IMG/VR virus record: IMGVR_UViG_3300028832_000001
Span: 100,007 to 164,006 of that record
Direction: 5' to 3' (one strand)
DNA length: 64,000 bases
Source of the DNA: a virus
Taxonomy: Duplodnaviria > Heunggongvirae > Uroviricota > Caudoviricetes
Shown here: positions 1 to 64,000 of the stretch, in pieces
How the letters are laid out: each line of letters opens with the position of its first letter
How positions within the stretch are numbered: the stretch's first letter is position 1
Program-made: the position numbers and the translations under genes
Notes under the pieces: generated by a model
Told to the model about the DNA's origin: nothing
What the model saw: the letters and a program-made list of their open reading frames with translations, nothing else
The model's database searches: none

Positions 1-556
1 TATTCATGATTCCAGCTAATTCTTCACCTTTATCATAAGCTTGATAAACAGATTGTGCTTGTGATGTTATAGTATCAGAAAGTCTAAAATATTGTGGTGT
101 TGTTACAAAAATTAATAAACGAATAATATCATTAAATGCAGAGGTATTATAATAACCATCTATTGGATATGCTCTAAATTTAAAAGATATACTTAATGGT
201 TCGGCAGATTTAGGAAATTGTTGTGTCCAACCGTCAGTTACTAATGGCGGTTTGTAAGTATTTCTTTGCTGAGCAAACATTTTCATCCACTTGTGCTGAG
301 TAAACTTCTTAATCTTTTCATTAAGAACTGCAGCAGGTGAATCACCCCAAGTAGTAGAATATGAAATTTCAGGAATTTCATCAATTATTCCAGTAACAGC
401 GGTTTTACCAGCAAGAAAATTATTCATGCTTTCCACATCTTCTTGACATGTAGTAACAGTAAGAGTAACAGTATGTGCTCTTGTGTAAGGAGAGTCGTTC
501 AAATCTATAATATTTGAGCCAGTCGGCTGATTATAATAACTAATTAATGCCATATA
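1..556 (-). CDS. hypothetical virion-associated protein, C-terminal part (gene continues upstream of window start on minus strand)
   Basis: Open minus-strand frame from ATG at 556-554 running to the window edge without a stop. Co-oriented with and immediately downstream of the TM-rich structural ORF. Not in the ORF track because it has no stop within the window. Confidence 0.4.
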
Positions 557-2338
557 TTAATCTTCTGCTTTACCTGCTGGAACGATTGGTTCTTGGTCCT
601 TAACATACTTGAACCACTTAGATAATGTAGTATTTATAGTATCAAGTGTTGTTTTAATTGCTGCACTCTGTTCATCCTTCTGCATCTGAGAAACATACTG
701 TGCAGAAATATTGGACTGAGTATTATCCGCATTATTAATACTTGCAACAGTATTATTTTCTTTTAAGATAGTCATAACAGACTTTGCAACAGCATTACTG
801 AAGGCATCAGTTGTAGGATTCATTACATCTGACGTGACTTTATCTTTAATTTCACCAACAGCAGTTTTAATATCAGTTAATATATTAGTTATTGGAGAAA
901 GTGCTTGTTCAAATGCATTGACTGTTGGAGATGTTTTTGCTTTAGAAGTTTCAGAAGCTGTTTCTTTCTTTTCTTCTGATGCTCCGCCAAATAACCACTT
1001 AATACCTTTAATAACGGCTTTGATTAAACCGCCAAGAAGACCAACTACGAGTGTTACAACAATATCAGCTAAGAATTTGACAATTCCTATGATAGCATCA
1101 TAAATCATACCACCAATCATAGCAAATACTTCTACAATCTTCTTAACTGCTTCTACAATCTTGTCACCAAAGAGGACGAATACAAGGATAATAAATCCGA
1201 GTAATAACAAGACTGCAGCGATAATTATAAGCCAACCACCGATAGAAACAGCAAGTTTAATACCTTCGAATACAAACTTTAATTTGTTCAATGCCATTTC
1301 AGCGATATGCTCGATGGTAGTACAAATTCTCTTGAATATACCGATAGAAACAGCCATTGAGTGTTCAGAACTGGTAAATGTAATTCTTAAAATATGGAAT
1401 GCAACTTCTAAGCCCCACTTAGCAATTAAGAACATGACCTTCATTACATGGAATACAGTAGTGAGTGTTGATATTAATATTGCAGGACCTTTGAATAGCA
1501 AGAATGCAATTCCAGCATAGAATATTATTGTCTTTGTAACTTCTTCAATTTTTTCTTTTATCGGTTTTGCAAGTTTATTCCAGAATCCTTTAAAGAATGC
1601 AATACCTAAAATTATATAAGGTAGCAAGTGCATAAATACACCTGCAATTAAAGCAACAGGATTTAAAATACCTTTTAAAATCTTTCCTAAACCAGCCATG
1701 AACTGTTTTCCATTAACTGGGAATTTTGGCGCTGGTATTTTAGGGAATTTCTTCATATCAAAGATAAGCTGACTCTGATTTCCCTTTGGATTGAGCAAAC
1801 GTTGTCTTGCATCTGCTTCTTGACGTTTCTTTTCATTTTCAACAAATGCTTTTGTTTGTTCTGTTTGCGCTTTTACTTGATCACCACTTGTTTGTCTAAT
1901 TGTTTCCTGATTATCAATAAATCCTTTTTCAACAGCTGTTTGTAAACCGTTGAATGCAGAAGCTAAAATTGGGTCCATTGCACTAGCGACGCCAGTTGTT
2001 CCTTCACCTACGAAAGATTCTACATTTTCTGATGGCGGAGTTAATGTTTCAGTTAATTGTGCATCTTGTGCAGCAGCTTCAGTTGAAACTGGTTTTTCAA
2101 AAAAATCTCGCATTATTCCAACAAGCTGATTAATACCAGTATTAATATCAACAAGAGTTACTCTTATACTATCAAGGTTAATATTAGTGCTTCCTATTCC
2201 ATGTTGACATGCGGATAAAATATAATCAATGGAGGTTAAGCTTCCATAACCATTACCTTTAAGAGAACGTAATATTGCTATCTTTTCGTCCTCATCTTTA
2301 ATATTTTTTTGCACCAATGCCTTATTTAACTCTGCCAT
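557..2338 (-). CDS. tape-measure-like / membrane-spanning structural protein (N-terminal coiled region, ~8 hydrophobic helices, Ser/Thr/Asn-rich C-terminus)
   Basis: 593-aa ORF with long hydrophobic segments (e.g. IIIAAVLLLLGFIILVFVLFG) flanked by charged coiled regions. Architecture resembles TM-containing tape measure proteins. A TATAAATA motif sits 6 nt upstream of the ATG and a hairpin lies just upstream of that. Confidence 0.35.
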   Translation of the reverse strand: MAELNKALVQKNIKDEDEKIAILRSLKGNGYGSLTSIDYILSACQHGIGSTNINLDSIRVTLVDINTGINQLVGIMRDFFEKPVSTEAAAQDAQLTETLTPPSENVESFVGEGTTGVASAMDPILASAFNGLQTAVEKGFIDNQETIRQTSGDQVKAQTEQTKAFVENEKKRQEADARQRLLNPKGNQSQLIFDMKKFPKIPAPKFPVNGKQFMAGLGKILKGILNPVALIAGVFMHLLPYIILGIAFFKGFWNKLAKPIKEKIEEVTKTIIFYAGIAFLLFKGPAILISTLTTVFHVMKVMFLIAKWGLEVAFHILRITFTSSEHSMAVSIGIFKRICTTIEHIAEMALNKLKFVFEGIKLAVSIGGWLIIIAAVLLLLGFIILVFVLFGDKIVEAVKKIVEVFAMIGGMIYDAIIGIVKFLADIVVTLVVGLLGGLIKAVIKGIKWLFGGASEEKKETASETSKAKTSPTVNAFEQALSPITNILTDIKTAVGEIKDKVTSDVMNPTTDAFSNAVAKSVMTILKENNTVASINNADNTQSNISAQYVSQMQKDEQSAAIKTTLDTINTTLSKWFKYVKDQEPIVPAGKAED

Positions 2339-2360
2339 ATATACTATTTATAGTTTCTGA

Positions 2361-2398
2361 TTTTTATAATAAAAAATCACTCCCAAATAGGAGTGATT
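2361..2398 (-). terminator. rho-independent terminator hairpin (aatcactcc-caaata-ggagtgatt) followed by T-run on minus strand
   Basis: Perfect 9-bp inverted repeat at 2375-2398. A T-tract follows on the minus strand, downstream of the 2419..3894 gene. Confidence 0.5.
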
Positions 2399-2418
2399 TA
2401 TATTAAATTCTGAAATTT

Positions 2419-3894
2419 TTAGAAGTATTTGCCACCATCGAAATCAGTTTTTGGTTTTAGACCTTGTTTAGAGACTCTATAATAGTAGTCATAATCGCCT
2501 TCTTTATATTCTTCAGGATTAGAAGTATAGTTTCCTTCTTCATTGAACTGCGAATAATAGGCAGAATATGGAACATTATACTGGTCACGTAAGGTTTTAT
2601 TACCAAAAGAGATTGTTTGGTCGACATTATGACCGAAACCAGATAATGACATATATTCTTTTTCAACAAGCCATTCATTGGTGTATTCAACACCCCAAAC
2701 TTCTGGATTAAAACCAGATGTTATATCTTCTGGGTCTAAATACATTGGTTTATAACCAATAACATCACCTTTCTTGACATGCTGTTCATTTATGATACAG
2801 TCAGCAGATGCATAAATTGGTCGTGTGTGCAAGATTGGTTTATCTCCACTAACTGTTTCTGTAGCAGGAATCCAAATATTTGTTACCTTTGTAAGAAGCT
2901 TTGCATCTTCTTCATAAGTAGTCAATTCATCAGTTTCCCTATAATCATATGTCGTTATGTATGCAGAAGTTTTTATTCCTTTATATTCATACGGGACAAG
3001 TTCAGTCTTTGGATTACCGTTCAATACATAAGTATGACCAACCTTTGTCTGATAAATCTTGCTGAATTCATAAGGAGTAGTTAAAGAACCGTCTTTATTA
3101 CCAAATGTTGCAGCATGATAAAGATAATCTCCTTTATTTAAAGTAATATAGGTATTAATCTTTTCAATAATCTGTGCATCTTTAATCGGCTTATAAAGGA
3201 ATGCTTCCATAGTAAAGTTAAACGAAACCTTAATCTGTCTCCAGTCTTCTTCACCCATGGATTCACTTTGAATGTCCCATGTCATAGTTTCAAGTTTCAT
3301 CTTGATACTTCTACGTTTATTGAAGAACCAGAATTCCTTAACATCAAAGAATGCAGCAGGCTGGAATCTTACAGCGATTTGTTCGACAATCTGTTCAGCA
3401 TCTGTCATTTTTTCGCAGTTTGCTTCCATTGAAACAGAAATATTATATGGAACCGGTTGAACATCAGACCAGAACTTATCTTGTTGGTCACATACCAATC
3501 CAGCATTTTCCAAATCCTTGTTATAGAATGCACGAGTTTCGTAAATGCCTTTTGCTCTTTCAGTTGCAAATTGCATACTATCCAATCTATAAGTAAGATT
3601 TGGTAAACTTATATAATATTTGTTACCAGATTCTTGTTCAGTTCTGAAGTCATGGGACTTGTTTCTTGGACCGAATTTAATCGGAACATTGATTGTTTTG
3701 ACTGGTTCACCGAACTTATTATAACGAATAACTTTCAATTCGTTAAAGAAATTCTCGAACCCGATAAACAGACTACGCATTGTGTCTGCATAGAAATAAT
3801 TTTGAGGATAACCGAAATTAGGAGCTCCATCAGCAGTTCCTTTCCAATATCCATGTAAACTTGGGTCATACCCTTCTTGTGTGTAATTTGCCAT
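2419..3894 (-). CDS. virion structural protein, unassigned (late gene)
   Basis: 491-aa ORF. TATAAATA at 3916-3923 (minus) lies 21 nt upstream of its ATG with an SD-like AAAGG. Co-transcribed direction with the tape-measure-like ORF. Confidence 0.4.
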   Translation of the reverse strand: MANYTQEGYDPSLHGYWKGTADGAPNFGYPQNYFYADTMRSLFIGFENFFNELKVIRYNKFGEPVKTINVPIKFGPRNKSHDFRTEQESGNKYYISLPNLTYRLDSMQFATERAKGIYETRAFYNKDLENAGLVCDQQDKFWSDVQPVPYNISVSMEANCEKMTDAEQIVEQIAVRFQPAAFFDVKEFWFFNKRRSIKMKLETMTWDIQSESMGEEDWRQIKVSFNFTMEAFLYKPIKDAQIIEKINTYITLNKGDYLYHAATFGNKDGSLTTPYEFSKIYQTKVGHTYVLNGNPKTELVPYEYKGIKTSAYITTYDYRETDELTTYEEDAKLLTKVTNIWIPATETVSGDKPILHTRPIYASADCIINEQHVKKGDVIGYKPMYLDPEDITSGFNPEVWGVEYTNEWLVEKEYMSLSGFGHNVDQTISFGNKTLRDQYNVPYSAYYSQFNEEGNYTSNPEEYKEGDYDYYYRVSKQGLKPKTDFDGGKYF

Positions 3895-3915
3895 AAATAA
3901 CCTTTAATTATATGA

Positions 3916-3923
3916 TATTTATA
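3916..3923 (-). promoter_or_regulatory. T4-late-type TATAAATA motif, canonical spacing (21 nt) to the start of the 491-aa structural gene
   Basis: Exact TATAAATA on the minus strand. The same motif class precedes other structural genes in this window. Confidence 0.4.
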
Positions 3924-3951
3924 GAATTTAAAGTCTTTTTATAAATATATT

Positions 3952-4959
3952 ATGAAATTAAAACTAGTATATAAATGTGAAATTTGTGGATTAAATGACT
4001 TAAATAAGCGTGGTTTAGGTACACATTTACAATTTAAACATTCTGATATTTCTAAAGAAACATATTATAAAAAATATTTAAAATGTATTGATGAAGATAC
4101 TTGTAAAGTTTGCGGGAAACCAACAAAATTTTTATCATTCAAAGTGGGATTTGCTAATTGCTGTTCAAAAGAATGTAGTAGAAAATGGAATAATAAAAGA
4201 ATACAAGATAGTAATTTAGATAAATTTGGGGTTAAAACACCATTTGAGTTAAAAGAAATACAAGAAAAAGTTAAAAATACAATAAAAGAAAAATACAATT
4301 GTGATAATATATTTCAAGTATCAGAAATAAAAGAAAAAATAAAACGGACATTAAAAGAAAAATATAATGTTGAGTACCCGTTAGAGTGTGAATTTTTTAA
4401 GAATAAAGCAAAAGAAACAACGTTTTTAAGATATGGTAATGAAAATTATAGAAATTCATTAAAAGCAGAAGAAACTTGTTTAAAAAACAACGGGGTTAGA
4501 CATCCGGCACAGTCAGGTATAATTGCGAAAAAAACAAGAAGTAAATATATTTATAATAATATAACATTTGATTCTAGTTGGGAACTTGCATATTATATTT
4601 GGTTAAAAGATCATAATATTAATTTTGAATATCATACAATAAAATTAGAATATGAATTTAATAATAATTTATATTATTATTTTCCTGATTTTTTGGTAGA
4701 AAATGATTTGATAGAAATTAAAGGCGATCAGTTTTTATCGGAAACTGGAAATTTAATTTCACCCTATAAAAATACTAATAATGAAAAATTAATTAAAAAA
4801 TTTGAATGCATGAAAAATAATAATGTAAAAATTATTTCTAAAATAGAAATAAAACCTATTATTTTATATATAAAAGAAAAATATGGAAAAAACTTTTTAA
4901 ATAAATTTAGGGAGAAAAATCAGAATGTTTCAGAAAACTGCAGAACTTCGTGGTCATAA
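3952..4959 (+). CDS. putative free-standing homing endonuclease (N-terminal C2H2/zinc-ribbon pair, tandem ~30-aa basic DNA-binding repeats, C-terminal PD-(D/E)xK-like nuclease)
   Basis: The N-terminus has a CxxC...HxxxH finger and a second CxxC...CC..C cluster. Repeats of the form FGVKTPFELKEIQEKVKNTIKEKYN / IFQVSEIKEKIKRTLKEKYNV follow. The C-terminus (WELAYYIWL...FPDFLV...DLIEIKG) is compatible with a D...(D/E)xK nuclease fold. The 3' end overlaps the terminase ORF by 35 nt. Confidence 0.45.
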   Translation: MKLKLVYKCEICGLNDLNKRGLGTHLQFKHSDISKETYYKKYLKCIDEDTCKVCGKPTKFLSFKVGFANCCSKECSRKWNNKRIQDSNLDKFGVKTPFELKEIQEKVKNTIKEKYNCDNIFQVSEIKEKIKRTLKEKYNVEYPLECEFFKNKAKETTFLRYGNENYRNSLKAEETCLKNNGVRHPAQSGIIAKKTRSKYIYNNITFDSSWELAYYIWLKDHNINFEYHTIKLEYEFNNNLYYYFPDFLVENDLIEIKGDQFLSETGNLISPYKNTNNEKLIKKFECMKNNNVKIISKIEIKPIILYIKEKYGKNFLNKFREKNQNVSENCRTSWS

Positions 4960-5845
4960 TGAGGTCGTAGAATTAACTAAAGAACAAATGGATGAATATG
5001 TAAAATGTTCTACAGATATTTTTTATTTTTCCAAATACTTTTATATTTTAAGTGATGAAGGTGAAGCGCCAATACATTTAAGAGAATACCAAGAACGTAT
5101 AGTTCGCTGTCTTGTTGGAAAATATTATGATAAAGAAGGTTCTATTAGAAATAATAGAATAATAATGCAAGGGCGACAGACAGGCAAGACTACTCTGGCC
5201 ACATTATATATTTTATGGTATGCACTTTTTAATGGAGACAAAACTATCGCTGTTCTGGCTAACAAGGAAGACCAAGCAAAAGAAATTATGTTGAGAATTC
5301 GCTCAGCTATTTTGAAACTTCCACTTTGGTTACAACAGGGAATTAATCCTGATAGAGGCGGTTGGTCAAAAGAAAGTATCGGTTTTGATAATGGAACTAA
5401 GATATTCTGTGCTGCTTCTGGTTCTTCTGCTATTAGAGGTAAATCTGTTGACTTGATGCTTGTCGACGAATTTGCATTCTTGCCTGAAGAAGAAGCTAAG
5501 GACTTTATTAAGTCAGTTTTCCCTACACAATCTGGTAGAAAGGATGCTATGATGATTCTTATTTCTACTCCGCATGGTATGAATGAATTTTATAACATCT
5601 GGATGAAAGCTATTTCTGGTGCAAGTTCTTATGTTCCTGCAAAGATTCAATGGTATGAAATTCCTGGAAGAGATGAAGCTTGGAAGAAGAGAATGATTCG
5701 AGACTTCGGTATTCAGATGTTCCAACAGGAATATGCTTGTTTAACTGGAGAACATAAAATAACAGTTCGATCCGAAGAAGGAATCGAACTAACGGAACCG
5801 ATTTCAAAACTATATGAACTTTGGATGGACGGTTTCTTAAGATAA
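4925..5845 (+). CDS. terL: terminase large subunit, ATPase domain only (T4 gp17 N-domain-like); nuclease domain not encoded contiguously
   Basis: Walker A (QGRQTGKTT) and Walker B (DLMLVDEFAF) are present. The order of blocks (YQERIV..., ILISTPHGMNEFYNIW, FQQEYACLTGE) parallels T4 gp17 residues ~130-360. The ORF stops right after the ATPase domain at a bidirectional terminator. Confidence 0.7.
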   Translation: MFQKTAELRGHNEVVELTKEQMDEYVKCSTDIFYFSKYFYILSDEGEAPIHLREYQERIVRCLVGKYYDKEGSIRNNRIIMQGRQTGKTTLATLYILWYALFNGDKTIAVLANKEDQAKEIMLRIRSAILKLPLWLQQGINPDRGGWSKESIGFDNGTKIFCAASGSSAIRGKSVDLMLVDEFAFLPEEEAKDFIKSVFPTQSGRKDAMMILISTPHGMNEFYNIWMKAISGASSYVPAKIQWYEIPGRDEAWKKRMIRDFGIQMFQQEYACLTGEHKITVRSEEGIELTEPISKLYELWMDGFLR

Positions 5846-5848
5846 AAA

Positions 5849-5884
5849 TAAAATCACCTTTTTGAAGGTGATTTTTTATTTTCG
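5849..5884. terminator. bidirectional rho-independent terminator (aaatcacctt-tttg-aaggtgattt) between terL and convergent GT gene
   Basis: 10-bp perfect inverted repeat flanked by A-run and T-run. Sits between convergent genes. Confidence 0.6.
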
Positions 5885-6739
5885 TTTAAACGGATTTAAT
5901 AATTTTGTATATTCATTTTCAGGATAATCTATTGATTTATCAGTAGGTTGATCCTTATATTTTAAATTTTCTACACTATCTATTCTTGTTCTATTTAATT
6001 TTTCTTCCCATTCATCTAATGAACGATGATAATAATGGAACAATCTAATATCACAATTTGATACATTTATTTTTGCTTTTGGTCCTACAACTTTTGGTTC
6101 AAATGTTGTATTATTTGGTAGTGTTACAGGATAATTATTAATAAAATGTGGATATACAAATTTTATATGGTCCATAGTATTTTTTAAAAATCTATGAATA
6201 AATGGTTTTACATCAACAAATGTTTCTTGATTATATTTTTCACTGACATACTTACAATCATCAATCATTGGTTTTTGTCTTGTTTTTGGTGTTTTAGATG
6301 ATTTATAAGAAATATTTGTTCTAGGAACACCAAATTGATAAATATCATTTTCATTTAATTTTTTTAAATAATCATTTATTGTTTTATATTTTGTTTTATC
6401 AAACCATAGATATTCGTCATCATCACAGAAAAATTGATATGTGTATTTATTATTTGTATTAACATATCTAGTATAATAATATTGTTGAACATTTAAAAAT
6501 TTAGATTTATCATATAATAAAACAACATCTACTTTTTCATTATCTTTAAATTTTTCTTTTATATTACAACAATTACTTTCATTATCTACAATAATAATAT
6601 GGTCAAATCCACACCAATTTAAATAGTGGTCAACCCATGAATCTATATCGCATTCTTTATATAATTTTGTTATTAATATAACTTCAGAAGAAATTGGTTT
6701 TGTTTTATATGGATTTTTCAATTCACTAGTTCTAAACAT
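5876..6739 (-). CDS. putative glycosyltransferase, GT92 (DUF23)-like GT-A fold
   Basis: Motif WVDHYLNWCGFDHIIIVDNES resembles the GT92 signature (HYxxxGxDHxxIYDNxS). A later HYYHRS also fits. 287 aa. Confidence 0.4.
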   Translation of the reverse strand: MFRTSELKNPYKTKPISSEVILITKLYKECDIDSWVDHYLNWCGFDHIIIVDNESNCCNIKEKFKDNEKVDVVLLYDKSKFLNVQQYYYTRYVNTNNKYTYQFFCDDDEYLWFDKTKYKTINDYLKKLNENDIYQFGVPRTNISYKSSKTPKTRQKPMIDDCKYVSEKYNQETFVDVKPFIHRFLKNTMDHIKFVYPHFINNYPVTLPNNTTFEPKVVGPKAKINVSNCDIRLFHYYHRSLDEWEEKLNRTRIDSVENLKYKDQPTDKSIDYPENEYTKLLNPFKRK

Positions 6740-6749
6740 TTTTCACCTA

Positions 6750-7526
6750 TTAAATTACACTTTGATATTGTTCAGCAAAAGTTCTGAAAATTTCAATATA
6801 CATCTTAATTATATTAACTGTTTCTTTTGCACTGAACTGATTATTCTTAAATCCATCAGAGTCAATAAAATCTATCTTTAATTTGACTGTAGCATATACA
6901 GAACGCTGATTTACTGAATACCCTAGTATATCTATTCTGGAACCATTATCGACGTTCTGGCGCACATATGGAGCGAAATATTTATTTAACTGCTTAATAT
7001 AACTCTTGACATCTGTATTTATTTCATTACGCATTTCAAAGATTTTAATTTTTAAAACAGCAAAAGCTTCAGTCTTAGTAACTTCGACACCTTTTAAGGC
7101 ACAATTATCAATATTGTGAACTAATAATAAAAGTTGATTTTTTAACAATATATTATCAGCCTTTTTCTTATCGACTTTTATAGTATTCTTTTTAAGCTGT
7201 TCAAGGCAATAATTTGTTGGGACCATCGCATTATAGCCTTCATTGTAAAAATTAACAACAGATTCCATAAGTTCTCTTGGCATCTTAATTATATTATAAC
7301 CAAAAGTTCTGACATTTCTTACTATTTTATCATAATATTTTGAAAATTCATTATTTTGAGAATTCTCATTAAGTGAGATAGAAGAACGAATAAAATCAAT
7401 GGGGTTAACGTCATTAATATAAGCTTCAAACATTTTTTCCATATTAAGCTTAACATCTTTATTGAGATGCTTAGCCTTTCTTTCCATAATTTTTTCGACT
7501 TCTTGTTTATAATCTAAAAATTCCAT
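6750..7526 (-). CDS. hypothetical protein
   Basis: 258-aa ORF with an RBS. Co-directional with the GT92-like gene. No recognisable motif. Confidence 0.4.
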   Translation of the reverse strand: MEFLDYKQEVEKIMERKAKHLNKDVKLNMEKMFEAYINDVNPIDFIRSSISLNENSQNNEFSKYYDKIVRNVRTFGYNIIKMPRELMESVVNFYNEGYNAMVPTNYCLEQLKKNTIKVDKKKADNILLKNQLLLLVHNIDNCALKGVEVTKTEAFAVLKIKIFEMRNEINTDVKSYIKQLNKYFAPYVRQNVDNGSRIDILGYSVNQRSVYATVKLKIDFIDSDGFKNNQFSAKETVNIIKMYIEIFRTFAEQYQSVI

Positions 7527-7636
7527 AAGTTTCGTGTCCCAATACTAGTCTTTTATTATTTATAGTTTAGGGGTTTACAATTATTTTGAAAAATGTTATA
7601 TTTAGGTCAAACACTTAACAAAAAGGAAAAACATCT

Positions 7637-8413
7637 ATGAAAAAAATCTATTCAATCTTTATTATGTTGGCGTTTGCACTCTTTACGGGTTGTACGACAG
7701 TCGACGAAACCGAAAGAGCAGTTGTTCTTGAATTCGGTAAGTACAGCGAAACTTTCGGACCAGGATTGCACTTCTATAATGTGTTCATGAAGAGCATTGT
7801 TACGATTCCCGTCAAAACACAGCTTGAAGCAAGCACATTCGAAGCAGGTTCTAAGGACCTTCAGCAAGTTGTTGTATCGTCAAACGTTAACTATCACGTA
7901 GATCCGCAAGCAGTTGGTAAGGTATATTCGAATTATGGTGTAAATTATGTTCAGACTATTCTTCAGCCTAAAATTAAGGAAACGGTTACGTCTATTACAC
8001 CACAGTATGTCCCTGAAGAAATGTTGCAGAAGCGAGAAGAAATTAATATTAGAATGAAAAATGCATTGAAGGCAAAGCTTGATTCTGCAGATGCACATAT
8101 TGTTATCGATGGTTTTACTGTAACTGGTTTCCAATTTACTCCTGCATTTAATTCTGCTATTGAAGAAAAGCAGGTTGCAGAACAGAAGGCATTGAAGGAA
8201 AAGAACGTTCTTAAGCAGATTGAATATCAGAATGAACAGAAGGTCGCAAAGGCAAGAGCTGATTCTACCGAAATGGCAATTAAGATGGCAACATTGAAGT
8301 CCCAGTCTGGCAAGGAATACTTGATGCTCAAGTGGATTGAAAAGTGGAATGGTCAGTTGCCGAATATGATGCCTGGTGATAACAAGATTATCCCAATGGT
8401 TAATGGACTTTAA
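7637..8413 (+). CDS. SPFH/band-7 (prohibitin/HflC-like) lipoprotein
   Basis: Lipoprotein signal peptide with lipobox (LFTGC). The mature protein begins with an SPFH-type segment (ERAVVLEFGKY...GPGLHF). The C-terminus is a coiled coil (QVAEQKALKEKN...). A promoter-like TATATTTAGGTCAAA lies upstream, and the SD is aaaaggaaaaa. Confidence 0.65.
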   Translation: MKKIYSIFIMLAFALFTGCTTVDETERAVVLEFGKYSETFGPGLHFYNVFMKSIVTIPVKTQLEASTFEAGSKDLQQVVVSSNVNYHVDPQAVGKVYSNYGVNYVQTILQPKIKETVTSITPQYVPEEMLQKREEINIRMKNALKAKLDSADAHIVIDGFTVTGFQFTPAFNSAIEEKQVAEQKALKEKNVLKQIEYQNEQKVAKARADSTEMAIKMATLKSQSGKEYLMLKWIEKWNGQLPNMMPGDNKIIPMVNGL

Positions 8414-8449
8414 AAACACCTAAAAATCTCCATATTTAGGGTCAAATCA

Positions 8450-8490
8450 AAAATACCAGTATTTTATACTGGTATTTTTTTATTTTTTAT
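8450..8490. terminator. rho-independent terminator (aaataccagtattttatactggtattt + T-run)
   Basis: Inverted repeat followed by TTTTTTTATTTTTT. Serves both the plus-strand SPFH gene and the convergent minus-strand genes. Confidence 0.6.
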
Positions 8491-8824
8491 TATTATTTCT
8501 ATTATTTTTTGTCTTACTTAATCGCCACTTTAGAAAGTCTCTTACTTTTTGTAAATCTGGATATTTAACGACTTGGTTTTCTGTAATATCATTCCAAATG
8601 TCCATATAACCGTTATACCAGCAGATAAACCACCAATAGTTTTGTGTCCCATACGCACGATATGAAATAATATCTGGACGACATTCATCCATTTTTCTTA
8701 CAAACAGATAAGATTCTTTACCAAAGTCATATCCGTCTTGGAAGAAAGAACCTAAGTCATATTGGGCAATATTATCAACCAATTCTTTATTTAAAAAGTT
8801 TGTTCTACTAGTTATATTATCCAT
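8480..8824 (-). CDS. hypothetical protein
   Basis: 114-aa ORF immediately downstream of, and co-directional with, the GT2 gene. Trp/Tyr-rich. Confidence 0.35.
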   Translation of the reverse strand: MDNITSRTNFLNKELVDNIAQYDLGSFFQDGYDFGKESYLFVRKMDECRPDIISYRAYGTQNYWWFICWYNGYMDIWNDITENQVVKYPDLQKVRDFLKWRLSKTKNNRNNNKK

Positions 8825-8832
8825 ATTATTAT

Positions 8833-9654
8833 TTATATCTGATAATTATTATATAAATTACGGTATCTTTCCATTATTAAATGTTTTCCTTTAATATGGT
8901 CAAATAATCCGTCAGTTCTTTCATGTGCTTGATGCATAATTTCAATATCTTTTGAAATTCCAACATTTAAACCAGCATACATAGCATCTATACCCATAGC
9001 TACATCTTCATAACCCCAGCCTTTAGCAAATGTTTTACTGTCAAATAAGGCATTATCTATACCATATTCTTTTTTCATAAATTCTATGTGTTTTAGTAAT
9101 CCTGTTTTAGTTATACCGAAATTACATGACCAGCCAATCATTCCAGTAAGCATTAAATCCATTTTTTCATCAAATGTTTTTGCATTATTCCATGCTTTTA
9201 TTGCACCAGAAGTTATCCTAAGATCGTCATAATTTAATGGTCTTTTTTGCCAAAGTTCATCCATATTAGCGGTCAATAAATCAGATGCTGGAACTTTTAT
9301 GTTATCGATTGGTGTATGTCTTCTAGTTCCAAAGACTAAATCATATTTTTCTAATAATTTTTTATAATTTACAATTACTTTTTTATTTGCTAGCCAAGAA
9401 TCACCATCTATAAAAATTAATGCATCTGTTTTATTATTAAGAAAATATGATATTACAGAATTTCTATTAGTGCATCTTCCAGGATTTTTACTATTATCAA
9501 TTATATAAACATTTTTATAAAAATTAACTGGCATTTTACCATCTGATAATACATATATCATTGTAGGTATTTCAGTTTGATTATATATTGAAAAAATGGC
9601 TTTACTTAAAGATTCTTCTTGATTATGATTTGTTATTGCTATTGTTATATCCAT
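8833..9654 (-). CDS. glycosyltransferase family 2 (GT-A fold)
   Basis: N-terminal IAITNHNQEESLSKAIFSIYNQT matches the GT2 opening motif. DGD (DxD) lies at ~aa 83. 273 aa. TATAAATA sits 4 nt upstream of the ATG. Confidence 0.6.
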   Translation of the reverse strand: MDITIAITNHNQEESLSKAIFSIYNQTEIPTMIYVLSDGKMPVNFYKNVYIIDNSKNPGRCTNRNSVISYFLNNKTDALIFIDGDSWLANKKVIVNYKKLLEKYDLVFGTRRHTPIDNIKVPASDLLTANMDELWQKRPLNYDDLRITSGAIKAWNNAKTFDEKMDLMLTGMIGWSCNFGITKTGLLKHIEFMKKEYGIDNALFDSKTFAKGWGYEDVAMGIDAMYAGLNVGISKDIEIMHQAHERTDGLFDHIKGKHLIMERYRNLYNNYQI

Positions 9655-9662
9655 GACATATT

Positions 9663-9698
9663 TATAAAAAGAAAACCGTCTTTATTCAAGACGGTTTA
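9663..9698 (-). terminator. rho-independent terminator for the 1014-aa fiber gene (aaaccgtctt-tattc-aagacggttt)
   Basis: 10-bp perfect inverted repeat. On the minus strand it is followed by TTCTTTTT. Confidence 0.55.
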
Positions 9699-9715
9699 TA
9701 ATATTCTAATTTAAA

Positions 9716-12700
9716 TTATTGAAATGACCATGTACTTGTTGAAGCATCCCAATGTAAATCACCTTGACCCATCGCAGTAGTAAGGAAATCAAATAGCTTA
9801 CCAAGCATGCTATTAGGATCAGCTTTATATGTTTTTGCGGAAACTGTACCATCAGCAGAAACAATCATTGCATTTGATAATTCTACAACATTTGGATTTT
9901 CAATATCTGCATAATTTACCTTATTACAATTTGGGTCAGATACATCATGATTTGCACCACTAAAGAAATAACCGTCATATTCATATGCTTTAAGGCGACC
10001 ATTACCAATAGCAAATATTATACCACTATTTGGTATTGCTACCATCTCATCATTAATCCAAGCAGATGTAGTTCTTACACAACCATCTACTTTTTGGTTA
10101 TACTGACCCATAATAGTTTGATGCTGATTTGCTTTTAAGTATGCGCCAATAGTTGTGGAATGATGTCCTCTATTAACGTTACCTATACCCATACCAATCT
10201 GACAAGAACCGCTTAAACCATTATTATAAGTACCAATTAAAATATTATTACTATAATAAAGGTCACTATCACTAAATAATGTATTTCTATCACCAATTAA
10301 TACATTAGAATTATATTTTTTAGAAACACCATTGAGAACACCAAACATATAGTTTCTATCATTATGATCACTAGTATGTCCTAGTATATTTCCATGATCT
10401 GTAATACCAAATAATGTACCTGATTTAGTTGCACCAAAATAGTTATCAGTACCAATAATAGCATTATCAGTAGTAGTACCAGCAGATGTTTTAATATAGT
10501 TATTAGCACCATATACGAAGTTACGGTCTAATCTGTTATTAGTTGGTGGGACAGTAATTTCTAATCTATTACCTACACCATAAACGAAGTTTCTACTTGC
10601 ATTATTACTGTCTGTAGTTAAGTGCGCAGTTTCTGAGCCTAAATAACCAACACTATTCATTTCACCTATAACATAGGTTCCAATTGAATTTTGAAGAGTA
10701 TTACCAATACCACAGAGTAAGCATTCACAAAGATATTTAGCAATAAAGTCTCCATAGATAAATGAACGGTTTGTATACATAGCAACAGAATCGCTAAGGT
10801 CATTATAAGTATCGGTTTCATGCATATTACCAAAAATATAAGTTTCATTGGTATTATATGCAGCTCCTTTAAATATTATATTATTTTTTAAGCATTGAGT
10901 AGCGCCATTTAAGCTAGAACAAAAATTATTCGGTTTATCTGCTCTATAATATCCTTTGAATAAGAAGTTTTCTGTGGTATATCTGTTATTTGCTGAAAGG
11001 ACAGAACCGAATAATACATTTTGTGTAAATACTGAATTAACTTGTTTTTCAGTATCAAATGTAGCAGTAACTTGTGAATTAATTATAATATTATCAGCTA
11101 GATATTCAACACCAGAGAAACTTAAAGTATCACAGTTTTCAGAACCTTGAGAATTTAAGAAGATATTTTCGGTGAAATATCCCTGTGCAAATGTTGGTGC
11201 ATATGCTTTCAAGTCAGTATTATGAAGAATATTAGCATTAGCTATACAAAAATGATCAATTTCAACTTTTCTGGAATTAAACATTATGTTTTTACTAAAT
11301 GAACCATTAAAATAAGGCCAACCAATATGTTTATGTAATATTATCTCACCATCATTACCAAGACTTTCCAGATTATATAGGAAGTTATACTCAATATTAC
11401 CTTCTTCTGCAGAGAATGTATCAGGAAAATCTACACCATGAGCATAGTTTCCGTGTATTGTGGTTGCATATATAGATGTTGATCTGATATATTGTAAATC
11501 ATAAAGTTTGTTATCATCAAATGAATGTGAAAATATATTTACAGAACCATTTGCATGATTTATAATATTATTTGTTCCATAAGTTGAAATAAGTTTAAAA
11601 TTACCAGGACTACCAACATTTTCAAAGTAATTATTATATAATGAACCACTTAATTCAAACCTACCGCCACCACCGGCAACATGTTTAACGGTATTACGAT
11701 TAAACTCACCACCACCTGAAATAGTTACATTAGAGACATCGTAAAATTCGTTTCCAATAATTCCTGGCGATCCTTCATTGTAGTTTCTTATATATTTTAC
11801 TCCACGAGCATGAGTAAAATCATTATCTTGAAATGGCATTTCAACAAATTGATTACCATAATAAGTGCTACGAATATTGCCGTAATCTATTTTTACTGTA
11901 GCATTAGTAAATTCATTGTGTTCAAAACCATACTTATACCAATCATCTGGTTTATTAACACCAACAATAGTAGAAAAATATATTTTATTAAGACCTACAC
12001 CAGCATCAGAATGACCAAGTGAAAAGTCATAGCCAGAAAAAAGTGATAAAAATGCAATATTATTATGGCCATCAATACGCGAACGAATATTGAAATTTTG
12101 ATAACCGATACTTCTAGTGTCAAATTTTACCGTATTACTATAATCTGGCAAATAATAATTATTTGCATTTAAGTTAGTAACACCTATTACGATATTTTCA
12201 CCACCAGATGCTAATACTCCTTTACCAATTGCAATATCATAGTTACGAATAGCAGAGTTTTCAAGACCAAATGCTAATGTAAAACCATCGTTATTCTGGC
12301 TAGTACTATCTAATTCCAAATCACTTTGTGTGGTTTCGGAATAGTTTTTAGAACCGAAAATGAAAGCGTTTCTTGTAGTGTTGGCAGAGTTATCGTTACC
12401 AACAATAAAATTCTGCGTATTATAAACTTTTGTATTATTGTCTTTAATTAATTTATCAGTGCTTTTAGATTCATTACCATTACCAATAATGATAGAATTA
12501 CCATGTGCGGAGTTACCAGAACCAATATAGTAATTATTATCGCCTTCTATATCAGTATCATGATCTTCAGACCAGTTTTTCCAGCTATTGCTGGCACCTT
12601 CAAGATCTTGCAATAATTCTATAATTTTATCATCACGATTCTTTAACGGTCCAATTGTATTTGCTTGTAACCAGTTACCATCAGCAACGGTATTTCTATC

Positions 12701-12760
12701 CCAGCTTGAAACTGGCAATTCCTCATTAAATTCTTCTACGGTAGGTATATTAGTTGCCAT
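9716..12760 (-). CDS. tail fiber / tailspike with Asn/Gly-rich beta-helix-like repeats
   Basis: The 1014-aa product has degenerate short repeats rich in N, G, S and T (e.g. GNSIIIGNGNESKS, NFIVGNDNSANTTRNAFIFGSKNYSE). This is typical of right-handed beta-helix fibers. A TATAAATA lies 25 nt upstream with an SD-like AAGGAC. Two GT genes lie immediately downstream. Confidence 0.55.
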   Translation of the reverse strand: MATNIPTVEEFNEELPVSSWDRNTVADGNWLQANTIGPLKNRDDKIIELLQDLEGASNSWKNWSEDHDTDIEGDNNYYIGSGNSAHGNSIIIGNGNESKSTDKLIKDNNTKVYNTQNFIVGNDNSANTTRNAFIFGSKNYSETTQSDLELDSTSQNNDGFTLAFGLENSAIRNYDIAIGKGVLASGGENIVIGVTNLNANNYYLPDYSNTVKFDTRSIGYQNFNIRSRIDGHNNIAFLSLFSGYDFSLGHSDAGVGLNKIYFSTIVGVNKPDDWYKYGFEHNEFTNATVKIDYGNIRSTYYGNQFVEMPFQDNDFTHARGVKYIRNYNEGSPGIIGNEFYDVSNVTISGGGEFNRNTVKHVAGGGGRFELSGSLYNNYFENVGSPGNFKLISTYGTNNIINHANGSVNIFSHSFDDNKLYDLQYIRSTSIYATTIHGNYAHGVDFPDTFSAEEGNIEYNFLYNLESLGNDGEIILHKHIGWPYFNGSFSKNIMFNSRKVEIDHFCIANANILHNTDLKAYAPTFAQGYFTENIFLNSQGSENCDTLSFSGVEYLADNIIINSQVTATFDTEKQVNSVFTQNVLFGSVLSANNRYTTENFLFKGYYRADKPNNFCSSLNGATQCLKNNIIFKGAAYNTNETYIFGNMHETDTYNDLSDSVAMYTNRSFIYGDFIAKYLCECLLCGIGNTLQNSIGTYVIGEMNSVGYLGSETAHLTTDSNNASRNFVYGVGNRLEITVPPTNNRLDRNFVYGANNYIKTSAGTTTDNAIIGTDNYFGATKSGTLFGITDHGNILGHTSDHNDRNYMFGVLNGVSKKYNSNVLIGDRNTLFSDSDLYYSNNILIGTYNNGLSGSCQIGMGIGNVNRGHHSTTIGAYLKANQHQTIMGQYNQKVDGCVRTTSAWINDEMVAIPNSGIIFAIGNGRLKAYEYDGYFFSGANHDVSDPNCNKVNYADIENPNVVELSNAMIVSADGTVSAKTYKADPNSMLGKLFDFLTTAMGQGDLHWDASTSTWSFQ

Positions 12761-12892
12761 ATTAAGTCCTTTTTTAATCTTATCTTATTTATAATATTTT
12801 CTGGACATTATAAAATATTATTTTAAAGAAATTTCAGAATTTATTTAAAATAAGTTTACAAAATTCTATAAACCTTTTATATTTGTTTCATA

Positions 12893-13160
12893 TTTTTTAC
12901 ATTAAAGTCCTATTACTGGCTCGGAGTTCAACTCAATGAATTGTCGGATAAGTTTAGGCTAGTTGGAATCATAGGTGTGGTTCCAGGTAAAAACTAATTC
13001 ACCATCGACGTATTACTATAGCATGTAATACTTTAAGCCGCCATTGGTATTGAAAGATGTAGCTGGAGTACAGGATGACCGACCCATAAGCTTTCAAATA
13101 AATCCACTTAGTCGAAGACAGATGATCTTTTGCCTATTTTCCTAAATAGGCTTATTGTCT
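12893..13160 (+). ncRNA. candidate structured non-coding RNA (GC-elevated island with own promoter-like and terminator-like elements)
   Basis: The ~400-nt ORF-free gap is visibly GC-richer than its flanks. A TATATTTG -10-like element lies at ~12879-12886. A perfect 8-bp hairpin (gcctattt-tcct-aaataggc) at ~13131-13152 is followed by TTATTG. No tRNA cloverleaf was found by eye. Confidence 0.25.
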
Positions 13161-13211
13161 CAGAACAGATATTTTGAACGTGTGTGTAGATAAGTTTAAT
13201 ATAAATAATAT

Positions 13212-13682
13212 ATGAATTTTAAAGATTATGTAGATAAACACTTAGATTTATTAAATGAGGTCAAAGGTATTGATTTAATCAATAATTTTAAAAAAGTATT
13301 CCCATTTTCTAAGGAAAGTAATCTTACAGTAAAGCATTTTAATATAAAAGGTGAAGATACTGATACATTAGAAGCTACTGGTACAGTTTCTTCAGAATCT
13401 GAACCAGGTAATTCATATGTTTGTATGGCAAAATTTCATAGAGAAAATAATGAATTGCCATTTTCTTTACAAAATATGTGTAAAGTTTCTTGTAATTGTA
13501 ATGCTTATAGATATAATTTAAGCCATCCAAATTCCAAGAATTCTTCTCAAGCAGAGCCTATTCCAGGATATGCAAGTATAGCTAACACAGTAAGAAACCC
13601 GGATAAAAATGTAGGTGTTTGCAAACATTTATATGCATTTCTGCACTTTTTATATGAAAAAGGAATTATAAGAAATAACTAG
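13212..13682 (+). CDS. SWIM-type zinc-finger protein
   Basis: CxCxnCxH arrangement (SCNCNAY ... GVCKHLYAF) near the C-terminus. 156 aa. Confidence 0.4.
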   Translation: MNFKDYVDKHLDLLNEVKGIDLINNFKKVFPFSKESNLTVKHFNIKGEDTDTLEATGTVSSESEPGNSYVCMAKFHRENNELPFSLQNMCKVSCNCNAYRYNLSHPNSKNSSQAEPIPGYASIANTVRNPDKNVGVCKHLYAFLHFLYEKGIIRNN

Positions 13683-13692
13683 GAGATAAAAA

Positions 13693-14001
13693 ATGTATAA
13701 AAACAAGTATTTTACAAAGAATAACGAAATCGACGTTACAGAGATGCTTAACGCAATTCCTGCACAGATGACTCTTGACGAAAAGACCGATTGGCTTGAA
13801 GCATTCGATTGTCTTGATGAAGAGACACAGGATGAATTGGTAGGTGTTCGTAACATCATGTCTGAACGTCGCCATACCCCAGTTGCAGACGATGAAATCG
13901 AAGATGAAACTGAATTTTCTGACGAACCAGAAGATGAAGCAGAAGCTTATTTCATGCGTAAAGCAAATGAATTCGATAGAAAGAAATCAATGTCTCGATA
14001 A
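13693..14001 (+). CDS. small highly acidic protein (possible DNA mimic / anti-restriction-like)
   Basis: 102 aa with a long Asp/Glu-rich stretch (DDEIEDETEFSDEPEDEAEAYF). SD is aggagataaaaaATG. Confidence 0.35.
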   Translation: MYKNKYFTKNNEIDVTEMLNAIPAQMTLDEKTDWLEAFDCLDEETQDELVGVRNIMSERRHTPVADDEIEDETEFSDEPEDEAEAYFMRKANEFDRKKSMSR

Positions 14002-14066
14002 TTAGAATAATTAGAAAAAAGTAACGTATTGTTTACATAGCAATACGTTTTTCTATATTTGTAAAT

Positions 14067-14942
14067 ATGATAAATTATAATAATCCTAAATTAAGAGTCC
14101 TTAATTGTACACACTATGACATGGACGGTTGCGGTGCTTCTATTGTCTTAAAGAATTTCTATGAAGATGTTATTGTAGTTCCTGTAACTTATAACACGGA
14201 ATGGAAACTTCTTGATGACATTCGTCAATATGAAGGAAAGTATGATGCAATTATTTGCACAGACTTCTATCCAGCACAGACAATCAATGATTTAAGAAAG
14301 TTGTCAACTACATTAGTTCTTGACCATCATGAATCGGTTGTCGATAAGAATAACGATACTGATATTATTATCAATACGTTATATTCTGGAACTAAGCTTG
14401 CCTATAAGTTTGTCAGTAAGTTCAAAGACGTTTCATATCTTGAAAAGCTAGTTGATATTATTGACGATTATGACATGTTTAGACTGAAGATTCCAGCAAG
14501 TGTATATTTCAATAACCTTTTCTGGGAAATGGGTCATAAGTGGTTTACCAGACGTTTCATTACTGGAAATACAGTAATGTACCCTGAAGAAAAGCGATAT
14601 TTTATCGATGCCAAGAAAGAATTTGATAAAATGTATGAAACACTTGAAATTACAGATTTAGCTAGAAACGGTGTATTCTTTGAAACAGACCGATTCCATT
14701 ATGAATGTATCGAAGCACTCAAGAAAGACGGTTATAAGTGGTTTGCAATCAAGAATAAAGGTAATATTTCTGTTCGTTGTGATGATATTGATTTAACTGA
14801 AATTTTCAAGAAACTTGGTCGCGGAGGTGGTCATGCACATGCGGGTGGAGTTCCTCTTACTAAGACAGATAATGTTGCAGAATGGGTAAGAAAAATTGAA
14901 TACTTTATCGATGATTATTACATGAATATGATTGATGATTAA
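14067..14942 (+). CDS. DHH/DHHA1 family phosphoesterase (NrnA/RecJ-like)
   Basis: DHH motif (VLDHHES) with upstream Asp-rich motifs (HYDMDGCGA, ICTDFY). DHHA1 GGGH motif (LGRGGGHAHAGG) at the C-terminus. Confidence 0.7.
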   Translation: MINYNNPKLRVLNCTHYDMDGCGASIVLKNFYEDVIVVPVTYNTEWKLLDDIRQYEGKYDAIICTDFYPAQTINDLRKLSTTLVLDHHESVVDKNNDTDIIINTLYSGTKLAYKFVSKFKDVSYLEKLVDIIDDYDMFRLKIPASVYFNNLFWEMGHKWFTRRFITGNTVMYPEEKRYFIDAKKEFDKMYETLEITDLARNGVFFETDRFHYECIEALKKDGYKWFAIKNKGNISVRCDDIDLTEIFKKLGRGGGHAHAGGVPLTKTDNVAEWVRKIEYFIDDYYMNMIDD

Positions 14943-14945
14943 AAA

Positions 14946-14985
14946 GAAAAGGATATATTTACATATATCCTTTTTTATATTTTAA
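14946..14985. terminator. bidirectional terminator (aaaggatatat-ttac-atatatccttt + T-run)
   Basis: 11-bp inverted repeat between convergent genes. Confidence 0.55.
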
Positions 14986-14994
14986 ATTTTTAAA

Positions 14995-15933
14995 TTAAAG
15001 AATTTTATAACCTTTTTGCTTTAAGAATTCAACCGCTTCTTGTACTTGCCTACTTGATCTTCTTTGCATGATTTCTTGTTGGAATTTTTGAGTAAATTTC
15101 TTAAGAGCATCTGGATCTTTTATCTCTGCAGGTAATCTATCGTAAACACCAAGTTCTTCAGCTTTTTTACAAAGGACGTTTGGTCTAAAACGTTTAGTAA
15201 TAACAAGGTCCATAATTTCATCTTCTGTTCCAGTGCGAAGAATATCTACAACTTCAGGTTGAGTTCTAATTTCCAATCTATTCCAAATCTTTGGTTTCAT
15301 AATTGGTTGGTTGAAATTGAACTTATAACTATCTTTATTTGCTCTTGATTGCAACTGACCGATAGTATAACCTTTTCTAATTAATTTACTATGGTTTCCA
15401 GAATAGAAATCAGCAATATCGCTTTCATCTTTCCAACCTTCAATAGTTGCTTTTAATATATGTTGACGAACAGCCTTTTGAACTTCTGCATCAGGTTTAA
15501 TATCAATGTCTAAGTCATTATTCGGCATTGCAACATAATCTTGAGAAGTATCTTCATCGTCTTCCTTAGGGAAACGGTTGATAGTTCCGGTATATTCAGG
15601 AATGTCGATATATTTGTTCTTATACTGTTCGATTACTTCATCAGTTAAAATTTCAGAAACGAACCAAGGAACACGATAATTTTCACCCATGGTTAAATAA
15701 CCAAACATTAAAGCTCGTTTTGCAAAATTATCTGCTCTTTTTAAGAACTCACTTTTTTCTTCCCTGTTATTACCAACATTGCCACTTTTTAAGAATTTGA
15801 TTAAGTTAGTAATTGTATTATGACATGCTACGAAATAACTTTTTTTGTATTGGCTATTTTTATTTTCTTCTACAAGTTCTTTAGTTTTTGCAAGTGCTTT
15901 TCTCAAGCCAAGCATTAATGAATCATATCCCAT
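14995..15933 (-). CDS. hypothetical late protein carrying a C-terminal copy of the LK-x-x-GY motif
   Basis: 312 aa. TATAAATA at 15957-15964 (minus) lies 23 nt upstream with SD AAGGAAA. The C-terminus ...AVEFLKQKGYKIL matches the motif shared by the 50.7-53.1 kb paralogs. Confidence 0.45.
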   Translation of the reverse strand: MGYDSLMLGLRKALAKTKELVEENKNSQYKKSYFVACHNTITNLIKFLKSGNVGNNREEKSEFLKRADNFAKRALMFGYLTMGENYRVPWFVSEILTDEVIEQYKNKYIDIPEYTGTINRFPKEDDEDTSQDYVAMPNNDLDIDIKPDAEVQKAVRQHILKATIEGWKDESDIADFYSGNHSKLIRKGYTIGQLQSRANKDSYKFNFNQPIMKPKIWNRLEIRTQPEVVDILRTGTEDEIMDLVITKRFRPNVLCKKAEELGVYDRLPAEIKDPDALKKFTQKFQQEIMQRRSSRQVQEAVEFLKQKGYKIL

Positions 15934-16051
15934 AGTATTTTCCTTAATTTTTATTATATTTATAAAAAATACGGATAAATGTAAAATTTTATTTACAATA
16001 ACCAGAAAATTTCTATATTTTATATGATATAATATAAATAGAATAAAAAAT

Positions 16052-17533
16052 ATGGTTGATATTGTAATTGAAAAATCTAACGAATCTTTTGCTCAGCTAC
16101 ATTGTGACGAAGAAATAAATCATGAAATAAATAACCTTTTTTCGGCTTTTGCTCCAGGTTATAGATTCAATCCAAGATATGTAAATCACCTCTGGGATGG
16201 AAAAACCAGAGTCTATTCTCCTATTACACAGTTACTTCCAATAGGGTTAGTTTCTAACCTTATGAAGTGGTGTGATACTAAGAAATATACGTATAAAATG
16301 GATTTTTTCGATGATTTTACTGATGAAATTGATAAGGATGAATTAAGAGAAACTATCAATGGATATGTAAAAAAATTCGATGTAAGAGATTATCAGTTTA
16401 AGGCAGTTTATGAAGCATTAACTAATAAGAAAGGTATTTTGCTTTCTTGTACTGGTTCTGGTAAATCTTTGATGATTTATTGCATTTTCAGATATTTGCT
16501 TGAAAAGAAGAAATTGAAACATTTATTGCTTATTGTTCCTAATACATCGCTCGTAGAACAGATGTATACAGACTTTATTGATTATGGTTGGGATAATATC
16601 GAAGATTCTGTTGAATTATTGTATTCTGGTAAGAAACCAACTTATAGATTACCAGTTTTGATTTCCACTTGGCAAAGTTTACAAACTCAAGATAAGAGTT
16701 TCTTTGATAAGTATAATTGTGTTCTTGTTGACGAGTGCCAACAGAGTAAAGCAAACGTTCTTTCAAAAATTTTGAAAGCTTCATTCAATGCAGAATATAA
16801 GATAGGAACTACTGGTACTTTACCTAAGGAATTATCTGACCAGTTAGTTATTAATTCGGTCATTGGTAACGTTATTTTTGAATTGAAATCCTCTCAACTT
16901 ATCGATGAAGGATATTTGGCTAAAATGTCTGTTGCTGGTATTTTCTTGAAATATCCAGATGAATTTATTGCAGAAAATAAGAATAGAACGTATCAAGAAG
17001 AAGTAAAGATGGTCGAGGAATATGAGAATAGAAATGACGTCCTCAAGTTTATTATTGACCATTCGAAACCTACTGATAATATGCTCGTTTTATTGACTCA
17101 TAAGGCACATTTACAGTCTACTATTGAATATTTAAAGAAGTTATATCCTGATAGAAATGTAAGCGAAATTAGTGGTGATATTAAGACTAAGACTAGAGAA
17201 AATATTAGAACAGGAATTGAAAATGAAGAAGGTTCGATAATTGTTGCTACTTATAAAACAATGGCAGCAGGTGTCAATATTCCTAAATTACACAGTGTCG
17301 TTCTTTATTCTAATAGTAAATCCAGAATCCAAGTTTTACAGTCTATTGGTAGAGGATTGAGACTTCACAAGACTAAAAATAAGGTCATTATTTACGATAT
17401 TATTGACGATTTAAGTTATAAAACAAGAACTGGAAAAACCAAGAAAAATTATTGTATGCAACATTACGATGAAAGATTGGAGTTCTATAAAGAACAGAAT
17501 TTCCCAGTAATTACGATAAATCGCAACATTTAA
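16052..17533 (+). CDS. SF2 DEAD/DEAH-box helicase (UvsW-like / RecG-like)
   Basis: Motif I (CTGSGKS), motif II (LVDECQQ) and motif VI (QSIGRGLR). 493 aa. Confidence 0.7.
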   Translation: MVDIVIEKSNESFAQLHCDEEINHEINNLFSAFAPGYRFNPRYVNHLWDGKTRVYSPITQLLPIGLVSNLMKWCDTKKYTYKMDFFDDFTDEIDKDELRETINGYVKKFDVRDYQFKAVYEALTNKKGILLSCTGSGKSLMIYCIFRYLLEKKKLKHLLLIVPNTSLVEQMYTDFIDYGWDNIEDSVELLYSGKKPTYRLPVLISTWQSLQTQDKSFFDKYNCVLVDECQQSKANVLSKILKASFNAEYKIGTTGTLPKELSDQLVINSVIGNVIFELKSSQLIDEGYLAKMSVAGIFLKYPDEFIAENKNRTYQEEVKMVEEYENRNDVLKFIIDHSKPTDNMLVLLTHKAHLQSTIEYLKKLYPDRNVSEISGDIKTKTRENIRTGIENEEGSIIVATYKTMAAGVNIPKLHSVVLYSNSKSRIQVLQSIGRGLRLHKTKNKVIIYDIIDDLSYKTRTGKTKKNYCMQHYDERLEFYKEQNFPVITINRNI

Positions 17534-17582
17534 ATATAAATATCATACACACAAACGTATAAACAAAAGTGAGGAATAAAAA

Positions 17583-18218
17583 ATGAACTATCTATATATT
17601 GGCATTCTATCAATTGCCGCAATCATAATAATTGGCTTGGGTATCAAGCTTGCAATCACAAAAGCAAACATCAAGAAGAAGAAGGAACTTGCAGCAAAAC
17701 GTAAGGAACTTCTTGCAAAGCGTGACCATGAAATCATGGAAGACACAGCTAAGATTCTTGAAAAGTTCCCGCCTGCAAATGGTCCAGATCCGATTAAGGA
17801 ACCAGACTATGATAACCAGTATACTTCTGAAAATTCAGAACCGTTGGTTATTGCAGAAAAGGATGAACTTACTGAACTTTCTGAAAAGCTTGATGAAGTC
17901 GATACTCATGGTAATGTTATTACAGCTGCAACCGATAAACTTGGAATCATTGCATCTAAGCCAATTCCGGTTGAAGGTGTTATCGATGAAGAATCCTTAA
18001 AGACAATCGGTGAAGCAGTTGCAGCACTTGAACCTAAGAAGACTAGAAAGAAGACAACTAAGAAGGCTACAAAGAAGCCTGCCAAGAAACCAGCTAAGAA
18101 AGCAACTCCTAAGAAGGCAGTTAAACCAGTAAAGGCTAAGGATATTGGTGTTACAGTTGTTGAAGAACCAGTCAAGCCAAAACGTAAATACACTAAGAAA
18201 GCAAAGGTAACTAAATAA
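17583..18218 (+). CDS. membrane-anchored protein with Lys/Pro/Ala-rich (histone H1-like) C-terminal tail
   Basis: N-terminal TM helix (LYIGILSIAAIIIIGLGI). The C-terminus reads KKTRKKTTKKATKKPAKKPAKKATPKKAVKPVKAK. Confidence 0.45.
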   Translation: MNYLYIGILSIAAIIIIGLGIKLAITKANIKKKKELAAKRKELLAKRDHEIMEDTAKILEKFPPANGPDPIKEPDYDNQYTSENSEPLVIAEKDELTELSEKLDEVDTHGNVITAATDKLGIIASKPIPVEGVIDEESLKTIGEAVAALEPKKTRKKTTKKATKKPAKKPAKKATPKKAVKPVKAKDIGVTVVEEPVKPKRKYTKKAKVTK

Positions 18219-18616
18219 TGAGTGATATGGTATGTGATATTTGTGGTGAACCATTTACATCTACCCGTCATAGAGGTTCACATTATTGGAATAAGCACAA
18301 GATTAAATATTCTGAATATGTAAATCAGAATTCTGCAATTAACAATGTTATTGACGAAATGAATAAGCCAGATGTTGCAGTCCAGCAACCACAGGTTATT
18401 CAAGAAGCTAAGACAGTAAAGCCTGCAGAAGCATTGTTCCAGCCGACTCAGATTACCGAAGCTAAGGAATTTGTCAATGAAGCACCAGCAGCAATTATTG
18501 ACAGAGAACTTATGAAGGAAGCTGAACGTAAGGACACAGATTTTGTTCAGACTGTCAGAAATCCATATAAGGATTTATATAATGATGGTGGTCAGGTTCT
18601 TAATGAATGGCTTTAA
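18218..18616 (+). CDS. C2H2-like zinc-finger protein
   Basis: CDICGEPFTSTRHRGSHYWNKH (C-x2-C...H-x4-H) at the N-terminus. Start overlaps the upstream stop (ATGA). Confidence 0.4.
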   Translation: MSDMVCDICGEPFTSTRHRGSHYWNKHKIKYSEYVNQNSAINNVIDEMNKPDVAVQQPQVIQEAKTVKPAEALFQPTQITEAKEFVNEAPAAIIDRELMKEAERKDTDFVQTVRNPYKDLYNDGGQVLNEWL

Positions 18617-18792
18617 AAATTAAATAAAAAATACAAATAAATGTTTCCAAACGCAAAAATTTGGAAACATTTTTCTATATTTACTTATATAAATAAACTA
18701 GTTGATAATAATAAAATGATGAAGATTGGGGCGTGGATTTTCATCAATTATCAATGGAAAGCGCATGACGATGAATAATAAGGAAGATAAAT

Positions 18793-19923
18793 ATGGCAAA
18801 TAAATTACTTGCGAAGATGAAGAAGGATAAGGCTTTTGTAGATTTGTTAACTACAGAAAAGAAGCCGATTGAATGGTTAAGTACCAACTGTATCTCAGTA
18901 AACTTATTGCTTTCTGGTAAAATCAGAGGTGGTATTAAGAAAGGTTCAATCAGTATGATTGCAGCAGGTTCTGGCTGGGGTAAATCTATGATTGGTTATG
19001 CGGTTCTCAAGTCTGCTCAGGATTCTGGTATGAACTGCTTTATTATCGACACAGAAAACAGTGTCAACTATGAATTGCTTACAAAACTTGGTATTGATAT
19101 GAAGGAAGTCGGTGTTTTCGGTCCGACAAACCTTATTCCAGCAATTAAGCAATTTATTATTAAGCTGGCTGATGGTCAGACTTTGGAAGAAAGACGTAAT
19201 ACCTTTATTTTGTTTGACTCTTGGGGCCCACTTGTTACCCAACAGTCTGTTGATAAGGGTGCAGAAGGTAGTTCCGCTGCTGATATGGGTAGCACTCCAA
19301 GATTCAAGAACGAACTTGCTAACCATTTGCTCGGTGCTGGTTTTACTACTCTCGTTATGAACCACGTCTATGCTTCTCTCGAAATGTATGGTGATCCGTA
19401 TAAGATTCCAGGTGGTATGAGACTTATCTTTAATGCTGATTCCATTATGCTTGGTTCTAGTGCTAAGAAGGAAAAGGATAAGGAAAAGAACATTCTCGGT
19501 AAGATTATTACTGCAGGTGTTGCAAAGGGTCGTTCTGCTAAGGAATTCGTTAAGACACAATATCTTATCTTGCATGCTGGTGGTATTTCTCCATATTACG
19601 GTTTGCTTGATGAAGCCATGGAATCTGGTTGTGTCTTCAAGCCGAAGCCGGGATATTATGCTAGAACTGATTATGACGTCGATAAGGAAACTGGCGAAGT
19701 CACTAAGCAGTGGAGAGAAACAGAACTTTATTGCGCACAATTCTGGATTCCATTATACAAGGATGAAAAGTTCAGACATTATGTAGAAAATAAGTTCGCA
19801 TTCGAAGATCAGGTTCTTATTTCTTCTAACCAGGACGTCATGAAAATGCTCAATGGTGAACAGGAAATCGTTGATGATGCTCCAGAAATTATTGATTCTG
19901 AAGAGTATGAAGACGAAGAATAA
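18793..19923 (+). CDS. uvsX: UvsX-like RecA-family recombinase
   Basis: LSGKIRGGIKKGSISMIAAGSGWGKS parallels T4 UvsX ALSGEITGGMQSGLLILAGPSKSFKS. FILFDSWGPL parallels VVFIDSLGNL. The C-terminal block GYYARTDYDVDKETGEV...FWIPLYKD parallels T4 NGWYAREFLDEETGEM...FWGPLFKH. Confidence 0.85.
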   Translation: MANKLLAKMKKDKAFVDLLTTEKKPIEWLSTNCISVNLLLSGKIRGGIKKGSISMIAAGSGWGKSMIGYAVLKSAQDSGMNCFIIDTENSVNYELLTKLGIDMKEVGVFGPTNLIPAIKQFIIKLADGQTLEERRNTFILFDSWGPLVTQQSVDKGAEGSSAADMGSTPRFKNELANHLLGAGFTTLVMNHVYASLEMYGDPYKIPGGMRLIFNADSIMLGSSAKKEKDKEKNILGKIITAGVAKGRSAKEFVKTQYLILHAGGISPYYGLLDEAMESGCVFKPKPGYYARTDYDVDKETGEVTKQWRETELYCAQFWIPLYKDEKFRHYVENKFAFEDQVLISSNQDVMKMLNGEQEIVDDAPEIIDSEEYEDEE

Positions 19924-19945
19924 GAAAAAATCTAAATAAAAATTA

Positions 19946-19972
19946 AAGGTAACTGTCGCCAGTTACCTTTTT
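19946..19972 (+). terminator. terminator hairpin (aaaggtaactg-tcgc-cagttaccttt) fused to TTTTTCTATATTTG promoter-like element
   Basis: 11-bp inverted repeat then T-run. It is directly followed by the TATATT -10-like element that precedes the gp41-like gene. Confidence 0.5.
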
Positions 19973-20032
19973 TCTATATTTGCATAAAAATGATTACGAT
20001 TATCCTGGTATATATAAGGATAAAGGTAAAAA

Positions 20033-21412
20033 ATGACTGATATTGAATTTGAACAAATAATTATTAAGACAATTTATGCAAATCCTGAAGTTTCTGGTAA
20101 GATAATTCCAGAACTTGATACTGGTTGGTTCACAAATGTTGACCACAAATACATCGTTAATGCCATTTTGGAATATAATTCTAAGTTTTCTGCAGTTCCT
20201 AATGCGATTGAAGTTAAAAGACTTTTGTCTGATCAGAGAACAGTAGATGAATTCGAAAAGTGCATGTCTATTAACGATGCAGATGTTAATACACCATATA
20301 TTCTTGATGAAATTCAGAATTTCATTAGAAAACGTTTAGGTAGACAAGTATGTATGGATTATAACGAATATTGTTCTACAGGTAAGTCTAAAGGTAGTTT
20401 TGCTGATGAAATGGCTTATGCTGAAACATTTACGTTTGATACCAAGGTTGGTTTCTCATTCTTCGAAGAACCAGAAGTAATCTTTAATGACATTATTACT
20501 AATGAAAGATTATATCCTACTGGTTGTAGAGCAATCGATGAAATGATTGGTGGTGGTTTACATCCTAAGTCTATTTCTTTGATTATGGCTCCTACCAACG
20601 TTGGTAAAACTTTGTTTATGTGTTCTATCGCATCTGCATTATTACTTGCAGGTTTGAGAGTTCTTTATGTTTCATTCGAAGACTCTGAAGTTAAGATTGG
20701 TCAAAGAATCATGCAGAATTTGTTTGATATTAACCAAACAGAACTTAGAGCTTTGTCTAAGGATGCATATAAGAAGCTTTGGATGAAGAATACACAACAG
20801 ATTGGTCATAATAAGCTTGTTATTAAGGAATATTCAGAAGGTTGTATTAATGCACTTGCATTGAAGGCATTGATTAGAGAACTTAGAGACAAGCGTGGTT
20901 TCGTTCCTGATGTATTGATTGTTGACTATATCGGATGTATGATTCCTAATGGACGACCAAATGCAAATGAAAACGATAACTCCAAGTTAAGAGAAATTTG
21001 TGCTCAGGTTAGAAGTATTGGTATGGAAATGGATATTCCAGTTCTTTCTGCAGCACAGTCTAACAGAGGTGGTTATGGTAAGGGTGAAATTGGACTTGAT
21101 GATGCAGCTGACTCTTTCGGTCAGACAATGAAGGCAGACGTTATCTTTGGTGTTACTCAGTCTCCAGAACTTAAGGAAGGAAGTATGTATCTGGTTAAGC
21201 TTCTGAAGACCAGATATGGTCAACCAAAGTGTCCATTAGCTACGATTGGTGTCGATATTGGTAAACAGCGTATTTTTGACTTGAAGACATTTAATAATGC
21301 TGCAGTTCCAACACAAGGTGCCAATATATTTAATCAACCACAAGAGCAACAATCTGTTTCTGCTTCTAATATTGAAGTAACACAGAATAATTTAAACACT
21401 TTTGAATTTTAA
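20033..21412 (+). CDS. DnaB-family replicative helicase (T4 gp41-like)
   Basis: Walker A (IMAPTNVGKT) with LRVLYVSFEDS. LIVDYIGCM parallels T4 gp41 IIIVDYLGIC. Late motifs LSAAQSNRG and KLLKTRYG are present. 459 aa. Confidence 0.8.
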   Translation: MTDIEFEQIIIKTIYANPEVSGKIIPELDTGWFTNVDHKYIVNAILEYNSKFSAVPNAIEVKRLLSDQRTVDEFEKCMSINDADVNTPYILDEIQNFIRKRLGRQVCMDYNEYCSTGKSKGSFADEMAYAETFTFDTKVGFSFFEEPEVIFNDIITNERLYPTGCRAIDEMIGGGLHPKSISLIMAPTNVGKTLFMCSIASALLLAGLRVLYVSFEDSEVKIGQRIMQNLFDINQTELRALSKDAYKKLWMKNTQQIGHNKLVIKEYSEGCINALALKALIRELRDKRGFVPDVLIVDYIGCMIPNGRPNANENDNSKLREICAQVRSIGMEMDIPVLSAAQSNRGGYGKGEIGLDDAADSFGQTMKADVIFGVTQSPELKEGSMYLVKLLKTRYGQPKCPLATIGVDIGKQRIFDLKTFNNAAVPTQGANIFNQPQEQQSVSASNIEVTQNNLNTFEF

Positions 21413-21424
21413 TGAAGGTAACTT

Positions 21425-21805
21425 ATGATAAACGTATCAGACTTATCAGTAAATGAGGAAGTAACAGAATCTGAGAGCAAAGATTCTTTTTACAAGCGAC
21501 TTAAAGCCGCTGGTATAGACTTTGACGACATCGATTCTGATTCCAGATTACCTAAATATATGATTAAGGTAATCAAGAATGAACCCAAGGAATATAATAA
21601 GTTCAATAATGTTCTTTATAAGCTTAATAAGGATAAGATTGTTACTATTGTCGATTCTATGGCCTATTTGGTCGAGGATTGGTTTGAACCCAATATCTTG
21701 ATTAAGTGTTTAGACGAAATGAACTATTATTCCCTTATGAACGGGTTAAAAAAGAAGTATTTAGTAGATAGAAGTTCATCTGATTTAGAAAATTTCTTTG
21801 TCTAA
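21425..21805 (+). CDS. hypothetical protein (replication-module)
   Basis: 126-aa ORF between the helicase and the gp59-like ORF. Acidic N-terminus. Confidence 0.35.
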   Translation: MINVSDLSVNEEVTESESKDSFYKRLKAAGIDFDDIDSDSRLPKYMIKVIKNEPKEYNKFNNVLYKLNKDKIVTIVDSMAYLVEDWFEPNILIKCLDEMNYYSLMNGLKKKYLVDRSSSDLENFFV

Positions 21806-22439
21806 TATGGTTGATAAATATCAAATTTATATGCTGTATAAAACCGTTAAGAAAATGTGGAATGCAAAACGGTTTAATACAGCAGTTTTTAACGATTTTT
21901 TTGATGATACTTTAGAGAACTATCTAATTTCTCAGTATATACATGAAAGTCCTAGAGTAGAATATATGGCAAATTACGGAATTAAGCTCGTAAATGAGAT
22001 TAATTGCGGTTTAATTGATGTTGAACATTGGTTAATGTATGTCATGATGAAGTGTCTTTGTGACAAAAAATGTCCCGAAATGCCCGAAATAAATTCTATA
22101 AATAAATTAAAGGACAACATGATTTTCAAAAAACGTCCTATTATAGATTCTCAAATCAAGCTTATTCAGAGTTTAATTGCTGAGAAAGGTTCTGGTTTGA
22201 ATGAATTTATGGACACAAGATTCTCTTTGTATGATCTGGACGCGAATCAAGAAAATCAAGCCTACAAAATGTATAGTATAAGCCAGTTGGATCCTGAGTT
22301 TTACATCCAGGGTTTTAAGGCAGGGAAGTTTAAAATAGATATGGACAAGATTAAGAGTATTGATTACAAAAGATTTATAATGTTTACAAAGATGATATTA
22401 AAATTAAATCAAGAAATATCAGATAAAAATGTAAACTGA
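21798..22439 (+). CDS. possible gp59-like helicase loader
   Basis: 213 aa. It sits directly upstream of the gp32-like SSB, as gene 59 does in T4. The N-terminal KYQIYMLYKTVKKMWNAKRFN loosely resembles the T4 gp59 HMG-like N-terminus. Assignment is weak. Confidence 0.3.
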   Translation: MSNMVDKYQIYMLYKTVKKMWNAKRFNTAVFNDFFDDTLENYLISQYIHESPRVEYMANYGIKLVNEINCGLIDVEHWLMYVMMKCLCDKKCPEMPEINSINKLKDNMIFKKRPIIDSQIKLIQSLIAEKGSGLNEFMDTRFSLYDLDANQENQAYKMYSISQLDPEFYIQGFKAGKFKIDMDKIKSIDYKRFIMFTKMILKLNQEISDKNVN

Positions 22440-22521
22440 TAGAAACGTAAAATTATGTTTCTATATTTAGAGCGTCAATTGAATGGTCAATTGGGATAAA
22501 AACAAAAGGATAAAATAAATT

Positions 22522-23589
22522 ATGCCAATAAAGAGAAATAACTTGAACGCACTTTATAGTGCAATGGATAACCTTAACATCGGTAAGAAAGACAACAAGC
22601 AGAAGTCATACGAAATCGAAGGCTTATTTAAGCCAAAGATGGGTGCTGACGGTAAGTTTACTGTTGTTCTTAGATTCCTTCCAGCACACCCAGACGAGGA
22701 AATTCCTTGGGTAGAAAACCGTTCTCACATGTTCCAGCTTTCTAATGGTGCATGGTTCGGTTGTGACTGTGCTAAGAAGTGGAATGAACCATGTCCGATT
22801 TGTGATTATAACGCAAAGATTTGGAATAAGTATGGTAGAACCGATGAAGCTCGTTCCCGTGTAAAGGATAAGTGGAAGCCAAAGTTCTATTCTAACGTTT
22901 ATATCGTTAAGAATCCGAATGCTCCAGAAACAGAAGGTCGTGTTTATCGTCTTGAATATGGTCGTGCAATCATGAAGATGATTCAAGATGCAATGGCTGA
23001 TAAGGATGATGCCGAACTTGGTGTAATTCCAGGTATTAATCCGTTCTCCTGGTGGGGTCCGAACGATAAGGCAGTTCTTGCTGGTGATGATAAGGCTGGT
23101 GCAAACTTTGTTTGGGAAGGCGTTAAGGGTTCTAACGGTCCTAACTACTCTAGCTCTCACTTTAGCAATCCTCGTAGAATGTGCAAGCTTGGTCAGGATG
23201 GTAAGCTCGTCGAAATGACTGATGCAGAACTTGATGTCGTTGAATCTCAGCTCTTCACATTGAAGGATATTGAAAAGCAGAAGGATCAGCTCCGTTCTTA
23301 CGAAGACATTCTTAAGTTCTACAAGACCAAGAGTGGTGAAGATTTGTTTGCAGAATTTGAAGATGGAACTGATTATACTGCAACTGTCAATACAGGTAAG
23401 ACTGTAGAAGCTGATGATGACGATATGTTTGAATCAACTCCGAAGAAGACTGCAGAAGTTCCAATGGAAAAGGAAGTTCCTACTGAACCGCTTTTCGAAC
23501 CAGAATTTGAAGCAACAAAGCCAACAACTTCTAGTGTCGAAGCAGCGGAAGATGAAGAAGACTTCTTTGCAAGACTTGCAAATGGTTAA
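22522..23589 (+). CDS. ssDNA-binding protein (T4 gp32-like) with acidic C-terminal tail
   Basis: Three blocks parallel T4 gp32: GKFTVVLRFLPAH vs GQAVIRFLPSK; a Cys/His zinc site (CDCAKKWNEPCPICDY); and YIVKNPNAPETEGRVYRLEYG vs [22 protein letters not shown]. The C-terminus is acidic (EDEEDFFARL). Confidence 0.85.
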   Translation: MPIKRNNLNALYSAMDNLNIGKKDNKQKSYEIEGLFKPKMGADGKFTVVLRFLPAHPDEEIPWVENRSHMFQLSNGAWFGCDCAKKWNEPCPICDYNAKIWNKYGRTDEARSRVKDKWKPKFYSNVYIVKNPNAPETEGRVYRLEYGRAIMKMIQDAMADKDDAELGVIPGINPFSWWGPNDKAVLAGDDKAGANFVWEGVKGSNGPNYSSSHFSNPRRMCKLGQDGKLVEMTDAELDVVESQLFTLKDIEKQKDQLRSYEDILKFYKTKSGEDLFAEFEDGTDYTATVNTGKTVEADDDDMFESTPKKTAEVPMEKEVPTEPLFEPEFEATKPTTSSVEAAEDEEDFFARLANG

Positions 23590-23662
23590 ATTTTAGTTCT
23601 CCGAAATAAAAAATGTAAAACATAAGATGTAAAAGTCTTATGTTTTATTTTAGGATTTTATT

Positions 23663-23980
23663 ATGACAAAAAAGACAGAAACAAAAACAAAGAAAGTTGA
23701 TTTACAGAGAGCTAAGGATATTGCAGAAGTAATTGGAACACTTTCACAGTTTACACCAAGATTCGATACTGAAAATATTCCGCTCTTTTCAAGAAGATTT
23801 CTTCTCAAGAATTTACTTGGATTTACAGAAGAAGAATTAGAAGAAAATGACATTCTCATTAATGATGAATCTAATGCAATTCTTAAATCATTAGAATATA
23901 TGAGAAGTCCAGCAAATCAGGAAACTCCTGAAGTTGTAACAAAAACAAAAACTAAAAAACCAACAACAAAGGTAAATTAA
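23663..23980 (+). CDS. hypothetical basic protein
   Basis: 105 aa with Lys/Thr-rich termini. Lies downstream of a terminator hairpin. Confidence 0.35.
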   Translation: MTKKTETKTKKVDLQRAKDIAEVIGTLSQFTPRFDTENIPLFSRRFLLKNLLGFTEEELEENDILINDESNAILKSLEYMRSPANQETPEVVTKTKTKKPTTKVN

Positions 23981-23981
23981 A

Positions 23982-24734
23982 ATGATTGATACAAATAGCA
24001 TGTATGGTAATGTTCAAGAAGAACAGGATTCATTCGTTCAACTTCAGAAGCAACTTAAGCAGAAGGTTGAAGGTCAAAAGTTAACAGCAGAAGAAATTCA
24101 ACTTCCAGATTTCCCAAAGGAATATAATCCAGAAACTGCACTTCAGACTATGTTCAATATGCAGGAAGCACTTCAAAATATTCTTGCTGCAAAGCGTGGA
24201 ACTTTGGCTCCGACAAATAAGGAAGATAATTTCAAGAATGCAGTTCGTTCTGGTTATTTTATGATGTCCACTGTTACTGAGATTTGGGAATTCTTTGACC
24301 AACTCAAGAAGGATAATTATGAAATTACTGACCTTGTTAAGTATGAAATTATTGATGCTTGGCACTTCGTTATGAATCAGCTTCTTTATCTCAAGTATAA
24401 GCCAACATTTACACTTCCACAGCTTTACGATTTTGCTGTCGCTGATTTGAAGACTGGTACAATCGGTACTTCTGACCTTCATTATCTCGTCGGTGAATTC
24501 ATTGAAGCAGTTGGTGAACTTTATCAGAATTCGAGTTATAAGGATTGGAAGACTTATAAGGAATGGAAGGAAGATCCTCTTAAGATTAAGGAACTTGGCG
24601 ATACAATGTTGATTAAGTTCTTTAAGATTTTTGTAGCAATTAACCTTACACCTGATCAGATTTATCAGTTCTATTATAACAAGAACATCGAAAATGTCGA
24701 AAGACAGAAGGTCGGTGGAAGATACGAAAAGTAA
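23982..24734 (+). CDS. possible all-alpha NTP pyrophosphohydrolase (MazG / dimeric dUTPase / T4 dCTPase-like)
   Basis: Helical protein with an E...EIIDAWHF-type acidic motif. Weak assignment. 250 aa. Confidence 0.25.
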   Translation: MIDTNSMYGNVQEEQDSFVQLQKQLKQKVEGQKLTAEEIQLPDFPKEYNPETALQTMFNMQEALQNILAAKRGTLAPTNKEDNFKNAVRSGYFMMSTVTEIWEFFDQLKKDNYEITDLVKYEIIDAWHFVMNQLLYLKYKPTFTLPQLYDFAVADLKTGTIGTSDLHYLVGEFIEAVGELYQNSSYKDWKTYKEWKEDPLKIKELGDTMLIKFFKIFVAINLTPDQIYQFYYNKNIENVERQKVGGRYEK

Positions 24735-24756
24735 TTAAATTCTGACATTTTTATAA

Positions 24757-24795
24757 GAAGAGAAGATTTCATATCTTCTCTTTTTATTATAAATA
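24757..24795 (+). promoter_or_regulatory. terminator hairpin (aagagaagat-ttcat-atcttctctt) followed by repeated element TTTTTATTATAAATAATGTA containing TATAAATA
   Basis: The same 20-nt string recurs at 35151-35170 after another terminator hairpin. TATAAATA is at 24788-24795, only 4 nt before the ATG. Confidence 0.4.
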
Positions 24796-24799
24796 ATGT

Positions 24800-25948
24800 A
24801 TGGCAGTTAATGAAGATAAAAAATTATCAGATTATGAACTAAAGACTTTGAGAGAGCTTCAACAGTCTAGCAATACAGCATATGTTCCAGCATTTACTGA
24901 AACAGAAAACTATAAATTTGATTCTAAAGAATTAAATGGACAAGTTTTACAGGCTGGAACTAATGTAACTATTGATAATAATAACGTAATTCGTGCTACA
25001 GATACAAAATTAAAAAGTAGTGATAATATTTCTGTTACATCAGATAATAAATTAGTATATACTGGTCCTCAAGGAGAAGGAACAGATCTTGAAGAAGATA
25101 GTACAAATTTATCAATTGGAAGACAATCAGATGGTAAATATAAAGTAAATCTTAATCTTGGCTATGGTTCAGAAGTAGCACAAGTTCATAGCGGTGCAAC
25201 AACTTATAATTGTACTTCTACATTTTTTACTTCTTCAGATGGCGGTAAATCAATAAAAGGTAATTTTGCAGGATTTGTAAATAATGCCATAACATTTGGT
25301 AGAGACCCAAATGAAGGTAATGTTCCAAATAGTAACCTTAATCTTGTTATTAGTGAAGATATTTCTGTGCAATATTGGAATGGTGGTTCAACAGATAGAT
25401 GGATTTTAGCTACTCCAGATGATGTATTATCATTTAAAAAAGTAAATGGAACATATCCACCTTATGCAAGTCGTGTTCGTGGTGATTATTATTCTCAGCT
25501 TATTTTTAATATGCCAAATATTGCTGCATTAACTTTACATACATGGTGGCTTCAACATGTAACTCATAGAGAGAATATTTTTGTTCAAGTTAATATGGGT
25601 GAAAGAATGCATGCATTATATATTTTTAATGGTATTGGCGATGATAATGAAGGTGCAAATTTTTATTTCTATCATAATGGATTAGTATATAAAAAAGAAA
25701 ATGTAAGTAAAGGAACTTTTGTTAATATTGCTAATATAGTTAACTGGAAATTATATACTGATTTATCTGGGTATGGAATTGAAAATGGTGCAGGCAACTC
25801 AAGACTAGTTAATTCATTACCTTTTACAACAAACACTAGAGGTGATGGTCAGGATGAATGGCTGATTTGCACAGTTCAAAGATTTTATTGTATACATGAA
25901 ACAGTTAATAATAAACATAATTATTATTTTATTGAATCTATGTATTAA
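24800..25948 (+). CDS. tail fiber / receptor-binding protein paralog 1
   Basis: 382 aa. Shares an N-terminal module with the next two ORFs (NVTIDNNNVIRATDTKL...DNISVTSDNKLVYTG). The C-terminal domain is divergent. Confidence 0.5.
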   Translation: MAVNEDKKLSDYELKTLRELQQSSNTAYVPAFTETENYKFDSKELNGQVLQAGTNVTIDNNNVIRATDTKLKSSDNISVTSDNKLVYTGPQGEGTDLEEDSTNLSIGRQSDGKYKVNLNLGYGSEVAQVHSGATTYNCTSTFFTSSDGGKSIKGNFAGFVNNAITFGRDPNEGNVPNSNLNLVISEDISVQYWNGGSTDRWILATPDDVLSFKKVNGTYPPYASRVRGDYYSQLIFNMPNIAALTLHTWWLQHVTHRENIFVQVNMGERMHALYIFNGIGDDNEGANFYFYHNGLVYKKENVSKGTFVNIANIVNWKLYTDLSGYGIENGAGNSRLVNSLPFTTNTRGDGQDEWLICTVQRFYCIHETVNNKHNYYFIESMY

Positions 25949-25957
25949 TGAGGATTT

Positions 25958-27091
25958 ATGGGAAAAATTAAAAGAAAGAAATTGTCATCATTTGAAACTA
26001 AAACACTATCTGAATTAAAAGAAATGGATGATAGAGGTAATAGCGTTTATATCCCATATATTCAACCTATTGACAATAACTATAAGCATGAAATTTCAGA
26101 ATGTGCAGAAAAATTAACTGCTGGTGAAAATATTCAGATAACTAACGAAGGGAGAGTAAACGCTACTGACACCCGTTATGTTGCTGGCGATAATATTGAA
26201 ATTAGTTCTGATGGAAAAGTGTCTTATGTAGGTGATGCTCCACAAACATATGCAACAGGAAGAGGATTAAGATTAACAAATAATACTAATATTTTAGCAT
26301 TAAACCTAGAAACAGATGGTGGGTCAACGTTTACATCGCAATATGGTTCAAAATTATCGCCTGTTACATTTAAAAATAATTACACATTAGAATTAGCTGG
26401 AAATGCAATGGATTCACTTTTTGTTCAAGTTGCAGATAGTGATAGAACCGACGGTTATAAAGTAATATGTTTAGATAATGATGGAATTACATTAAGAACT
26501 TCTTTAACTGCTACTGATACTAAAAAATATTATTGCACAAATGGTACTACTCGTGCTTGGTATAAATCCGCACAACAACCGTCAGGATATACAAAAATAA
26601 GAACATCTGATTATACTCATTTTGCTATTGATGTAGGAAATATTGGTCTATTATCAATGTCTGCTTTATTTTTACAAAGTCATAATAATAGAGAAACAAT
26701 TATTAATATGTTAAATAGAACAAGTGATAAAGAACCTGATTTAATACTTGTAAATGATACGTCATATAAGGCTGATGCATTTATATATGAACAAGGTTTA
26801 TTATCAGGTGCTACTAATATAAGTTTAAATACATCATCTGCAAATTATGCAACTATTGCAAAATTTGAAAACTCACAAAATAAATGGGTATCGTCATTTA
26901 CTCCTAATTATTATATTAAGACTGATGGAACGACACGTGTTGCATTACCGCCATTTTGTGGAAATGTTTTATCAATGGTAAATGGTAGTACATATACTGG
27001 CTTATTTTCTACACTTAGATTTATTCCAGCTGTTTCACTAGATACAACAAATTCAAAAACAACTATATCAATGGTATCAATGGAGTATTAA
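25958..27091 (+). CDS. tail fiber / receptor-binding protein paralog 2
   Basis: 377 aa. The N-terminal ENIQITNEGRVNATDTRYVAGDNIEISSDGKVSYVG aligns with paralog 1. The C-terminus is divergent. Confidence 0.5.
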   Translation: MGKIKRKKLSSFETKTLSELKEMDDRGNSVYIPYIQPIDNNYKHEISECAEKLTAGENIQITNEGRVNATDTRYVAGDNIEISSDGKVSYVGDAPQTYATGRGLRLTNNTNILALNLETDGGSTFTSQYGSKLSPVTFKNNYTLELAGNAMDSLFVQVADSDRTDGYKVICLDNDGITLRTSLTATDTKKYYCTNGTTRAWYKSAQQPSGYTKIRTSDYTHFAIDVGNIGLLSMSALFLQSHNNRETIINMLNRTSDKEPDLILVNDTSYKADAFIYEQGLLSGATNISLNTSSANYATIAKFENSQNKWVSSFTPNYYIKTDGTTRVALPPFCGNVLSMVNGSTYTGLFSTLRFIPAVSLDTTNSKTTISMVSMEY

Positions 27092-27094
27092 ATT

Positions 27095-28633
27095 ATGGCA
27101 GGATGGAAACAAAATAATAAAAATGAATTAGTAAAATTAAATAGTTATAGTAAAACTGATACTACGGATGCCGAGATACCTGTTGTTATTCCAGATGCAG
27201 GTAAAAATGCAAGATTTAAAGTTACTGATTTAGCTCCTGTATATAAAGATGATGAAAATAATTGTCTTAAAATCGAAGATGGTGTTATTTCTAAAACAGA
27301 CACAACATATCAGTCAGGTGATGATGTTATAAAAGTTAATACTGTTGGTAATGAAAATATTATTAGTTGTGATGGTTTTGGTGGTAAAAAATATGTTGCA
27401 GGAACAGCAATCCAAGTAACTGAAACTACTAATACTACCACTAATAAAGCAACATTTTCAACGCTTAAATCCTCAGAAGATAAATTGATGGGTAATATCC
27501 AAACCTATCAAAAACATCAACCTACTTACAGAAAAAATAGTAAAACAGAATTTGCTGGTTTTGCCAATTTATATGGTGTTATTGGAGACCCATGGTGGTC
27601 AGAATCATCACCAAATTCATATACAACAATTGCTAGAATTTCTGGTGGCAGAATTCATTGTTATAATAGTCAAATACAAGAAAAAACATATTATATAAAT
27701 GGTGATACTTCATCAGATGGATTATATAAATTTAATCAATATGCAATACATATGGCACGTGTTGGTGGTATATATGTAGATTATGCTTTTTTAACAAATC
27801 ATTTTAATCGTGAATTATATATTTCAAGAACATATACTCAATTTGATGCTAATCAAGGATCAAATTATGGTTGTAAATTTTATATAACAGAAAATTCTGG
27901 AAGTACTCGTAGACTTAGAGTTATAATTTATTCATGCGGTTATATTTGTGAAGGTTATTCAACTTCAAGCAATCCAGAAATTTGTTTACAAGATATTTGT
28001 TATTGGAATTGGTCTAATGGCCAAAATGGAAATAGTTTTAATTATATATTAAGACCAATAGATTCTTCATATAAGTTAAGAGATTATGGTTATAATGCAG
28101 TTTCTGTTCCAATAGAAAATGATGGCGGTGGACATGCTTTTATTACTGGAGGGATATGGCAGCTTGATAAATATTATGATTCAAATAATATACCATGTAC
28201 AGTAATGAATGATACATGGACAGAATTTGACTATACATGGTCATATAGTCAAACTGTTGGTTGGCGGCCTCAAATAGTACCAGGAACAGGTGTATCATAT
28301 AGCGCGCCAAAAACTATAACACAATATTCTAATTTTTATAAAACAGCAGATCCTCGTTATAATTATTGGCAAACAGCAAATAAAATTAGAACAAAATATT
28401 GTTATAATACAGATGTTGCAACAATAATGACCCTATCTCCTGATAATGCAAATTATGGTAAATATTCAACAATTTTACATGAAGGTGAAGTTCATAGAAA
28501 TTTTAATGAAGTATGTCCAATCTCATATGATGAATATTTTTCTAGTTTTAAATTTATGGTTAATGGATATGGCGTAACAACAGTAAATGGTAAAGATTAT
28601 GATACTGTTTATTTAGTTGATATGAGAAACTAA
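27095..28633 (+). CDS. tail fiber / receptor-binding protein paralog 3
   Basis: 512 aa. CLKIEDGVISKTDTTYQSGDDVIKVNTVGNENIISCDG aligns with paralogs 1 and 2. The large C-terminal domain is Trp/Tyr-rich and divergent. Confidence 0.5.
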   Translation: MAGWKQNNKNELVKLNSYSKTDTTDAEIPVVIPDAGKNARFKVTDLAPVYKDDENNCLKIEDGVISKTDTTYQSGDDVIKVNTVGNENIISCDGFGGKKYVAGTAIQVTETTNTTTNKATFSTLKSSEDKLMGNIQTYQKHQPTYRKNSKTEFAGFANLYGVIGDPWWSESSPNSYTTIARISGGRIHCYNSQIQEKTYYINGDTSSDGLYKFNQYAIHMARVGGIYVDYAFLTNHFNRELYISRTYTQFDANQGSNYGCKFYITENSGSTRRLRVIIYSCGYICEGYSTSSNPEICLQDICYWNWSNGQNGNSFNYILRPIDSSYKLRDYGYNAVSVPIENDGGGHAFITGGIWQLDKYYDSNNIPCTVMNDTWTEFDYTWSYSQTVGWRPQIVPGTGVSYSAPKTITQYSNFYKTADPRYNYWQTANKIRTKYCYNTDVATIMTLSPDNANYGKYSTILHEGEVHRNFNEVCPISYDEYFSSFKFMVNGYGVTTVNGKDYDTVYLVDMRN

Positions 28634-29313
28634 TGAATATAGTAGTAATTAATAAAAATCAAGAAGATAAAATTAATTTAATTGAAGACAAGATACATGA
28701 GTTTAATCATGTATTTTGTTTTGATAGATATAAACCAGATACAACAGTTCCAGCTGTTTATAATACAGAAGGAACTGGATTCTTGGCAGGTAAATGTAGA
28801 GACATCGGTGCAGCATATTTTGACTATAAAGGAGATTTCTTATTTCTTGATGGCGATAAAGTTCCAGAAGGCGATTTGAATATTATTCCTGAAATCGGTG
28901 CTGCCTGTGTTTTACTCGGTGTTGGTAAAAATGATCATCGTCAATTTATGCAGCAAGAAAATATAACGAAAGAATATAATTGGGATGAAGGTTTCGATTG
29001 TAAAAATCCGTTAAATTTTGTATATAGTTGTGGTATTTATCTTTCTCAGAAAGCAGTAGACTTAATGAGGAAAATAAACGGCGGTAGGATATTTCATCCT
29101 TGTTTTGATGGAACTTGGGGTGATGAAGACCGTTGGATTGGTGATGTTTTAGGTTTTTATAAAATTCCGATTTTTTATACTACAAAGGTAACACTGTCTG
29201 GACATATTACTTCTACTAGAGATGACCCGATGTCAGAAAAAGCACAGAATTTACACATAAACATGATAAAACGAATTCATTTGAGACAGGAAAAGTTGGG
29301 ATTACAGTTCTAA
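28633..29313 (+). CDS. hypothetical protein (possible small GT-A-like transferase or fiber accessory protein)
   Basis: 226 aa. FLFLDGD (DxD-like). Start overlaps the upstream stop. Confidence 0.25.
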   Translation: MNIVVINKNQEDKINLIEDKIHEFNHVFCFDRYKPDTTVPAVYNTEGTGFLAGKCRDIGAAYFDYKGDFLFLDGDKVPEGDLNIIPEIGAACVLLGVGKNDHRQFMQQENITKEYNWDEGFDCKNPLNFVYSCGIYLSQKAVDLMRKINGGRIFHPCFDGTWGDEDRWIGDVLGFYKIPIFYTTKVTLSGHITSTRDDPMSEKAQNLHINMIKRIHLRQEKLGLQF

Positions 29314-29318
29314 TTTTT

Positions 29319-29326
29319 TATAAATA
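29319..29326 (+). promoter_or_regulatory. T4-late-type TATAAATA motif, 24 nt upstream of the ATG with SD AAGGAG
   Basis: Exact TATAAATA, with canonical late-promoter-to-start spacing. Confidence 0.4.
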
Positions 29327-29350
29327 ATATAAAATTATTAAGGAGAAAAC

Positions 29351-30637
29351 ATGAATTTAAGTGAAGCAAGAGATATTCTCGGTAAATGTGGATATTCATT
29401 TTTGAAAGAATCTACAGAATTAACCAGAGATATTATGCTTAAATATGCTAAGCAATTAGCACAGCAAAATGATAAAATTGGTATTATCAAGGGAAAAAAC
29501 CCAGAAGATGGTGATTTTGATATAATCATTTATTATAATAATGATAAGATTAAAGTTGCATCATATAAAGGTTATGAAAATGAAGTTTATGTAAGGGAAT
29601 TCAAGAGTTCTTTATCTGGAATGCCAGCAAAGAAAGTTGAAACCTTAGAAGATTTACGTTCATATATTGATTCTACATTGAAATATATGGAAAAATATAA
29701 AGAAGACAACAATAATCAATACAAAACAAGTGTCGAAGATATTGAAAAAGATAAGGAAGAATGGGCTAACAACATGGATCAAAACGAGTCATTAAAACTT
29801 AAAAAAGCATTACAGTTCCTTGCTGAATGCGGTTATACAATTAGTAAAAATACAAGAATTGATGAAATGTCTCGTGCATCTGACCGTGTTCTTGGTCATG
29901 ATTCTGCAGAAAACTTGCTTTATATGCTTGCTGACTGGAAGAAACAGTATGACAGAACTGGTAAGAATGCTACATTAGGTCAATTTGCCAAATTTGTTCA
30001 AGATAATGGCATTAGTTGGGACTTAATTAGTGGTCTCAGCTTACCAGGATTACCAAGAACAGAACCTCCTACACGTTCATCTAGGAGAATTGATTTGGAA
30101 GCTATTATTGCTTCTTTACAAGGTCAGCTTGGACAAGATGTTAGCGATGTTCGTAACCGTGTTGATTTAGGTAAGGATGATTACGATAGATTAATCGACA
30201 CCTTCTGGGATTATTATGAAAAGAACCGTGATGGTGAAGATGTTTCTGCACTTGTTGATTCTGAAAATTTCCAGGCACTCATTAGATTGTTTGCTGAAGA
30301 ACCAGAAACTGCACAGGAAGTCTTTGGTAGAAACTATGACAAGGCTAATAGCAAGTTACAGAGATTTATTAATCCTGATTCCGCAGCTGCTTTGATTGGC
30401 GAATTCTGGGATTGGTATTATGCTAAGAAGGCTGGTCGTGACATTGACTTCGATCCAGAAAAGGCAGAAAAGATTGCAGACTTGCTTGAAACCCCGAATG
30501 CTAAGGATGAAATTTTCGGCGGTAACGGTTCTTACTATACTGTTCTTAGAACAATTAGTAACATTGTTGGTAGACAGCTTGGTCAGAGAGATGCAGACTT
30601 CGATTACGATTCTTTGAATGGTGATTTGAGCCTCTAA
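29351..30637 (+). CDS. late protein with N-terminal SAP/HeH-like motif (MNLSEARDILGKCGYSF) and an internal second copy
   Basis: 428 aa. The N-terminus matches the motif family of the 50.7-53.1 kb paralogs. A second copy lies at ~aa 150 (LKLKKALQFLAECGYTI). The rest is helical and acidic. Confidence 0.5.
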   Translation: MNLSEARDILGKCGYSFLKESTELTRDIMLKYAKQLAQQNDKIGIIKGKNPEDGDFDIIIYYNNDKIKVASYKGYENEVYVREFKSSLSGMPAKKVETLEDLRSYIDSTLKYMEKYKEDNNNQYKTSVEDIEKDKEEWANNMDQNESLKLKKALQFLAECGYTISKNTRIDEMSRASDRVLGHDSAENLLYMLADWKKQYDRTGKNATLGQFAKFVQDNGISWDLISGLSLPGLPRTEPPTRSSRRIDLEAIIASLQGQLGQDVSDVRNRVDLGKDDYDRLIDTFWDYYEKNRDGEDVSALVDSENFQALIRLFAEEPETAQEVFGRNYDKANSKLQRFINPDSAAALIGEFWDWYYAKKAGRDIDFDPEKAEKIADLLETPNAKDEIFGGNGSYYTVLRTISNIVGRQLGQRDADFDYDSLNGDLSL

Positions 30638-30670
30638 TATATCGTTTCAGACAACATTAAATAAAAAGGG

Positions 30671-30699
30671 TTGACGGCAGTCACCCTTTTTGCTATATT
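30671..30699 (+). promoter_or_regulatory. sigma70-like promoter TTGAC-N18-TATATT embedded in conserved element AAAAAGGGTTGAC...CTTTTTGCTATATTTAGG
   Basis: -35 TTGAC at 30671-30675, spacer 18 nt, -10 TATATT at 30694-30699. An almost identical element recurs at 39083-39118. Confidence 0.5.
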
Positions 30700-30726
30700 T
30701 AGGAAAAACTTACAAGGAGATATAAA

Positions 30727-31218
30727 ATGATAGTAATCGCTTGGACGATTGTTGGTTTAACTGCACTTTTCATTATCTGCAGCTGCATAAAGAGTTGCGT
30801 CAGAATGGCAACAATGGAACGCTTTAAAAACGTTCCCATTCAGACACCTACCTTAATTGCAGATAAGAATAAGATTATTCAGTCATTATTTGATGATGAC
30901 GCTGAAAAGTTTTTCAAATATAAAGGTATAACATTCTGGTATTATAAGGATTCAAAGGATTACTTTGAAAAGCAGAGTTTTAGTGTTGCTGATGTAAAGA
31001 ATAAGATTGCACAGAAGTATGATGAACTCAAACAAGAACATCCAGGAATTACAGATTTTTTTGTTTCCATGACAAAACAAAATAATTATTTGACATGGGA
31101 ATTTGATCCGATTGACTTAAACTCTTATGTTCCGCCAAAGTCAACTAAGGATATTTGTATCGATGAGCTTAACAAATTAATAGAAAACAATGAAATAAAG
31201 GAAAAACATGACATCTAA
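30727..31218 (+). CDS. small membrane protein co-transcribed with flotillin (possible NfeD-like partner)
   Basis: 163 aa with an N-terminal TM helix. Stop overlaps the flotillin start. Confidence 0.35.
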   Translation: MIVIAWTIVGLTALFIICSCIKSCVRMATMERFKNVPIQTPTLIADKNKIIQSLFDDDAEKFFKYKGITFWYYKDSKDYFEKQSFSVADVKNKIAQKYDELKQEHPGITDFFVSMTKQNNYLTWEFDPIDLNSYVPPKSTKDICIDELNKLIENNEIKEKHDI

Positions 31219-32806
31219 TATGATCTACCCAATACTTATCGGAATTGCAGTAATTGCTTTAAGTATTCTCTTTTTTGCGTCTTATATCAAAGCCGCACCA
31301 GATGAAGTTAAAATCATCTCTGGTTTCCGACAACTAAGGACAATTATCGGACATTCAGGATTTAGAATTCCGTTCCTTGAGCAAGTCGATACTTTAAGCT
31401 TAAAGCTTATTCCAATCGATGTTAAGACCTCCGGTATTCCAACGTCAGATTATATTAATATCGCAGTTGATGCAGTCGTTCAGGTCAAAATTTCTGATGA
31501 AACTGCTGATATTAAGGTTGCTGCACAGAACTTCTTAAATAAGAATCCAGATGAAATTAAGAAGATGATTAGTGAAGTTCTTGAAGCAAACATGAGAGAG
31601 ATTGTTGGTCAAATGGAACTTGTCAAGCTTGTTAATGACAGACAACAGGTTTCTAAGAAGGTTCTCGAAAATGCTTCTCCAGACTTAAAGAAACTCGGTA
31701 TTGTTATTCAAACATTTAATATTCAGAACTTCTCTGATTCAGCAAAGGTTATTGAAAACCTCGGTGTTGACAAGGCAGTTGCAATTCAGAAAGCAGCAGC
31801 AATTTCTAGGGCCAATGCAGAAAGAGACGTTAAGATTGCTCAGGCAGAAGCAGCTAAGGAAGCAAACGATGCACAGGTTGCATCTAACCTCGAAATCGCA
31901 CAGAAGCAAAACGACTTAGAAGTTAAGAAGGCTGACCTTAAGAGAATTTCCGATAGCAAGAAGGCTGAAGCTGATGCCGCTTACGAAATTCAGAAGCAAG
32001 AACAGCAAAAGACCATTAACATTGCAGCTGCAGCAGCTGAAGTTGCAAAGCAGGAAAAACAGATTGAAATTCGTGAAAGAATGGTAGCTGTTAGACAGAA
32101 GGAACTCGAAGCTGAAATCCAGAAGAAGGCAGAAGCAGAAAAGCAAGCACAAATTCAGAAGTCTGATGCTGACCTTTATAGACAACAGAAGGAAGCTGAA
32201 GCAGCACTCTTCACACAGAAGCAACAGGCTGAAGCTATTAAGGCTAAGGCTGAAGCTGATAAGCAAAAAGCATTCGCTGAAGCTGCAGCAACTAAGGCTA
32301 AGGGTGAAGCAGAAGCTGATGCTGTAAAGGCTAAGGGTCTTGCAGAAGCAGCAGCACTTGACCAGAAGGCTGAAGCTATGAAGAAGTATGGTGATGCAGC
32401 AAGACAGGAAATGCAGCTCAGAACTATTGAAAAGTATTTCGAACAGTTACCAGCTATTGCAAGTGCCGTTGCAAAACCGATGGAAAAGATTGGCAATATC
32501 AATATGTATGGTGAAAGCGGTACAGCTAAGCTCACTGGCGATATTACCAAGACACTTACACAAGTTTCTAGTGGTTTAACTGATTCTCTTGGTATTGATC
32601 TTAAGACTGTTCTCGGTTCTATGTTCGGTGCACATCTTGCTGGACTCGAAAAGAAACCGTCGCAGGTCCCTGTTGAAGTTGCAAAGAACGATCCAGCAGT
32701 TCCAGCTACCCCAGCTCAGGCTACTCCAGTAGAATCTCCGGTTCAAATGTCTGAATCTGATATTGAACAGGCAGCAGCAGCATTTCTTAGAAAGCGTAAG
32801 CACTAA
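31208..32806 (+). CDS. flotillin-family SPFH protein (FloT/YuaG-like)
   Basis: N-terminal TM/hairpin helix, then an SPFH domain. A long Ala/Glu/Lys/Gln coiled-coil region (AEAEKQAQIQK...AEAIKAKAEADKQKAFAEAAATKAKGEAEADAVKAKGLAEAAA) is typical of the flotillin C-terminus. 532 aa. Confidence 0.7.
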   Translation: MTSNMIYPILIGIAVIALSILFFASYIKAAPDEVKIISGFRQLRTIIGHSGFRIPFLEQVDTLSLKLIPIDVKTSGIPTSDYINIAVDAVVQVKISDETADIKVAAQNFLNKNPDEIKKMISEVLEANMREIVGQMELVKLVNDRQQVSKKVLENASPDLKKLGIVIQTFNIQNFSDSAKVIENLGVDKAVAIQKAAAISRANAERDVKIAQAEAAKEANDAQVASNLEIAQKQNDLEVKKADLKRISDSKKAEADAAYEIQKQEQQKTINIAAAAAEVAKQEKQIEIRERMVAVRQKELEAEIQKKAEAEKQAQIQKSDADLYRQQKEAEAALFTQKQQAEAIKAKAEADKQKAFAEAAATKAKGEAEADAVKAKGLAEAAALDQKAEAMKKYGDAARQEMQLRTIEKYFEQLPAIASAVAKPMEKIGNINMYGESGTAKLTGDITKTLTQVSSGLTDSLGIDLKTVLGSMFGAHLAGLEKKPSQVPVEVAKNDPAVPATPAQATPVESPVQMSESDIEQAAAAFLRKRKH

Positions 32807-32919
32807 TAAGAAATAGATTAAATAAAAAGATCAGACTTATGTCTGGTCTTTTTGTTGTATTTTTAAAAAATTAAAATATTTTTACATTTAATAAATAAGA
32901 AAATAGAAAAATACTATAT

Positions 32920-33795
32920 TTGTTATTGATTATGAGAACAATCCAGACAATACAAAATCAATATGATAATATCATGAAGCCATTAGTATGGTCGGATAAA
33001 GTTGCAAAGAATTTTTTGAATTGTATAAAAAATCCAATTGTAGTAGAAAAGAAAGACATGATACCGCAATGGAAGATTTGTACTGTTAGCGACACTAAAA
33101 GACGAACTGAAAGTATTGGTTCTACTGATGTTTTAATTTTAGATTATGATGATCCGAATTATAGCATAAAGGAATTTGAAGATAGTTTTAGAGAATATTT
33201 CTATGTATTACATACTTCACATTCTTATGATGGAACAAACCAGAAGTTCAGAGTATTTTTGTTTCTTGATAAAGAATATGATATAAATAGAATGTTTTAT
33301 AAATGTTTTAATCAAGCATTTAGTCCATATCATTTTCTTGTAAATTATTTTCCACATGCAGATAAGGCATCATTCGTTAGAGCACAGTTCTTTAAGGTTC
33401 CTTGTGTAAAATATAAAGGTGCACCTTATTATTACAGTTGTCATAACGGTAAGTTATTTGACCCTGCTAGTGCAATCGGGTTTGAATTTAGAATGGCTTA
33501 TGAATATTGTGTAGAGAAACAAGAAGAACATCTTAAGCAACTTGAAAAACGAGCAAAATGGTATCGCAAGATGCATGGTTCAATCGATTTAACGAATGCA
33601 AAACAATATATAAATGAAAAGATTGAAACATGTGAAGCTGGTGGTAGACATATGCAGATTTTAGGTCTGGCATGTTGGTTTAAGAAGATTGGCGGAACGT
33701 TTAAAGAATTTGAGGAAATAATGCCATCATGGGCTGATAAAGGTTTCCATAAACAGATGGAACATATTAGACATGAATGGGATAGATTTAGGTAA
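32920..33795 (+). CDS. archaeo-eukaryotic-type primase with PriCT-1 C-terminal domain
   Basis: VLILDYDD (DxD), FYVLHTSHSYDG (SxH-like) and the C-terminal GGRHMQILGLACWFKKIGG (PriCT-1 G.R...L..A......G pattern). A TATATTTG promoter-like element lies upstream. Confidence 0.5.
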   Translation: MLLIMRTIQTIQNQYDNIMKPLVWSDKVAKNFLNCIKNPIVVEKKDMIPQWKICTVSDTKRRTESIGSTDVLILDYDDPNYSIKEFEDSFREYFYVLHTSHSYDGTNQKFRVFLFLDKEYDINRMFYKCFNQAFSPYHFLVNYFPHADKASFVRAQFFKVPCVKYKGAPYYYSCHNGKLFDPASAIGFEFRMAYEYCVEKQEEHLKQLEKRAKWYRKMHGSIDLTNAKQYINEKIETCEAGGRHMQILGLACWFKKIGGTFKEFEEIMPSWADKGFHKQMEHIRHEWDRFR

Positions 33796-33797
33796 GT

Positions 33798-34583
33798 ATG
33801 AAAGACGTATATCAACAATTATGGGAAGCATTCAGTGATATATATTTCGAAGAAGTTCCGCACAAATATACAGATAGTTACGGAACGAAATATACATCAG
33901 TTACTACATTTGTCGGTCAACTTGAAGTAGAAAAAGACTGGGACTTAATTGCAGAAAAAGCAATTAAAAAGAAAGACAGTCAATATAAGGGAATGACTGT
34001 GGAACAAGTCAGAGCAGCCTGGAAAGCTTCAGGCGACTATGCTTGTCAGTTAGGAACTTATGTCCATAGTGTTATGGAACTTGGTTGGCAAAATAAGGAA
34101 TTTTATCCTGATGAGAATGTTCTTGCAAAATATCCTGGAATGAAGGAAGATTTTGAATATAGAAAACAAAGATGTAAGAAAGCTTTGTCTATTTTGAAAG
34201 AACGTTATATTCCCATCAAGAATGAAACAATTGTTTATGACCGTGACTGGCAGTTGTGTGGAACTATTGACTTCTTATGTTATAATAAAGTAAAGAATTG
34301 TATTGCAATCCTTGACTGGAAGACAAACAAGAAATGGGATTTTAACAATAGGTATCAGAAACTTAGAGCTCCGTTCGATATGATGGACGATTGTAATATT
34401 AACCATTATGAGTTACAGTTAAATACCTATAAGGCAATTTTAGAGAAACATACGGATATTAAAGTTGGTGAAATGTTATTGGTTCAAATTCCAAATAAAG
34501 AAAAGGAATTAATCGAAACACATCAATGTAAGGATTGGCAAAAAGTTTTAGTTCCGTATTTAGACAGTTTACACAAAAAATAA
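33798..34583 (+). CDS. PD-(D/E)xK nuclease (YqaJ/Cas4-like phage exonuclease)
   Basis: EEVPHKYT...YTSVTTF, then GTIDFLCYNK...AILDWKTNKK (D...D/ExK) and HYELQLNTYKAIL (QxxxY). 261 aa. Confidence 0.55.
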   Translation: MKDVYQQLWEAFSDIYFEEVPHKYTDSYGTKYTSVTTFVGQLEVEKDWDLIAEKAIKKKDSQYKGMTVEQVRAAWKASGDYACQLGTYVHSVMELGWQNKEFYPDENVLAKYPGMKEDFEYRKQRCKKALSILKERYIPIKNETIVYDRDWQLCGTIDFLCYNKVKNCIAILDWKTNKKWDFNNRYQKLRAPFDMMDDCNINHYELQLNTYKAILEKHTDIKVGEMLLVQIPNKEKELIETHQCKDWQKVLVPYLDSLHKK

Positions 34584-34616
34584 ATTATATATAAAAAACA
34601 ATATAAAGGTGAAAAA

Positions 34617-35108
34617 ATGAAAGTATCAGAAGTACAGATTACAAATTTCCAGCTCCAGCAACTTTTTGAGGAATTTAATTCCCGTTTGACTGTAGATGGT
34701 ATTAATGCTAAGTATTCTTGGTTCATGTATAAGAATAGCGAAGCAATGGCTCCATTGTATAGTCAGTTGATGAATGAACTTTATGATGAACGTAAGGAAC
34801 CAGATTTTCCGGCTATGTTCTCTGAAGGTCAGCTTCTTATCGAAAAGTATCGTGATCGCGATGCTGAAGGTAAGGAAATTAACGATAAGGCTGGTAATGC
34901 TCAGTTTACTCAGCATAGAGAAGAATATGTCAAAGAATATCAGGCTTTGAGAGAAAAGTATAAGGAATTATTCGAAAAGATTGACAAGAAACCCGAAGTA
35001 AACCGTGAAATTTATATGAAAAATGTAAGTTTTATGGCTACTCAGTTGGAATTGTCAGAATTCCCGAATAATACGAAGCCATATATTATTGGTCTTCTCG
35101 GCTATTAA
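34617..35108 (+). CDS. hypothetical protein
   Basis: 163-aa ORF with a good SD (aaaggtgaaaaaATG). Confidence 0.4.
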   Translation: MKVSEVQITNFQLQQLFEEFNSRLTVDGINAKYSWFMYKNSEAMAPLYSQLMNELYDERKEPDFPAMFSEGQLLIEKYRDRDAEGKEINDKAGNAQFTQHREEYVKEYQALREKYKELFEKIDKKPEVNREIYMKNVSFMATQLELSEFPNNTKPYIIGLLGY

Positions 35109-35128
35109 TTTAAAATAACATTTAAAAA

Positions 35129-35165
35129 GAAACCGCTTTTAACAAGCGGTTTTTTATTATAAATA
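35129..35165 (+). promoter_or_regulatory. terminator hairpin (aaaccgctt-ttaaca-agcggttt) followed by second copy of TTTTTATTATAAATAATGTA element
   Basis: TATAAATA at 35158-35165, 7 nt before the ATG at 35173. The string is identical to 24781-24800. Confidence 0.4.
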
Positions 35166-35172
35166 ATGTAAG

Positions 35173-35967
35173 ATGATAACTAATAAAACTGTATTTAATG
35201 TTAATCGTGTAGCAATACCATTCTCTAAGAAAGAATTAGAATCGGTAATCAATCAGAATGTAGTAAATGGGTATATTTCTACTACATATGATAATTTAAT
35301 ACAAACTTTGGAAGATATTTCCCGTTCTAAGGAATATCCAGTTGTATTAAATCCGAATGAAATTTTTACTTCATCTAATAATCCGTTAATTAGAAATGAC
35401 GTTTTGATTAGGGTTGAAGGTTTACAATCCTATGGTGAATTCATTAATAATGTTATAAGAGATAGCGAAGATGGTTATTGGACCGATTTTATGACTTATT
35501 CTGAATTATTCAAGGATGAAATCAAGAAAGTCAAAATACTTGCTTATAAGAAGTTTTTGTGGAATTATCATAATATTGATGAATGGTTTACGTCTAAGAA
35601 TATCGGTTTGATTGACGATGATAAGAATATGTTGGTTACTGATTTCCAGACATTTAAGGAAAGAGTTTTATTAACAGATGACTATGAAACCTTTATTGAT
35701 TCTTGTAAAACAGAAGATGTTGCTAACGCTATAAAATATATCATAAAGAAAGGTTGTGAAGTTTTACAAAAATATAAGGTTGAACTGAATAATCATATTG
35801 CGATTGATAATAAAAGACAGACAAATATAATTTTGAAGAATCCAATTATTACAAAGATATTCTTACAGTCTTCTGCTGCATCTCGTTGCAAGAAAGACTG
35901 GCCAAGAATTAAATTTACTACATTGGATAAGAAATCATTTGACACTATTGGTATTTGGGAAGTTTAA
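35173..35967 (+). CDS. hypothetical structural-module protein
   Basis: 264-aa ORF at the head of a co-directional late cluster. Confidence 0.35.
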   Translation: MITNKTVFNVNRVAIPFSKKELESVINQNVVNGYISTTYDNLIQTLEDISRSKEYPVVLNPNEIFTSSNNPLIRNDVLIRVEGLQSYGEFINNVIRDSEDGYWTDFMTYSELFKDEIKKVKILAYKKFLWNYHNIDEWFTSKNIGLIDDDKNMLVTDFQTFKERVLLTDDYETFIDSCKTEDVANAIKYIIKKGCEVLQKYKVELNNHIAIDNKRQTNIILKNPIITKIFLQSSAASRCKKDWPRIKFTTLDKKSFDTIGIWEV

Positions 35968-37268
35968 TTATGTCATTTAAAAAATCAGAAACTATTACAA
36001 AGGAAGGCGGATATAGAAAGTTTGATTCCGTCGAGGAAATGCAATCAGCTACTAACTGGTTTTTTAAATACATTACTTATAATGATGGAACTACTGAAGA
36101 GTGGACTCCAGGACATTTACCAAATAAAAATAAGAATGATTATCCACCTCCGCTTGGAGAAGTAACTGGAACGATCTTCTTAGATTCTTCTCCTGGTATC
36201 ATTTACATGACCAGTCTTATTGGTGATATTATCATCGATACGAAAGGTCCTGAATTTGTTTCTGAAGATGTTCAGTATGTAGTTATTGATTCTAACAGAA
36301 AGTGTAGCTTTACAATTAATTCTGATACGTTAATTGATGTTTGCCAATTAAGAATAAAATGTGGTGATGACGTTCTTTATGAATGTCTTAGAAAAGAAAC
36401 AGAACATACAATTTCTGAAAGTATTTCTAAACTATCTTATAATAAGACAGGAAATACTTATGTTTTGTCTTTTACATTAGATAAAAGCTATTCAGTTGAT
36501 AAACTTAATGAAGATCAGCTTAAGATTGAAGTCTGGGATATTGCAGCAAATAAAGCTGAATATACAACAGATGGAAAATGGGATTATATAACACTTGATG
36601 ATGATGAGAAAATCCAACATCTTATTATTGATTTTATTGATATTTATCCAAAAAATATGATTGTTTCAAAAAACATTGAAGGAAAAGTATTAGTTAGGGT
36701 TACTAATCCAAATAAGTTTTTATGGGCTTATCAACCGACAGTAAATTTATTTAATGATAGTATTGGTGTTATTGATGAATCAACATTAACATATTATGCA
36801 GATCAGGGAGTATTAACCTTTTATATTACACATATTAATAAGAAAGGAAATATCAATGTTGAAGCATGGATTGATGTTGATAATAATGAAATTAAAGAAT
36901 TTGTAAGAAATGCAACTTATGCTGATGCTACATTAGGACCATTTATATTTGCTGATGAAGGACGTAAGTATAAATTTAATTCTTATACTCCAGAATATCT
37001 TACTGACGAAATATATAAGGCATTTGTAAAATTTACAGAAGATTTCTTGAATACTTCGCAGGAAAGTTTGTCTACTGGAAATGCTGTAAGTACACTTGAA
37101 AAAATTGCTAGAATAAATAATTTTAATGACCCATTCAGAACAGAAACTCCTTTGCTTAGTGAATATGTAAAGCAGTTTAATATTGAAGTAAATCCAAATT
37201 TAAATGAATATGTATATTTCTTGGATGCAGCAAGAACTATAAAGGACAAGGAAACTGATGGAAATTAA
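35955..37268 (+). CDS. hypothetical structural-module protein
   Basis: 437-aa ORF overlapping its neighbours by a few nt. Confidence 0.35.
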   Translation: MGSLIMSFKKSETITKEGGYRKFDSVEEMQSATNWFFKYITYNDGTTEEWTPGHLPNKNKNDYPPPLGEVTGTIFLDSSPGIIYMTSLIGDIIIDTKGPEFVSEDVQYVVIDSNRKCSFTINSDTLIDVCQLRIKCGDDVLYECLRKETEHTISESISKLSYNKTGNTYVLSFTLDKSYSVDKLNEDQLKIEVWDIAANKAEYTTDGKWDYITLDDDEKIQHLIIDFIDIYPKNMIVSKNIEGKVLVRVTNPNKFLWAYQPTVNLFNDSIGVIDESTLTYYADQGVLTFYITHINKKGNINVEAWIDVDNNEIKEFVRNATYADATLGPFIFADEGRKYKFNSYTPEYLTDEIYKAFVKFTEDFLNTSQESLSTGNAVSTLEKIARINNFNDPFRTETPLLSEYVKQFNIEVNPNLNEYVYFLDAARTIKDKETDGN

Positions 37269-38577
37269 CGATTTACCACAACAATATAAAGACGAAGCAT
37301 ACAGACTTCTTCGTTCTATCTATAAGTTTATTCCTTATTATAACCAGATTAAAGGAACGTATCTTGGTATACAATTTATTTTAAATACCATGGGTTTATG
37401 TGCATCGATTGTCGAGCTTTGGGCAGCACCTAATAATATTACGAACTTTTCTGAAAATGCAGAATATTATAGAGAAGATGAAATCCATGCAGTTCGTAGA
37501 TTTACTGAAGATGTCGCAATGCATGCAGGAGTTAAAGATTATTATTTAACTTCTACATTTGATGTTGATTTGACTTCTCAAGCTGGCATTACATTTAAAG
37601 AATTTAACGGTATGGCTAAGACAATAATTACCGTTATTAATGAAGTTCGTCCAGTTACAAGATGTTTAAGAAAATTATATTACTTATTGCTTGTTAATTC
37701 AAATATTCATTTTGATTATTATTTTGAAAATCAAAAATCTCCTAATTTGGAATATGGTAATCCAGGTGTAGTTGGTGAAAATCCATATAATTTAGATTTT
37801 AGAAGATTTGACTATTTGTGGTATTGTTATAGAGATGAACCATTTAATAAATGTGAATATGATTTTAGATTAAAACAATTATCAAAAATATATTTACCTT
37901 ATGATGCATTAGGTGCTAGATTTACTCCAAATGGTGATGATTATACAACTGATAGCACTTATACAATGATTAATACTTATTTTAATCTAAATAAGTTAAA
38001 TGTAAAGTTAAGAAAATCGCAAGTAGAAAAATTTAGATTTAAGATTTTTATAAGACGTAGAGATAGGATTTTTGATATTCGTTCTACACCTGTTATAGAA
38101 GGAAATCTCGGAACTGATATTAGTATCAGTTTAGATCGTAACGGTATTTATATAAATTTATTAAATGCTGGTTTACAAACTGCATTAAATTTAGATGAGT
38201 TATTTTCTGATTTACGTCCATTACCAACACCAGCTGGGAAAAAAGGACAACTTGGTAATTATGATTTATTCATTGCGACTAATTTTATTATTGTCTTAGG
38301 AACTAATTACTTATTCCAAGATAAGGATATTTATGATTGGTCGCAGAATGCAGAAATTAACTTCTTATTAGACGAATACTGTGGATTAATTCCAGAAGCA
38401 TCGAGCTATGCTAGTGGTGTTCATCTTGCTTCTCAGCATAATGATGTATTGGTTGGTGAAGATATGTCTGAAGAAGATGATACTGAATATCCAGATGGAT
38501 TATTAACATATTCAGAAGATGATAATGATGATTCTGCATATATTACCACAGAAGACGGTGAATATATATATAGATAA
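37258..38577 (+). CDS. hypothetical structural-module protein
   Basis: 439-aa ORF with an acidic C-terminus. Confidence 0.35.
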   Translation: MEINDLPQQYKDEAYRLLRSIYKFIPYYNQIKGTYLGIQFILNTMGLCASIVELWAAPNNITNFSENAEYYREDEIHAVRRFTEDVAMHAGVKDYYLTSTFDVDLTSQAGITFKEFNGMAKTIITVINEVRPVTRCLRKLYYLLLVNSNIHFDYYFENQKSPNLEYGNPGVVGENPYNLDFRRFDYLWYCYRDEPFNKCEYDFRLKQLSKIYLPYDALGARFTPNGDDYTTDSTYTMINTYFNLNKLNVKLRKSQVEKFRFKIFIRRRDRIFDIRSTPVIEGNLGTDISISLDRNGIYINLLNAGLQTALNLDELFSDLRPLPTPAGKKGQLGNYDLFIATNFIIVLGTNYLFQDKDIYDWSQNAEINFLLDEYCGLIPEASSYASGVHLASQHNDVLVGEDMSEEDDTEYPDGLLTYSEDDNDDSAYITTEDGEYIYR

Positions 38578-38588
38578 AGAGAGGATTT

Positions 38589-39059
38589 ATGGCAAGAGCA
38601 AAAACACTTAAATTAAAAGCTGGAACTAATATTACATTGACAAAAGATGATACATCTGTAACAGTAGGATGTATTAGTGATGGTCCATCTGTTACTAATG
38701 AAAAAATCAAAATTTATGATATAAAAATTATAGCAGACCGGCAAGAATCAACAGGCTATCGTTTTGATGGTACGCCATCTGCAGAAGAATTAATATCTTT
38801 ATTGGTTGGTGATACTGGAGCTGGTAGTTTAGCAATATTAAGAGCTATAGAAGATGTCGGTGAAGGCATAAAAAATGAAAAATGGTATTATTTACAAGAT
38901 ATTAGTGGTTGGCATATTGAAATGCAGTCAAACATGTATGTTTTTACATTTATCCATACTAATGCAGTAACTAGTATTTCCCATGATGTTATTACATGTA
39001 ATGTTGGAAAAACTGGTGAAGGATATAGTACAGTATGGACACTATCACATATGCAATAA
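38589..39059 (+). CDS. hypothetical structural-module protein
   Basis: 156-aa ORF with SD gagaggatttATG. Confidence 0.35.
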   Translation: MARAKTLKLKAGTNITLTKDDTSVTVGCISDGPSVTNEKIKIYDIKIIADRQESTGYRFDGTPSAEELISLLVGDTGAGSLAILRAIEDVGEGIKNEKWYYLQDISGWHIEMQSNMYVFTFIHTNAVTSISHDVITCNVGKTGEGYSTVWTLSHMQ

Positions 39060-39089
39060 TTTAAAACAATAATATTACAATAAAAAGGG

Positions 39090-39118
39090 TTGACAAAAGT
39101 CAGCTCTTTTTCTATATT
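39090..39118 (+). promoter_or_regulatory. sigma70-like promoter TTGAC-N18-TATATT, second copy of the conserved AAAAAGGGTTGAC...TTTTTCTATATTTA element
   Basis: -35 at 39090-39094, -10 at 39113-39118. Shares the AAAAAGGGTTGAC prefix with the 30664 element. Confidence 0.5.
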
Positions 39119-39177
39119 TATTTAAATTAATTAGAAAACTATAAATATATAGAATTTTTAATAAGAAGGTAATAAAA

Positions 39178-42100
39178 ATGAAAAAGATAATCGGAATATT
39201 ATTAGTTTTAGCTGCATTTGTTTTTTCTGCAGACTATAAGCCGTTTAACTTTGAAACTATCCCACAAGATTCTGCAAGTCAACAGGATCAATTTGATTAT
39301 ATGCTTCAATATAAGTTATATGGTCATGATTTTATCAAAATGGGAAATGATGTTCGTATTCCAGACAAGTCAGGTTGGAATGGTACTGTAGGTAATATTA
39401 CTTCTAATGCAAGATTGACCTTGGGCGGTCCGATTCTTGCAAATGGTAGTATTTCTATGGGTGATGGTCCAAATAATATTACTGGACCAGTTCGCTCAGT
39501 CGATTTTGATCTTGGAAATGTAAATAATTCCAAAATCGCAAGCCCTGTTTGCTTAAGCGGAACCGCAAATGCTAATGCATTGTCTGCGATTGAAGATCAT
39601 AAGACTTATTCTTTCGATGCAAACATTTGTAAGGACAGCGTTCCTGCTGCACCTACAAATCTTTATATGCCGATTGTTGATTGGGATAATCTTGGTGCTG
39701 ATGTTAAGTTGGATGATATTGTTTTAAGTGGCAATGATGCTACAGATACTATTTTTGTTCCTAAAGGTGAAGGCGCATATAAGATTTTAATTGATAAGAT
39801 TCAGTTTGGCCTTGGCGGAACTAATGCAAGCCATTTGTATGTTAAGATGCAAGATGGCGGTAGATTGACCCAGATTTTCGTAAAGAATTTTATTTATGGA
39901 AATCATGCTACAATTCAGGTTGTTTATGATACTGACAGTGGAAGCGTAGTATTGAATCAGGACCAATATCGTGGTAACTTGATGTTCTATTCTAATAATG
40001 TTATCAGTTTTGATAATATGGACTATGCTCCTATTCAAGGTTCATTTATTTCTACTGATTCAATTTTCTTGGGAAGAAACGTTAATATTTCTGGTCAGTT
40101 ATTGACTAATAAGCTTGAAATTGGAAATGATATTGATGGTAAAAACTTCAGATTTGTTAAATTCGACCCTGATACAATCGATGTTAAGCTTGATAAGTAT
40201 GGTGGTTTGAGAGAAAATGATTCTACTGTTATTATTCCTATTGAACTAAGTGATACTGCTACTATCGCTGTATATTTTAGATATTGTTTTGATTTGAAAG
40301 ATGGTGTAACTGTTGAAGATTTTAATATTCCGCCTACATTCCCTATTTGTAACATCGATCAACCGAAAGAAGTATCTATTCCTATCGGTTCAAAGATTCC
40401 AAGTGATCCAATTAAGGTAAATGTTAAAGTCGATACATTGACAGAAAATGAATATCTTGTAATTAAGATTGATAGCATTTCTGGTGCTATTCTTCCTGAT
40501 GGTAAGACTGAAGGAGAATTAAAGATTAAGATTATTGACGCTCCTATTGGACATGTTGAATTTGATACTACAAAGACATATGAGTTTGAGGAAAATAAAC
40601 TTGGTGAAGTAGATGTAATCAAGATTTTAAATGGAACTGAAAATACTCGTTTCCATCTTGATAGTGCATATACTGATAGATATGAATTGGATAGCTTGAC
40701 TGGTAAGTTGACACTTATTGGTGAACCATTAGATTATGAAAAGGCTGCAATCGATGTTATTAAGGTTACATTGACTGATACTGGCAATGTAAGTGTAACT
40801 CGTAATATTCCTATTACAGTAATTGACGTTAATGAAGCACCTACTATCGATGATGTAACTGCTAATCTTCCGGAAAATCTTATTCATCCATTCATGGTTG
40901 AAAAGTTAGTTGCAAAAGATCCAGATACTAAGACAACATTTACTCAAAATGTTTTCAGTATGCTTGAAGGTGATACAAGCTTATTTAGAGTAGATTCTGA
41001 TGGTGAAATTTGGGCAAAGAAGACATTTGACTATGAAACTGATCAGAAAACCTATACTTTGAAGGTTTTGGTTCATGATAAGACTAATCCAGCATTGAAG
41101 GATAGTGCTATTGTTACTGTTAATATCACAAACAGCAATGATGGTCCTAAGTTTGACAGAAATGATACTACATTCCATGTAAATGAAAATGAACCATTTA
41201 AGGATAGTGTAAAGGCAACTGACCAGGATGGTGATAAGATTACTTATTCTATCATTGGAAGTGTTCCATTCAAAATTGATTCTACTGGCGTAATTACTTC
41301 TACTAGAACATTTGACTATGAAAAAGAAAAAGAATTTACATTCAAGGTCATTGCTGATGATGGTAAAGCAAAAGATACAATGACTGTAAATATTATAGTA
41401 GACAATGTAAATGAGCCTGTTCATACCAAAGATACAACTTTTGTTGTAGATGAAGGTAAAACTGGTGAAATCGGTAAAGTCAAAGGAGAAGATGAAGATG
41501 GAAAGCCTGTTAAATTTTCTTGCGATGATAGTGTGCATTACAGCATCGATACTAATACTGGTATTCTTAGACTGGTAGACCCATTTGACTATGAGATTAC
41601 AAAATCTGATACCATAAAGGTATTTGTTACTGATAGTCTATTTACAGATACTGCCATAGTTATTATTAATGTTAATAATGTAAATGAACCTCCTGTATTA
41701 CAGCCAAATGATTCTCTTACAGTTCCAGAAAATTGTAAGAATTGTATTGTTGGTATTATTACAGCAGTTGACCCTGACAGTGATAAGGTAATTTACGAAG
41801 TTAAGGAACCTGGTTTCACAATCGATACAAATGGAGTATTAAAGCTCACTGATCCTCTTGATTATGAGAAAACTCCAGAAGTTAAGATTACAGTTATTGC
41901 AAAGGATTCTAGTGGCGCAGCTGATACTGCCACCTATATAATTAAGATAACTGATATTAATGAACCAGTCCATGTTCAAGATACAACTTGTTCTGTAAAG
42001 GAAAATTATACTGGTAAGGTTTGCAAGATTACAGCAACTGATGAAGATAAAACAACTCCTAAATATATAATTACCGATACTACAAATTATTCTATCGATT

Positions 42101-43986
42101 CTACTGGTGTAATTACTATTAAGAACCCGATTGATTATGAAAAGAAGACTAAGGACACAGTAACTGTTATTGTAACTGATGACGAATTTTCTGATACCGC
42201 ACAGGTAATTATCAGAGTTCTCGATGAACCTGAAAAGGTTGAAATTACCACATGGGATGATGAAAAGCCTAAAGATACAGTAAAGACAAATGACCCAGAT
42301 CATAAGTTCGAATGGGAACTTTGTGAAGGTGATAGCTGTATTAAGCATGAAGAATTTCCGCATATCAAGAAAGATACAACTATCAAGGTATGTAATGATA
42401 AGAAGACTGTTTGTGATTCAGTTGTAGTTTTATTCAATGATGCACCTCCAGTTGTTACTTTGACAAATGCAAAGTCTACTGATGCATTGATTGACTATAT
42501 TACAATCGAAGAACAGAAGGACGATAAGATTTATGTCAACAAGAAAGAAAATCCAATTACTGTAACTGTTAGAGATACTGTTCATAAGACAGAAAAGAAA
42601 TTTGATATTAAAGTTAAGCTTGATACAATTCCTACTAAGGATATTAAGATTAAGGAATATAACTACTTGATTGATGAATCTCTTGCAACTCATACAGCAA
42701 TAGGTAACAATCTTATTGAAGTTTCTGAAGTTATTTCTGTTGACGGTAATAAGATAACAATTTCTAAGATTGTTGATAAGAAGACAATGGAACCAATCGA
42801 TACAGTTCAAACTGTTACTTATCATAAGAAGGTTGGTGGTAAGGACGTAGTTGTTTCTTATAAGACTGATAATCTTACTGGTCAGAGAGTTTCTGATTAT
42901 GAAATTTCTTACATGGCTGATTCTTGCACTAAGGTTACATATACTGTAAATGATAAGAAGGAAATTGTTAAGAATAAGGAAGGAAATATTGCATATAATA
43001 TCACTTATGATTATGTAGATGATTTTGGTAACAAAGCATCTGCATCAGTTGAAATTATCTTCGACGATATTCCGCCTAAGGTTGAAATTCTTGGACCTGG
43101 TCCAATGGAACATTTCAATACAAATGCAATTCCAGTTAAGTGGACAGTTAATGGCGAAACACAAGATACTTTGACATTACAGAGACTTGAAAAAGGTGTT
43201 AACTATATTATCAGAAGATATGTAGATAAGGCTGGTAACGTCGCTGCTGATACAGTCACAGTTCTTATGAATGAAGCCAAGGATATTGATATTGAAATTA
43301 TCAATCCAGTAACCAAGGTTGACCAGGATAAAGTTGATGAATATTATTCTGAAGGTCATAAGTATAATGATAAGAAACCGTTTGACGTCAAGTTTGTTGA
43401 CCCGAAGAACGATACAATTCCAGATGTAATTGGTGTTGGTTTCAAGGTTGATATTGTACTTCCGTCTGTTTCTCCTACTGGTTCTCTTGCAACATTGGAT
43501 GACATTGTAAAGAATGGTCAGATTCCAGTTGATGATAAGGGAAATATCGTTGGTGCTTCTACAAAGGGAATTCCAGTAGATAAGTATGTTGAAGAACATT
43601 GTACTGAAGAATTCCAGAAGGATTACGATAAGTATGGTTTGAATATTCCGCTTTATGACGTTACTTATAAACTTCATCTTTGGGTATATACAACTACTGC
43701 AAACTATGTAAATGATTTTAATATTGAATTTACATTGAATGATGAAGCTAAGACTACTACAGCAGGAACTGTCCAGATGGTTATCGACTGGTTGTCTGAT
43801 AAGGATGGAAACGTCAAGGCTAAGAACCATCATGCTTTAGGAACAGGCGCATATATAACCAAGTTGTTCAGCACTTCTGTTGCAAAACACCGTTGTGATT
43901 ATAAGGATCAAGTTAAGGGTGATAGAACTGTAAAGAAGGATGAAACAATGAAAACATTTGGTTATAAGCGACCAAACAACAAGTAA
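39178..43986 (+). CDS. giant secreted protein with multiple cadherin-like repeats
   Basis: Signal peptide (MKKIIGILLVLAAFVFSA). At least six domain junctions carry cadherin-type linker motifs (VIDVNEAPTI, NSNDGPKF, DNVNEPVHT, NVNEPPVL, DINEPVHV, LDEPEKV). Each is preceded by ...DYE(K/T)... blocks. 1602 aa. Confidence 0.6.
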   Translation: MKKIIGILLVLAAFVFSADYKPFNFETIPQDSASQQDQFDYMLQYKLYGHDFIKMGNDVRIPDKSGWNGTVGNITSNARLTLGGPILANGSISMGDGPNNITGPVRSVDFDLGNVNNSKIASPVCLSGTANANALSAIEDHKTYSFDANICKDSVPAAPTNLYMPIVDWDNLGADVKLDDIVLSGNDATDTIFVPKGEGAYKILIDKIQFGLGGTNASHLYVKMQDGGRLTQIFVKNFIYGNHATIQVVYDTDSGSVVLNQDQYRGNLMFYSNNVISFDNMDYAPIQGSFISTDSIFLGRNVNISGQLLTNKLEIGNDIDGKNFRFVKFDPDTIDVKLDKYGGLRENDSTVIIPIELSDTATIAVYFRYCFDLKDGVTVEDFNIPPTFPICNIDQPKEVSIPIGSKIPSDPIKVNVKVDTLTENEYLVIKIDSISGAILPDGKTEGELKIKIIDAPIGHVEFDTTKTYEFEENKLGEVDVIKILNGTENTRFHLDSAYTDRYELDSLTGKLTLIGEPLDYEKAAIDVIKVTLTDTGNVSVTRNIPITVIDVNEAPTIDDVTANLPENLIHPFMVEKLVAKDPDTKTTFTQNVFSMLEGDTSLFRVDSDGEIWAKKTFDYETDQKTYTLKVLVHDKTNPALKDSAIVTVNITNSNDGPKFDRNDTTFHVNENEPFKDSVKATDQDGDKITYSIIGSVPFKIDSTGVITSTRTFDYEKEKEFTFKVIADDGKAKDTMTVNIIVDNVNEPVHTKDTTFVVDEGKTGEIGKVKGEDEDGKPVKFSCDDSVHYSIDTNTGILRLVDPFDYEITKSDTIKVFVTDSLFTDTAIVIINVNNVNEPPVLQPNDSLTVPENCKNCIVGIITAVDPDSDKVIYEVKEPGFTIDTNGVLKLTDPLDYEKTPEVKITVIAKDSSGAADTATYIIKITDINEPVHVQDTTCSVKENYTGKVCKITATDEDKTTPKYIITDTTNYSIDSTGVITIKNPIDYEKKTKDTVTVIVTDDEFSDTAQVIIRVLDEPEKVEITTWDDEKPKDTVKTNDPDHKFEWELCEGDSCIKHEEFPHIKKDTTIKVCNDKKTVCDSVVVLFNDAPPVVTLTNAKSTDALIDYITIEEQKDDKIYVNKKENPITVTVRDTVHKTEKKFDIKVKLDTIPTKDIKIKEYNYLIDESLATHTAIGNNLIEVSEVISVDGNKITISKIVDKKTMEPIDTVQTVTYHKKVGGKDVVVSYKTDNLTGQRVSDYEISYMADSCTKVTYTVNDKKEIVKNKEGNIAYNITYDYVDDFGNKASASVEIIFDDIPPKVEILGPGPMEHFNTNAIPVKWTVNGETQDTLTLQRLEKGVNYIIRRYVDKAGNVAADTVTVLMNEAKDIDIEIINPVTKVDQDKVDEYYSEGHKYNDKKPFDVKFVDPKNDTIPDVIGVGFKVDIVLPSVSPTGSLATLDDIVKNGQIPVDDKGNIVGASTKGIPVDKYVEEHCTEEFQKDYDKYGLNIPLYDVTYKLHLWVYTTTANYVNDFNIEFTLNDEAKTTTAGTVQMVIDWLSDKDGNVKAKNHHALGTGAYITKLFSTSVAKHRCDYKDQVKGDRTVKKDETMKTFGYKRPNNK

Positions 43987-44044
43987 TAAATAAACCAGGA
44001 GTAAATCCTGGTTTTTTATTTTAGGGTTTACAACTAAAAAATAT

Positions 44045-44245
44045 TTGCTATATTATAATATTATGCAAAAAACAAAAATTGATATCGTAGTATTTGTAGT
44101 TATTTTTATTTTCGTATTTAGTTTAATGATATTTGGATGTAGTTCTGAAAGTTCTACTTCTCCTGAAGATATGTATCAGAAGTGTATTACTGTTAACGAA
44201 GAAAATCCAGATGCATGTGACCAAGAATTTACAATATATAAATGA
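44045..44245 (+). CDS. small membrane/secreted protein
   Basis: 66 aa. Hydrophobic N-terminus ending FGCSS (lipobox-like). Confidence 0.3.
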   Translation: MLYYNIMQKTKIDIVVFVVIFIFVFSLMIFGCSSESSTSPEDMYQKCITVNEENPDACDQEFTIYK

Positions 44246-44724
44246 ATTATTTAAAAACATATTTCGCAATTATTGCCAAAGCGGCAGGGAGAGAGCCATC
44301 GATATTATATGATAAGCATCATATAATTCCTCAGTCATTGGGTGGTCCAGACGTGCCTACGAACTGGATTTATTTAACCCCTAGGGAACATATGATTGCA
44401 CATCATTTGCTTGCCAGAGCTTATCCAGACGTCGAATTATTGCAGTCTGGATTTAACCTGAAGAAAGTCTGTATTAAGTATTATGACTATTATAGATGGT
44501 CTATGAGGTTAAAAGACTTAGCAGGTATGATAGAATATAGTAAGAATAAAAAAGAGATTGTAACGCGTTTAAGAGTGCTTCTGGACGCAATTGGTGATGT
44601 AGACCTAGATAAACATATTCCGGTAAAACAACAGCCTAATATGGTCAAATCTAAAGCACCAGCAGTTACTGAAAAAACTGAAAAAATAGAAACTAAAAAA
44701 GGAAAAAAGAAATGCAAAGAATAA
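44242..44724 (+). CDS. HNH endonuclease
   Basis: HHIIPQSLGGPDVPTNWIYLTPREHMIAHHLL is the HNH core (H-H...N...H..H). 160 aa with a Lys-rich C-terminus. Confidence 0.65.
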   Translation: MNYLKTYFAIIAKAAGREPSILYDKHHIIPQSLGGPDVPTNWIYLTPREHMIAHHLLARAYPDVELLQSGFNLKKVCIKYYDYYRWSMRLKDLAGMIEYSKNKKEIVTRLRVLLDAIGDVDLDKHIPVKQQPNMVKSKAPAVTEKTEKIETKKGKKKCKE

Positions 44725-44915
44725 TTGGAATCTTACTGTTACTATGTGGCATGTCATTTGCATGTTCACCCTTCTTCACTTCTGAATTTTGTAAGGAGAT
44801 AGATTTCTGGAATACTCAGTATTCTAGTTATCATTACAAATATTTTGAAATTTCTCCTAACTGGCTACTCTGGATTAACGGTTATCAAGCGTTTAATTTC
44901 ACGATTCGTTTCTAA
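44712..44915 (+). CDS. small lipoprotein-like ORF
   Basis: 67 aa. The N-terminus IIGILLLLCGMSFACS resembles a lipoprotein signal. Confidence 0.25.
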   Translation: MQRIIGILLLLCGMSFACSPFFTSEFCKEIDFWNTQYSSYHYKYFEISPNWLLWINGYQAFNFTIRF

Positions 44916-44957
44916 ATAAAAATTTACAAATTAATTTAAACTATGCAAAATTTTGCA

Positions 44958-44989
44958 TAGTTTTTTTTATATTTGATATGAAATTTGTA
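44958..44989 (+). terminator. rho-independent terminator (perfect palindrome ctatgcaaaattttgcatag + T8)
   Basis: 20-bp palindrome followed by TTTTTTTT. Confidence 0.6.
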
Positions 44990-45188
44990 ACGTAAAAAAT
45001 AATAAATAATTATATTTGTCGGTTGAAGTTTATGTTAAATCTTAGTGAAAAAATTTCTCAAAAATGTAGCTTTAAAATAGTAAAGGCTACATTTTTCATT
45101 GTGCTATAAATATAAAACCGATAAAGAAAATGAAAGTTATTAGTGTTGTGAATTAAATGTTTATTGAGCGTTTATAAAGAGGAAATAG

Positions 45189-47660
45189 ATGATTAAAAAC
45201 GTAATTAAGCGAGATAATCGCAGACGAAAATTCAACATTGCAAAAGTATATACAGCCATAGAAAATGCATTTAAATCAATAAATGAAAAATATACAGAAG
45301 AAGGTATAGACCAATTAGTTGATGAAGTAGTCGAGAAGATTTCCGCAAATGATGCCAAGTCAGCAAGAGTTGAAGATATTCAGAATGTTATTGAAAAGAC
45401 ATTGATGAATAGCGGATTCGGAACAGTTGCTAAGGCATTTATTTTATATAGAGACGAACGTAACCGTGCACGTGAAACAAAATCAGAAATTGTAAAGACC
45501 ATTAAGGAAATTACAGAGTCTGATATTAAAAGTTCGAATATTTTAAGAGACAATGCAAACGAATCTGGTGCTACTCCTGCTGGAACATACGGTAAGATTG
45601 CATCTGAAACGAATAAGATGTATAACCTGTTGAATAACATCAACAGAAAGTATGCACAGGAACATAAGGACGGACATTTACATATCCATGACCTTAACCA
45701 GTATAATTTGACATTCAACTGCTTGTTTGCTCCAGTTGGAAAGTTATTGAAGAACGGTTTTGACTCTGGAACTGGTTTCTTACGTTCCCCGAAGTCAATC
45801 CAGACTGCAGCAGCATTGACAGCAGTTATTCTTCAGCTCCAGTCCAACCAGCAATATGGTGGTATCGCTGATGATAATCTCGATTTTGATTTAGCACCGT
45901 TTGTCGATATTTCATTTAGAAAGAATCTTAAGGAAGAATTAGAAAGATATATAGAATATAATCCAGATCATGAAGAAATGACCAATCTTGATGAAGTTGC
46001 AACAGCTTCTATGAACTGGCCTTCTGCACTTCTTTATACTAAGTTCCCTAAGATTTGTGTTATTAAGGCAATTCAGAAGACAGATGATGATACACATCAG
46101 GCTATGGAAGGTCTTATTGGTAATTTGAATTCTTTACAGTCTCGTTCTGGAAACCAAGTTCCATTTAGTTCTTTGAACTTCGGTCTTAATACTTCTAATT
46201 GTGGTCGTATGATTAGCAAGAATCTTATTAAGTCTCAGATGGAAGGTCTCGGTGACGGATTGACAGCAATTTTCCCAATCTTGATTTTCAAGTTGATGGA
46301 AGGTTACACAAAGAATCCAGAAGATCCTAACTATGATTTGTATCTCGACTCTATTAAGTGTCTTGCTCGTAGATTCTACCCGAACTTTGTAAAGGTCGAT
46401 AGTTCCTTCAATAAGCCATACATCAAGTATGAAACTAAGGAAGTTGAAATTCTTGAAAATGTTATTGGTGTTAAGGTTCGTGGTAAAGATGAAGCAACAA
46501 TTATCCCAATGCAAGACCAGAAGTTTGATAAGTTTGTCTATCAGTATGATGTAGGTCAAGGTGACTATTGGGAAATTGAAGAAATTTCTGGAAATAAGTT
46601 GAAGTTGAAGAAACTCATTGAAAATACAACTATTTCTACTATGGGTTGTAGAACCAGAGTTATTGGTAATATCAATGGTGCTGAACAGACAACTGGTAGA
46701 GGTAACTTTGCATTCCATACAATTAACCTTCCTAGACTTGCTATTGAAGCTCATATCGCAGCAAAGGATGAAGAAGAACGTAAGACTATTTTCTTCGAAA
46801 AGCTTGCTGAAATGCTTGAAGATGCAAAGGGAAGTTTGCTTGACAGATTCGCATTGATTTCTAACAAGACATATGAGAATTTCCCATTTACTATGCAACA
46901 GGGTCTTTATCTCACATCTGATGACCAACCGCATGAAGTTACTGATAAGATTGGTGAAGTTCTTAAACAGGCTTCGTTGTCAATCGGTTACGTCGGTCTT
47001 GCTGAAACCATGTTACTCTTGACAGGTAAGACTTATGGTGTTGACCATGAAATTGATGATTATGCTTTCTCTATTGTAAAGACTATTCGTGAATTTGTTG
47101 ATAAGACACAGAAGGAAACTCATTTGAACTGGTCTTGTTTCGCTACTCCAGCTGAAGCAGTTGCAGGTCGTTTTGCTAACATCGATAAAAATCTTTTCCA
47201 GAATGAAAAGAAGCTTGCTGATGTAGATTTACAGAGAGTCTTCGGTAAGGGTTATTACACAAATAGCCACATGCTTGATTATTCTTTGGAAACTACTCTT
47301 GAAAACAAGATTAAGATGGAAGCTCCATATCACAAGATTACAAATGCTGGTCATATCTTCTATTACAAGTTGAATGGTGACTTGTCTAAGAATCTTGAAG
47401 CGGTCAAGGCAACTATTGATGCCATGTATGAAGGTGACCTTGGTTATTTCACTTGCACATTTGACAGTGATACTTGTACTAAGTGCCATTTCCATGGAAT
47501 CATCAATAATGAATGTCCATGTTGTGGTAACAAGAATGAAGACGAGATTATTCGTGTTAGAAGAATTACCGGATATTTGACTGGTTCTCCTAAGAAGACT
47601 ATTTTTAAGTCTTGGAATGATGGAAAATTAGCAGAATTGAGAGACCGTCATAATATTTAA
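45189..47660 (+). CDS. nrdD: anaerobic ribonucleoside-triphosphate reductase (class III RNR)
   Basis: 823 aa. ATP-cone-like N-terminus (VIKRDNRRRKFNIAKV). C-terminal Zn-ribbon (CTKCHFHG...CPCCG). Glycyl-radical-type motif RVRRITGYLTG near the C-terminus. Confidence 0.85.
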   Translation: MIKNVIKRDNRRRKFNIAKVYTAIENAFKSINEKYTEEGIDQLVDEVVEKISANDAKSARVEDIQNVIEKTLMNSGFGTVAKAFILYRDERNRARETKSEIVKTIKEITESDIKSSNILRDNANESGATPAGTYGKIASETNKMYNLLNNINRKYAQEHKDGHLHIHDLNQYNLTFNCLFAPVGKLLKNGFDSGTGFLRSPKSIQTAAALTAVILQLQSNQQYGGIADDNLDFDLAPFVDISFRKNLKEELERYIEYNPDHEEMTNLDEVATASMNWPSALLYTKFPKICVIKAIQKTDDDTHQAMEGLIGNLNSLQSRSGNQVPFSSLNFGLNTSNCGRMISKNLIKSQMEGLGDGLTAIFPILIFKLMEGYTKNPEDPNYDLYLDSIKCLARRFYPNFVKVDSSFNKPYIKYETKEVEILENVIGVKVRGKDEATIIPMQDQKFDKFVYQYDVGQGDYWEIEEISGNKLKLKKLIENTTISTMGCRTRVIGNINGAEQTTGRGNFAFHTINLPRLAIEAHIAAKDEEERKTIFFEKLAEMLEDAKGSLLDRFALISNKTYENFPFTMQQGLYLTSDDQPHEVTDKIGEVLKQASLSIGYVGLAETMLLLTGKTYGVDHEIDDYAFSIVKTIREFVDKTQKETHLNWSCFATPAEAVAGRFANIDKNLFQNEKKLADVDLQRVFGKGYYTNSHMLDYSLETTLENKIKMEAPYHKITNAGHIFYYKLNGDLSKNLEAVKATIDAMYEGDLGYFTCTFDSDTCTKCHFHGIINNECPCCGNKNEDEIIRVRRITGYLTGSPKKTIFKSWNDGKLAELRDRHNI

Positions 47661-47682
47661 TAAAAACAACTAGAAAAAAATC

Positions 47683-47712
47683 ATACGGGTTGAAAAACCG
47701 TATGGTTTTTCT
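47683..47712 (+). terminator. terminator-like hairpin (catacgggtt-gaaaa-accgtatg + T-run) after nrdD
   Basis: 8-bp stem then GTTTTTCT. It overlaps the first in-frame ATG of the following ORF, supporting a downstream start. Confidence 0.45.
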
Positions 47713-47734
47713 ATCTTTAAGCAAAAGGAAGCGA

Positions 47735-48028
47735 ATGTTAGATACTTTAATGTTAATCTGTGGTTTTTGTGGAGCTGGTGCTTTTGCAGTTTGTTCATTA
47801 CCACAAGTTATTAAAGCTTATAAAACTAAGTCGACAGGTGATATAAGTATTTTCTTTATTATCTTGTCAATTATCGGTAATTTATGTAGTGCTGCTTATA
47901 TATTCTATACTAATTATATAAGTGGAATGTGGCAATATCCGCAATATGTAAATTATACTTTGGCAACTATACTTATATTTATCCTTCTCGGGTTAAAACT
48001 AAAATATGATAAGGAAAATAAAAAATGA
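47735..48028 (+). CDS. SemiSWEET-like PQ-loop membrane protein (3-TM, ~97 aa)
   Basis: AFAVCSLPQVIKAYKTKSTGDISIFFIILSIIGN parallels the bacterial SemiSWEET core (FLPQV...TK.T.DIS). Three predicted TM helices. The start chosen is the ATG preceded by SD AAGGAAG; the ORF-track start at 47690 lies inside the nrdD terminator. Confidence 0.6.
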   Translation: MLDTLMLICGFCGAGAFAVCSLPQVIKAYKTKSTGDISIFFIILSIIGNLCSAAYIFYTNYISGMWQYPQYVNYTLATILIFILLGLKLKYDKENKK

Positions 48029-48684
48029 GTATAATGGATCTTATCGGTGTTCAAAGAGGAATTGATTTTGAACATAGTTTACCAACTGTAATGCGATATA
48101 AACCTGATATAAGAGAAGGTTATGAATATGGCAGTTTTGAACCTAAATATGGTCATACGCCAAATTGGCAACCTTTATGTAGTAATTCTTCAGACTTATA
48201 TAAAGAAATCGTTTTAGCATGTAAGCAGGTTGCAAAAGTTACAGAAATGAAAAATCCAATAGGTAATGATCCTTTTTGGCATCGTAGTGGACCTGAACGT
48301 GCAGGAACGATTGTTTCTAAGATAATACAGCTTTGTAATGATATTGCTATTGCTACTCGACAAGGTCAAGGCAATGTTATTGTATTAAATACTAAGATGT
48401 ATGATTTATTACGTGAGTTAACATTTGGTTTTATGGATTGCCCATTTATTTCTGAATCTGCTCCAGGCGTATTAAAGATTGTTGGAAGAGATGCTTTTAA
48501 AATGGATTTTGACGATTATTCAAATTATCCAGAAGCTATTATGACATATCATTCTAATAATTCGTGTGTATGTGGTGCTATTGCAGCACTTAGTCCTACC
48601 GAGACTTATTTTTCAATTAATACTGATATGGAAGGAACAGAGAATTATTATAGACTTTTAAGGGTAAAAGATGAATTACAGTAA
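48025..48684 (+). CDS. hypothetical protein, paralog A of a ~220-aa pair flanking nrdG
   Basis: 219 aa. Shares with 49152..49823 an N-terminal DLIGVQRG / DLIKVQKKDG block, a central ...V..I.....P.....E.R.G..L........A..T.R..G.ILIN...Y.LL.EL... block and a C-terminal YYRL block. Confidence 0.45.
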   Translation: MSIMDLIGVQRGIDFEHSLPTVMRYKPDIREGYEYGSFEPKYGHTPNWQPLCSNSSDLYKEIVLACKQVAKVTEMKNPIGNDPFWHRSGPERAGTIVSKIIQLCNDIAIATRQGQGNVIVLNTKMYDLLRELTFGFMDCPFISESAPGVLKIVGRDAFKMDFDDYSNYPEAIMTYHSNNSCVCGAIAALSPTETYFSINTDMEGTENYYRLLRVKDELQ

Positions 48685-49183
48685 AATTGATCCAATGAGT
48701 ATTGTCGATGGTGACGGTTGTCGAGTAACACTTTTTGTTTCAGGTTGTAGAAATCATTGTAAAGGGTGTTTTAATCCAGAAACATGGAATTTTGACTATG
48801 GTCAACCATATACAGAAATTACAGAAAATGAAATTATTGAAGCCTGTAAGAAATCATATATTGCTGGGTTAACTGTTCTTGGTGGAGAACCAATGGAAAA
48901 AGAAAACCAAGCAGAAATTTATAAACTCATTACTAATTTCAAACGTGCATATCCTGGTAAAAATGTTTGGTTATTTACTGGTTATATTTATGAAAAAGAT
49001 TTATTAGAAGGTCAGCGTCAAAATATAAATGGGTTAACTTCTTCTTTATTAGAAATGGTTGATATTCTGGTTGACGGACCATTTATTCTTGAACAGAGAG
49101 ATTTGAATTTAAAGTTTAGGGGAAGCACGAATCAAAGGCTATTAACAAGAGATGAAAGACAAAGGTTACAAAATGACAATTAA
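48671..49183 (+). CDS. nrdG: anaerobic RNR activating enzyme (radical SAM)
   Basis: CRNHCKGC (CxxxCxxC) after DGDGCRVTLFVSGC. LTVLGGEP follows. 170 aa, immediately after the nrdD neighbourhood. Confidence 0.8.
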   Translation: MNYSKIDPMSIVDGDGCRVTLFVSGCRNHCKGCFNPETWNFDYGQPYTEITENEIIEACKKSYIAGLTVLGGEPMEKENQAEIYKLITNFKRAYPGKNVWLFTGYIYEKDLLEGQRQNINGLTSSLLEMVDILVDGPFILEQRDLNLKFRGSTNQRLLTRDERQRLQNDN

Positions 49184-49823
49184 AGACTTAATTAAAGTCC
49201 AGAAGAAAGACGGATTATTTAAAAACTGTGCATCCGTTTTAAGATATATTCCAAGAGAACTATTATTCGATGGTAGAGAAGCTGACCGTCCAGAATTAAC
49301 ATTGGGTCTTGAAAGACAACTTATCCATGAAAAAGATTGGAAAGATGCAAGTGATGAAAGTAAGAAAGAATTAGATGTAATTCATGCATGTATGGATGTT
49401 GCTAATGTTATTGAAATTCACAAAGATCCAGAGTCTACTGCTTCTAAAGAAGAACGTTGTGGTGTATTGTTGACTAATTTAATGAAGGAATGTAATTCTA
49501 TTAGAACAAGTACTCGCCGTTGTGCAGGTAATTATATTCTTATCAATAATGCATTTAAGAAAGAATTAGAAGAACTTGGTGCATTTTCAACTCCATTTAT
49601 TAATGTTTCAACTGATAACACTGAATATCTTGTTAATGGTGTTATTAAAATGAGTGTTGCAACATTTGATGAAGATACACCAATGGCATTAATCGGATAT
49701 TCTGGAACTAGTAGGTTTGATGGTGGAATCGTTTTAGCAGAAGACGAAGAAAATAATAAGTATGCGATTGCTGACCGATTCTACGATAGTGATAAGTATT
49801 ATAGATTAATTAAACTTGTATAG
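49152..49823 (+). CDS. hypothetical protein, paralog B of the ~220-aa pair
   Basis: 223 aa. Paralogous to 48025..48684 (see that entry). Ends ...DKYYRLIKLV. Confidence 0.45.
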   Translation: MKDKGYKMTIKDLIKVQKKDGLFKNCASVLRYIPRELLFDGREADRPELTLGLERQLIHEKDWKDASDESKKELDVIHACMDVANVIEIHKDPESTASKEERCGVLLTNLMKECNSIRTSTRRCAGNYILINNAFKKELEELGAFSTPFINVSTDNTEYLVNGVIKMSVATFDEDTPMALIGYSGTSRFDGGIVLAEDEENNKYAIADRFYDSDKYYRLIKLV

Positions 49824-49826
49824 AAT

Positions 49827-50756
49827 ATGAGATATATTAAAGGGAGAAGTAATTTAAGTTGCACAATTTTTGTGCCATGGGATTGTAATAATCATTGCAA
49901 GTTCTGTACATCTAAGCAGATGTATAAACAAAGAACTTGTGATATTAATGCAATTCTTGCACAAATCAAAAAACTTAATGAAAATCCGTTAATTGAAGAA
50001 TTTGTATTAACAGGTGGAGAACCATTAGCAGATATTGAGAAATGTCAGATTCTTATTGACGCTATGGAGAAACCTGTTTATATCAATACTACATTCCCAA
50101 CATTTACAGATTTGCCTGGAACAGTAGAAATGTCTAAAGTCAAGACGTTAATCGATTTCATTAATAATAATGAAAAGATTGGTGGTTTGAATATTTCCAG
50201 ACATATGCATCAACAGTTTTATGAACCAGTTTTGCCAGTAGATATGTTTGCACATTTAATTAAGAAACATATTAAATTAAATGTAGTTCTTTCTAAGGAG
50301 TTTAATATAAACGAATTTAAAGCGTTTATAGAACCTTATAAAGAATTAGAAAATCTATCTATCTGTATTAGAGCAGATTATCGGAATATTACTAAAGATA
50401 ACTTAAAGAATCGTGACGATGTATTTGAAAAGTTAATTTTAGAATATGAATATGAAAGTTCTGGCGGATGTATGGTTTGTAATGACGATAGATTTTGGAA
50501 TAATAATTTATTAATCAGTTATCATCGTGGAATGGAACATTCTAAAGTAGTTTATGGTAATAAGATATTTGTAAATGATATTTTGATTACTATTGATGGA
50601 CAAGTTTATGATGACTGGGATTTAGTAACAAATACAGAATTTGAAAGATGGGTATTTGGCGAATATTTATTGACAGATGATATATCTGAATATGAAAATG
50701 ATCCAGTATATATTGATTGGTTATTGAAAAAGAATGGTGAAGAAGGTATATTATGA
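49827..50756 (+). CDS. second radical-SAM enzyme (N-terminal CxxxCxxC, no obvious SPASM/RRE); function unknown
   Basis: VPWDCNNHCKFC at aa 17-28, FVLTGGEPLA at aa ~60, and a lone CMVC pair at ~aa 212. 309 aa. The stop overlaps the start of the Cys/Gly peptide ORF (ATGA). Confidence 0.6.
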   Translation: MRYIKGRSNLSCTIFVPWDCNNHCKFCTSKQMYKQRTCDINAILAQIKKLNENPLIEEFVLTGGEPLADIEKCQILIDAMEKPVYINTTFPTFTDLPGTVEMSKVKTLIDFINNNEKIGGLNISRHMHQQFYEPVLPVDMFAHLIKKHIKLNVVLSKEFNINEFKAFIEPYKELENLSICIRADYRNITKDNLKNRDDVFEKLILEYEYESSGGCMVCNDDRFWNNNLLISYHRGMEHSKVVYGNKIFVNDILITIDGQVYDDWDLVTNTEFERWVFGEYLLTDDISEYENDPVYIDWLLKKNGEEGIL

Positions 50757-50953
50757 CATTAACTGAATTACGACAAAAACTTAAAACCGCAGGTATGAAA
50801 CAACTTAAAATTACTGGTTGTGGTGGATATGTAGGATGTGGAACTGGTGGTTATTATGACTATGCCAATGCACATTTTGGAAATCCTCCACAATGGGTAT
50901 CGTATAGTTGCGGATTTTATATGAGATGTGGTGGTCCTACTACATGTGGTTAA
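50753..50953 (+). CDS. Cys/Gly-rich 66-aa peptide with SAP/HeH-like N-terminal helix (candidate rSAM substrate / RiPP-like precursor)
   Basis: MTLTELRQKLKTAGMKQLKITG followed by CGGYVGCGTGGYYDYANAHFGNPPQWVSYSCGFYMRCGGPTTCG (6 Cys, 11 Gly). Translationally coupled to the rSAM ORF. Confidence 0.45.
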   Translation: MTLTELRQKLKTAGMKQLKITGCGGYVGCGTGGYYDYANAHFGNPPQWVSYSCGFYMRCGGPTTCG

Positions 50954-50956
50954 AAA

Positions 50957-50985
50957 GAAAGAGTCAAGAAAACCTTGACTCTTTT
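50957..50985. terminator. bidirectional terminator (aaagagtcaag-aaaacc-ttgactcttt)
   Basis: 10-bp inverted repeat between the convergent peptide gene and the minus-strand paralog operon. Confidence 0.55.
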
Positions 50986-50993
50986 TATATTAT

Positions 50994-51605
50994 TTAAATT
51001 GATGGTTTAACATGTGTTATAGGCAGTCTAAGTAATTTATCTGGAAGTATATTTAATTTTGAAAGTAATGTATATGCGACTTCACGACTAATACCAGATT
51101 CATATAAAGTTTCAATTATTTCAACTGTTCTTATCTCGCTAGTTTTTATTTTACGTGCAAGTTTATAAATTTTAGTGAATTTAGAATAGTCATTACTTTC
51201 ATTTATATTAATTATAATTTTGCCAGTTTTAGGATTTTTATATTCTGCACAACCATAATATGAATTATATCCAGTAAATTCATATCTTTTATTTTTGACA
51301 ATAATAGTTGCTGGTGTTTCATCTTCATCATCGTCATAATAATAACTGCCACAACCGCTACTATGACAACTAGAAACATATCCGCAACCTACTCTGACAC
51401 TTCTGGATATTGTACCACATCCACCACCATAACTACTGCTACTACCACATCCAGAACTATAGCTGGAACCGCAACCACTGCTGCCGCACCCAGAACTATA
51501 ACTGCTGCTTCCGCTACAACCACCACTATAACTACCGCATTCATTAAGCCTACGAACAGTGTAGCCTTTATTTTTAAGTAATTCTCTTGCTTCTAATAAA
51601 TTCAT
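50994..51605 (-). CDS. motif-family paralog 4: N-terminal MNLLEARELLKNKGY helix + (S/G/C)-rich low-complexity core with repeated SSGCG units
   Basis: 203 aa. Residues ~20-95 read NECGSYSGGCSGSSSYSSGCGSSGCGSSYSSGCGSSSSYGGGCGTISRSVRVGCGYVSSCHSSGCGSYYYDDDEDE (13 Cys). A normal-composition C-terminal domain follows. Confidence 0.5.
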   Translation of the reverse strand: MNLLEARELLKNKGYTVRRLNECGSYSGGCSGSSSYSSGCGSSGCGSSYSSGCGSSSSYGGGCGTISRSVRVGCGYVSSCHSSGCGSYYYDDDEDETPATIIVKNKRYEFTGYNSYYGCAEYKNPKTGKIIININESNDYSKFTKIYKLARKIKTSEIRTVEIIETLYESGISREVAYTLLSKLNILPDKLLRLPITHVKPSI

Positions 51606-51619
51606 AAATGCCCCTTACA

Positions 51620-51994
51620 TTAGAACAACCAGTCTAATTCTATCATTACTCCCCATTTACAATATCTAATAGTTACATCAAAGCCTCGTTCTTTTGCAAG
51701 TTTAAAGTATTTTTTAAATATTGTAGGATTATCTTCGTATTCTTTATCATGTACTATAATACCTGTACTACCTTCTTCATATTTAGCATGACCATATTTA
51801 ACATTTGATAATATAGCATCAAGGCCAACAAGTTTTGATTCTTCTGCAGTAAGTTCATTTTTTATTGCAGTAAATTCATCAAACAGTAATTTTTGTTTGT
51901 CAGAATCTAATTTTATTGGGGCTTCTTCAAGTTCTTCTTTAATAATAGCATAGCCATTATCTTTAAGTAATTCTGTTGCTTCTTGTAAGTTCAT
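51620..51994 (-). CDS. motif-family paralog 3 (MNLQEATELLKDNGYAI...)
   Basis: 124 aa. The N-terminal 17 aa match the family motif. The remainder is unique. Confidence 0.45.
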   Translation of the reverse strand: MNLQEATELLKDNGYAIIKEELEEAPIKLDSDKQKLLFDEFTAIKNELTAEESKLVGLDAILSNVKYGHAKYEEGSTGIIVHDKEYEDNPTIFKKYFKLAKERGFDVTIRYCKWGVMIELDWLF

Positions 51995-52007
51995 TTTAAA
52001 TCCTTTA

Positions 52008-52442
52008 TTAAAAATTATTTAAAAATGCATGCATTATTGCACCTTTTTGGTAAATAGCATTACATTCTTCATAAACTGCTTTTTTGCTTTTTAGTTTCTT
52101 AAAGTCTTCTTCAGTTAATGGATTAGGATCTTCAGATTTCCAACCTAATTCCCATGCTTCCTGTAGGTCTTTTTTAGGGGTATCATAGTCTTTGCAATAA
52201 CGTTTTAAAACAATTTCACCAATATCTTTACCGGTATCGTTCAATTCTTTTTCAGAGAGAATGGTATTTTGATAGCCTATTTGGACGGTATTCTGTGCCC
52301 AAGAAGAATTTATAAGTTTAGAACGATATGCTAGATAATCATCGGCACTATTAAAACGTATTTCAGATTCATTCATTACAGGTTTATCTATAACCTTGTA
52401 ATGATTTTCTTTTAATATAGATATAGCTTCTTTTAAGTTCAT
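52008..52442 (-). CDS. motif-family paralog 2 (MNLKEAISILKENHYKV...)
   Basis: 144 aa. N-terminal family motif, unique C-terminal domain. Confidence 0.45.
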   Translation of the reverse strand: MNLKEAISILKENHYKVIDKPVMNESEIRFNSADDYLAYRSKLINSSWAQNTVQIGYQNTILSEKELNDTGKDIGEIVLKRYCKDYDTPKKDLQEAWELGWKSEDPNPLTEEDFKKLKSKKAVYEECNAIYQKGAIMHAFLNNF

Positions 52443-52460
52443 AAGAGTATTCTTTAAATA

Positions 52461-53096
52461 TTAGAGTTCTTCGTTAATTCTATCAGCAGCATCTTGTGGA
52501 GCAATAAGACCTTGATTATAAAGGTCAGCAGCAATTTGCTTTGCCCTTGGTAAATCTTCATCATCGAGCATACCACCATCTTCCTGAGCTAAAGATAGAG
52601 CCTTAGCAATATAGTCTTCTTCAGCATTTGGAACCATAGTTTCGATTTCATCATCGTCAATCGGTGCAAATTCCATTTCATCAAAGAAAAGTTCAATCTT
52701 ACGGCCAGGTTTCTTTTCTTCTCTGACATAACCAAGTTCCTTAAGAACTTCAGACCATTGTGTATTTTTGTATGTTCTTAGGCGAGACTTTACAAAAGCA
52801 ATTTCACGTGGAGTCAAAACTTCACCATTCTGAACTTTTTCTGCTAATGGAGAAAGATAAGCAGCATCAGTTTGGTTAAAACCCCTATAATTACGTAAAA
52901 CGGTACGTCTACCTTGCTTTTCGAAATCTACCTGACGTCCATACATACCAATGAGAAGAACAATAACGAACTTATCATTTTCCAAATATTCCTTAATTCG
53001 CTGATTAAGCTGGAAATTTGATGTATAAACATCTTCCTTTATGATTTTATAACCGTGTTCTTTAATAACTTTAATAGCTTCTGCCATTTTTTTCAT
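52461..53096 (-). CDS. motif-family paralog 1 (MKKMAEAIKVIKEHGYKII...), first gene of the late operon
   Basis: 211 aa. TATAAATA at 53116-53123 (minus) lies 19 nt upstream with SD AAGGAGA. The acidic C-terminus also contains a second loosely similar helix (AKQIAADLYNQGLI). Confidence 0.45.
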   Translation of the reverse strand: MKKMAEAIKVIKEHGYKIIKEDVYTSNFQLNQRIKEYLENDKFVIVLLIGMYGRQVDFEKQGRRTVLRNYRGFNQTDAAYLSPLAEKVQNGEVLTPREIAFVKSRLRTYKNTQWSEVLKELGYVREEKKPGRKIELFFDEMEFAPIDDDEIETMVPNAEEDYIAKALSLAQEDGGMLDDEDLPRAKQIAADLYNQGLIAPQDAADRINEEL

Positions 53097-53115
53097 AATT
53101 TAATCTCCTTACTAT

Positions 53116-53165
53116 TATTTATAAGATAAAAACAGATTATATCCGATTATTTTGAGTTATAAATA
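53116..53165. promoter_or_regulatory. divergent pair of T4-late-type TATAAATA motifs (53116-53123 minus; 53158-53165 plus)
   Basis: Each lies 19-24 nt upstream of its gene start, driving the paralog operon leftward and the 1128-aa fiber operon rightward. Confidence 0.4.
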
Positions 53166-53189
53166 ATAATAGAAAAAGGAAAGCTGCAT

Positions 53190-56100
53190 ATGATTATAAA
53201 AAACGGTAAAGTACTTGCTATAAATTCAGTAAAACATGATGATACTCTTAAGGGTAATGGTCTTAGCGGAACGCCATTAGGACTAAGTGAAACTGTAAAA
53301 CAGGTAATAGAAAGTAAGCAAAATAAATTATCTCCAGCCGATAATACTATTGCTATTTCTAATGACAAAATTAAGGTTAATACATCTGGTATTTCTGCTC
53401 AACAGATTCATCCGTCTGTTTTTGACCCGTATGCTTCTAAAACTTGGGTTAATGAACAAGGATTTTTAAAACAAGTAGCCCTTGAACCATATGCTTTATC
53501 AGCTGATGTAAGACGTGAATTTGATGCCTCTGCAGCATGGGTCAATGACCGTTTTGAACATATCCCTGGTGCTGAAGCTTATTATGGTGGCAATGGAATT
53601 AATGTAGATGGACACAAGATTGACCTTACTGCTGATGTTGTTTCTCATAATGAATTAACAGAAGCATTAAATCCATATGCAACTCAGGAATGGGTTGAAG
53701 GACACGGCTATTTAACAGATGCAGATTTAAGTGATTTTGCAACAAAAGAATATGCACGTCAAGCTTCAGCTGCAGCTGTTTCTACTACTCAAAGTTGGGT
53801 AAATGATCAGGGTTATTTAAAAGCTAACGCATTAGACCCATATGCAAAAACTTCAGATGTTAATGCACAATTTAATGCTACTTCTGCTTGGGCAAATGAT
53901 AAATTCCAAGTTAAAGGTGATTATCTTACAAGTGCAGATTTAAATAATTATTATACAAAAGATAAAGTTTATAATAAAGAAGAAATTGATACATTACTTG
54001 CAAATTTTGGTGGTTTTAAAGTAGTATCTGGTGATGCACAACAAAATTATGCACCATCTTTAGATGAACACGGTGAATTATCTGACCATACAAAGCCAAA
54101 TGAAAAAACTATTTACTTGACAAAAGTAAGTACATTGTTAGAAGATAATTATAAAGAATGGATTTGGAAAGGTGGATCCATCTTTGATTGCATTGGTATT
54201 GCAACTATCGATTTACAAGGCTATGTAACTGATGAAGAATTAGCGGCAGAATTATTAAAGTATTATAAAAAATCAGATGTTGATGAGATGTTCCGAGTAA
54301 CTTCTGCTTGGGCTAATGAAACATTCCAGCCTATTGGTGAATATGTTAGTGCATCAAAGTTAAATGAGTATTATACAAAAACAGAAGTTGATGCAGAATT
54401 TAGAGAAACTTCTAGTTGGGCTAATGAAACATTCCAGCCTATTGGTAAATATGTCAGTGCAACAGACTTAGACAATTATTATACTAAGTCTGAAGTTAAT
54501 AATCAGTTTGAAGATTTATCTGCTACTGTTTCTAGCGAATATGCTAAGAAGACAGATATTCCAGAAGTTCCAGTTTATACTGCAGCTAATGAATATATTA
54601 AGATTACTAATGATTATGGTGTTTCTGGTTATGACTGGACAGATAAAATTAATACAAAGCAAGATGTTTTAACAATCGAACAACTTTCTGCAATTAGTTC
54701 TGTAAGTTCTGTTCAAGTTGTTTCTGGCAATTGGGTTACTTCTGCTTCTGATATTATCAGTGCTGAGGGTTTAGCATATTTCTTAGTCAAGGACGGAGAT
54801 AGTTCTAAGTGGGAAGGTGTTAATCTCTCTACATTGGGTAGTTCTTACGATGTTACTTCTGAAGATGATACTTTATTACATGTTACAACAGCAGTTGATA
54901 ATGGTGATGTAACATATACATTAAGCGCAAAAGATTGGACTACTGAGCTCGATGAAAAACAAGATAAACTCACAGAAGAACAAATCGAAGCAATTAGCTC
55001 TGTAAGTGCAATTCAGAATACTTCTGGAAATTGGGTTACTTCTGGTATTGATACAATCAGTGACCCTGCTCTTGCTTATGTTTTGGTCAGGGACGGTAAT
55101 AGTTCTAAATGGAATGGTGTAGATTTATCTACATTAGGAAAAACATATAATGTTTCTTCTGTAACTGAAAACTTGCTTACTGTTTCTGCTAAGACAGAAG
55201 ATAACCAAACAACATATATTTTAAGTGCTGCTGATTATCCAGAAATTCCAGAAATTCCTGATATTGTTGGTAGTGGTCTTGAAGCAGAATATGATGATGT
55301 AAATAACGAATATCTTGTTACAATGAGTGCAAGAGGTAATAATGGTATTTCTGCTGCTTATGATGATGAAAATAATGTTTGGGATATTGGTTTAAGTGCA
55401 AATAATTTTGCATATATGTATGATTCTTATACAAACGGCTATGTTGGTGATGTTAGTGCAAATACAATTCTTAATTTTAGTGGAACTAATCATAATAATA
55501 TTACAGTTGATCAAGACGGTTATATTATATTACCAGAGACCGGTAATAAGTTTACTTTCTGTATAAATGAATATATTGATAATAATAACCCTGGAACACA
55601 TAGTTACTTATTAAATAAATTAACATTAAGTTCTGATAAAGGTGATAATCTTGCTTCTACAATGACATATTATCCAACCGAAGTTGGTGCAAGTAATGCA
55701 ACATTGGCAATTACTATTGACCATTCTGTAGATCCTACAAGAAAATATGCGGTTGTTTATGAAGGAAGTACAATTCCACTTTCTGCATATTTGAATGCAA
55801 CTATCAGCGTTGTTGAAGAAGTTTCAACACTTGGTATGATTAATCGTGGTGAAAGCGACGTTTATGTAGGTGATAAGCCAATTAATGTCAATAATGATAC
55901 AAGACATATTAGCCTTGGTTTTGATACTGGTATTTTCACATTAAATAGTAATCAAGAATTAACACTTAATGCAAATGGTACTGGTGGTGGTGATACTCCA
56001 GTTGATCCTGTTGCATTTAATAAGTTACTTAATAGCATTAATGGTCGTATTGTTGAAACAATCCCTATCGGTGTTATTAATTATGCAACTGCTCTTAATA

Positions 56101-56576
56101 ATAATTATTCCATTGCATATCTATTCAGACCAATGATTGAATTCGATATGACACCTCAGACAACTGCCAGATTTATTGCAGGTAATGCCAGTGCAGGTAA
56201 TTCTACTGTCATGATTGACGTTTATGAATTAAATGAATCTAATTACACAATAAATCTTATGTGGTGGAGTGAAACTAAGACATTAACTACATCTAAGGGC
56301 GAACAGGTATTAAATGCAAACAATGGTTGTACTCAAACAAAAACAATTTATCCAGATAGATTGTATTATGCTAGAATTATTTGTACTGGACAACAGATAC
56401 AACAGTTATTAGGTATAAATAATACAGTAACTGAAGATATAGGACCTTATGACCTTGTATATGTCAACGACCATCCAGACACTAATCCATTTAACTTGGA
56501 GGGTAGAACAGTTAATAATCTTGGTGTTGTTGGAAATGCTAGCTTTAAACCATATATCGGCTTTAAGAATACGTAG
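53190..56576 (+). CDS. long tail fiber protein with ~40-aa fiber repeats and internal tandem duplications
   Basis: 1128 aa. Many repeats of the type ...NPYATQEWVEGHGYLTDADL... / ...DPYAKTSDVNAQFNATSAWANDKFQ.... Near-identical tandem repeats occur at DNA level at ~54290-54540. A duplicated ~100-aa module lies at ~54640-54960 and 54960-55250. Confidence 0.6.
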   Translation: MIIKNGKVLAINSVKHDDTLKGNGLSGTPLGLSETVKQVIESKQNKLSPADNTIAISNDKIKVNTSGISAQQIHPSVFDPYASKTWVNEQGFLKQVALEPYALSADVRREFDASAAWVNDRFEHIPGAEAYYGGNGINVDGHKIDLTADVVSHNELTEALNPYATQEWVEGHGYLTDADLSDFATKEYARQASAAAVSTTQSWVNDQGYLKANALDPYAKTSDVNAQFNATSAWANDKFQVKGDYLTSADLNNYYTKDKVYNKEEIDTLLANFGGFKVVSGDAQQNYAPSLDEHGELSDHTKPNEKTIYLTKVSTLLEDNYKEWIWKGGSIFDCIGIATIDLQGYVTDEELAAELLKYYKKSDVDEMFRVTSAWANETFQPIGEYVSASKLNEYYTKTEVDAEFRETSSWANETFQPIGKYVSATDLDNYYTKSEVNNQFEDLSATVSSEYAKKTDIPEVPVYTAANEYIKITNDYGVSGYDWTDKINTKQDVLTIEQLSAISSVSSVQVVSGNWVTSASDIISAEGLAYFLVKDGDSSKWEGVNLSTLGSSYDVTSEDDTLLHVTTAVDNGDVTYTLSAKDWTTELDEKQDKLTEEQIEAISSVSAIQNTSGNWVTSGIDTISDPALAYVLVRDGNSSKWNGVDLSTLGKTYNVSSVTENLLTVSAKTEDNQTTYILSAADYPEIPEIPDIVGSGLEAEYDDVNNEYLVTMSARGNNGISAAYDDENNVWDIGLSANNFAYMYDSYTNGYVGDVSANTILNFSGTNHNNITVDQDGYIILPETGNKFTFCINEYIDNNNPGTHSYLLNKLTLSSDKGDNLASTMTYYPTEVGASNATLAITIDHSVDPTRKYAVVYEGSTIPLSAYLNATISVVEEVSTLGMINRGESDVYVGDKPINVNNDTRHISLGFDTGIFTLNSNQELTLNANGTGGGDTPVDPVAFNKLLNSINGRIVETIPIGVINYATALNNNYSIAYLFRPMIEFDMTPQTTARFIAGNASAGNSTVMIDVYELNESNYTINLMWWSETKTLTTSKGEQVLNANNGCTQTKTIYPDRLYYARIICTGQQIQQLLGINNTVTEDIGPYDLVYVNDHPDTNPFNLEGRTVNNLGVVGNASFKPYIGFKNT

Positions 56577-56584
56577 GTAAGTAA

Positions 56585-56935
56585 ATGATTACAAGTTATA
56601 ATAAAAAGACAATTAGTGAAGGAAAAGCCGGTTTTACACTTGGCATTCCTGAATTATGGAATGGCGCTCATAATCTTTCTGGTCTTGACTGGAATTATTG
56701 TGTTGCACCGTTTATTGACAGAGACTTACATGAAAAATTGTTGGCTGTCACACAAAAAGAAATGGCACCAATCATTACTACTGTTACAATGATTCTTTCT
56801 TTAATTAGAAGCGGATATTTTTATACAGCAAGTTTATTGGTTCAACAGCTTGATGTTTCATCAAGCGCAACATTAACAGAAATTAAAGCTTGGTTACTTA
56901 AGACTTTGATTGAAGCAGACGATACAGAGGAATAA
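56585..56935 (+). CDS. hypothetical fiber-module protein
   Basis: 116-aa ORF between two fiber genes. Confidence 0.35.
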   Translation: MITSYNKKTISEGKAGFTLGIPELWNGAHNLSGLDWNYCVAPFIDRDLHEKLLAVTQKEMAPIITTVTMILSLIRSGYFYTASLLVQQLDVSSSATLTEIKAWLLKTLIEADDTEE

Positions 56936-56938
56936 TTT

Positions 56939-58876
56939 ATGGCAGAATTGATAATTCAAAATCCAAGTATAACAACAGACGCCTTTGAATATGATGAAGC
57001 AGGGCGTGTTTCTGCTATTGCTGAACATCCTCTTGCTGGTGGAGGTGGTGGCACAATTGAAAAAAGTGACTTAATGTGGAAACCTAATGTTGGAAGTGAT
57101 GGCTATGTTCGCTGGACACTCGCATCTTCTGCTACGACACCAGACGCAGCCTACATTTCTGGTGCACAAGGTCCCGCTGGTCCACAAGGTGTTTCTGGTA
57201 ATCCTGGTAAAAATCCACTATTCCAGATTAACTCAGAAAATGCTCATTGGGAATGGAAATATTCAGGAGATGAGGGTTGGACAGATCTCGGAGTAGTAGC
57301 TTCTGGTGCTGTTGGTCCACAAGGTCTTTCTGGTGATGATGGTATTTCGCCAAAAGTCAGAATTAATAATTCAACTAATTTTTGGGAAATTTCTGAAGAT
57401 GATGGTAAAACATGGACATCCACTAATGTTTCTGCAACCGGTCCTGCAGGTGAAGATGGTACAAATGGAACTAACGGTGTTTCTCCGACAGTTTCTACTT
57501 CTGCAATTCCTGGTGGTAACAGAGTTATATTTACTTACGACAATGGCGGAACTACTGCAACAGAATCAATCGATGTTATGAGCGGTGTTTCTGGTGCTAA
57601 CGGTTCTGACGGTTTTTCTCCGACAGTTGTTACTGCTGCCATTCCAGTATCAGAACAATTCCCGGCAGGTGGTACCGAGGTTACTATTACAGATAGTGAT
57701 GGTCAGCATATATTTAATATTTCAAACGGCCTGGATGGGCAAGGTGCAACAGTTAATCTTCTTGGTGGAGAAGGTATTGAAGTCACTAAAGTTGCCTCAA
57801 ATTATACTATTTCTGTTTCTGCTGATTATGCAACTAAAGCTTATGTTGAAGCCGCAAGTGCTAATGCTTATAATGAAGCAGAAACTTGGGTTAGAAATCA
57901 AGGTTATTTGACATCAGTTCCTCCTGAATATGCCTTGACATCTGATATTCCTACAGCAGTTGCTCAATTAACAGATAGTGGAAATTATTATAAAAAGGCA
58001 GAAACAAGTGGCGCAACTGAAATTACCAATGCTTTGAGTACAAAACTTGATTCAACTGCTGCTGCTCAAACATATCAAACTAAATCTGATATGGCTAATT
58101 ACTTGACAACAAGCGACGCTTCTACTACATATCAGCCAAAAGGAAATTATGCTTCTGCATCAGATATTGTTGGAATGGCTACTCAGACATGGGTTGGACA
58201 GCAAGGATTTATAACGAAAGATGCTAACGATTTAACATATTACTATAAGAAGACAGAAACAAGTGGTGCAAGTGAGTTATCTACTGAATTTGCAAAGTAT
58301 GTTACCAAACCAGATTCTTCATTAGTAAATAATTATTTAGTATTAAGAACAGATAATGCTGGTAATGTAAGTGGTTGGTGTGACTTCAATGATCAATGTT
58401 ATTCAAAATCAGAAGCATTAGGAACATTTGTTGCTACAGCTAACATAGACACTACAACATTATCAGGTGATGGTAAATCTGTAAGTACAAAACTAGGTGT
58501 AAAGACAGATGTTATTGCTACTACAGATTATGTAAATAGTAGTTTCTTACCAACTTCAGGTGGAACAGTATCTGGTGAAACAATACTAAGTGCCGCAACA
58601 GGAACATTTGATGGTAGTTATCTTAAATGTGTCAATGATGGTAATAATGGTTATGCCAGATTTGGTGTCGGTAGTTATGGTGGGGCTGTAATTAAAGCAG
58701 TAGATGGTAGTAATAATAGAGTTCAAGTAAATGTAAAAACAAATTCAAATAATAATGAATTAATTTCAGTACAAACAAATGATTCTACTATTGGTTATTT
58801 AATTCCTGCCGTAACTTCAACAACAACTGCTGGACTAACAAATGATGGTATTCTACATATTATTGTAGAGAGTTAA
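56939..58876 (+). CDS. tail fiber protein with collagen-like Gly-X-Y segments
   Basis: GAQGPAGPQGVSGNPGKNP, GAVGPQGLSGDDGIS, GPAGEDGTNGTNGVS and GANGSDGFS. The same fiber repeats as the 1128-aa protein follow (YATKAYVEAASANAYNEAETWVRNQGYLTS...). Confidence 0.6.
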   Translation: MAELIIQNPSITTDAFEYDEAGRVSAIAEHPLAGGGGGTIEKSDLMWKPNVGSDGYVRWTLASSATTPDAAYISGAQGPAGPQGVSGNPGKNPLFQINSENAHWEWKYSGDEGWTDLGVVASGAVGPQGLSGDDGISPKVRINNSTNFWEISEDDGKTWTSTNVSATGPAGEDGTNGTNGVSPTVSTSAIPGGNRVIFTYDNGGTTATESIDVMSGVSGANGSDGFSPTVVTAAIPVSEQFPAGGTEVTITDSDGQHIFNISNGLDGQGATVNLLGGEGIEVTKVASNYTISVSADYATKAYVEAASANAYNEAETWVRNQGYLTSVPPEYALTSDIPTAVAQLTDSGNYYKKAETSGATEITNALSTKLDSTAAAQTYQTKSDMANYLTTSDASTTYQPKGNYASASDIVGMATQTWVGQQGFITKDANDLTYYYKKTETSGASELSTEFAKYVTKPDSSLVNNYLVLRTDNAGNVSGWCDFNDQCYSKSEALGTFVATANIDTTTLSGDGKSVSTKLGVKTDVIATTDYVNSSFLPTSGGTVSGETILSAATGTFDGSYLKCVNDGNNGYARFGVGSYGGAVIKAVDGSNNRVQVNVKTNSNNNELISVQTNDSTIGYLIPAVTSTTTAGLTNDGILHIIVES

Positions 58877-58877
58877 T

Positions 58878-60230
58878 ATGGCTAATGATTTTAAATTTGG
58901 AAATAAAGCAATACAAGACTTGTATTTCGGCAACAAAGCCGTTTTACAGGTCTATTTTGGTGATAAATTAATCTGGCAAAAATTACAAAAAATACTTTTA
59001 ACACAAAACGATAATGTGGTAATTGAATATGAACCTTCTGCAAATGAAGAAATAGAACATATATCTTGTTTCTTTAACCCAACGGATGATAATAGCACAC
59101 AAATCTTTTTTAAGATTTTCCACGAATCTGGTCTAGTTGTAGCACAGGTAGGAAGTGATAGTATTGACTCCCAGGTTACAGAATTATATGAATTACAAGG
59201 TCAAAAAAGAATTGTAACATTAAATCCAAAACTAACATTACGTGCTGGAGAAAAATACTATTTCCAATATACTTATAATAATGGTGTTCAAATTAAACCA
59301 ACTTATTTCCAAGGTATGACTGGAAACTATAAAGTATTTAGAAATAATGAAAATAAAAATGTAGCAAATATATCTTCATTAGGTGATTATCTTGGTTATG
59401 TAGATGATTTAGGCGATTTTATGGAAGCATCTAATAATGATTTTATGGTTTGGGATGTTAATGGAGAAAACCTTACACAAGGAAATGTCTATGTTAGAGG
59501 CAGTCAAACTTGCACAAAGTATTATGGTAATTTAGGTAGTGGTTCGTATGGTGGTGCAGAAGCACAACAAATTTATTTTATGCAAGTTGGTGAAATTTTT
59601 AAATGGACTGGTTATAATGGTGCCGGTGATGATAGATTACATTCAAATTATTTTTATAGAAGATTAGACTATCCTATGAAACTGTATACAACAGAAGTTA
59701 ATTTAAACAACTATTCAAATAATATGCAAAAAATAACGGCTGTTATTCTTGGAGCAAGTAAAAAGAATGATGATGAAAATACGGCCGGTGCTAAATTTAC
59801 AGGTAACATTTGGGGATATGCTCCATACTTTGACAACATAATTTACACATTAAATGATGGATATACTGTTGATTTTGACTGGGCAGATGCAGATGCAAAA
59901 ACACTTGTTTTGGAAAATGACCCTGGTACTTATGTAGAAAAAAGATTTTATTATATGAATCATAATAATACTGCAGGGCTATACCTTTATCTAAATGGTA
60001 ATTTAATATTAATGAATGAATATAATGGTGCACATCAAGAAGGTCAATATGATAGAATCATTGACTATATAACTGAAGTAGATGCTCTTAATGCTGTAAC
60101 AGAAGTAGGAACAATAACTTCATTTATTTCAAATACTTTTGATGGAAACTATTATTCAAATAATTTTAGACAAGCGTCATTAGAAACAACAAAGAAATTT
60201 TATCTACAAATTGATGGTAGAGAGGTTTAA
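58878..60230 (+). CDS. hypothetical fiber-module / distal tip protein
   Basis: 450-aa ORF, Asn/Tyr/Gly-rich, co-transcribed with the fibers. Confidence 0.35.
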   Translation: MANDFKFGNKAIQDLYFGNKAVLQVYFGDKLIWQKLQKILLTQNDNVVIEYEPSANEEIEHISCFFNPTDDNSTQIFFKIFHESGLVVAQVGSDSIDSQVTELYELQGQKRIVTLNPKLTLRAGEKYYFQYTYNNGVQIKPTYFQGMTGNYKVFRNNENKNVANISSLGDYLGYVDDLGDFMEASNNDFMVWDVNGENLTQGNVYVRGSQTCTKYYGNLGSGSYGGAEAQQIYFMQVGEIFKWTGYNGAGDDRLHSNYFYRRLDYPMKLYTTEVNLNNYSNNMQKITAVILGASKKNDDENTAGAKFTGNIWGYAPYFDNIIYTLNDGYTVDFDWADADAKTLVLENDPGTYVEKRFYYMNHNNTAGLYLYLNGNLILMNEYNGAHQEGQYDRIIDYITEVDALNAVTEVGTITSFISNTFDGNYYSNNFRQASLETTKKFYLQIDGREV

Positions 60231-61626
60231 AATGCATCAGTTTTATGCTATTGAAAAATTTACAAAAAAATTATTATATCAGTCAGCAAGTTTATATTTG
60301 CTAAAAGATATGATTAAATTTAAAGGACTAACCGAGAGCGATTGTATTATAACAGAGGATGTAGATATGAAGTACATATCACGAATTGTTTATGTGGATG
60401 GTGAATGTGTTTATAACAATAAAGAATTTTGGGTAAATTCAGCTCCTGAAATTTTAGAGAATTTTGAAGAACACGAAGTTCTTGATTTTATGGATAAACC
60501 AGTTGATAAATTTAGATTTGAAACTGAATATAATTCTAATTCATCAAGAATTTCAAACATTGATGGTGTAGCGGGCGAAGTTGACTATAACATCACAGTT
60601 GGTAACGAATTCATTTCGTTGTTCCGTGAAGAATGTATCTTCACTGACTTCCAGACGGTCACACCGCTTGACATCGCTCAGAAACTTCTAACAGTCATCT
60701 CGCTTGTTCAGACAGGTTCATTCCGAGAAGCAAAGATAGTTTTGAAGACAGTAGAGCCTGATGCATTCTTGACAGCTGAACGTTTGAAGAAGTATGAAGA
60801 CATGCTTGATGCCGCTGACGCAATAACTTACGCAACAGCTGAAGATTACTTTTATACAGCCGCTGACATTACAGAAGAACAACTTGAAGAAACATATCAA
60901 AGAATTTATGGAATGTTTACTTCGGAAAAGAAAAGAACTGTAAAATATATTCTTCCACAACTTTCCGAAACTGATAAGATTATTTACTTGATTAGACACT
61001 CTGAAAGAGGAAGCGATACATCTCAGAATGGCGATTTAACAGATAATGGTATTACATTAGCTCAGAATTTTGGTAAGTTGATAACACATGGTTATGAAAC
61101 TTCTAGTGGTGCCGTTAATTGTGAACCAAATAATGCACATTATTTCTCTACTGATTTTGCAAGAACAAAGCATACTGCTCAAATTATTGCAGAAACTAGA
61201 GGCGATACTGATTATGCTAGTTCTGACTATGAAAATATTACATTAATTGATAATTTAATTGCTGGTGATAAATTCTGGGATGCGCATACTTCTGCATTGA
61301 AGACATATGCTTATCATCCTGAAGATTTAACTGAATCTCAACTTGAATCTTTGGGCGTTTCTACAGTAGAAGAAGCAATAACTAAGAGACAGAACGATTT
61401 TGAATCTATTAACCAGAGCTTAATTGCATTAGCTGATAAACGTTTAAATGTAATGATTACACATGATTATTTCTTATATGTTTATCTTGGTGCTGCAGTT
61501 TATACCGATGAATCATGTACAAATCCGGCAAATGTTTGTTCAGAAGTGAATTATCTTGACGGCGCAGTAATTATTATACATGATGATAAAACTTATGAAG
61601 TATATCCAGTAGATTGCACACCATAA
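60211..61626 (+). CDS. protein with C-terminal histidine-phosphatase-superfamily (RHG-type) domain
   Basis: IIYLIRHSERGSD (RHxxR catalytic-type motif) at ~aa 250. 471 aa. Last gene of the fiber operon before a bidirectional terminator. Confidence 0.4.
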   Translation: MMVERFKMHQFYAIEKFTKKLLYQSASLYLLKDMIKFKGLTESDCIITEDVDMKYISRIVYVDGECVYNNKEFWVNSAPEILENFEEHEVLDFMDKPVDKFRFETEYNSNSSRISNIDGVAGEVDYNITVGNEFISLFREECIFTDFQTVTPLDIAQKLLTVISLVQTGSFREAKIVLKTVEPDAFLTAERLKKYEDMLDAADAITYATAEDYFYTAADITEEQLEETYQRIYGMFTSEKKRTVKYILPQLSETDKIIYLIRHSERGSDTSQNGDLTDNGITLAQNFGKLITHGYETSSGAVNCEPNNAHYFSTDFARTKHTAQIIAETRGDTDYASSDYENITLIDNLIAGDKFWDAHTSALKTYAYHPEDLTESQLESLGVSTVEEAITKRQNDFESINQSLIALADKRLNVMITHDYFLYVYLGAAVYTDESCTNPANVCSEVNYLDGAVIIIHDDKTYEVYPVDCTP

Positions 61627-61646
61627 TTAAAAATACATAAAATAAA

Positions 61647-61674
61647 AAAGGTAAGTCAATTAAGACTTACCTTT
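61647..61674. terminator. bidirectional terminator (aaaggtaagtc-aattaa-gacttaccttt)
   Basis: 11-bp perfect inverted repeat between convergent genes. Confidence 0.55.
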
Positions 61675-61698
61675 ATATTTTTGATTTAAAATCGGTTA

Positions 61699-62127
61699 TT
61701 AGCCAACGTTAAATTCAACCGGACGGGCTTCAGGACAGACCGGAATGTTGATGGTCAAGAGACCATTTTCAACCTTAGCGGTGAGTTCCTTCATGCTGAG
61801 GTTAGCCGGAACAAAGATCTTGATAGAGAGCTTACCGCTACCCTTGATCTTACGAACTGTGTAAACACGCTTTGCTTCAGCATCCTTTTCAGCGTCGGTG
61901 ACTTCCTTCTCAACAGTTTCGATAGTAAGATATGCCTTACCGTCTTCAATGGTGCCCTTGAGCTTGATGTCTTCACGGGTCTTACCAACGACTGCAACTT
62001 CAATAGTGCTCGAACCATCTTCTTCGTGAATGATGTTGAGCGGGACATTGACCTTTTCAGCAGTGTCATTAAAAGATGCATCGAATGCATTGAGTTCCTT
62101 GAGAAGATTTTCAAAAATATTATTCAT
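61699..62127 (-). CDS. Hsp20/alpha-crystallin family small heat-shock protein
   Basis: C-terminal GLLTINIPV and central alpha-crystallin-like beta-rich region. 142 aa. Markedly higher GC than neighbouring genes. Confidence 0.65.
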   Translation of the reverse strand: MNNIFENLLKELNAFDASFNDTAEKVNVPLNIIHEEDGSSTIEVAVVGKTREDIKLKGTIEDGKAYLTIETVEKEVTDAEKDAEAKRVYTVRKIKGSGKLSIKIFVPANLSMKELTAKVENGLLTINIPVCPEARPVEFNVG

Positions 62128-62275
62128 AGTATTCTATCCTTTCGAGACCTTACGTGTCTCTTTTCGTTTCATTGTTAAGACATAAATCACATTTGTGTAT
62201 TCATGTTTTAATTGGCGAAACTAACCAATTAAACTCTTGTTAAACTCATTTTCGTTATATTTATAACGAAAATTT

Positions 62276-62731
62276 TTACGATGTCGCCATCATGAGTTTC
62301 TTGTAATCAAGGTAATTCTTGATAGCGAAAGATAAATTCTTTATGTTATTCAGTGTGTTTTCGATGAATTCCAAAAAGTATTTCTGTTGGTTGACCTGTT
62401 TTAGTTTTGCTACATAAGGAGTACAACAATTAATCTGAGAATCAATTTCTTTTGCTGTTTCCCAAAATTCATTGATTGAGATATTGTATTTCTTTTGTAA
62501 TTCCACTGTATTTCTAGGTCTTTTGAAACACTTTGTCAAATCACCGTATAATTCCAACAATTCTACATTTAAGCTTGCACAGACATATTTTTGGTCTTGA
62601 TACAATTTAATCCATTCTTGAATAACAGCTGGCAAAATATTATTCTTTTTAATAATTGCCTCCAAAGTATCAGGCATAGATAAATCTGTTTTTGCTTTTT
62701 CCTCAACTTGTTTAAACGTCTCTAAATTCAT
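62276..62731 (-). CDS. hypothetical protein
   Basis: 151 aa. Start overlaps the NUDIX stop (co-transcribed). Confidence 0.35.
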   Translation of the reverse strand: MNLETFKQVEEKAKTDLSMPDTLEAIIKKNNILPAVIQEWIKLYQDQKYVCASLNVELLELYGDLTKCFKRPRNTVELQKKYNISINEFWETAKEIDSQINCCTPYVAKLKQVNQQKYFLEFIENTLNNIKNLSFAIKNYLDYKKLMMATS

Positions 62732-63174
62732 ACCTTATTTATGTCACGCTCTTTGTAGCGTTTAATGCAATCGGCTACGAGCGGTCCCAAACTTCTGTAA
62801 TATGTTTGGGTAGCGGTGTCATCAATCAGTTTGTAATCATCTACTTCCAAAGGAGTTCTTCCTTCGAAATTGAAAGTAGTAGAACAGCTTAAGTCTTTAA
62901 GATTGATGTCAGTTTCTGCGACATAAAGATGTAAATCTTTATACTTGGTATATAAGAACATACCACAGTCATAAAGATCAGATTCGGTAAGTATAATATT
63001 AGCTTCTTCTTTTAATTCACGTAAAGCTGTTTCTACATGAGTCTCGTTACCTTCTACATGTCCCTTGGGAATATCCCAATTACCGTCTCTATATGAGTGA
63101 CAAGACGGATGACATGCCAAAAGCTTACGAGATGCTTTATCAATAATAATTACACCACAACTAATAGCCTTCAT
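62728..63174 (-). CDS. NUDIX hydrolase
   Basis: Nudix box GHVEGNETHVETALRELKEEANI (G-x5-E-x7-REUxEExGU). 148 aa. Confidence 0.7.
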   Translation of the reverse strand: MKAISCGVIIIDKASRKLLACHPSCHSYRDGNWDIPKGHVEGNETHVETALRELKEEANIILTESDLYDCGMFLYTKYKDLHLYVAETDINLKDLSCSTTFNFEGRTPLEVDDYKLIDDTATQTYYRSLGPLVADCIKRYKERDINKV

Positions 63175-63236
63175 ATAATTCCTTTATCACAAATATAGTA
63201 AAAACGGTTGGTTTTGTAAACGGTTAAAGATTTATT

Positions 63237-63548
63237 TTAAATATATTCCGGATGAGTATCTTTAATATGCTCATATTGGTTCATGAGACTAACATAAAAT
63301 TCAGAAAGCTTGTCAATTTGCATATTAAGCGTTTTAGACTTGTCTTTTACAGTAGGTATAGATTCTTTCGCCTCTGCAAAAGAAACAAGTTTAAACGGCG
63401 TTTTAAAGCAATCTGGATGCGTTTCGCTAATACCCTTTAAAAGATTATACTTCTCAGTATAAAACTCCTCCAGGGTATGCATACGGTTAGTTAAAGTCTC
63501 ATTAGTAGCCTCTTGACGAGCTACACTTTCGTTTAATGTTTCTGCCAT
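63237..63548 (-). CDS. hypothetical protein
   Basis: 103-aa helical ORF co-directional with its neighbours. Confidence 0.3.
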   Translation of the reverse strand: MAETLNESVARQEATNETLTNRMHTLEEFYTEKYNLLKGISETHPDCFKTPFKLVSFAEAKESIPTVKDKSKTLNMQIDKLSEFYVSLMNQYEHIKDTHPEYI

Positions 63549-63557
63549 AGAATTTCC

Positions 63558-64000
63558 TTAAATACTGTAGTTAGGATTCTTGACCTTGAACGAAACGTTA
63601 TAGTCGTCACGAAGTCTAAGAACGAAACCTTCTCTCTTATGACTGAGGTTGTTACCGAAAACGGTATTTGCATCAGATTCTTGAAGCATGATGTCAGCAC
63701 CAGAAACGAATACACCCTTGTCATTTACATGACCTTCTGGTAATTCGTAATTGTCATCAAGAACTGGAACGAACTTCAATCCCCATTGTTCAGCGAAAAG
63801 AACAGAATCTTCGAAATTCAACTTTTCCCACTTGAACAATACCTTTCTATTTATAGTATCTTCAAAATAGACTTTCTTGTAAAAGTCGAAGAAGATAATA
63901 TCAGTTCTTGGAAGGTTATAGATATTCTTTTGAATACCTGGACCGACATGTTCACCACGGCAGAACCATTCACCTGGAATCTTCTTGATTTTTTCATCAA
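63558..64000 (-). CDS. ATP-dependent RNA/DNA ligase-like nucleotidyltransferase, C-terminal part (gene continues beyond window end)
   Basis: The minus-strand frame is open to the window edge (...EWFCRGEHVGPGIQKNIYNL...). Nucleotidyltransferase motif IV (REGFVLRL) and motif V (FKVKNPNY) are present. The protein ends ~6 aa after motif V, so no OB domain follows. The ORF track shows only the internal-Met fragment 63558..63839. Confidence 0.5.
   Translation of the reverse strand, partial: DEKIKKIPGEWFCRGEHVGPGIQKNIYNLPRTDIIFFDFYKKVYFEDTINRKVLFKWEKLNFEDSVLFAEQWGLKFVPVLDDNYELPEGHVNDKGVFVSGADIMLQESDANTVFGNNLSHKREGFVLRLRDDYNVSFKVKNPNYSI

Follow-up and report, generated by a model that had tools for sequence, protein, structure and literature searches.

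A cadherin-repeat gene of a T4-like ruminant-gut phage: a candidate host-derived surface protein related to giant Fibrobacter proteins

A T4-like phage of ~400 kb, found in the ruminant gut, encodes a 1602-aa cadherin-repeat protein that appears, by sequence comparison, to be a shortened, fast-evolving homolog of a giant cadherin-repeat cell-surface protein of the fiber-degrading bacterium Fibrobacter. On balance, we favor the view that the gene is a host-derived auxiliary gene whose product would be exported and serve in the cell envelope of infected Fibrobacter as an adhesin or surface-remodeling protein. The phage thus most likely alters the surface of the infected cell rather than its own particle. 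The window analyzed, a stretch of 64,000 nucleotides of this phage, also carries genes for a T4-like TerL, a tail-sheath stabilizer, UvsX, a gp32-like SSB, DnaB and NrdD.

Domain architecture of the phage protein

The complete ORF (39178..43986, + strand) was present as the sequence-only reading had described it, with an ATG start and 1602 codons followed by a stop codon. Its product begins with a signal peptide (aa 1-17, 39178..39228), followed by a hypervariable N-terminal beta-solenoid head (aa 18-335, 39229..40182), a Calx-beta-like beta-sandwich (aa 336-455, 40183..40542), six tandem EC repeats with Ca2+-linker motifs (aa 456-1017, 40543..42228) and a C-terminal module of 585 aa consisting of a string of beta-sandwich domains (aa 1018-1602, 42229..43983), all on the + strand. 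Within this module, a basic C-terminal domain (aa 1501-1602, 43678..43983, + strand) bears FGYKRP and a short basic tail.

In the signal peptide, MKKIIGILLVLAAFVFS followed by ADYKP, a basic n-region precedes a hydrophobic core of 13 residues, positions -3 and -1 hold small residues, and there is no lipobox. The core is the sole strongly hydrophobic segment of the protein and was modeled as a low-confidence helix. All homologs keep the signal peptide, and the start of the mature protein, AD(V/Y)KPF, is likewise conserved. These features suggest that the cadherin-repeat protein is sent through Sec.

The cadherin-repeat assignment is far beyond chance. The Pfam Cadherin model PF00028 matched five stretches of the protein with E=1.5e-42 and 144 bits (cut-off, 28.8 bits), and self-alignment resolved exactly six repeats (456-555, 556-657, 658-748, 749-839, 840-930 and 931-1017). 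The motifs xE(N/G) and (F/L/I)DYE occur in each of the six repeats and DxD in EC2-6, with linkers of the form D/N-x-N-E/D-x-P (n=5). The earlier proposal of a secreted protein with at least six modules joined by cadherin-like Ca2+ linkers was borne out in this respect, the six repeats being true PF00028 repeats with canonical linkers. Their best relatives of solved structure were CELSR1, protocadherins and cadherin-23 (E down to 2e-28). With metazoan cadherins and protocadherins (CELSR1, PCDH19, CDH23), the phage protein shares the PF00028 EC family and xEx, DxD, DRE-like and DxNDN-like Ca2+ motifs, metazoan DRE being replaced by DYE and DxNDN by DxNExP. In contrast to these proteins, it lacks both a transmembrane segment and a cytoplasmic tail; its signal peptide and C-terminal module are of bacterial type, and it bears a beta-solenoid head.

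The top structural matches of the head were ice-binding proteins and ComZ, not tapirins. The head resembles tapirins and ice-binding proteins in structure alone: no sequence-level match to tapirins or DUF3494 ice-binding proteins was found, nor any match of the head to CBM and Pfam models. Among DUF3494 (IBP-1 fold) proteins, SfIBP_1 likewise joins Ig-like domains to the fold of the head, although ice binding would be of no use to a rumen organism. The tapirins of Caldicellulosiruptor are surface adhesins for cellulose and lack a cadherin stalk.

The C-terminal module was modeled with a pLDDT of 63.6, and fold searches returned generic beta-sandwich matches only. Its basic domain has a pI of 9.2, compared with 4.5-5.2 for the remainder of the protein, and FGYKRP is an invariant motif near the C-terminal end. 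This tail is presumed to be a sorting or anchoring signal; it matched none of the T9SS CTD, LPXTG, PEP-CTERM and RTX models. According to one proposal, the basic C-terminal domains of Fibrobacter surface enzymes act as signals for secretion and anchoring (PMC6851124).

Fibrobacter homologs and phage variants

A profile search with the C-terminal 590-aa module matched 841 clusters, in proteins of 1.3-3.3 kaa. The end of the module was the exact C-terminus in 299/366 cases and lay at most 3 residues from it in 347/366. Judged from these alignments, the module is family-defining and common to phage and Fibrobacter proteins. The named cellular homologs all came from Fibrobacter or Fibrobacteraceae, including the cultured isolates UWEL, UWB5, UWB10 and UWB12, and we infer that Fibrobacter is the host. 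Against this stands the GC content of the phage (32%), far below that of Fibrobacter (43-52%), the host assignment being drawn from homology.

The Fibrobacter family is uncharacterized and without a name. Its members, giant "cadherin repeat domain-containing proteins," include WP_109734111.1 (unclassified Fibrobacter), the UWEL homolog P0212, SMP51724.1 (UWB10) and MCF0215355.1 (Fibrobacteraceae MAG). Giant proteins of cultured Fibrobacter isolates (1.8-3.3 kaa) show an identical full-length architecture, and the phage protein aligned head to tail with one Fibrobacteraceae protein at ~32% identity. Phage and Fibrobacter proteins share the signal peptide and the AD-V-x-P start of the mature chain, the beta-solenoid head, which is hypervariable in both, the Calx-like domain, the PF00028 repeats, the ~590-aa C-terminal module and the FGYKRP basic tail. 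They differ in length, the phage copies (1343-2012 aa) being the shortest in the family and the Fibrobacter proteins mostly 1.8-3.3 kaa, and identity between them is only ~32-40%. The phage copies form their own clade, have phage GC content and lie among phage genes, whereas the Fibrobacter copies occupy a recA-linked locus. This cellular locus is syntenic (recA-cinA-DUF5683-His_Phos_1-cadherin gene). In three genomes, namely UWEL and two assemblies, SUI1-FecR-beta-helix follows, whereas a fourth, on a 334-kb contig, has the upstream half of the synteny only. A 318-kDa "cadherin domain protein," FSU_2932, a possible member of the family, was reported in the envelope proteome of F. succinogenes S85 on cellulose only (PMC4619616).

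At least 100 phage variants of the gene were found, including 36 on IMG/VR contigs of up to 424 kb, and the gene also occurs on another, more distantly related T4-like phage contig. The phage proteins formed one clade in a neighbor-joining tree. The GC content of the gene (33.7%) is phage-like rather than Fibrobacter-like, which argues that the gene is resident in the phage. Variants encode 4-10 EC repeats. Mean identity was 54% in the head compared with 71-85% in the other domains, a pattern resembling that of the Fibrobacter orthologs. Between phages, flanking genes were 96-99% identical and the cadherin gene 53-84%; an allele-replacement scar was present in L005. Against presumed cellular proteins, the best match of the head was at ~40%, and head matches revealed no recent exchange between host and phage.

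Transcription signals and gene neighborhood

As the sequence-only reading had stated, the gene stands alone with its own promoter; it forms a transcription unit that also has its own terminator. A sigma70-type promoter-like site (TTGACA-17 nt-TATATT, 11/12 matches) lies at 39090..39118 (+), a Shine-Dalgarno-like AAGAAGG, read from the sequence, at 39163..39169 (+), 8 nt 5' of the ATG, and an intrinsic-terminator-like hairpin with a T-run right 3' of the stop codon at 43992..44014 (+). The extended promoter pattern occurs 5 times in the window (0.32 expected). Its -35 hexamer at the cadherin gene falls inside the left arm of a hairpin, AAAAAGGGTTGAC-aaaa-GTCAGCTC-TTTTT (39082..39111, +), that resembles an intrinsic terminator for the upstream gene. 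The reported near-identity of this promoter to that of the flotillin operon was correct: the only other copy of the element in the window, AAAAAGGGTTGAC-ggca-GTCACCC-TTTTT-gc-TATATT (30664..30699, +), precedes an NfeD-like gene (30727-31218) and a flotillin gene (31208-32806), and both hairpins double as terminators. Co-regulation of the cadherin and flotillin genes through this common element is plausible.

The earlier label of an early-type promoter is not established, since besides the sigma70-like site a T4-late-like octamer, the TATAAATA box, lies upstream (39140..39147, +), 30 nt 5' of the ATG. This octamer occurs 27 times in the window (14.8 expected), in intergenic sequence in 21/27 cases and, in 18/27, no more than 80 nt ahead of the start of a gene on the same strand. 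The helicase and NrdD genes are also preceded by TATAAATA, so the box is not a marker of structural genes only.

Downstream lies a further unit (44027..44915, +) with a TTTACA-16-TATATT promoter-like site. The two tiny lipoprotein-like ORFs said to follow the cadherin gene, of 60 aa (44063-44245, +) and 67 aa (44712-44915, +), do match the lipobox pattern. An HNH homing endonuclease gene (44242-44724, +) lies between them, however, and their tie to the cadherin gene is limited to its closest relatives. The upstream genes (35173-39059) are uncharacterized. The neighbors of the cadherin gene are replication, nucleotide-metabolism and membrane genes, and its linkage to the upstream block is not kept among relatives. 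The NfeD/flotillin pair with the same promoter hairpin and the lipoprotein ORFs provide an envelope context for a surface role, supporting the suggested link to envelope-directed functions.

In relatives, the gene is adjoined by an exported GH10 xylanase gene, which lies 4 kb away in a 424-kb relative, and by a gene for a Cys-rich secreted protein whose C-terminal ...TYRF resembles the end of outer-membrane proteins. A GH10 xylanase gene also lies directly 3' of cadherin paralogs in a Fibrobacteraceae genome.

Proposed role and alternatives

Under the favored explanation, the gene would be transcribed from the host-type sigma70 promoter, probably together with the phage TATAAATA-type promoter, and the signal peptide would lead to Sec export. 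The C-terminal module and basic FGYKRP tail, being of host-like design, would then take the host route to the surface and retain the protein there. From what is known of cadherin structure, six Ca2+-stiffened repeats would form a stalk of ~25-30 nm, with the Calx-beta domain and hypervariable beta-solenoid head predicted at its tip. The head would bind a variable extracellular partner, such as a surface molecule of another cell or a phage receptor-binding protein; its extreme variability makes such a partner likelier than invariant cellulose. The phage would probably benefit from a remodeled adhesive surface, which could hold the infected cell in a fiber-attached, host-dense community, or from masking or mimicry of the host cadherin protein against superinfection.

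Superinfection exclusion or receptor mimicry as the main purpose would place the protein at the same location and is possible, although we consider it unlikely. Here the long, hypervariable host cadherin protein would be the receptor for these or competing phages, and the short phage version would mask, displace or decoy it at the same surface sites, blocking further infection or sparing progeny from loss on cell debris. Head hypervariability in phage copies and host orthologs alike points to an arms race in which the partner varies, unlike a fixed polysaccharide, and the cadherin gene falls to 53-84% identity between phages whose flanks are 97-99% identical. The conserved anchoring module would make the phage protein, the shortest of its family, compete for the same sites, and the host-type promoter would permit expression straight after infection. 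However, a receptor role for the host protein is a supposition, the exclusion proteins known so far are mostly small lipoproteins or proteins of the inner membrane rather than 1600-aa adhesins, and the head lacks the recent host-phage exchange noted above. We give still less credence to metabolic support in the strict sense, with a tapirin-like head binding cellulose or xylan and the adhesin, with GH10 xylanase in relatives, feeding the infected cell on fiber during a long jumbo-phage cycle. The xylanase genes near phage and Fibrobacteraceae copies and the cellulose-restricted S85 protein (PMC4619616) are consistent with this, but an invariant ligand leaves the head as most variable domain unexplained, and neither its structural matches nor the CBM and Pfam searches point to such binding.

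Repeats of Ig-like or cadherin-like type often occur in phage decorations and fibers. The sequence-only reading had raised a Hoc-like, mucus-adherence decoration, and a virion-associated adhesin, whether capsid decoration or fiber, could tether particles to plant fiber, mucus or host cells. The TATAAATA box may indicate synthesis alongside virion proteins, phage receptor-binding fibers, by analogy, likewise combine a hypervariable tip with a stalk whose length varies, and the uncharacterized upstream genes could be structural. A "putative protocadherin protein" is annotated in the cultured Brevundimonas jumbo phage vB_BpoS-Gurke (ON529850.1), the only record with a detectable match in a collection of 50,697 phage genomes (24.8% identity over EC repeats, E=7e-9); the alignment is confined to the repeats (27% of the query), without the head or C-terminal module, and the host belongs to another phylum. 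T4 Hoc and other Ig-like decorations of the "bacteriophage adherence to mucus" model likewise have repeated beta-sandwich modules in a T4-like phage that could give weak adhesion. Hoc, in contrast, has a capsid-binding domain and no signal peptide, whereas the phage protein has full-length chromosomal homologs in the host and matched no PHROG structural family. Its conserved, cleavable-type signal peptide would take it out of the cytoplasm, where tailed-phage particles assemble, its neighbors are not a conserved structural block, TATAAATA is not confined to structural genes, and the setting of ruminant gut and plant fiber does not fit a mucosal model. The homology to chromosomal Fibrobacter surface proteins, moreover, runs from signal peptide to C-terminal tail. 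The decoration reading was thus not supported, and we regard a virion location as improbable.

The favored surface role has partial parallels elsewhere. To our knowledge, shortened copies of giant host cadherin-type proteins do not occur among morons, exclusion lipoproteins or PblA/PblB proteins. Morons, the exclusion lipoproteins T5 Llp and Cor, and PblA/PblB of S. mitis phage SM1 nevertheless resemble the phage gene in having their own promoter and terminator, and their products act at the host envelope, altering adhesion or receptor properties; Llp, Cor and PblA/PblB differ in being small lipoproteins or virion proteins reused as adhesins. Unlike the RTX adhesins LapA and MpIBP, the phage protein carries a Sec signal peptide rather than a C-terminal T1SS signal and lacks RTX repeats, and its tail, unlike that of T9SS cargo such as SprB, fits no T9SS CTD model. 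With these long repeat adhesins of Gram-negative bacteria it shares its design, a Ca2+-stiffened repeat extender holding a ligand-binding region far from the cell surface.

A predicted secreted protein with six cadherin repeats

The sequence-only reading had described an open reading frame at 39178-43986 as encoding a 1602-residue secreted cadherin-repeat protein with Ca2+-linker motifs, and both the frame, which is on the plus strand, and this description were upheld. The gene is preceded by an AAGAAGG ribosome-binding site 8 nt 5' of its ATG, and no second copy or paralog of it was found in the window. Residues 1 to 17 of the product (MKKIIGILLVLAAFVFS, followed by ADYKP) are organised like a cleavable Sec signal peptide; they form the sole strongly hydrophobic stretch of the protein and contain no lipobox. 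A signal peptide of the cleavable type is conserved at the N terminus among homologs.

The signal peptide is followed by a head (residues 18 to 335), a Calx-beta-like domain (336 to 455), six extracellular-cadherin (EC) repeats and a C-terminal module (1018 to 1602). The Pfam Cadherin family (PF00028) matched five stretches of the protein (E=1.5e-42, 144.4 bits versus a cut-off of 28.8 bits), and self-alignment resolved exactly six repeats of 87 to 102 residues, at 456-555, 556-657, 658-748, 749-839, 840-930 and 931-1017. All six repeats contain xE(N/G/E) and (F/L/I)DYE, EC2 to EC6 contain DxD, and the five inter-repeat linkers read D/N-x-N-E/D-x-P. The positions of the Ca2+-ligand motifs were nearly invariant across the 30 homologs compared. 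The nearest solved proteins, as detected by phmmer against PDB sequences, were CELSR1, protocadherins and cadherin-23 (CDH23). Judged by these sequence motifs, these are genuine cadherin-family repeats, and the linkers between them are predicted Ca2+ sites.

The head was found to adopt a right-handed beta-solenoid of IBP-1 type. It has this fold type in common with the DUF3494/IBP-1 ice-binding proteins but does not match their sequence family model, with no DUF3494 (PF11999) match for residues 18 to 331 in Pfam at E<=10. The C-terminal module, which was modelled with moderate confidence (pLDDT 63.6), looks like a chain of beta-sandwich domains, and fold searches with residues 1018 to 1602 recovered no specific structural relative. 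When the head, the Calx-like domain, the C-terminal module and the tail were run separately against Pfam and NCBIfam, no significant family was returned; DUF3494, Calx-beta, T9SS CTD and CHU_C were all absent from the results.

The protein as a whole is acidic (pI 4.7), but its last 90 to 100 residues, which end in ...KTFGYKRPNNK, have a pI of 9.2 versus 4.5 to 5.2 in the other domains. It has been proposed that basic domains at the C terminus of Fibrobacter surface enzymes serve as signals for type IX secretion and anchoring (PMC6851124). The proposed Fibrobacter T9SS "basic terminal domain" spans ~90 residues of an acidic, Sec-exported protein; the fold of the cadherin-protein tail was moderately modelled, and fold searches recovered nothing specific for it. 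At E<=10, neither Pfam nor NCBIfam matched the C-terminal 101, 130 or 201 residues of the window protein, and NCBIfam did not match the last 130 residues of seven other family members (six of cellular type, two of them named Fibrobacter, and P0129, a homolog from a phage contig). Of the two CTD models that mark type IX cargo, the tails matched neither type A (TIGR04183/PF18962) nor type B (TIGR04131/PF13585). An RTX/T1SS adhesin of the LapA or MpIBP kind was rejected on the absence of GGxGxD in a regex search and the presence of a Sec-type signal peptide, and sortase or exosortase anchoring on the absence of an LPXTG or PEP motif (regex) and of a C-terminal hydrophobic segment. The earlier idea of a Hoc-like or Ig-like decoration was not borne out. 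Hoc-like decorations carry no export signal and assemble on particles in the cytoplasm, whereas the cadherin protein has a conserved signal peptide and matched no phage structural family; PHROGs yielded just an E=0.021 match to a 56-position family of unknown function. By these sequence comparisons, the protein does not resemble Hoc, an RTX adhesin or a sortase-anchored protein, and it is not demonstrably type IX cargo.

A Fibrobacter cadherin family and its phage branch

A profile of the C-terminal 590 residues, searched against 1.84 billion representative proteins, matched 841 clusters, 164 of them below 1e-30. In nearly all of them, the module occupies the far C-terminal end of a protein of 1300 to 3300 residues; among 366 proteins, it reaches the last residue in 299 and stops no more than 3 residues short of it in 347. 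All matches with a named source were from Fibrobacter or Fibrobacteraceae, including the cultured isolates UWEL, UWB5, UWB10 and UWB12. Homology to Fibrobacter chromosomal proteins extends over the full length; in BLASTP, MCF0215355.1 aligned with residues 8 to ~500 and 518 to 1602 at ~32% identity, from the signal peptide and head through the FGYKRP tail. FGYKRP and the basic tail are common to phage and Fibrobacter members, and the head matched 279 of the fetched family proteins. This Fibrobacter family is unnamed and uncharacterised. A candidate member, linked to it by description, is FSU_2932, a "cadherin domain protein" of 318 kDa that has a signal peptide and is predicted to reside in the outer membrane; in envelopes of Fibrobacter succinogenes S85, cellulose was the only substrate on which it was detected (PMC4619616).

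The cellular gene lies behind recA-cinA-DUF5683-His_Phos_1 in four independent genomes, and in three of these the order continues with SUI1-FecR-beta-helix. The window gene lies outside a recA locus; functionally unassigned phage genes adjoin it on one side and an HNH/NrdD block on the other, and it is best classed as a phage-borne branch of the Fibrobacter family rather than an ortholog of the gene at the cellular locus. A neighbour-joining tree built on the last 360 residues separated two clades, one of short phage-type proteins and one of named Fibrobacter proteins. The GC content of the cadherin gene is 33.7%, in keeping with that of the phage, versus 43 to 52% in the Fibrobacter loci. The separate clade and the phage GC content therefore mark it as a long-resident phage gene and not a recent capture. 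A recent host-to-phage swap of the head was also rejected, the best presumed cellular head being just ~40% identical.

By its gene content, the window is T4-like phage DNA. It encodes a tail-sheath stabiliser, UvsX, a gp32-like SSB, DnaB, a helicase, anaerobic NrdD and NrdG and several homing endonucleases, and its TerL fragment is closest to those of T4-like cyano- and pelagimyophages (41 to 43% identity). Among 50,697 phage genomes, megablast detected no DNA-level relatives of the region, and tblastn with the cadherin protein gave one weak, repeat-only match. The phage branch is a large clade: more than 100 full-length homologs with 65 to 99% identity were found on contigs of up to 424 kb, and 36 IMG/VR viral contigs, including contigs of 411 and 424 kb, carry the gene. 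The number of EC repeats ranges from 4 to 10; of 121 proteins, 102 have six. A further T4-like phage, more distant and with 27% GC, on a phage-like contig of SRR21150908, encodes a 1343-residue family member within the region 6843-12533. A GTDB scan recovered further copies (L003-L008) on ruminant-MAG contigs labelled Prevotella, Fibrobacter, Methanobrevibacter, Clostridia and Rickettsiales, and an NCBI record names one phage-clade copy as a Methanobrevibacter protein. The GTDB copies are mis-binned jumbo-phage contigs that contaminate public MAGs, and because their labels are scattered over unrelated taxa, binning gives no host. A pig-gut survey predicts a jumbo-phage family targeting Fibrobacterota (PMC12826114).

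Divergence of the head and proposed function

The head is hypervariable. Among 100 six-repeat members, its mean pairwise identity was 54% versus 71 to 85% for every other domain, and cellular orthologs likewise combine a variable head with a conserved base (44% versus 84 to 90% in close pairs). The cadherin gene also diverges much faster than its surroundings, an effect specific to the locus. On L005, a goat duodenum contig (JAFQXD010000042.1) binned as Methanobrevibacter, the flanking genes are 96 to 99% identical to those of the window (g37258, 89%) and the cadherin gene 84%; on L045, L046 and L051, the HNH and NrdD genes are 97 to 98% identical and the cadherin gene 53 to 63%. In L005 (11965-16238), a 4.5-kb insertion after the cadherin gene is followed by a 115-residue leftover of a window-type 3' end; its identity is 80% with the window tail and 59% with the cadherin gene of L005 itself. 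We interpret this leftover as a recombination scar of cassette replacement at the locus. The insertion encodes two lipoproteins and a 703-residue protein that has a signal peptide, Cys-rich repeats and the ending ...TYRF, a putative outer-membrane-protein-like terminus.

Taken as a whole, the reading that we favour, and consider somewhat probable, is that of an adhesin of the host envelope. Infected Fibrobacter cells would produce the protein and export it via Sec, and its conserved C-terminal module and tail would bring it to the surface and hold it there via a host pathway. The Ca2+-stiffened stalk of six repeats would then display the solenoid head together with the Calx-beta domain. In phage and host copies alike, no other part evolves as fast as the head, so that the partner of the head would more likely be a variable surface molecule, on cells or phages, than an invariant polysaccharide. 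The phage may benefit through altered adhesion of the infected cell or through protection against superinfection. A more specific version is put forward tentatively, as a possibility and not as the expected outcome: the head would be an arms-race or strain-recognition tip on a core, recA-linked Fibrobacter cadherin, of which a clade of ~400-kb rumen phages captured a miniature to mimic, mask or jam the host protein on infected cells.

A receptor mimic or a factor of superinfection exclusion would occupy the same location as the envelope adhesin and would fit the variability best, but we regard this explanation as doubtful. The tapirin-like fold, the linkage to GH10 genes and the S85 proteome are consistent with a strict cellulose or xylan adhesin that supports metabolism; tapirins are cellulose adhesins of Caldicellulosiruptor, in which a beta-helix C-terminal domain binds cellulose. 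The variability of the head argues against such a strict adhesin, which appears improbable. We consider it just as improbable that the protein is a virion fibre or decoration, given the conserved signal peptide, the homology to host proteins and the lack of structural-family matches, even though its tip-and-stalk design and the TATAAATA box 5' of the gene would suit that role.

Fibrobacter has a key role in cellulose degradation in ruminants, and how it adheres to fibre is still poorly understood. The favoured envelope-adhesin reading ties a hypervariable, conserved family of giant Fibrobacter cadherins to a large clade of uncultured jumbo phages, for which cadherin homology points to Fibrobacter as the predicted host, and makes the protein a candidate phage-host surface interface. 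Phage genes that alter host surfaces are known. As far as we searched, no abridged, rapidly evolving version of a giant host protein of cadherin type, conserved across a clade of ~400-kb phages, has been described before; the literature yielded nothing relevant on cadherin with megaphage or jumbo phage and no paper that connects such phages with cadherin proteins. A phage copy that altered adhesion or superinfection would represent a new class of auxiliary gene, based on adhesion or receptor mimicry rather than metabolism, and would be relevant to fibre digestion. Were the tentative arms-race version true, a phage-encoded cadherin-type receptor mimic would control superinfection or cell-cell or cell-fibre adhesion in one of the rumen's main cellulose degraders. 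The phage version is compact (1602 residues, six repeats) and easier to express and study than the 2000- to 3300-residue host proteins.

Transcription signals and gene neighbourhood

Sequence signals mark the cadherin gene as a separate transcription unit, as expected from the earlier description of a stand-alone frame with its own promoter, with a hairpin-promoter element 5' (39082-39118) and a terminator-like hairpin directly past the stop codon (43992-44014). The 5' hairpin, AAAAAGGGTTGAC-aaaa-GTCAGCTC-TTTTT, resembles a terminator for the gene before it, and it carries the -35 of a promoter-like TTGACA-17-TATATT site (39090-39118). The promoter element had been called nearly identical to that of the flotillin operon, and this proved accurate: near-identical hairpins flanked by A5/T5 occur in just two copies in the window, at 30664-30699 and 39082-39118, and precede the NfeD-like/flotillin pair and the cadherin gene, respectively. 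Both copies are terminator-like and contain the -35 of a TTGACA-17-TATATT promoter.

The T4 late-promoter octamer TATAAATA is present in 27 copies in the window versus 14.8 expected. Although intergenic DNA makes up ~6% of the window, 21 of the 27 copies are intergenic, and 18 lie 80 nt or less upstream of a same-strand gene start. Examples include 2345-2352 and 3916-3923 on the minus strand and 13200-13207, 16033-16040, 24788-24795, 35158-35165, 39140-39147 and 53158-53165 on the plus strand. The octamer precedes the helicase and NrdD genes and, more generally, both replication and tail genes. It also stands 5' of the cadherin gene (39140-39147), which may therefore be expressed early or late. 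Several copies stand just 4 to 7 nt before an ATG, which would imply leaderless or near-leaderless transcripts.

The two tiny lipoprotein-like frames reported after the cadherin gene do fit the lipobox pattern; they are not directly successive, since they flank an HNH homing endonuclease gene (44242-44724, PHROG 655) that overlaps both. Accompanying the cadherin gene only in the nearest relatives, they were rejected as obligate partners. In other relatives, the same endonuclease (97 to 98% identity) is all that separates the cadherin gene from NrdD, and the lipoprotein frames are missing. Just upstream of the cadherin gene, four consecutive genes (35173-39059; 264, 437, 439 and 156 residues) gave no match in PHROGs, Pfam, PDB sequences or the 50,697 phage genomes; they are kept in the phage clade, not always adjoining the cadherin gene.

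The region at 30727-32806 encodes an NfeD-like membrane protein and a 532-residue flotillin with Band_7 and Flot domains; to our knowledge, a flotillin in a phage is unusual in itself. On L002, the 424.5-kb relative from ERZ27256977, the flotillin gene (16276-17853) lies ~1.5 kb downstream of the cadherin gene, with two small frames between. On the same contig, a GH10 xylanase with a lipoprotein-like signal peptide is encoded 4 kb upstream of the cadherin gene (5893-7686), and a GH10 gene directly follows three tandem cadherin paralogs in a Fibrobacteraceae MAG (L011, 15962-17599). Co-capture, or a functional tie to the breakdown of fibre, may explain these arrangements. In the more distant phage with 27% GC, a His_Phos_1 gene lies ~1 kb upstream of the cadherin homolog, with a CoaE-like frame between; it belongs to the same family as the gene directly preceding the Fibrobacter chromosomal cadherin gene.

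The window NrdD (45189-47660, 823 residues) shares just ~23% identity with its positional counterpart in L002 (18110-20284, 724 residues), whereas neighbouring genes are 56 to 80% identical, which suggests replacement by a different type of NrdD. The TerL gene is seemingly split: a homing-endonuclease-like frame (3952-4959) directly precedes a frame (4925-5845) that matches the C-terminal part of TerL only, and the N-terminal ATPase part was not located. Paralogous frames of ~220 residues (48025-48684 and 49152-49823) flank the NrdG-like activase gene and are 27% identical to each other's counterparts in L001. The frame at 49152-49823 weakly matched major-head-protein families (Gp23, PHROG 138).

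What the first reader, a model, noticed from the sequence alone, without database searches (positions are those of the whole stretch)
47735..48028. Phage-encoded SemiSWEET (PQ-loop) transporter embedded between nrdD and nrdG
The ~97-aa 3-TM ORF carries the diagnostic LPQV...TK-T-DIS block of bacterial SemiSWEET sugar uniporters. Phage-borne SemiSWEETs are, to my knowledge, essentially undescribed. Its position inside the anaerobic RNR operon is unexpected. It could boost sugar or cofactor uptake during infection, or it could be a repurposed small membrane protein (holin-like or superinfection-exclusion). Its annotated upstream start lies inside the nrdD terminator hairpin, so the gene is probably shorter than the ORF track suggests.
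Basis: partly seen in the sequence, partly recalled or inferred. Interest (0 to 1): 0.7.

Follow-up and report, generated by a model that had tools for sequence, protein, structure and literature searches.

The report
Phage SemiSWEET-like transporter beside RNR genes
A T4-like jumbo phage from ruminant guts carries a well-conserved 97-residue membrane protein with the SemiSWEET transporter fold but without the sugar-binding residues; similar small proteins sit next to DNA-precursor enzymes in several unrelated phages, so it more likely moves a nucleotide precursor than a sugar.

Summary

The two sugar-binding residues of SemiSWEETs (Trp48 and Asn64 in the Leptospira protein) align with Ser52 and Tyr74. 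NCBIfam SemiSWEET_2 scores 30 bits against a cut-off of 80. Viral PQ-loop proteins are already annotated in three cultured Bacillales phages and in giant viruses, but I found no functional study of them.

The main result is genomic context. PQ-loop genes sit beside nrdD/nrdG, beside dUTPase plus a ThyX-like gene, beside dCMP deaminase, and beside nucleoside 2-deoxyribosyltransferase plus class Ia or class III RNR.

Best reading (about 0.4): a homodimeric uniporter for a nucleoside or nucleobase-type precursor, analogous to the predicted PnuN. Rivals are a sugar uniporter, a carrier of another metabolite, and a holin-like protein. I rate it a new variant of a known kind, interest about 0.6.

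The parts
45189..47660 (+). nrdD, the class III (anaerobic) ribonucleotide reductase catalytic subunit, 823 aa
   Evidence: Pfam NRDD 9e-150, ATP-cone 1e-20, Gly_radical 1e-6. It lies upstream of the PQ-loop gene in 26 of the 28 related loci of this clade, L001-L025, L032, L040 and L041.
47675..47718 (+). Conserved terminator-like hairpin (A-tract, 9-13 bp stem, loop holding the spurious TTG start, then TTTTTCTATCTTT) between nrdD and the PQ-loop gene
   Evidence: RNAfold -19.3 kcal/mol, z -3.84. The consensus scan also flags 47692-47711. The stem is conserved in 10 loci with a compensatory G:C to A:T change, while the loop varies.
47724..47731 (+). Ribosome-binding site AAAGGAAG, ending 3 nt upstream of the ATG
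   Evidence: Read directly from the sequence. An AAGG core is kept in the aligned relatives.
47735..48028 (+). PQ-loop / SemiSWEET-fold membrane protein gene (97 aa, 3 TM). Its TGA stop overlaps the ATG of the next ORF (ATGA).
   Evidence: Topology is N-out/C-in by the positive-inside rule: loop 1 carries +2, the C-terminus +3, the N-terminus -1 and loop 2 carries 0.
48025..48684 (+). 219-aa ORF of unknown function in a variable slot between the PQ-loop gene and nrdG. It is a paralogue of the ORF at 49152-49823.
   Evidence: Weak Pfam Gp23 hit (22.3 bits, below cut-off). It is 30% identical to the 223-aa ORF. The slot holds 0, 1 or 2 ORFs in relatives.
48671..49183 (+). nrdG, the radical-SAM activase of NrdD, 170 aa
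   Evidence: Pfam Fer4_12 9e-49. In L008, L018, L020-L025 and L032 it directly follows the PQ-loop gene, with a 4-nt overlap where gene calls were returned, as in L008.
49152..49823 (+). 223-aa ORF, paralogue of the 219-aa ORF
   Evidence: Pfam Gp23 28.3 bits (cut-off 24.4) and phrog_138 1.8e-5. The AF2 model was unusable, pLDDT 35.
49827..50756 (+). Second radical-SAM protein, 309 aa, in the same co-directional, overlapping gene string
   Evidence: Pfam Radical_SAM 35.2 bits (cut-off 29.5) and Fer4_12. Weak generic similarity to pVip models.
50753..50953 (+). 66-aa Cys/Gly-rich ORF that closes the gene string
   Evidence: ORF listing. Conserved as a 65-66 aa gene in L001, L002, L005 and L006. 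No Pfam family.
50956..50986 (.). Bidirectional terminator-like hairpin that ends the nrdD-PQ-nrdG gene string
   Evidence: 13-bp stem followed by a T-run on both strands.

Best explanation
The gene encodes a small inner-membrane solute carrier of the PQ-loop family with the SemiSWEET architecture. Two 3-helix protomers, each N-out/C-in, would pair into a 6-helix alternating-access uniporter. The Pro23-Gln24 kink in TM1 would act as the hinge, and the conserved Tyr55, which aligns with the Leptospira SemiSWEET residue Tyr51 (an outer-gate residue, from my own recollection of the literature), as part of the outer gate.

It is not a canonical sugar SemiSWEET, because the pocket residues differ. 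In place of the Trp/Asn pair it has Asn49, Ser52, Asn73-Tyr74 and a longer TM2-TM3 loop carrying W66-Q67-x-P69.

It is expressed with the phage's dNTP-synthesis genes and is translationally coupled to the genes that follow, which include nrdG. It most likely lets a nucleotide precursor cross the membrane down its gradient: a deoxy- or ribonucleoside, or a nucleobase. Kinases and the neighbouring enzymes would then trap or convert that precursor. This is facilitated diffusion plus metabolic trapping, the logic proposed for Pnu-type carriers such as PnuN.

Shown: family, fold, topology, selection, loss of the sugar residues, and the recurrent gene neighbourhood. Inferred: the dimer, transport itself, the substrate class and the direction of flux.
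For: Fold and family.

Constraint: dN/dS is 0.05-0.10. At the same loci the protein is about 92% conserved, against 90% for NrdD and 72-74% for NrdG.

Linkage to dNTP genes in this clade takes three arrangements:
- nrdD-PQ-[0-2 ORFs]-nrdG.
- [NrdD only 24% identical]-nrdG-PQ in L019.
- nrdD-x-nrdG-PQ::CM_2 on a 679-kb contig.

Linkage in other phages carrying the same subfamily:
- dUTPase-ThyX-like-PQ in seven loci, with the order reversed (PQ upstream of the ThyX-like gene) in L043, L048 and L049. The ThyX-like protein scores 29.3 bits on Thy1, above its cut-off.
- PQ followed by dCMP deaminase at 8e-18 in L034.

Linkage in a second, distant PQ-loop group in cultured Bacillales phages:
- GR1: nucleoside 2-deoxyribosyltransferase overlaps PQ by 4 nt, with class Ia RNR 2 kb downstream. 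GR1 also encodes a thymidine kinase.
- Lietuvens: RNR b/a-PhoH-dUTPase-HNH-PQ-hyp-NDT.
- The GR1-like contig L059: NDT-PQ-NrdD-NrdG. The RNR class is swapped but PQ is kept.

By my count, about 5 of roughly 9-10 independent lineages have a dNTP gene within two genes. A rough binomial test gives P 0.002-0.05.

Cellular homologues sit in ordinary chromosomal contexts, one of them beside a 5'-nucleotidase.

Against: There is no direct evidence of transport or of any substrate, and no riboswitch or regulator names a ligand.

Phage nucleotide-metabolism genes sit in early or middle modules full of small ORFs, so adjacency may partly reflect module membership. The lineage count behind the binomial estimate is subjective.

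Several family members lack any such neighbour: vB_BcoS-136 (PNK, ClpP, DNA ligase), L052 (a tRNA cluster) and L029.

No nucleoside kinase was found in this 64-kb window. The rest of the 290-425 kb genome was not seen.

The Bacillales-phage group is only 20-28% identical to this protein, so it may have a different substrate.

The chorismate-mutase fusions are not explained by a nucleoside role.
Confidence: 0.42

Rival explanations
1. It is a canonical SemiSWEET sugar uniporter. The phage would use it as an auxiliary gene to raise glucose or sucrose uptake and fuel infection.
For: The best structural matches are sugar SemiSWEETs, and so are the best solved-structure sequence hits. The ruminant gut is rich in sugars (sample titles).
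Against: The residues that bind sugar, LbSemiSWEET Trp48 and Asn64, align with Ser52 and Tyr74, anchored on the conserved Gly, Tyr and Pro. NCBIfam SemiSWEET_2 scores 30 bits against a cut-off of 80. Pfam MtN3_slv is below its cut-off at 16.9 against 23.7. The subfamily profile is at least as close to cystinosin. None of the contexts examined contains a carbohydrate-metabolism neighbour.
Confidence: 0.12
2. It is a carrier for a different small molecule needed by the neighbouring enzymes. Candidates are a monocarboxylate such as formate or pyruvate (formate is the reductant of class III RNR, and the same fold carries pyruvate in MPC), or a vitamin or cofactor precursor such as nicotinamide riboside, riboflavin or a folate precursor.
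Against: In the GR1/L059 pair the PQ-loop gene is kept while the RNR class changes from Ia to III, which argues against a formate-specific role. dUTPase, dCMP deaminase and NDT need neither formate nor flavin. No riboswitch was found.
Confidence: 0.2
3. It is a holin-like, membrane-permeabilising or superinfection-exclusion protein that only derives from a transporter fold.
For: It has three TM helices, N-out/C-in, with a basic C-terminal tail, which is the class I holin topology. In the second clade an M15-peptidase-like protein (phrog_894 'endolysin', 5e-11) and a patatin phospholipase lie 0-2 genes downstream. T4-like phages place small membrane exclusion proteins among their early genes (general knowledge).
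Against: It matches no holin family in Pfam or PHROGs. The hinge and gate residues are conserved out to cellular homologues in ordinary chromosomal contexts, which is unusual for holins. In this clade it is coupled to nrdG and no lysis gene was detected in the operon or the window. In the second clade the tight, invariant neighbour is the ThyX-like gene, whereas the peptidase is separated by inserted ORFs or absent. It matches no defence model.
Confidence: 0.1
4. It has no transport role and is a dimeric membrane anchor that tethers cytoplasmic partners, such as nucleotide-synthesis enzymes or the fused chorismate-mutase domain, to the membrane.
For: C-terminal additions are frequent: CM_2 fusions, a fourth TM or acidic tails, and globular extensions of 50-170 residues.
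Against: Polar intramembrane residues (N49, S52, Y55, N73, Y74) and the PQ hinge are invariant or nearly so, which is what a working carrier would show. A simple anchor would tolerate far more substitution than dN/dS 0.05-0.10 allows.
Confidence: 0.06

Closest known systems
Bacterial SemiSWEETs (Leptospira biflexa 4QNC, Thermodesulfovibrio 4RNG, E. coli 4X5M, Bradyrhizobium 9KAX)
   Different: The sugar-binding Trp48 and Asn64 positions are Ser52 and Tyr74. The TM2-TM3 loop is 6 residues longer and carries a conserved W-Q-x-P. The sequence falls below the NCBIfam SemiSWEET_2 cut-off. The gene context is dNTP synthesis, not carbohydrate metabolism.
Eukaryotic PQ-loop carriers (cystinosin, PQLC2 family)
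   Different: They are 7-TM proteins with two repeats, proton-coupled, lysosomal amino-acid exporters. The phage protein is a single repeat that must dimerise.
Pnu-type carriers (PnuC, and the predicted deoxynucleoside carrier PnuN)
   Different: There is no sequence membership. Pnu proteins have 7-8 TM helices in one chain. PnuN itself is only a prediction.
PQ-loop proteins already annotated in viruses (Geobacillus phage GR1, Bacillus phage vB_BcoS-136, Sporosarcina phage Lietuvens; Mimiviridae ChoanoV1, Hokovirus, Bathycoccus virus; phrog_25992)
   Same: Single-repeat 3-TM PQ-loop proteins encoded by viruses. The GR1 and Lietuvens genes also lie in dNTP-metabolism modules.
   Different: They are only 20-28% identical to this protein and lack its G-N...Y...WQxP..NY signature. 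None has a described function in the literature I could search.
Mitochondrial pyruvate carrier (MPC1/MPC2)
   Different: It is a heterodimer, shares only 7-9% identity, and has no PQ-loop sequence match.
Class I holins (for example lambda S105)
   Same: Three TM helices, N-out/C-in, with a basic C-terminal tail.
   Different: There is no homology. This gene is not in a lysis cassette and has conserved carrier motifs and cellular orthologues.

Membership tests
Pfam PQ-loop (PF04193) | Profile score above the curated gathering threshold | tested here: met
   50.2 bits against a cut-off of 22, E 2.1e-13. The precomputed PF04193 assignment is present on all 17 close homologues.
Pfam PQ-loop (PF04193) | Pro-Gln dipeptide inside the first TM helix | tested here: met
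   P23-Q24 are invariant in the close family and sit at the helix break 19-21 / 22-31 of the model.
SemiSWEET (architecture) | About 100 aa, a single repeat and three TM helices forming the triple-helix bundle | tested here: met
SemiSWEET (architecture) | Parallel homodimer that forms the translocation path | not testable with these tools
   Only single chains could be modelled. There is one indirect hint: recurrent C-terminal fusions to an AroQ chorismate-mutase domain, which is itself an obligate dimer. That reading is my inference.
SemiSWEET (sugar transporter) | Substrate-binding Trp in TM2 and Asn in TM3 (LbSemiSWEET W48 and N64) | tested here: not met
   In a MAFFT alignment anchored on the conserved G44/G48, Y51/Y55 and P59/P69, W48 aligns with S52 and N64 with Y74; N73 lies one position earlier. 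The register was not checked on coordinates.
SemiSWEET (sugar transporter) | Curated NCBIfam SemiSWEET_2 (NF037968) or Pfam MtN3_slv threshold | tested here: not met
   NF037968 scores 30 bits against 80. PF03083 scores 16.9 bits against 23.7.
SemiSWEET (sugar transporter) | Sugar transport activity | not testable with these tools
   This needs uptake assays.
Holin | Match to a known holin family | tested here: not met
   No holin family appears in Pfam or PHROGs. The only PHROG hit is phrog_25992, of unknown function.
Holin | Gene placed in a lysis cassette next to an endolysin | tested here: inconclusive
   This is not the case in this window or its clade. In the second clade an M15-like peptidase lies 0-2 genes downstream, but not consistently.
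Pnu family (PnuC/PnuN) | Sequence membership with 7-8 TM helices in one chain | tested here: not met

The most novel reading that the evidence does not exclude
Single-repeat PQ-loop proteins of phages may form a previously unrecognised class of very small (about 95 aa per protomer) nucleoside or nucleobase uniporters. Phages as different as T4-like jumbo phages of the rumen and Bacillales siphophages would carry them alongside ribonucleotide reductase, dUTPase, ThyX-like, dCMP deaminase and deoxyribosyltransferase genes, to couple scavenging of external precursors with de novo dNTP synthesis. This would also give a first physiological substrate class for a branch of the prokaryotic SemiSWEET/PQ-loop family.
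Probability: 0.3. Interest if true: 0.8.

Novelty: new variant of a known kind. Interest (0 to 1): 0.6.

Why it matters
Physiological substrates of prokaryotic SemiSWEET/PQ-loop proteins are almost entirely unknown (PMC5972207). Transporters are rare among phage auxiliary genes.

A conserved carrier translationally coupled to ribonucleotide-reductase genes in uncultured jumbo phages, with the same pairing in cultured Bacillales phages, gives a concrete hypothesis: phages import or release nucleosides or bases to balance dNTP supply. The cultured phages GR1 and Lietuvens make this testable now. If it is right, it adds membrane transport to the list of phage nucleotide-metabolism takeover functions. 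It also defines a substrate class for a divergent PQ-loop subfamily and offers a minimal scaffold for nucleoside transport. If it is wrong, the loss of the sugar-binding residues still shows that annotating such genes as 'sugar transporter SemiSWEET' is unsafe.

Tried and rejected
- GenBank phages hold no DNA relative of the region (megablast).
- tblastn of the protein at E 1e-3 found nothing. At E 5 there was one weak hit, which led to the annotated PQ-loop gene of phage GR1.
- The whole-subfamily alignment A2 was too diverse for the locus finder, so narrower alignments were used.
- The genome scan found only four contigs. Two are this same phage binned into Methanobrevibacter MAGs, which I read as probable mis-binning because the phage has bacterial-type RBS, terminators and T4-like genes.
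- No Rfam family or riboswitch was found near the gene or its relatives.
- No defence-system model matched.
- The 214-aa neighbour in the second clade gave no solved-structure match by sequence or by profile. It is called ThyX-like only from the Pfam Thy1 hits, which are 19.5 bits in L026 (below cut-off) and 29.3 bits in L048 (above cut-off), plus an RH[KH]...QSQR motif that I read by eye.
- The AF2 model of the 223-aa paralogue, built from a two-sequence alignment, was unusable at pLDDT 35.
- The afdb50 fold library was unavailable.
- A formate-channel idea was considered and down-weighted because PQ is retained when the RNR class switches.
- A sigma-70-like promoter match at 47690-47717 was rejected because its -35 lies in the non-conserved hairpin loop.
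- Literature searches for phage SemiSWEET or PQ-loop proteins found nothing relevant.

Full report
**1. What is there**

The mechanical ORF runs 47690..48028 on the + strand. Its TTG start lies in the loop of a stable hairpin at 47675-47711, which is followed by TTTTTCTATCTTT and sits 15 nt after the nrdD stop codon. RNAfold gives -19.3 kcal/mol, z = -3.84, and none of 200 shuffles folds as well.

In ten related loci the stem is conserved while the loop varies. One stem pair changes from G:C to A:T in a compensatory way. This is a conserved terminator-like or attenuating element.

The real start is ATG 47735, which is preceded by AAAGGAAG. All 17 database clusters of close homologues (81-95% identity, mostly 96-98 aa) begin at that Met.

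The TGA stop overlaps the ATG of the next ORF. The following genes overlap or abut one another as far as a bidirectional terminator at 50956-50986. These are the 219-aa ORF, nrdG, the 223-aa ORF, a 309-aa radical-SAM protein and a 66-aa Cys/Gly-rich ORF. The gene is therefore part of one co-directional string headed by nrdD.

**2. Is it real, and is it phage?**

dN/dS against seven relatives is 0.05-0.10 where it could be measured. In the other comparisons synonymous sites are saturated while the proteins remain at least 90% identical. At the same loci the protein is about 92% conserved, against about 90% for NrdD and 72-74% for NrdG.

The window carries T4 gp15-like, T4-type TerL, UvsX, gp32, DnaB-like and other helicase genes. 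Relatives lie on IMG/VR and metagenome contigs of 190-680 kb. Two near-identical contigs were binned into 'Methanobrevibacter' MAGs from goat duodenum and ileum. I read that as mis-binning of a low-GC phage; the window is 28-35% GC. It does place the phage in the ruminant gut, which fits an anaerobic RNR.

**3. Family and fold**

- Pfam PQ-loop scores 50.2 bits against a cut-off of 22 (E 2e-13). MtN3_slv and LAB_N fall below their cut-offs.
- By sequence, the best solved structures are SemiSWEETs: 4rng at 9e-6 and 9kax at 9e-4.
- An AF2 model built on 28 subfamily sequences has pLDDT 95.5 and helices at 2-18, 22-31, 39-63 and 68-96. That is three TM helices, the first kinked at S-L-P23-Q24.
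- The twelve best Foldseek hits in the PDB are all SemiSWEETs (TM-score 0.65-0.84 on the target). KDEL receptor, cystinosin, SWEET13 and MPC follow.
- Loop charges indicate N-out/C-in topology.

**4. It is not a canonical sugar SemiSWEET**

A search of 1.8 billion representatives found 263 relatives at E ≤ 1e-3. Forty-one of them, at E ≤ 1e-10, form a distinct subfamily that aligns without gaps. Its signature is G48-N/E49, Y55, W66-Q67-x-P69 and N73-Y74. F17, P69, N73 and Y74 are invariant.

I aligned these with three solved SemiSWEETs, anchoring on the shared Gly, Tyr and Pro. The sugar-binding Trp (LbW48) falls on Ser52 and the Asn (LbN64) falls on Tyr74. The TM2-TM3 loop is six residues longer.

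It matches the fragments HMMER printed, and its numbering matches the Q20A and D57A mutant entries.

NCBIfam SemiSWEET_2 gives 30 bits against a cut-off of 80. A profile of the subfamily hits the cystinosin PQ-loop repeats (7e-7) at least as well as SemiSWEETs (8e-6 to 2e-4).

The hinge (PQ) and the Tyr aligned with Leptospira Tyr51 are kept, but the pocket is different. This is a carrier-like protein with another substrate.

**5. Context in this clade**

Every homologue of at least 85% identity lies beside the class III RNR genes. The arrangement is nrdD-PQ-[0, 1 or 2 variable ORFs]-nrdG. In L008, L018, L020-L025 and L032 PQ directly abuts nrdG, with a 4-nt overlap where gene calls were returned, as in L008.

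In L019 the order is NrdD-NrdG-PQ and that NrdD is only 24% identical to the one here. On a 679-kb contig the order is nrdD-DUF7487-nrdG-PQ. There the PQ protein is fused at its C-terminus to a chorismate-mutase (CM_2) domain (E 9e-16). This fusion is represented by four protein clusters on many contigs.

The AroQ chorismate-mutase fold is an obligate dimer. A C-terminal fusion therefore fits a parallel dimer with both C-termini in the cytoplasm. That is my inference.

**6. Context elsewhere**

- A second clade of the same subfamily (47-70% identity, 115-152 aa, with a C-terminal extension that often includes a fourth hydrophobic segment) has a conserved string: sigma factor, two unknown genes, dUTPase, a ThyX-like gene, PQ. 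An M15-peptidase-like gene (phrog_894 'endolysin', 5e-11) and a patatin gene follow, sometimes after inserted ORFs.
- The tight, invariant neighbour in that clade is the ThyX-like gene. In L043, L048 and L049 the order is reversed, with PQ upstream of the ThyX-like gene. The ThyX-like protein scores 29.3 bits on Thy1, above its cut-off.
- In L034 the PQ gene is followed by a dCMP deaminase (8e-18).
- Bacteroidota-type chromosomes carry homologues (34-42% identity) after an Hpt-domain gene. In one case the gene is convergent with a 5'-nucleotidase.
- A second, distant PQ-loop group (20-28% identity) is annotated in three cultured phages:
  - Geobacillus phage GR1 has nucleoside 2-deoxyribosyltransferase (66 bits) overlapping PQ by 4 nt. 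Class Ia RNR lies 2 kb downstream, and thymidine kinase, ThyX and dUTPase lie further on.
  - Sporosarcina phage Lietuvens has RNR beta/alpha-PhoH-dUTPase-HNH-PQ-hyp-NDT.
  - Bacillus phage vB_BcoS-136 has PNK-hyp-PQ-ClpP-ligase, with Prs and NAMPT 3-4 kb away.
- A GR1-like IMG/VR contig has NDT-PQ-NrdD-NrdG. The RNR class changes and the PQ gene stays.
- Other members show no such neighbour: L052 lies in a tRNA cluster, and L029 has unrelated neighbours.

By my count, five of about nine or ten independent lineages have a dNTP-metabolism gene within two genes. With a background of 12-22% this gives a rough binomial P of 0.002-0.05. The lineage count is subjective, and phage early modules are enriched in such genes anyway.

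**7. Mechanism proposed**

The most economical reading is a homodimeric alternating-access uniporter whose substrate belongs to nucleotide precursor supply. The substrate would be a deoxy- or ribonucleoside or a free base, moving down its gradient. It would then be trapped or converted by kinases, deoxyribosyltransferase, deaminase, thymidylate synthase and RNR.

This is the logic proposed for the Pnu family. There PnuC carries nicotinamide riboside, and PnuN, predicted from its link to ribonucleotide-reductase regulation, is thought to carry deoxynucleosides (PMC7749635, citing Rodionov and Gelfand 2005).

The review of prokaryotic SemiSWEETs states that nothing is known of their physiological roles. 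It reports that only one of eight tested moved sucrose, and that their gene neighbours are diverse. It mentions no phage and no RNR context (PMC5972207).

Family, fold, topology, constraint, loss of the sugar residues and the neighbourhoods are shown. Dimerisation, transport, substrate class and direction are inferred. I put about 0.9 on 'PQ-loop carrier-type protein' and about 0.4 on the nucleoside or base substrate class.

**8. Rivals**

- **Sugar uniporter (0.12).** The fold agrees. The pocket residues, the curated thresholds and the context do not.
- **Other metabolite or cofactor (0.2).** Candidates are formate or pyruvate, as in MPC, or nicotinamide riboside or riboflavin. This is possible. 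Formate is disfavoured by the class Ia to class III swap and by the dUTPase, deaminase and NDT neighbours.
- **Holin-like or exclusion protein (0.1).** The topology fits, and a peptidase lies nearby in one clade. Against it: no holin homology, carrier motifs conserved out to cellular orthologues, coupling to nrdG, and no defence or lysis hits.
- **Pure membrane anchor (0.06).** The invariant polar intramembrane residues and the low dN/dS argue against it.

**9. Novelty**

Viral PQ-loop proteins are not new as database entries. I found no paper that treats them.

What appears new is a divergent subfamily that lacks the sugar pair, together with the recurrent coupling of phage PQ-loop genes to dNTP-synthesis genes across unrelated phages. 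I rate this a new variant of a known kind, with interest about 0.6. Part of that score rests on the fact that cultured phages (GR1, Lietuvens) allow a direct test.

Noticed in passing
window 48025-48684 and 49152-49823: Two paralogous ORFs (219 and 223 aa, 30% identical) flank nrdG. Both give weak hits to the middle of the T4 major capsid protein model Gp23 (22.3 and 28.3 bits; cut-off 24.4). The slot they occupy holds 0-2 ORFs in relatives. Their function is unknown, and an AF2 model from two sequences was unusable (pLDDT 35).
   Followed up: partly
window 49827-50756, 50753-50953 (+) and 50994-51605 (-): A 309-aa radical-SAM protein is followed by a 66-aa Cys/Gly-rich ORF. Convergent to them is a 203-aa ORF with long Ser/Gly/Cys repeats. 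Both small proteins begin with a similar L-x-E-x-R-x-x-L-K-x-x-G segment. This looks like a radical-SAM enzyme with peptide substrates (RiPP-like). The set is conserved in L001, L002, L005 and L006.
   Followed up: no
L044 6001-6531 (679-kb contig); proteins P0013, P0170-P0172: PQ-loop proteins 86-95% identical to this one are fused at the C-terminus to a chorismate-mutase type II domain (CM_2, E 9e-16). They lie directly after nrdG. The role of a chorismate mutase here is unexplained.
   Followed up: partly
L026 5351-5995 and homologues in L027-L037, L043, L048, L049: A family of short (177-261 aa), very divergent ThyX-like proteins has an RH[KH]...QSQR motif and a Cys-rich C-terminus (NCEYLHxCPEFKxCG). 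They always sit next to the PQ-loop gene of the second clade. No solved-structure match was found by sequence.
   Followed up: partly
L040, L041 (GenBank JAFQXD010000042.1, JAFRFB010000097.1): Contigs of 173-191 kb carry this same phage region (98% identity) and are deposited as parts of Methanobrevibacter MAGs from goat gut. This is probably mis-binning, though a link to methanogens was not tested.
   Followed up: no
window 47675-47718 and aligned loci: The hairpin between nrdD and the PQ-loop gene is conserved with a compensatory base-pair change and an invariant TTTTTCTATCTTT tail. This suggests regulated read-through into the PQ-nrdG part of the cluster.
   Followed up: partly
window 1-64000: Other unusual cargo in the window includes two Band_7/flotillin proteins, an HSP20, a NUDIX protein, a dimeric-type dUTPase_2, a DHH/DHHA1 phosphoesterase, a GT2 glycosyltransferase and a 1602-aa ORF at 39178-43986 (its counterpart in relatives L001 and L004 carries cadherin domains). 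An HNH-like ORF (44242-44724) lies just upstream of nrdD.
   Followed up: no
L019 3280-5430: A 424-kb relative keeps nrdG (61% identical) and the PQ-loop gene (85%), but its NrdD is only 24% identical to the one here. This implies replacement of the catalytic subunit while its two neighbours were retained.
   Followed up: no

What the first reader, a model, noticed from the sequence alone, without database searches (positions are those of the whole stretch)
49827..53096. Radical-SAM enzyme translationally coupled to a Cys/Gly-rich peptide, convergent with a late operon of leader-sharing paralogs
A second rSAM (CNNHCKFC), distinct from NrdG, ends in an ATGA overlap with a 66-aa ORF. That ORF has a conserved N-terminal helix and a core with 6 Cys and 11 Gly in 44 residues. 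Across a shared terminator sits a four-gene operon. Every product starts with the same ~17-aa helix (M-N-L-x-E-A-x-x-L-L-K-x-x-G-Y-x-h). The terminal member carries a 75-aa (SSGCG)n core with 13 Cys. Conserved leader, variable Cys-rich core and an adjacent rSAM is the layout of multi-precursor RiPP systems such as prochlorosin-like or ranthipeptide-like ones. Here it is phage-encoded and the rSAM lacks SPASM/RRE. This could be an undescribed phage post-translational modification system, e.g. thioether or Cys-derived crosslinking of virion or ejected proteins. It could also be a metal-binding or Fe-S protein family maturated by the rSAM.
Basis: partly seen in the sequence, partly recalled or inferred. 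Interest (0 to 1): 0.85.

Follow-up and report, generated by a model that had tools for sequence, protein, structure and literature searches.

The report
Phage radical-SAM enzyme with Cys-Gly-repeat partner

Summary
All the ORFs, the ATGA overlap and the shared terminator are real. The Cys counts were too high: 5, not 6, in the 66-aa peptide, and 9 in the core of the 203-aa protein, not 13.

The 309-aa enzyme is a true radical-SAM protein. It misses every curated family cut-off and has no SPASM or RRE domain. Its C-terminal beta domain carries an invariant C-x2-C-x14-H.

Its link to Cys-Gly repeats defines the family:
- 70 of 137 diverse relatives (50%-identity representatives) carry a [G/S]-C-G repeat tail fused to their C-terminus, and 53 of those end in Cys.
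- 13 of 17 unfused lineages have a Cys-Gly ORF adjacent.
- One relative has lost the enzyme and the small peptide together.

So the 66-aa ORF is a split-off tail. It is most likely the enzyme's substrate, as in a borosin-like RiPP, or else a sacrificial co-substrate.

The "leader" (MNLxEAKxxLKxxGY…[LIF]-x-E) is not specific to this enzyme. At least 41 unrelated phage proteins start with it, mostly Cys-poor and in contigs where no such enzyme was found. It resembles the T4 capsid-targeting sequence with its L/I-x-E protease site.

The multi-precursor RiPP reading is therefore only partly supported. The chemistry is unknown.

The parts
49827..50756 (+). Radical-SAM enzyme, 309 aa. It has C20-x3-C24-x2-C27 and GGEP, plus a C-terminal beta-hairpin domain with invariant C215-x-V-C218, H233-R-G and D263-W264. 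It is the last-but-one gene of the tightly packed NrdD / PQ-loop / Gp23-like / NrdG / Gp23-like / rSAM / peptide gene string.
50753..50953 (+). 66-aa Cys-Gly peptide. It is the split-off equivalent of the C-terminal Cys-Gly tail that half of the family carries fused. It has a degenerate tag-like N-terminus (MTLTELRQKLKTAGMKQLKITG), then 5 Cys-Gly units, and ends ...TTCG.
   Evidence: ATGA overlap. All 5 Cys-Gly pairs are invariant, indels are in frame, and synonymous roughly equals nonsynonymous codon changes in 5 variants. Equivalent ORFs lie downstream of rSAMs at 38-70% identity. Fused tails occur in 70 of 137 representatives. It is lost together with the rSAM in L133.
50956..50986 (.). Bidirectional intrinsic-terminator hairpin shared by the two convergent transcription units.
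   Evidence: Terminator scan: 13-pair and 12-pair stems on the two strands, each followed by a T-run. Sequence read directly.
50994..51605 (-). 203-aa protein. From N to C: N-terminal tag MNLLEARELLKNKGYTVRRLNE, an S/G/Y-rich core with 9 [G/S]-C-G-type Cys, an acidic stretch YYYDDDEDE, then a ~100-aa conserved C-terminal domain of unknown function. It is a probable additional target of the rSAM.
   Evidence: 40 homologues were found. The tag and the first Cys-Gly are invariant, and the repeat number varies by whole-unit indels. It lies convergent to rSAM plus peptide in a different genomic neighbourhood in L134 and L002. In L133 it persists without the rSAM.
51620..51994 (-). 124-aa tagged protein (MNLQEATELLKDNGYAIIKEE...) with 1 Cys and no Cys-Gly repeats. 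It belongs to the tagged gene array and is probably not an rSAM substrate.
   Evidence: In L005 its body is joined to an ...RRLNECG junction, showing modular shuffling.
52008..52442 (-). 144-aa tagged protein (MNLKEAISILKENHYKVIDK...) with 2 Cys and no Cys-Gly repeats. It shares ...RYCK...ELxW with the 124-aa protein.
52461..53096 (-). 211-aa protein with a diverged tag (MKKMAEAIKVIKEHGYKIIKED) and no Cys. Its body matches phrog_21015, function unknown.
   Evidence: The L133 homologue has the same body but a different N-terminus.
53116..53123 (-). TATAAATA box ~20 nt upstream of the tagged operon, a promoter-like element. A second copy at 53158-53165 (+) faces the divergent 1128-aa fibre-like gene.
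   Evidence: 27 copies in the window against 14.8 expected, and 0 of 100 shuffles reach 27. Many lie just upstream of start codons.

Best explanation
Two separate things are superimposed here.

(1) An rSAM / Cys-Gly-repeat module. The 309-aa enzyme belongs to an undescribed, mostly phage-borne radical-SAM subfamily. Its defining partner is an intrinsically disordered stretch of [G/S]-C-G units spaced 5-11 residues apart, which usually ends in Cys at or next to the C-terminus. In about half of the family this stretch is the enzyme's own C-terminal tail. In this window it has been split off as the translationally coupled 66-aa ORF.

Inferred mechanism: the reduced [4Fe-4S]/SAM site makes 5'-deoxyadenosyl radical. 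That radical abstracts an H atom in or next to a Cys-Gly unit of the flexible tail or peptide, which threads in from its C-terminal end. The Gly residues flanking each Cys give access. The invariant C-x2-C-x14-H hairpin holds an auxiliary metal or cluster site that positions the substrate thiolate. The most likely outcome is a Cys-centred modification repeated along the chain, such as a thioether or other crosslink, Cys oxidation or desulfurisation, or epimerisation. This is RiPP-like and recognises the repeat rather than a leader. It acts on itself in fused forms (borosin-like logic) and in trans here. The neighbouring 203-aa Cys-Gly-repeat protein is a probable second target.

(2) An N-terminal tag. 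The shared helix MNLxEAKxxLKxxGY-h-h-(x)-E is a lineage-wide tag of giant-phage proteins and is independent of the rSAM. Its best-fitting role is a T4-CTS-like propeptide that directs assorted small proteins into the prohead and is removed at [L/I/F]-x-E. On that reading the 203-aa protein would be a packaged, ejected protein whose mature N-terminus starts at Cys-Gly.

Shown: the genetic linkage, the fusions, the motif anatomy, and the tag's independence from the rSAM. Inferred: that the repeats are the substrate, the type of chemistry, and the targeting role of the tag.
For: rSAM identity and fold.

Linkage of the rSAM to Cys-Gly repeats:
- Cys-Gly ORFs lie directly downstream of, or convergent to, rSAMs of 38-97% identity in 13 of 17 unfused lineages examined.
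- Rosetta-stone fusions occur in 14 of the 120 listed homologues and in 70 of 137 representatives at 50% identity. The family has 208 clusters at E<=1e-30.
- In those fused tails, 53 of 70 end in Cys and 15 more have Cys in the last 3 residues. Tails carry 3-11 Cys.

Motif anatomy:
- In 24 cores and tails collected by hand, the residue after Cys is Gly for 112 of 129 non-terminal Cys, and the residue before is Gly or Ser for 96 of 143. Cys-Cys spacing is mostly 5-11, and only 6 of 119 spacings are 3 or shorter.
- The 70 fused tails show the same pattern.
- The tail is predicted to be disordered.

The module behaves as a unit:
- rSAM plus small peptide plus tagged Cys-Gly protein(s) recur in a different neighbourhood in L134 and L002.
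- The rSAM and the small peptide are absent together in L133.
- Partner N-termini vary between lineages or are missing altogether, which argues for recognition of the repeats themselves.

The tag:
- 22 IMG/VR loci and 41 distinct ORFs start with the motif but have unrelated bodies.
- 37 of 41 have [LIVFM]-x-E ending at residue 18-22.
- Tagged genes occur in tandem arrays (L116, L118). One tagged protein has a transglycosylase domain that hits 'internal virion protein with endolysin domain'.
- The window encodes T4-type TerL, a tail sheath stabiliser, UvsX and a gp32-like SSB.
- The T4 precedent, diverse internal proteins sharing only a CTS and cleaved by gp21 at L/I-X-E, is described in PMC3012670 and PMC9026906.
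Against: - No chemistry is shown. Nothing tells substrate apart from co-substrate or cofactor.
- The AF2 model of a natural fusion did not dock the tail into the enzyme.
- Three unfused lineages (L010, L024, L025) have no Cys-Gly ORF nearby, and L129 is ambiguous.
- The 203-aa family occurs once without an adjacent rSAM, so its dependence on the enzyme is uncertain.
- No prohead protease or major capsid gene was identified in the window, so the CTS reading rests on analogy.
- The motif sits internally, not at the N-terminus, in some partners (L004/L009...LSEALREALERRGIVF). A similar LKT-GM[RK] stretch that I saw by eye lies in the linker of the fused relative P0023. BLASTP did not report it. 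This keeps a docking or leader role possible.
- The absence of the rSAM from tag-rich contigs rests on a pattern-seeded scan, not on complete annotation.
Confidence: 0.55

Rival explanations
1. The Cys-Gly tail or peptide is not the product but a working part of the enzyme. It could be a flexible multi-Cys arm that donates sulfur or H atoms sacrificially, one Cys per turnover. It could instead ligate an auxiliary Fe-S or 'dangler' metal site through its C-terminal Cys, or relay electrons. On this reading the real substrate is a third molecule, such as a nucleotide, DNA/RNA or a metabolite.
For: - Half of the family has the tail fused, and 53 of 70 fused tails end exactly in Cys. This suggests a C-terminal arm that reaches into the active site.
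- The enzyme's own C-terminal domain offers only C-x2-C...H, an incomplete ligand set that a tail thiolate could complete.
- The number of Cys varies from 3 to 11, as expected for a consumable cartridge.
- The tail is disordered without a cofactor.
- In this window the gene is co-operonic with the NrdD/NrdG nucleotide-metabolism genes.
Against: - Spacings of 3 residues or fewer, the CxxC/CxC type typical of Fe-S or metal sites, are rare: 6 of 119.
- Length, spacing and composition are hypervariable.
- Cys-Gly repeats also occur in separately encoded proteins up to 220 aa that carry other domains and an N-terminal tag, with two or three such genes per locus. That fits targets better than cofactors.
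- No candidate third substrate or pathway gene is conserved around the rSAM across lineages.
- The NrdDG neighbourhood is specific to this lineage.
Confidence: 0.25
2. One reading: a multi-precursor RiPP system in which the shared N-terminal helix is the leader recognised by the rSAM, and all four operon products plus the 66-aa peptide are its substrates.
For: - Tagged Cys-Gly proteins sit next to the rSAM in several relatives.
- The 66-aa peptide has a degenerate version of the tag.
- Related helix-Gly-aromatic motifs precede the repeats in L004 and L009 and, by eye, in the linker of fused P0023.
- The tag-plus-first-Cys-Gly region weakly resembles an internal segment of the enzyme family. 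The comparison was to P0023 residues 186-215, with E 0.01 for a single comparison.
Against: - The tag heads at least 41 unrelated, mostly Cys-poor proteins in contigs where no rSAM of this family was found.
- The 211-aa product has no Cys, and its homologue swaps the tag for another N-terminus.
- Many partners are leaderless or fused.
- No RRE is present.
- Neither the tag-bearing proteins nor an artificial doubled tag hit any Pfam model through the tag (Nif11 was the leader model in question). The only weak Nif11 match, 18 bits against a cut-off of 23.8, is internal to the 124-aa protein.
Confidence: 0.1
3. The adjacency has no chemical meaning. On this reading the Cys/Gly/Ser/Tyr-rich segments are low-complexity structural or disulfide- or metal-crosslinked linkers, and the rSAM has an unrelated job.
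For: - Low-complexity sequence can arise easily.
- The 203-aa family persists without the rSAM in L133.
- The chemistry is untested.
Against: - Fusion in 70 of 137 diverse representatives, with a positional constraint of C-terminal Cys.
- Adjacency in 13 of 17 unfused lineages across 38-97% identity and changing neighbourhoods.
- Joint loss of the enzyme and the small peptide.
Confidence: 0.05

Closest known systems
Radical-SAM RiPP maturases acting on Cys-rich precursors (sactipeptide and ranthipeptide/SCIFF synthases such as SkfB, CteB and PapB; also the YydG/EpeE epimerase)
   Same: - An rSAM enzyme encoded next to a small Cys-rich peptide.
- Several modification sites per peptide.
   Different: - No SPASM or twitch Cys set. 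Only C-x2-C...H is conserved, in a beta domain with no sequence relative.
- No RRE and no constant leader.
- The substrate motif is [G/S]-C-G with spacing 5-11 and a C-terminal Cys.
- Half of the family is fused to its peptide.
- The family is mostly phage-borne.
- All curated NCBIfam maturase models score far below their cut-offs.
Borosin-type autocatalytic RiPP precursors (OphMA-like enzyme-core fusions; from my own knowledge, not tested here)
   Same: The modifying enzyme carries its own substrate as a C-terminal tail in some members, while other members are split into enzyme plus a separate peptide.
   Different: Borosins are SAM N-methyltransferases, not radical-SAM enzymes. Here the tail is a low-complexity repeat, and no release protease is evident.
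T4 internal proteins with a capsid targeting sequence (CTS), cleaved by the prohead protease gp21 at L/I-X-E
   Same: - Tandem, fast-evolving small genes whose products share only a short N-terminal sequence ending in [L/I]-x-E (PMC3012670 and PMC9026906).
- The phage has T4-type core genes.
   Different: - The tag is 18-22 aa (MNLNEAKQLLKKNGYLLE), against 10 aa (MKTYQEFIAE, from memory) in T4, with no sequence similarity.
- Packaging and cleavage are untested.
- No protease gene was seen in the window.
MoaA (GTP 3',8-cyclase)
   Different: NCBIfam moaA scores 25.9 bits against a cut-off of 284. The third ligand is His, not Cys. There is no molybdopterin gene context.
NrdG / glycyl-radical activases, and QueE
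   Same: Fer4_12-type N-terminal cluster region. The enzyme sits in the same operon as NrdD/NrdG in this window.
   Different: Scores are far below cut-off: NrdG2 33 against 131, QueE 21 against 300. A genuine NrdG is encoded separately at 48671-49183. The neighbourhood is not conserved in relatives.

Membership tests
Radical SAM superfamily | CxxxCxxC cluster motif and Pfam PF04055 above its gathering score | tested here: met
   C20NNHC24KFC27. PF04055 scores 35.2 bits against 29.5. The three Cys are invariant in 28 and 36 homologues.
Radical SAM superfamily | Partial TIM-barrel rSAM fold | tested here: met
SPASM/twitch rSAM maturases (sacti-/ranthipeptide, anSME, PqqE type) | C-terminal SPASM (7-Cys) or twitch auxiliary-cluster domain | tested here: not met
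   No SPASM Pfam hit. Only C215, C218 and H233 are invariant after the core. The C-terminal domain profile finds no PDB relative. Whether C-x2-C...H binds a cluster cannot be tested here.
RiPP systems with leader/RRE recognition | RRE (PqqD-like) domain or protein that binds a conserved leader | tested here: not met
   No PqqD/RRE hit in the rSAM or its neighbours. Partner N-termini differ between lineages or are absent.
RiPP systems (general) | Precursor peptide gene co-localised with the modifying enzyme | tested here: met
   13 of 17 unfused lineages have an adjacent Cys-Gly ORF, and 70 of 137 representatives are fused.
RiPP systems (general) | Post-translational modification of the core peptide by the enzyme | not testable with these tools
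   Needs anaerobic reconstitution and mass spectrometry.
NrdG / glycyl-radical enzyme activases | Curated NCBIfam equivalog score | tested here: not met
   TIGR02495 scores 33.3 bits against 131.15. TIGR02491 scores 22.2 against 126.1. The real NrdG is at 48671-49183.
QueE / MoaA / viperin (housekeeping or antiviral rSAM) | Curated NCBIfam equivalog score | tested here: not met
   QueE 20.7 against 300. MoaA 25.9 against 284. Viperin 13.7 against 180.
T4-type capsid-targeting propeptide (CTS) | Short N-terminal sequence shared by otherwise unrelated small phage proteins | tested here: met
   41 distinct ORFs with unrelated bodies, arranged in tandem arrays.
T4-type capsid-targeting propeptide (CTS) | Ends in the prohead-protease motif L/I-X-E | tested here: met
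   37 of 41 have [LIVFM]-x-E ending at residue 18-22. The motif definition comes from PMC9026906.
T4-type capsid-targeting propeptide (CTS) | gp21-type prohead protease and scaffold core encoded by the same phage | not tested
   No such hit among the 44 window ORFs scanned. The genome is probably ~415 kb, and the rest was not available.
T4-type capsid-targeting propeptide (CTS) | Tagged proteins are packaged in the head and the tag is cleaved off | not testable with these tools
   Needs virion proteomics.
Nif11-type RiPP leader | Pfam Nif11 (PF07862) match over the N-terminal leader | tested here: not met
   The only match, 18 bits against a cut-off of 23.8, is internal, at residues 98-109 of the 124-aa protein. 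No tag-bearing protein, nor an artificial doubled tag, hit Nif11 through its N-terminus.

The most novel reading that the evidence does not exclude
A new class of phage radical chemistry. A SPASM-less rSAM subfamily installs a previously unseen Cys-centred modification, for example a thioether or thiomorpholinone-type crosslink or a conversion of the C-terminal Cys, on [G/S]-C-G repeat tails and peptides. In this giant phage one modified protein also carries a CTS-like tag, so it is packed into the capsid and injected into the host. That would make it the first RiPP-like post-translational modification of phage ejected proteins. The tag itself would be a new portable capsid-targeting signal for huge phages of anaerobes.
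Probability: 0.25. Interest if true: 0.88.

Novelty: new variant of a known kind. Interest (0 to 1): 0.72.

Why it matters
If the repeats are substrates, this is an uncharacterised rSAM reaction on a very simple, portable motif. A G-C-G unit or a C-terminal Cys needs no leader or RRE, which makes it attractive for peptide engineering. It would also extend RiPP-like biosynthesis to giant phages of anaerobic gut and rumen bacteria.

If the repeats are sacrificial arms, it would be a new design for a single-protein radical enzyme that carries its own consumable co-substrate.

Separately, the MNLxEAKxxLKxxGY…LxE tag marks a large, fast-shuffling set of small proteins in uncultivated huge phages. 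If it is a capsid-targeting propeptide, ejected proteins, which are likely anti-defence effectors, could be predicted from sequence alone in phages nobody can grow. It would also give a handle for loading cargo into such capsids.

Tried and rejected
- Nucleotide and protein searches of INPHARED found no related phage for the locus, and only two unannotated faecal contigs at ~30% identity for the rSAM.
- Pfam, PHROGs and NCBIfam on the 66-aa peptide and seven other Cys-Gly peptides found no family.
- AF2 of the natural fusion P0093, run to see whether the tail docks in the active site, gave a tail with pLDDT <40 and so no information.
The BFVD search gave only generic viral rSAM hits, including Campylobacter phage rSAMs at low TM-scores.
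- The idea that the tag is a HicA-like N-terminus, which was my recollection, got no Pfam support even at E<=10 and was dropped.
- The idea that the tag is a Nif11 leader was not supported.
- A profile search with tag N-termini against the 5.8-billion-protein set collected only 50 candidates, and the 13 that passed E<=10 are short fragments. It was uninformative.
- The bacterial ~30%-identity clade (Oscillospiraceae, Acidaminococcus, Megasphaera; >400 loci) was checked as a possible clue to function. It has no Cys-Gly partner. In the one member read (Megasphaera, L097) the C-terminal motifs differ: C-x3-C and YHKT. I treat it as a separate subfamily.
- Four literature searches found no description of this family or of the tag.

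Full report
**1. Observation**

- The rSAM (49827-50756, 309 aa, CNNHCKFC) ends in an ATGA overlap with a 66-aa ORF at 50753-50953.
- A 12-13-bp bidirectional hairpin terminator (50956-50986) separates it from four minus-strand genes of 203, 124, 144 and 211 aa.
- Three of these start MNLxEA..LLK..GY. The fourth has a shifted, diverged version.
- The Cys counts were too high. The 66-aa peptide has 5 Cys. The 203-aa protein has 10, of which 9 lie in a ~63-aa irregular S/G/Y-rich core.
- 'Late operon' is unproven. A TATAAATA box precedes the operon. The box is enriched in the window (27 copies against 14.8 expected). It also precedes a helicase gene and lies upstream of NrdD.

The window comes from a T4-like-in-parts, 32%-GC uncultivated phage.
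- It encodes a T4-type TerL N-domain, a tail sheath stabiliser, UvsX, a gp32-like SSB, DnaB and NrdD/NrdG.
- An identical copy of the 203-aa protein sits on a 415,750-bp contig.
- INPHARED holds no relative.

**2. The enzyme**

- Pfam gives only Radical_SAM (above cut-off) and Fer4_12. PHROGs gives weak generic hits.
- Every NCBIfam model is far below its cut-off: NrdG2 33 against 131, MoaA 26 against 284, QueE 21 against 300, viperin 14 against 180, and the peptide maturases at or below 26 bits.
- A 28-sequence alignment shows invariant C20/C24/C27, GGEP, NT, NxSRH and RxD. After the barrel it shows C215-x-V-C218, H233-R-G, D251 and D263-W264.
- The AF2 model is confident, pLDDT 90.2. It is an rSAM barrel plus a beta-hairpin C-terminal domain.
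- The best PDB sequence matches are YydG and MoaA, over the core only.
- A profile of the C-terminal domain alone finds nothing in the PDB.

So this is a real rSAM of an undescribed subfamily. It has no SPASM or RRE but may have a C-x2-C-x14-H metal or cluster site. The likeness to MoaA's C-x2-C-x13-C is from my memory only.

**3. The link to Cys-Gly repeats defines the family**

Adjacent Cys-Gly ORFs:
- A 70%-identical rSAM (L002) is followed by a 65-aa peptide with YIGCG repeats ending SCG. A convergent 113-aa MNL-tagged, Cys/Ser/Gly-rich protein lies beyond it.
- A 44%-identical one, on a 269-kb JGI copy of the contig (L004; its IMG/VR version, L008, is 317 kb), is followed by a 142-aa protein ending ...RCGGGGC.
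- Across IMG/VR, GTDB and metagenome loci, 13 of 17 unfused lineages at 38% identity or more have such an ORF directly downstream, convergent, or one gene away. L010, L024 and L025 do not, and L129 is ambiguous.

Fusions:
- Many relatives carry the repeats fused to their own C-terminus.
- An exhaustive profile search found 208 clusters at E<=1e-30. Of 137 representatives with an intact core, 70 have fused Cys-Gly tails.
- Those tails hold 3-11 Cys (median 5) and are 33-195 aa long. 53 of 70 end exactly in Cys, and 15 more have Cys in the last three residues.

Motif anatomy:
- Of the Cys that are not C-terminal, 87% in 24 hand-collected cores and 68% in the fused tails are followed by Gly. The residue before is usually Gly, Ser or Thr.
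- Cys-Cys spacing is mostly 4-11, and CxxC/CxC is rare.
- AF2 predicts the tail to be disordered.
- No curated family covers any of these peptides.

The 66-aa ORF is therefore best read as a split-off tail. It is under constraint: five invariant Cys-Gly pairs, in-frame indels, and substitutions confined to the spacers.

**4. The module moves and is lost as a unit**

- In L134 the block of rSAM, 65-aa peptide and two convergent tagged Cys-Gly proteins lies in a neighbourhood with no NrdD/NrdG.
- In L133, a relative with the same NrdD...NrdG neighbourhood, both the rSAM and the small peptide are missing. An unrelated 80-aa ORF takes their place. The 205-aa Cys-Gly protein remains.
- The enzyme-peptide pair is thus the core unit. 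The 203-aa family is an associated member, not an obligate one.

**5. The 'leader' is a general tag**

- A degenerate DNA pattern for M-N-[L/F]-x-E-A-x3-[L/F]-K-x2-G-Y found 22 IMG/VR loci.
- With a slightly looser protein pattern, the loci held contain 41 distinct ORFs that begin with this motif.
- Their bodies are unrelated (87-336 aa). One carries a 2OG-Fe(II) oxygenase domain and one a transglycosylase domain that hits 'internal virion protein with endolysin domain'. Most have no family.
- They form tandem arrays (L116, L118). They occur several times in contigs of 142-424 kb, none of which appeared in the rSAM scan.
- 37 of 41 have [LIVFM]-x-E ending at residue 18-22, for example GYLLE|F, GYKLIKE|D and RRLNE|CG.
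- The tag is modular. L005 joins the ...RRLNECG junction to the body of the 124-aa protein. In L133 the 211-aa body has a different N-terminus.
- rSAM partners in other lineages have other N-termini (MSRxFIIDDD...ERLLE), none at all (MCGYSN...), or are fused.

This pattern matches T4 internal proteins. Those are diverse proteins that share only a capsid targeting sequence, which gp21 removes at L/I-X-E (PMC3012670 and PMC9026906).

Caveats:
- No protease or capsid gene was found in the window.
- Packaging is untested.
- Related helix-Gly-aromatic motifs occur internally in some partners and, by eye, in the linker of fused P0023. A docking role cannot be excluded.

**6. Mechanism (inferred)**

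The enzyme most likely works on the Cys of [G/S]-C-G units in a flexible chain that enters from its C-terminal end.

Reasons to favour the repeats as the substrate, in a borosin-like logic that acts on itself when fused and in trans when split:
- The repeats also occur in separate proteins of up to 220 aa with other domains and tags.
- Two or three such genes can occur per locus.
- The spacing does not suit a compact metal site.

The main rival is that the tail is a working arm: a sacrificial sulfur or H donor, a ligand for an incomplete C-x2-C...H site, or an electron relay. The prevalence of fusions and the terminal Cys fit that reading well.

The type of chemistry cannot be decided in silico. 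Candidates are a thioether or other crosslink, desulfurisation, formylglycine, epimerisation and C-terminal decarboxylation.

**7. Comparison and novelty**

- It works like an rSAM RiPP maturase with its precursor. It fails the tests for SPASM/twitch, RRE-leader, NrdG, QueE, MoaA and viperin membership.
- I found no description of the family or of the tag in Pfam, NCBIfam, PHROGs or the paper library.
- I rate it a new variant of a known kind, with a fair chance of new chemistry.
- The N-terminal tag is a second finding that can be tested independently.

Noticed in passing
window 48025-48684 and 49152-49823 (+): Two ~220-aa paralogues (28% identical) flank NrdG. One has a Pfam match above cut-off and the other a sub-threshold match to the middle of the T4 major capsid protein Gp23 profile. 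They look like truncated MCP-like proteins sitting inside the NrdD-NrdG-rSAM gene string. They are conserved in close relatives (L103, L132, L133) but not next to the rSAM in other lineages.
   Followed up: partly
window, 27 sites, e.g. 3940, 13200, 16033, 24788, 39140, 45105, 53116(-), 53158(+): TATAAATA, the T4 late-promoter consensus, is enriched: 27 copies against 14.8 expected, and 0 of 100 shuffles reach 27. Many copies lie 10-40 nt upstream of start codons on the coding strand. These include replication genes, so it may be this phage's general promoter element.
   Followed up: partly
L116:1-13635 and L118:6310-9004 (IMG/VR contigs 3300031867_006326 and 3300028887_000071): Tandem arrays of 4 small genes that all start with the MNLNEAK..LK..GY tag. 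One of them (L118:8159-9004, 281 aa) has a hydrophobic segment and a transglycosylase domain that hits 'internal virion protein with endolysin domain'.
   Followed up: partly
L005 (152-aa ORF starting at 8086, minus strand) and L133:3266-3898: The tag is shuffled between genes. L005 joins the ...GYTVRRLNECG junction of the Cys-Gly protein to the body of the 124-aa protein. In L133 the 211-aa body carries a different N-terminus (MQTFREMVDKVLKDDINLNE) that still ends in L-N-E.
   Followed up: partly
window 50753-50842 against P0023 residues 186-215 (equivalent to window rSAM ~190-220): In a BLASTP comparison, the tag plus the first Cys-Gly of the 66-aa and 203-aa proteins weakly resembles a segment of the fused relative P0023 (56% identical to the window rSAM). 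That segment runs ...LKNRDxVFxxLxxxFEYxGSSGCxVC and contains the invariant Cys. E is 0.01 for a single comparison. This could be chance, or a hint that the partner mimics or derives from this segment.
   Followed up: no
window 51620-51994 (-), residues 93-110 of the 124-aa protein: An internal second copy of a tag-like motif (FKLAKERGFDVTI) gives a sub-threshold Pfam Nif11 match, 18 bits against a cut-off of 23.8.
   Followed up: no
L028-L102 (GTDB genomes) and L018-L022: There is a large, ~30%-identical bacterial clade of this rSAM in Oscillospiraceae, Acidaminococcus and Megasphaera chromosomes. It has no Cys-Gly partner. In the one member read (L097) the C-terminal motifs are altered. A conserved 191-aa gene lies directly upstream in 21 loci, and an alpha/beta-type-SASP-like gene (my reading of the sequence) lies nearby in 10.
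   Followed up: partly
L004:5520-5918: A Tad2-like (anti-Thoeris sponge family) gene lies immediately upstream of the rSAM in a 269-kb phage contig. DNA methyltransferases lie downstream. This hints that the module can sit in anti-defence neighbourhoods.
   Followed up: no
window 4925-5845, 39178-43986, 47690-48028, 7637-8413: Other oddities in the window: a 306-aa ORF holding only the T4-type TerL ATPase N-domain (possibly a split terminase), a 1602-aa cadherin-repeat protein, a PQ-loop membrane protein between NrdD and NrdG, and an SPFH/Band-7 protein.
   Followed up: no
L130:4822-5133, L026:5815-6108, L004:7027-7455, L009:3091-3441: rSAM partners in other lineages share a second N-terminal type, M-S-[RK]-x-h-F-I-[ID]-D-D-...-A-x-x-I/L-E-x-x-L-E. 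It could be another lineage-specific tag or a true recognition element.
   Followed up: no
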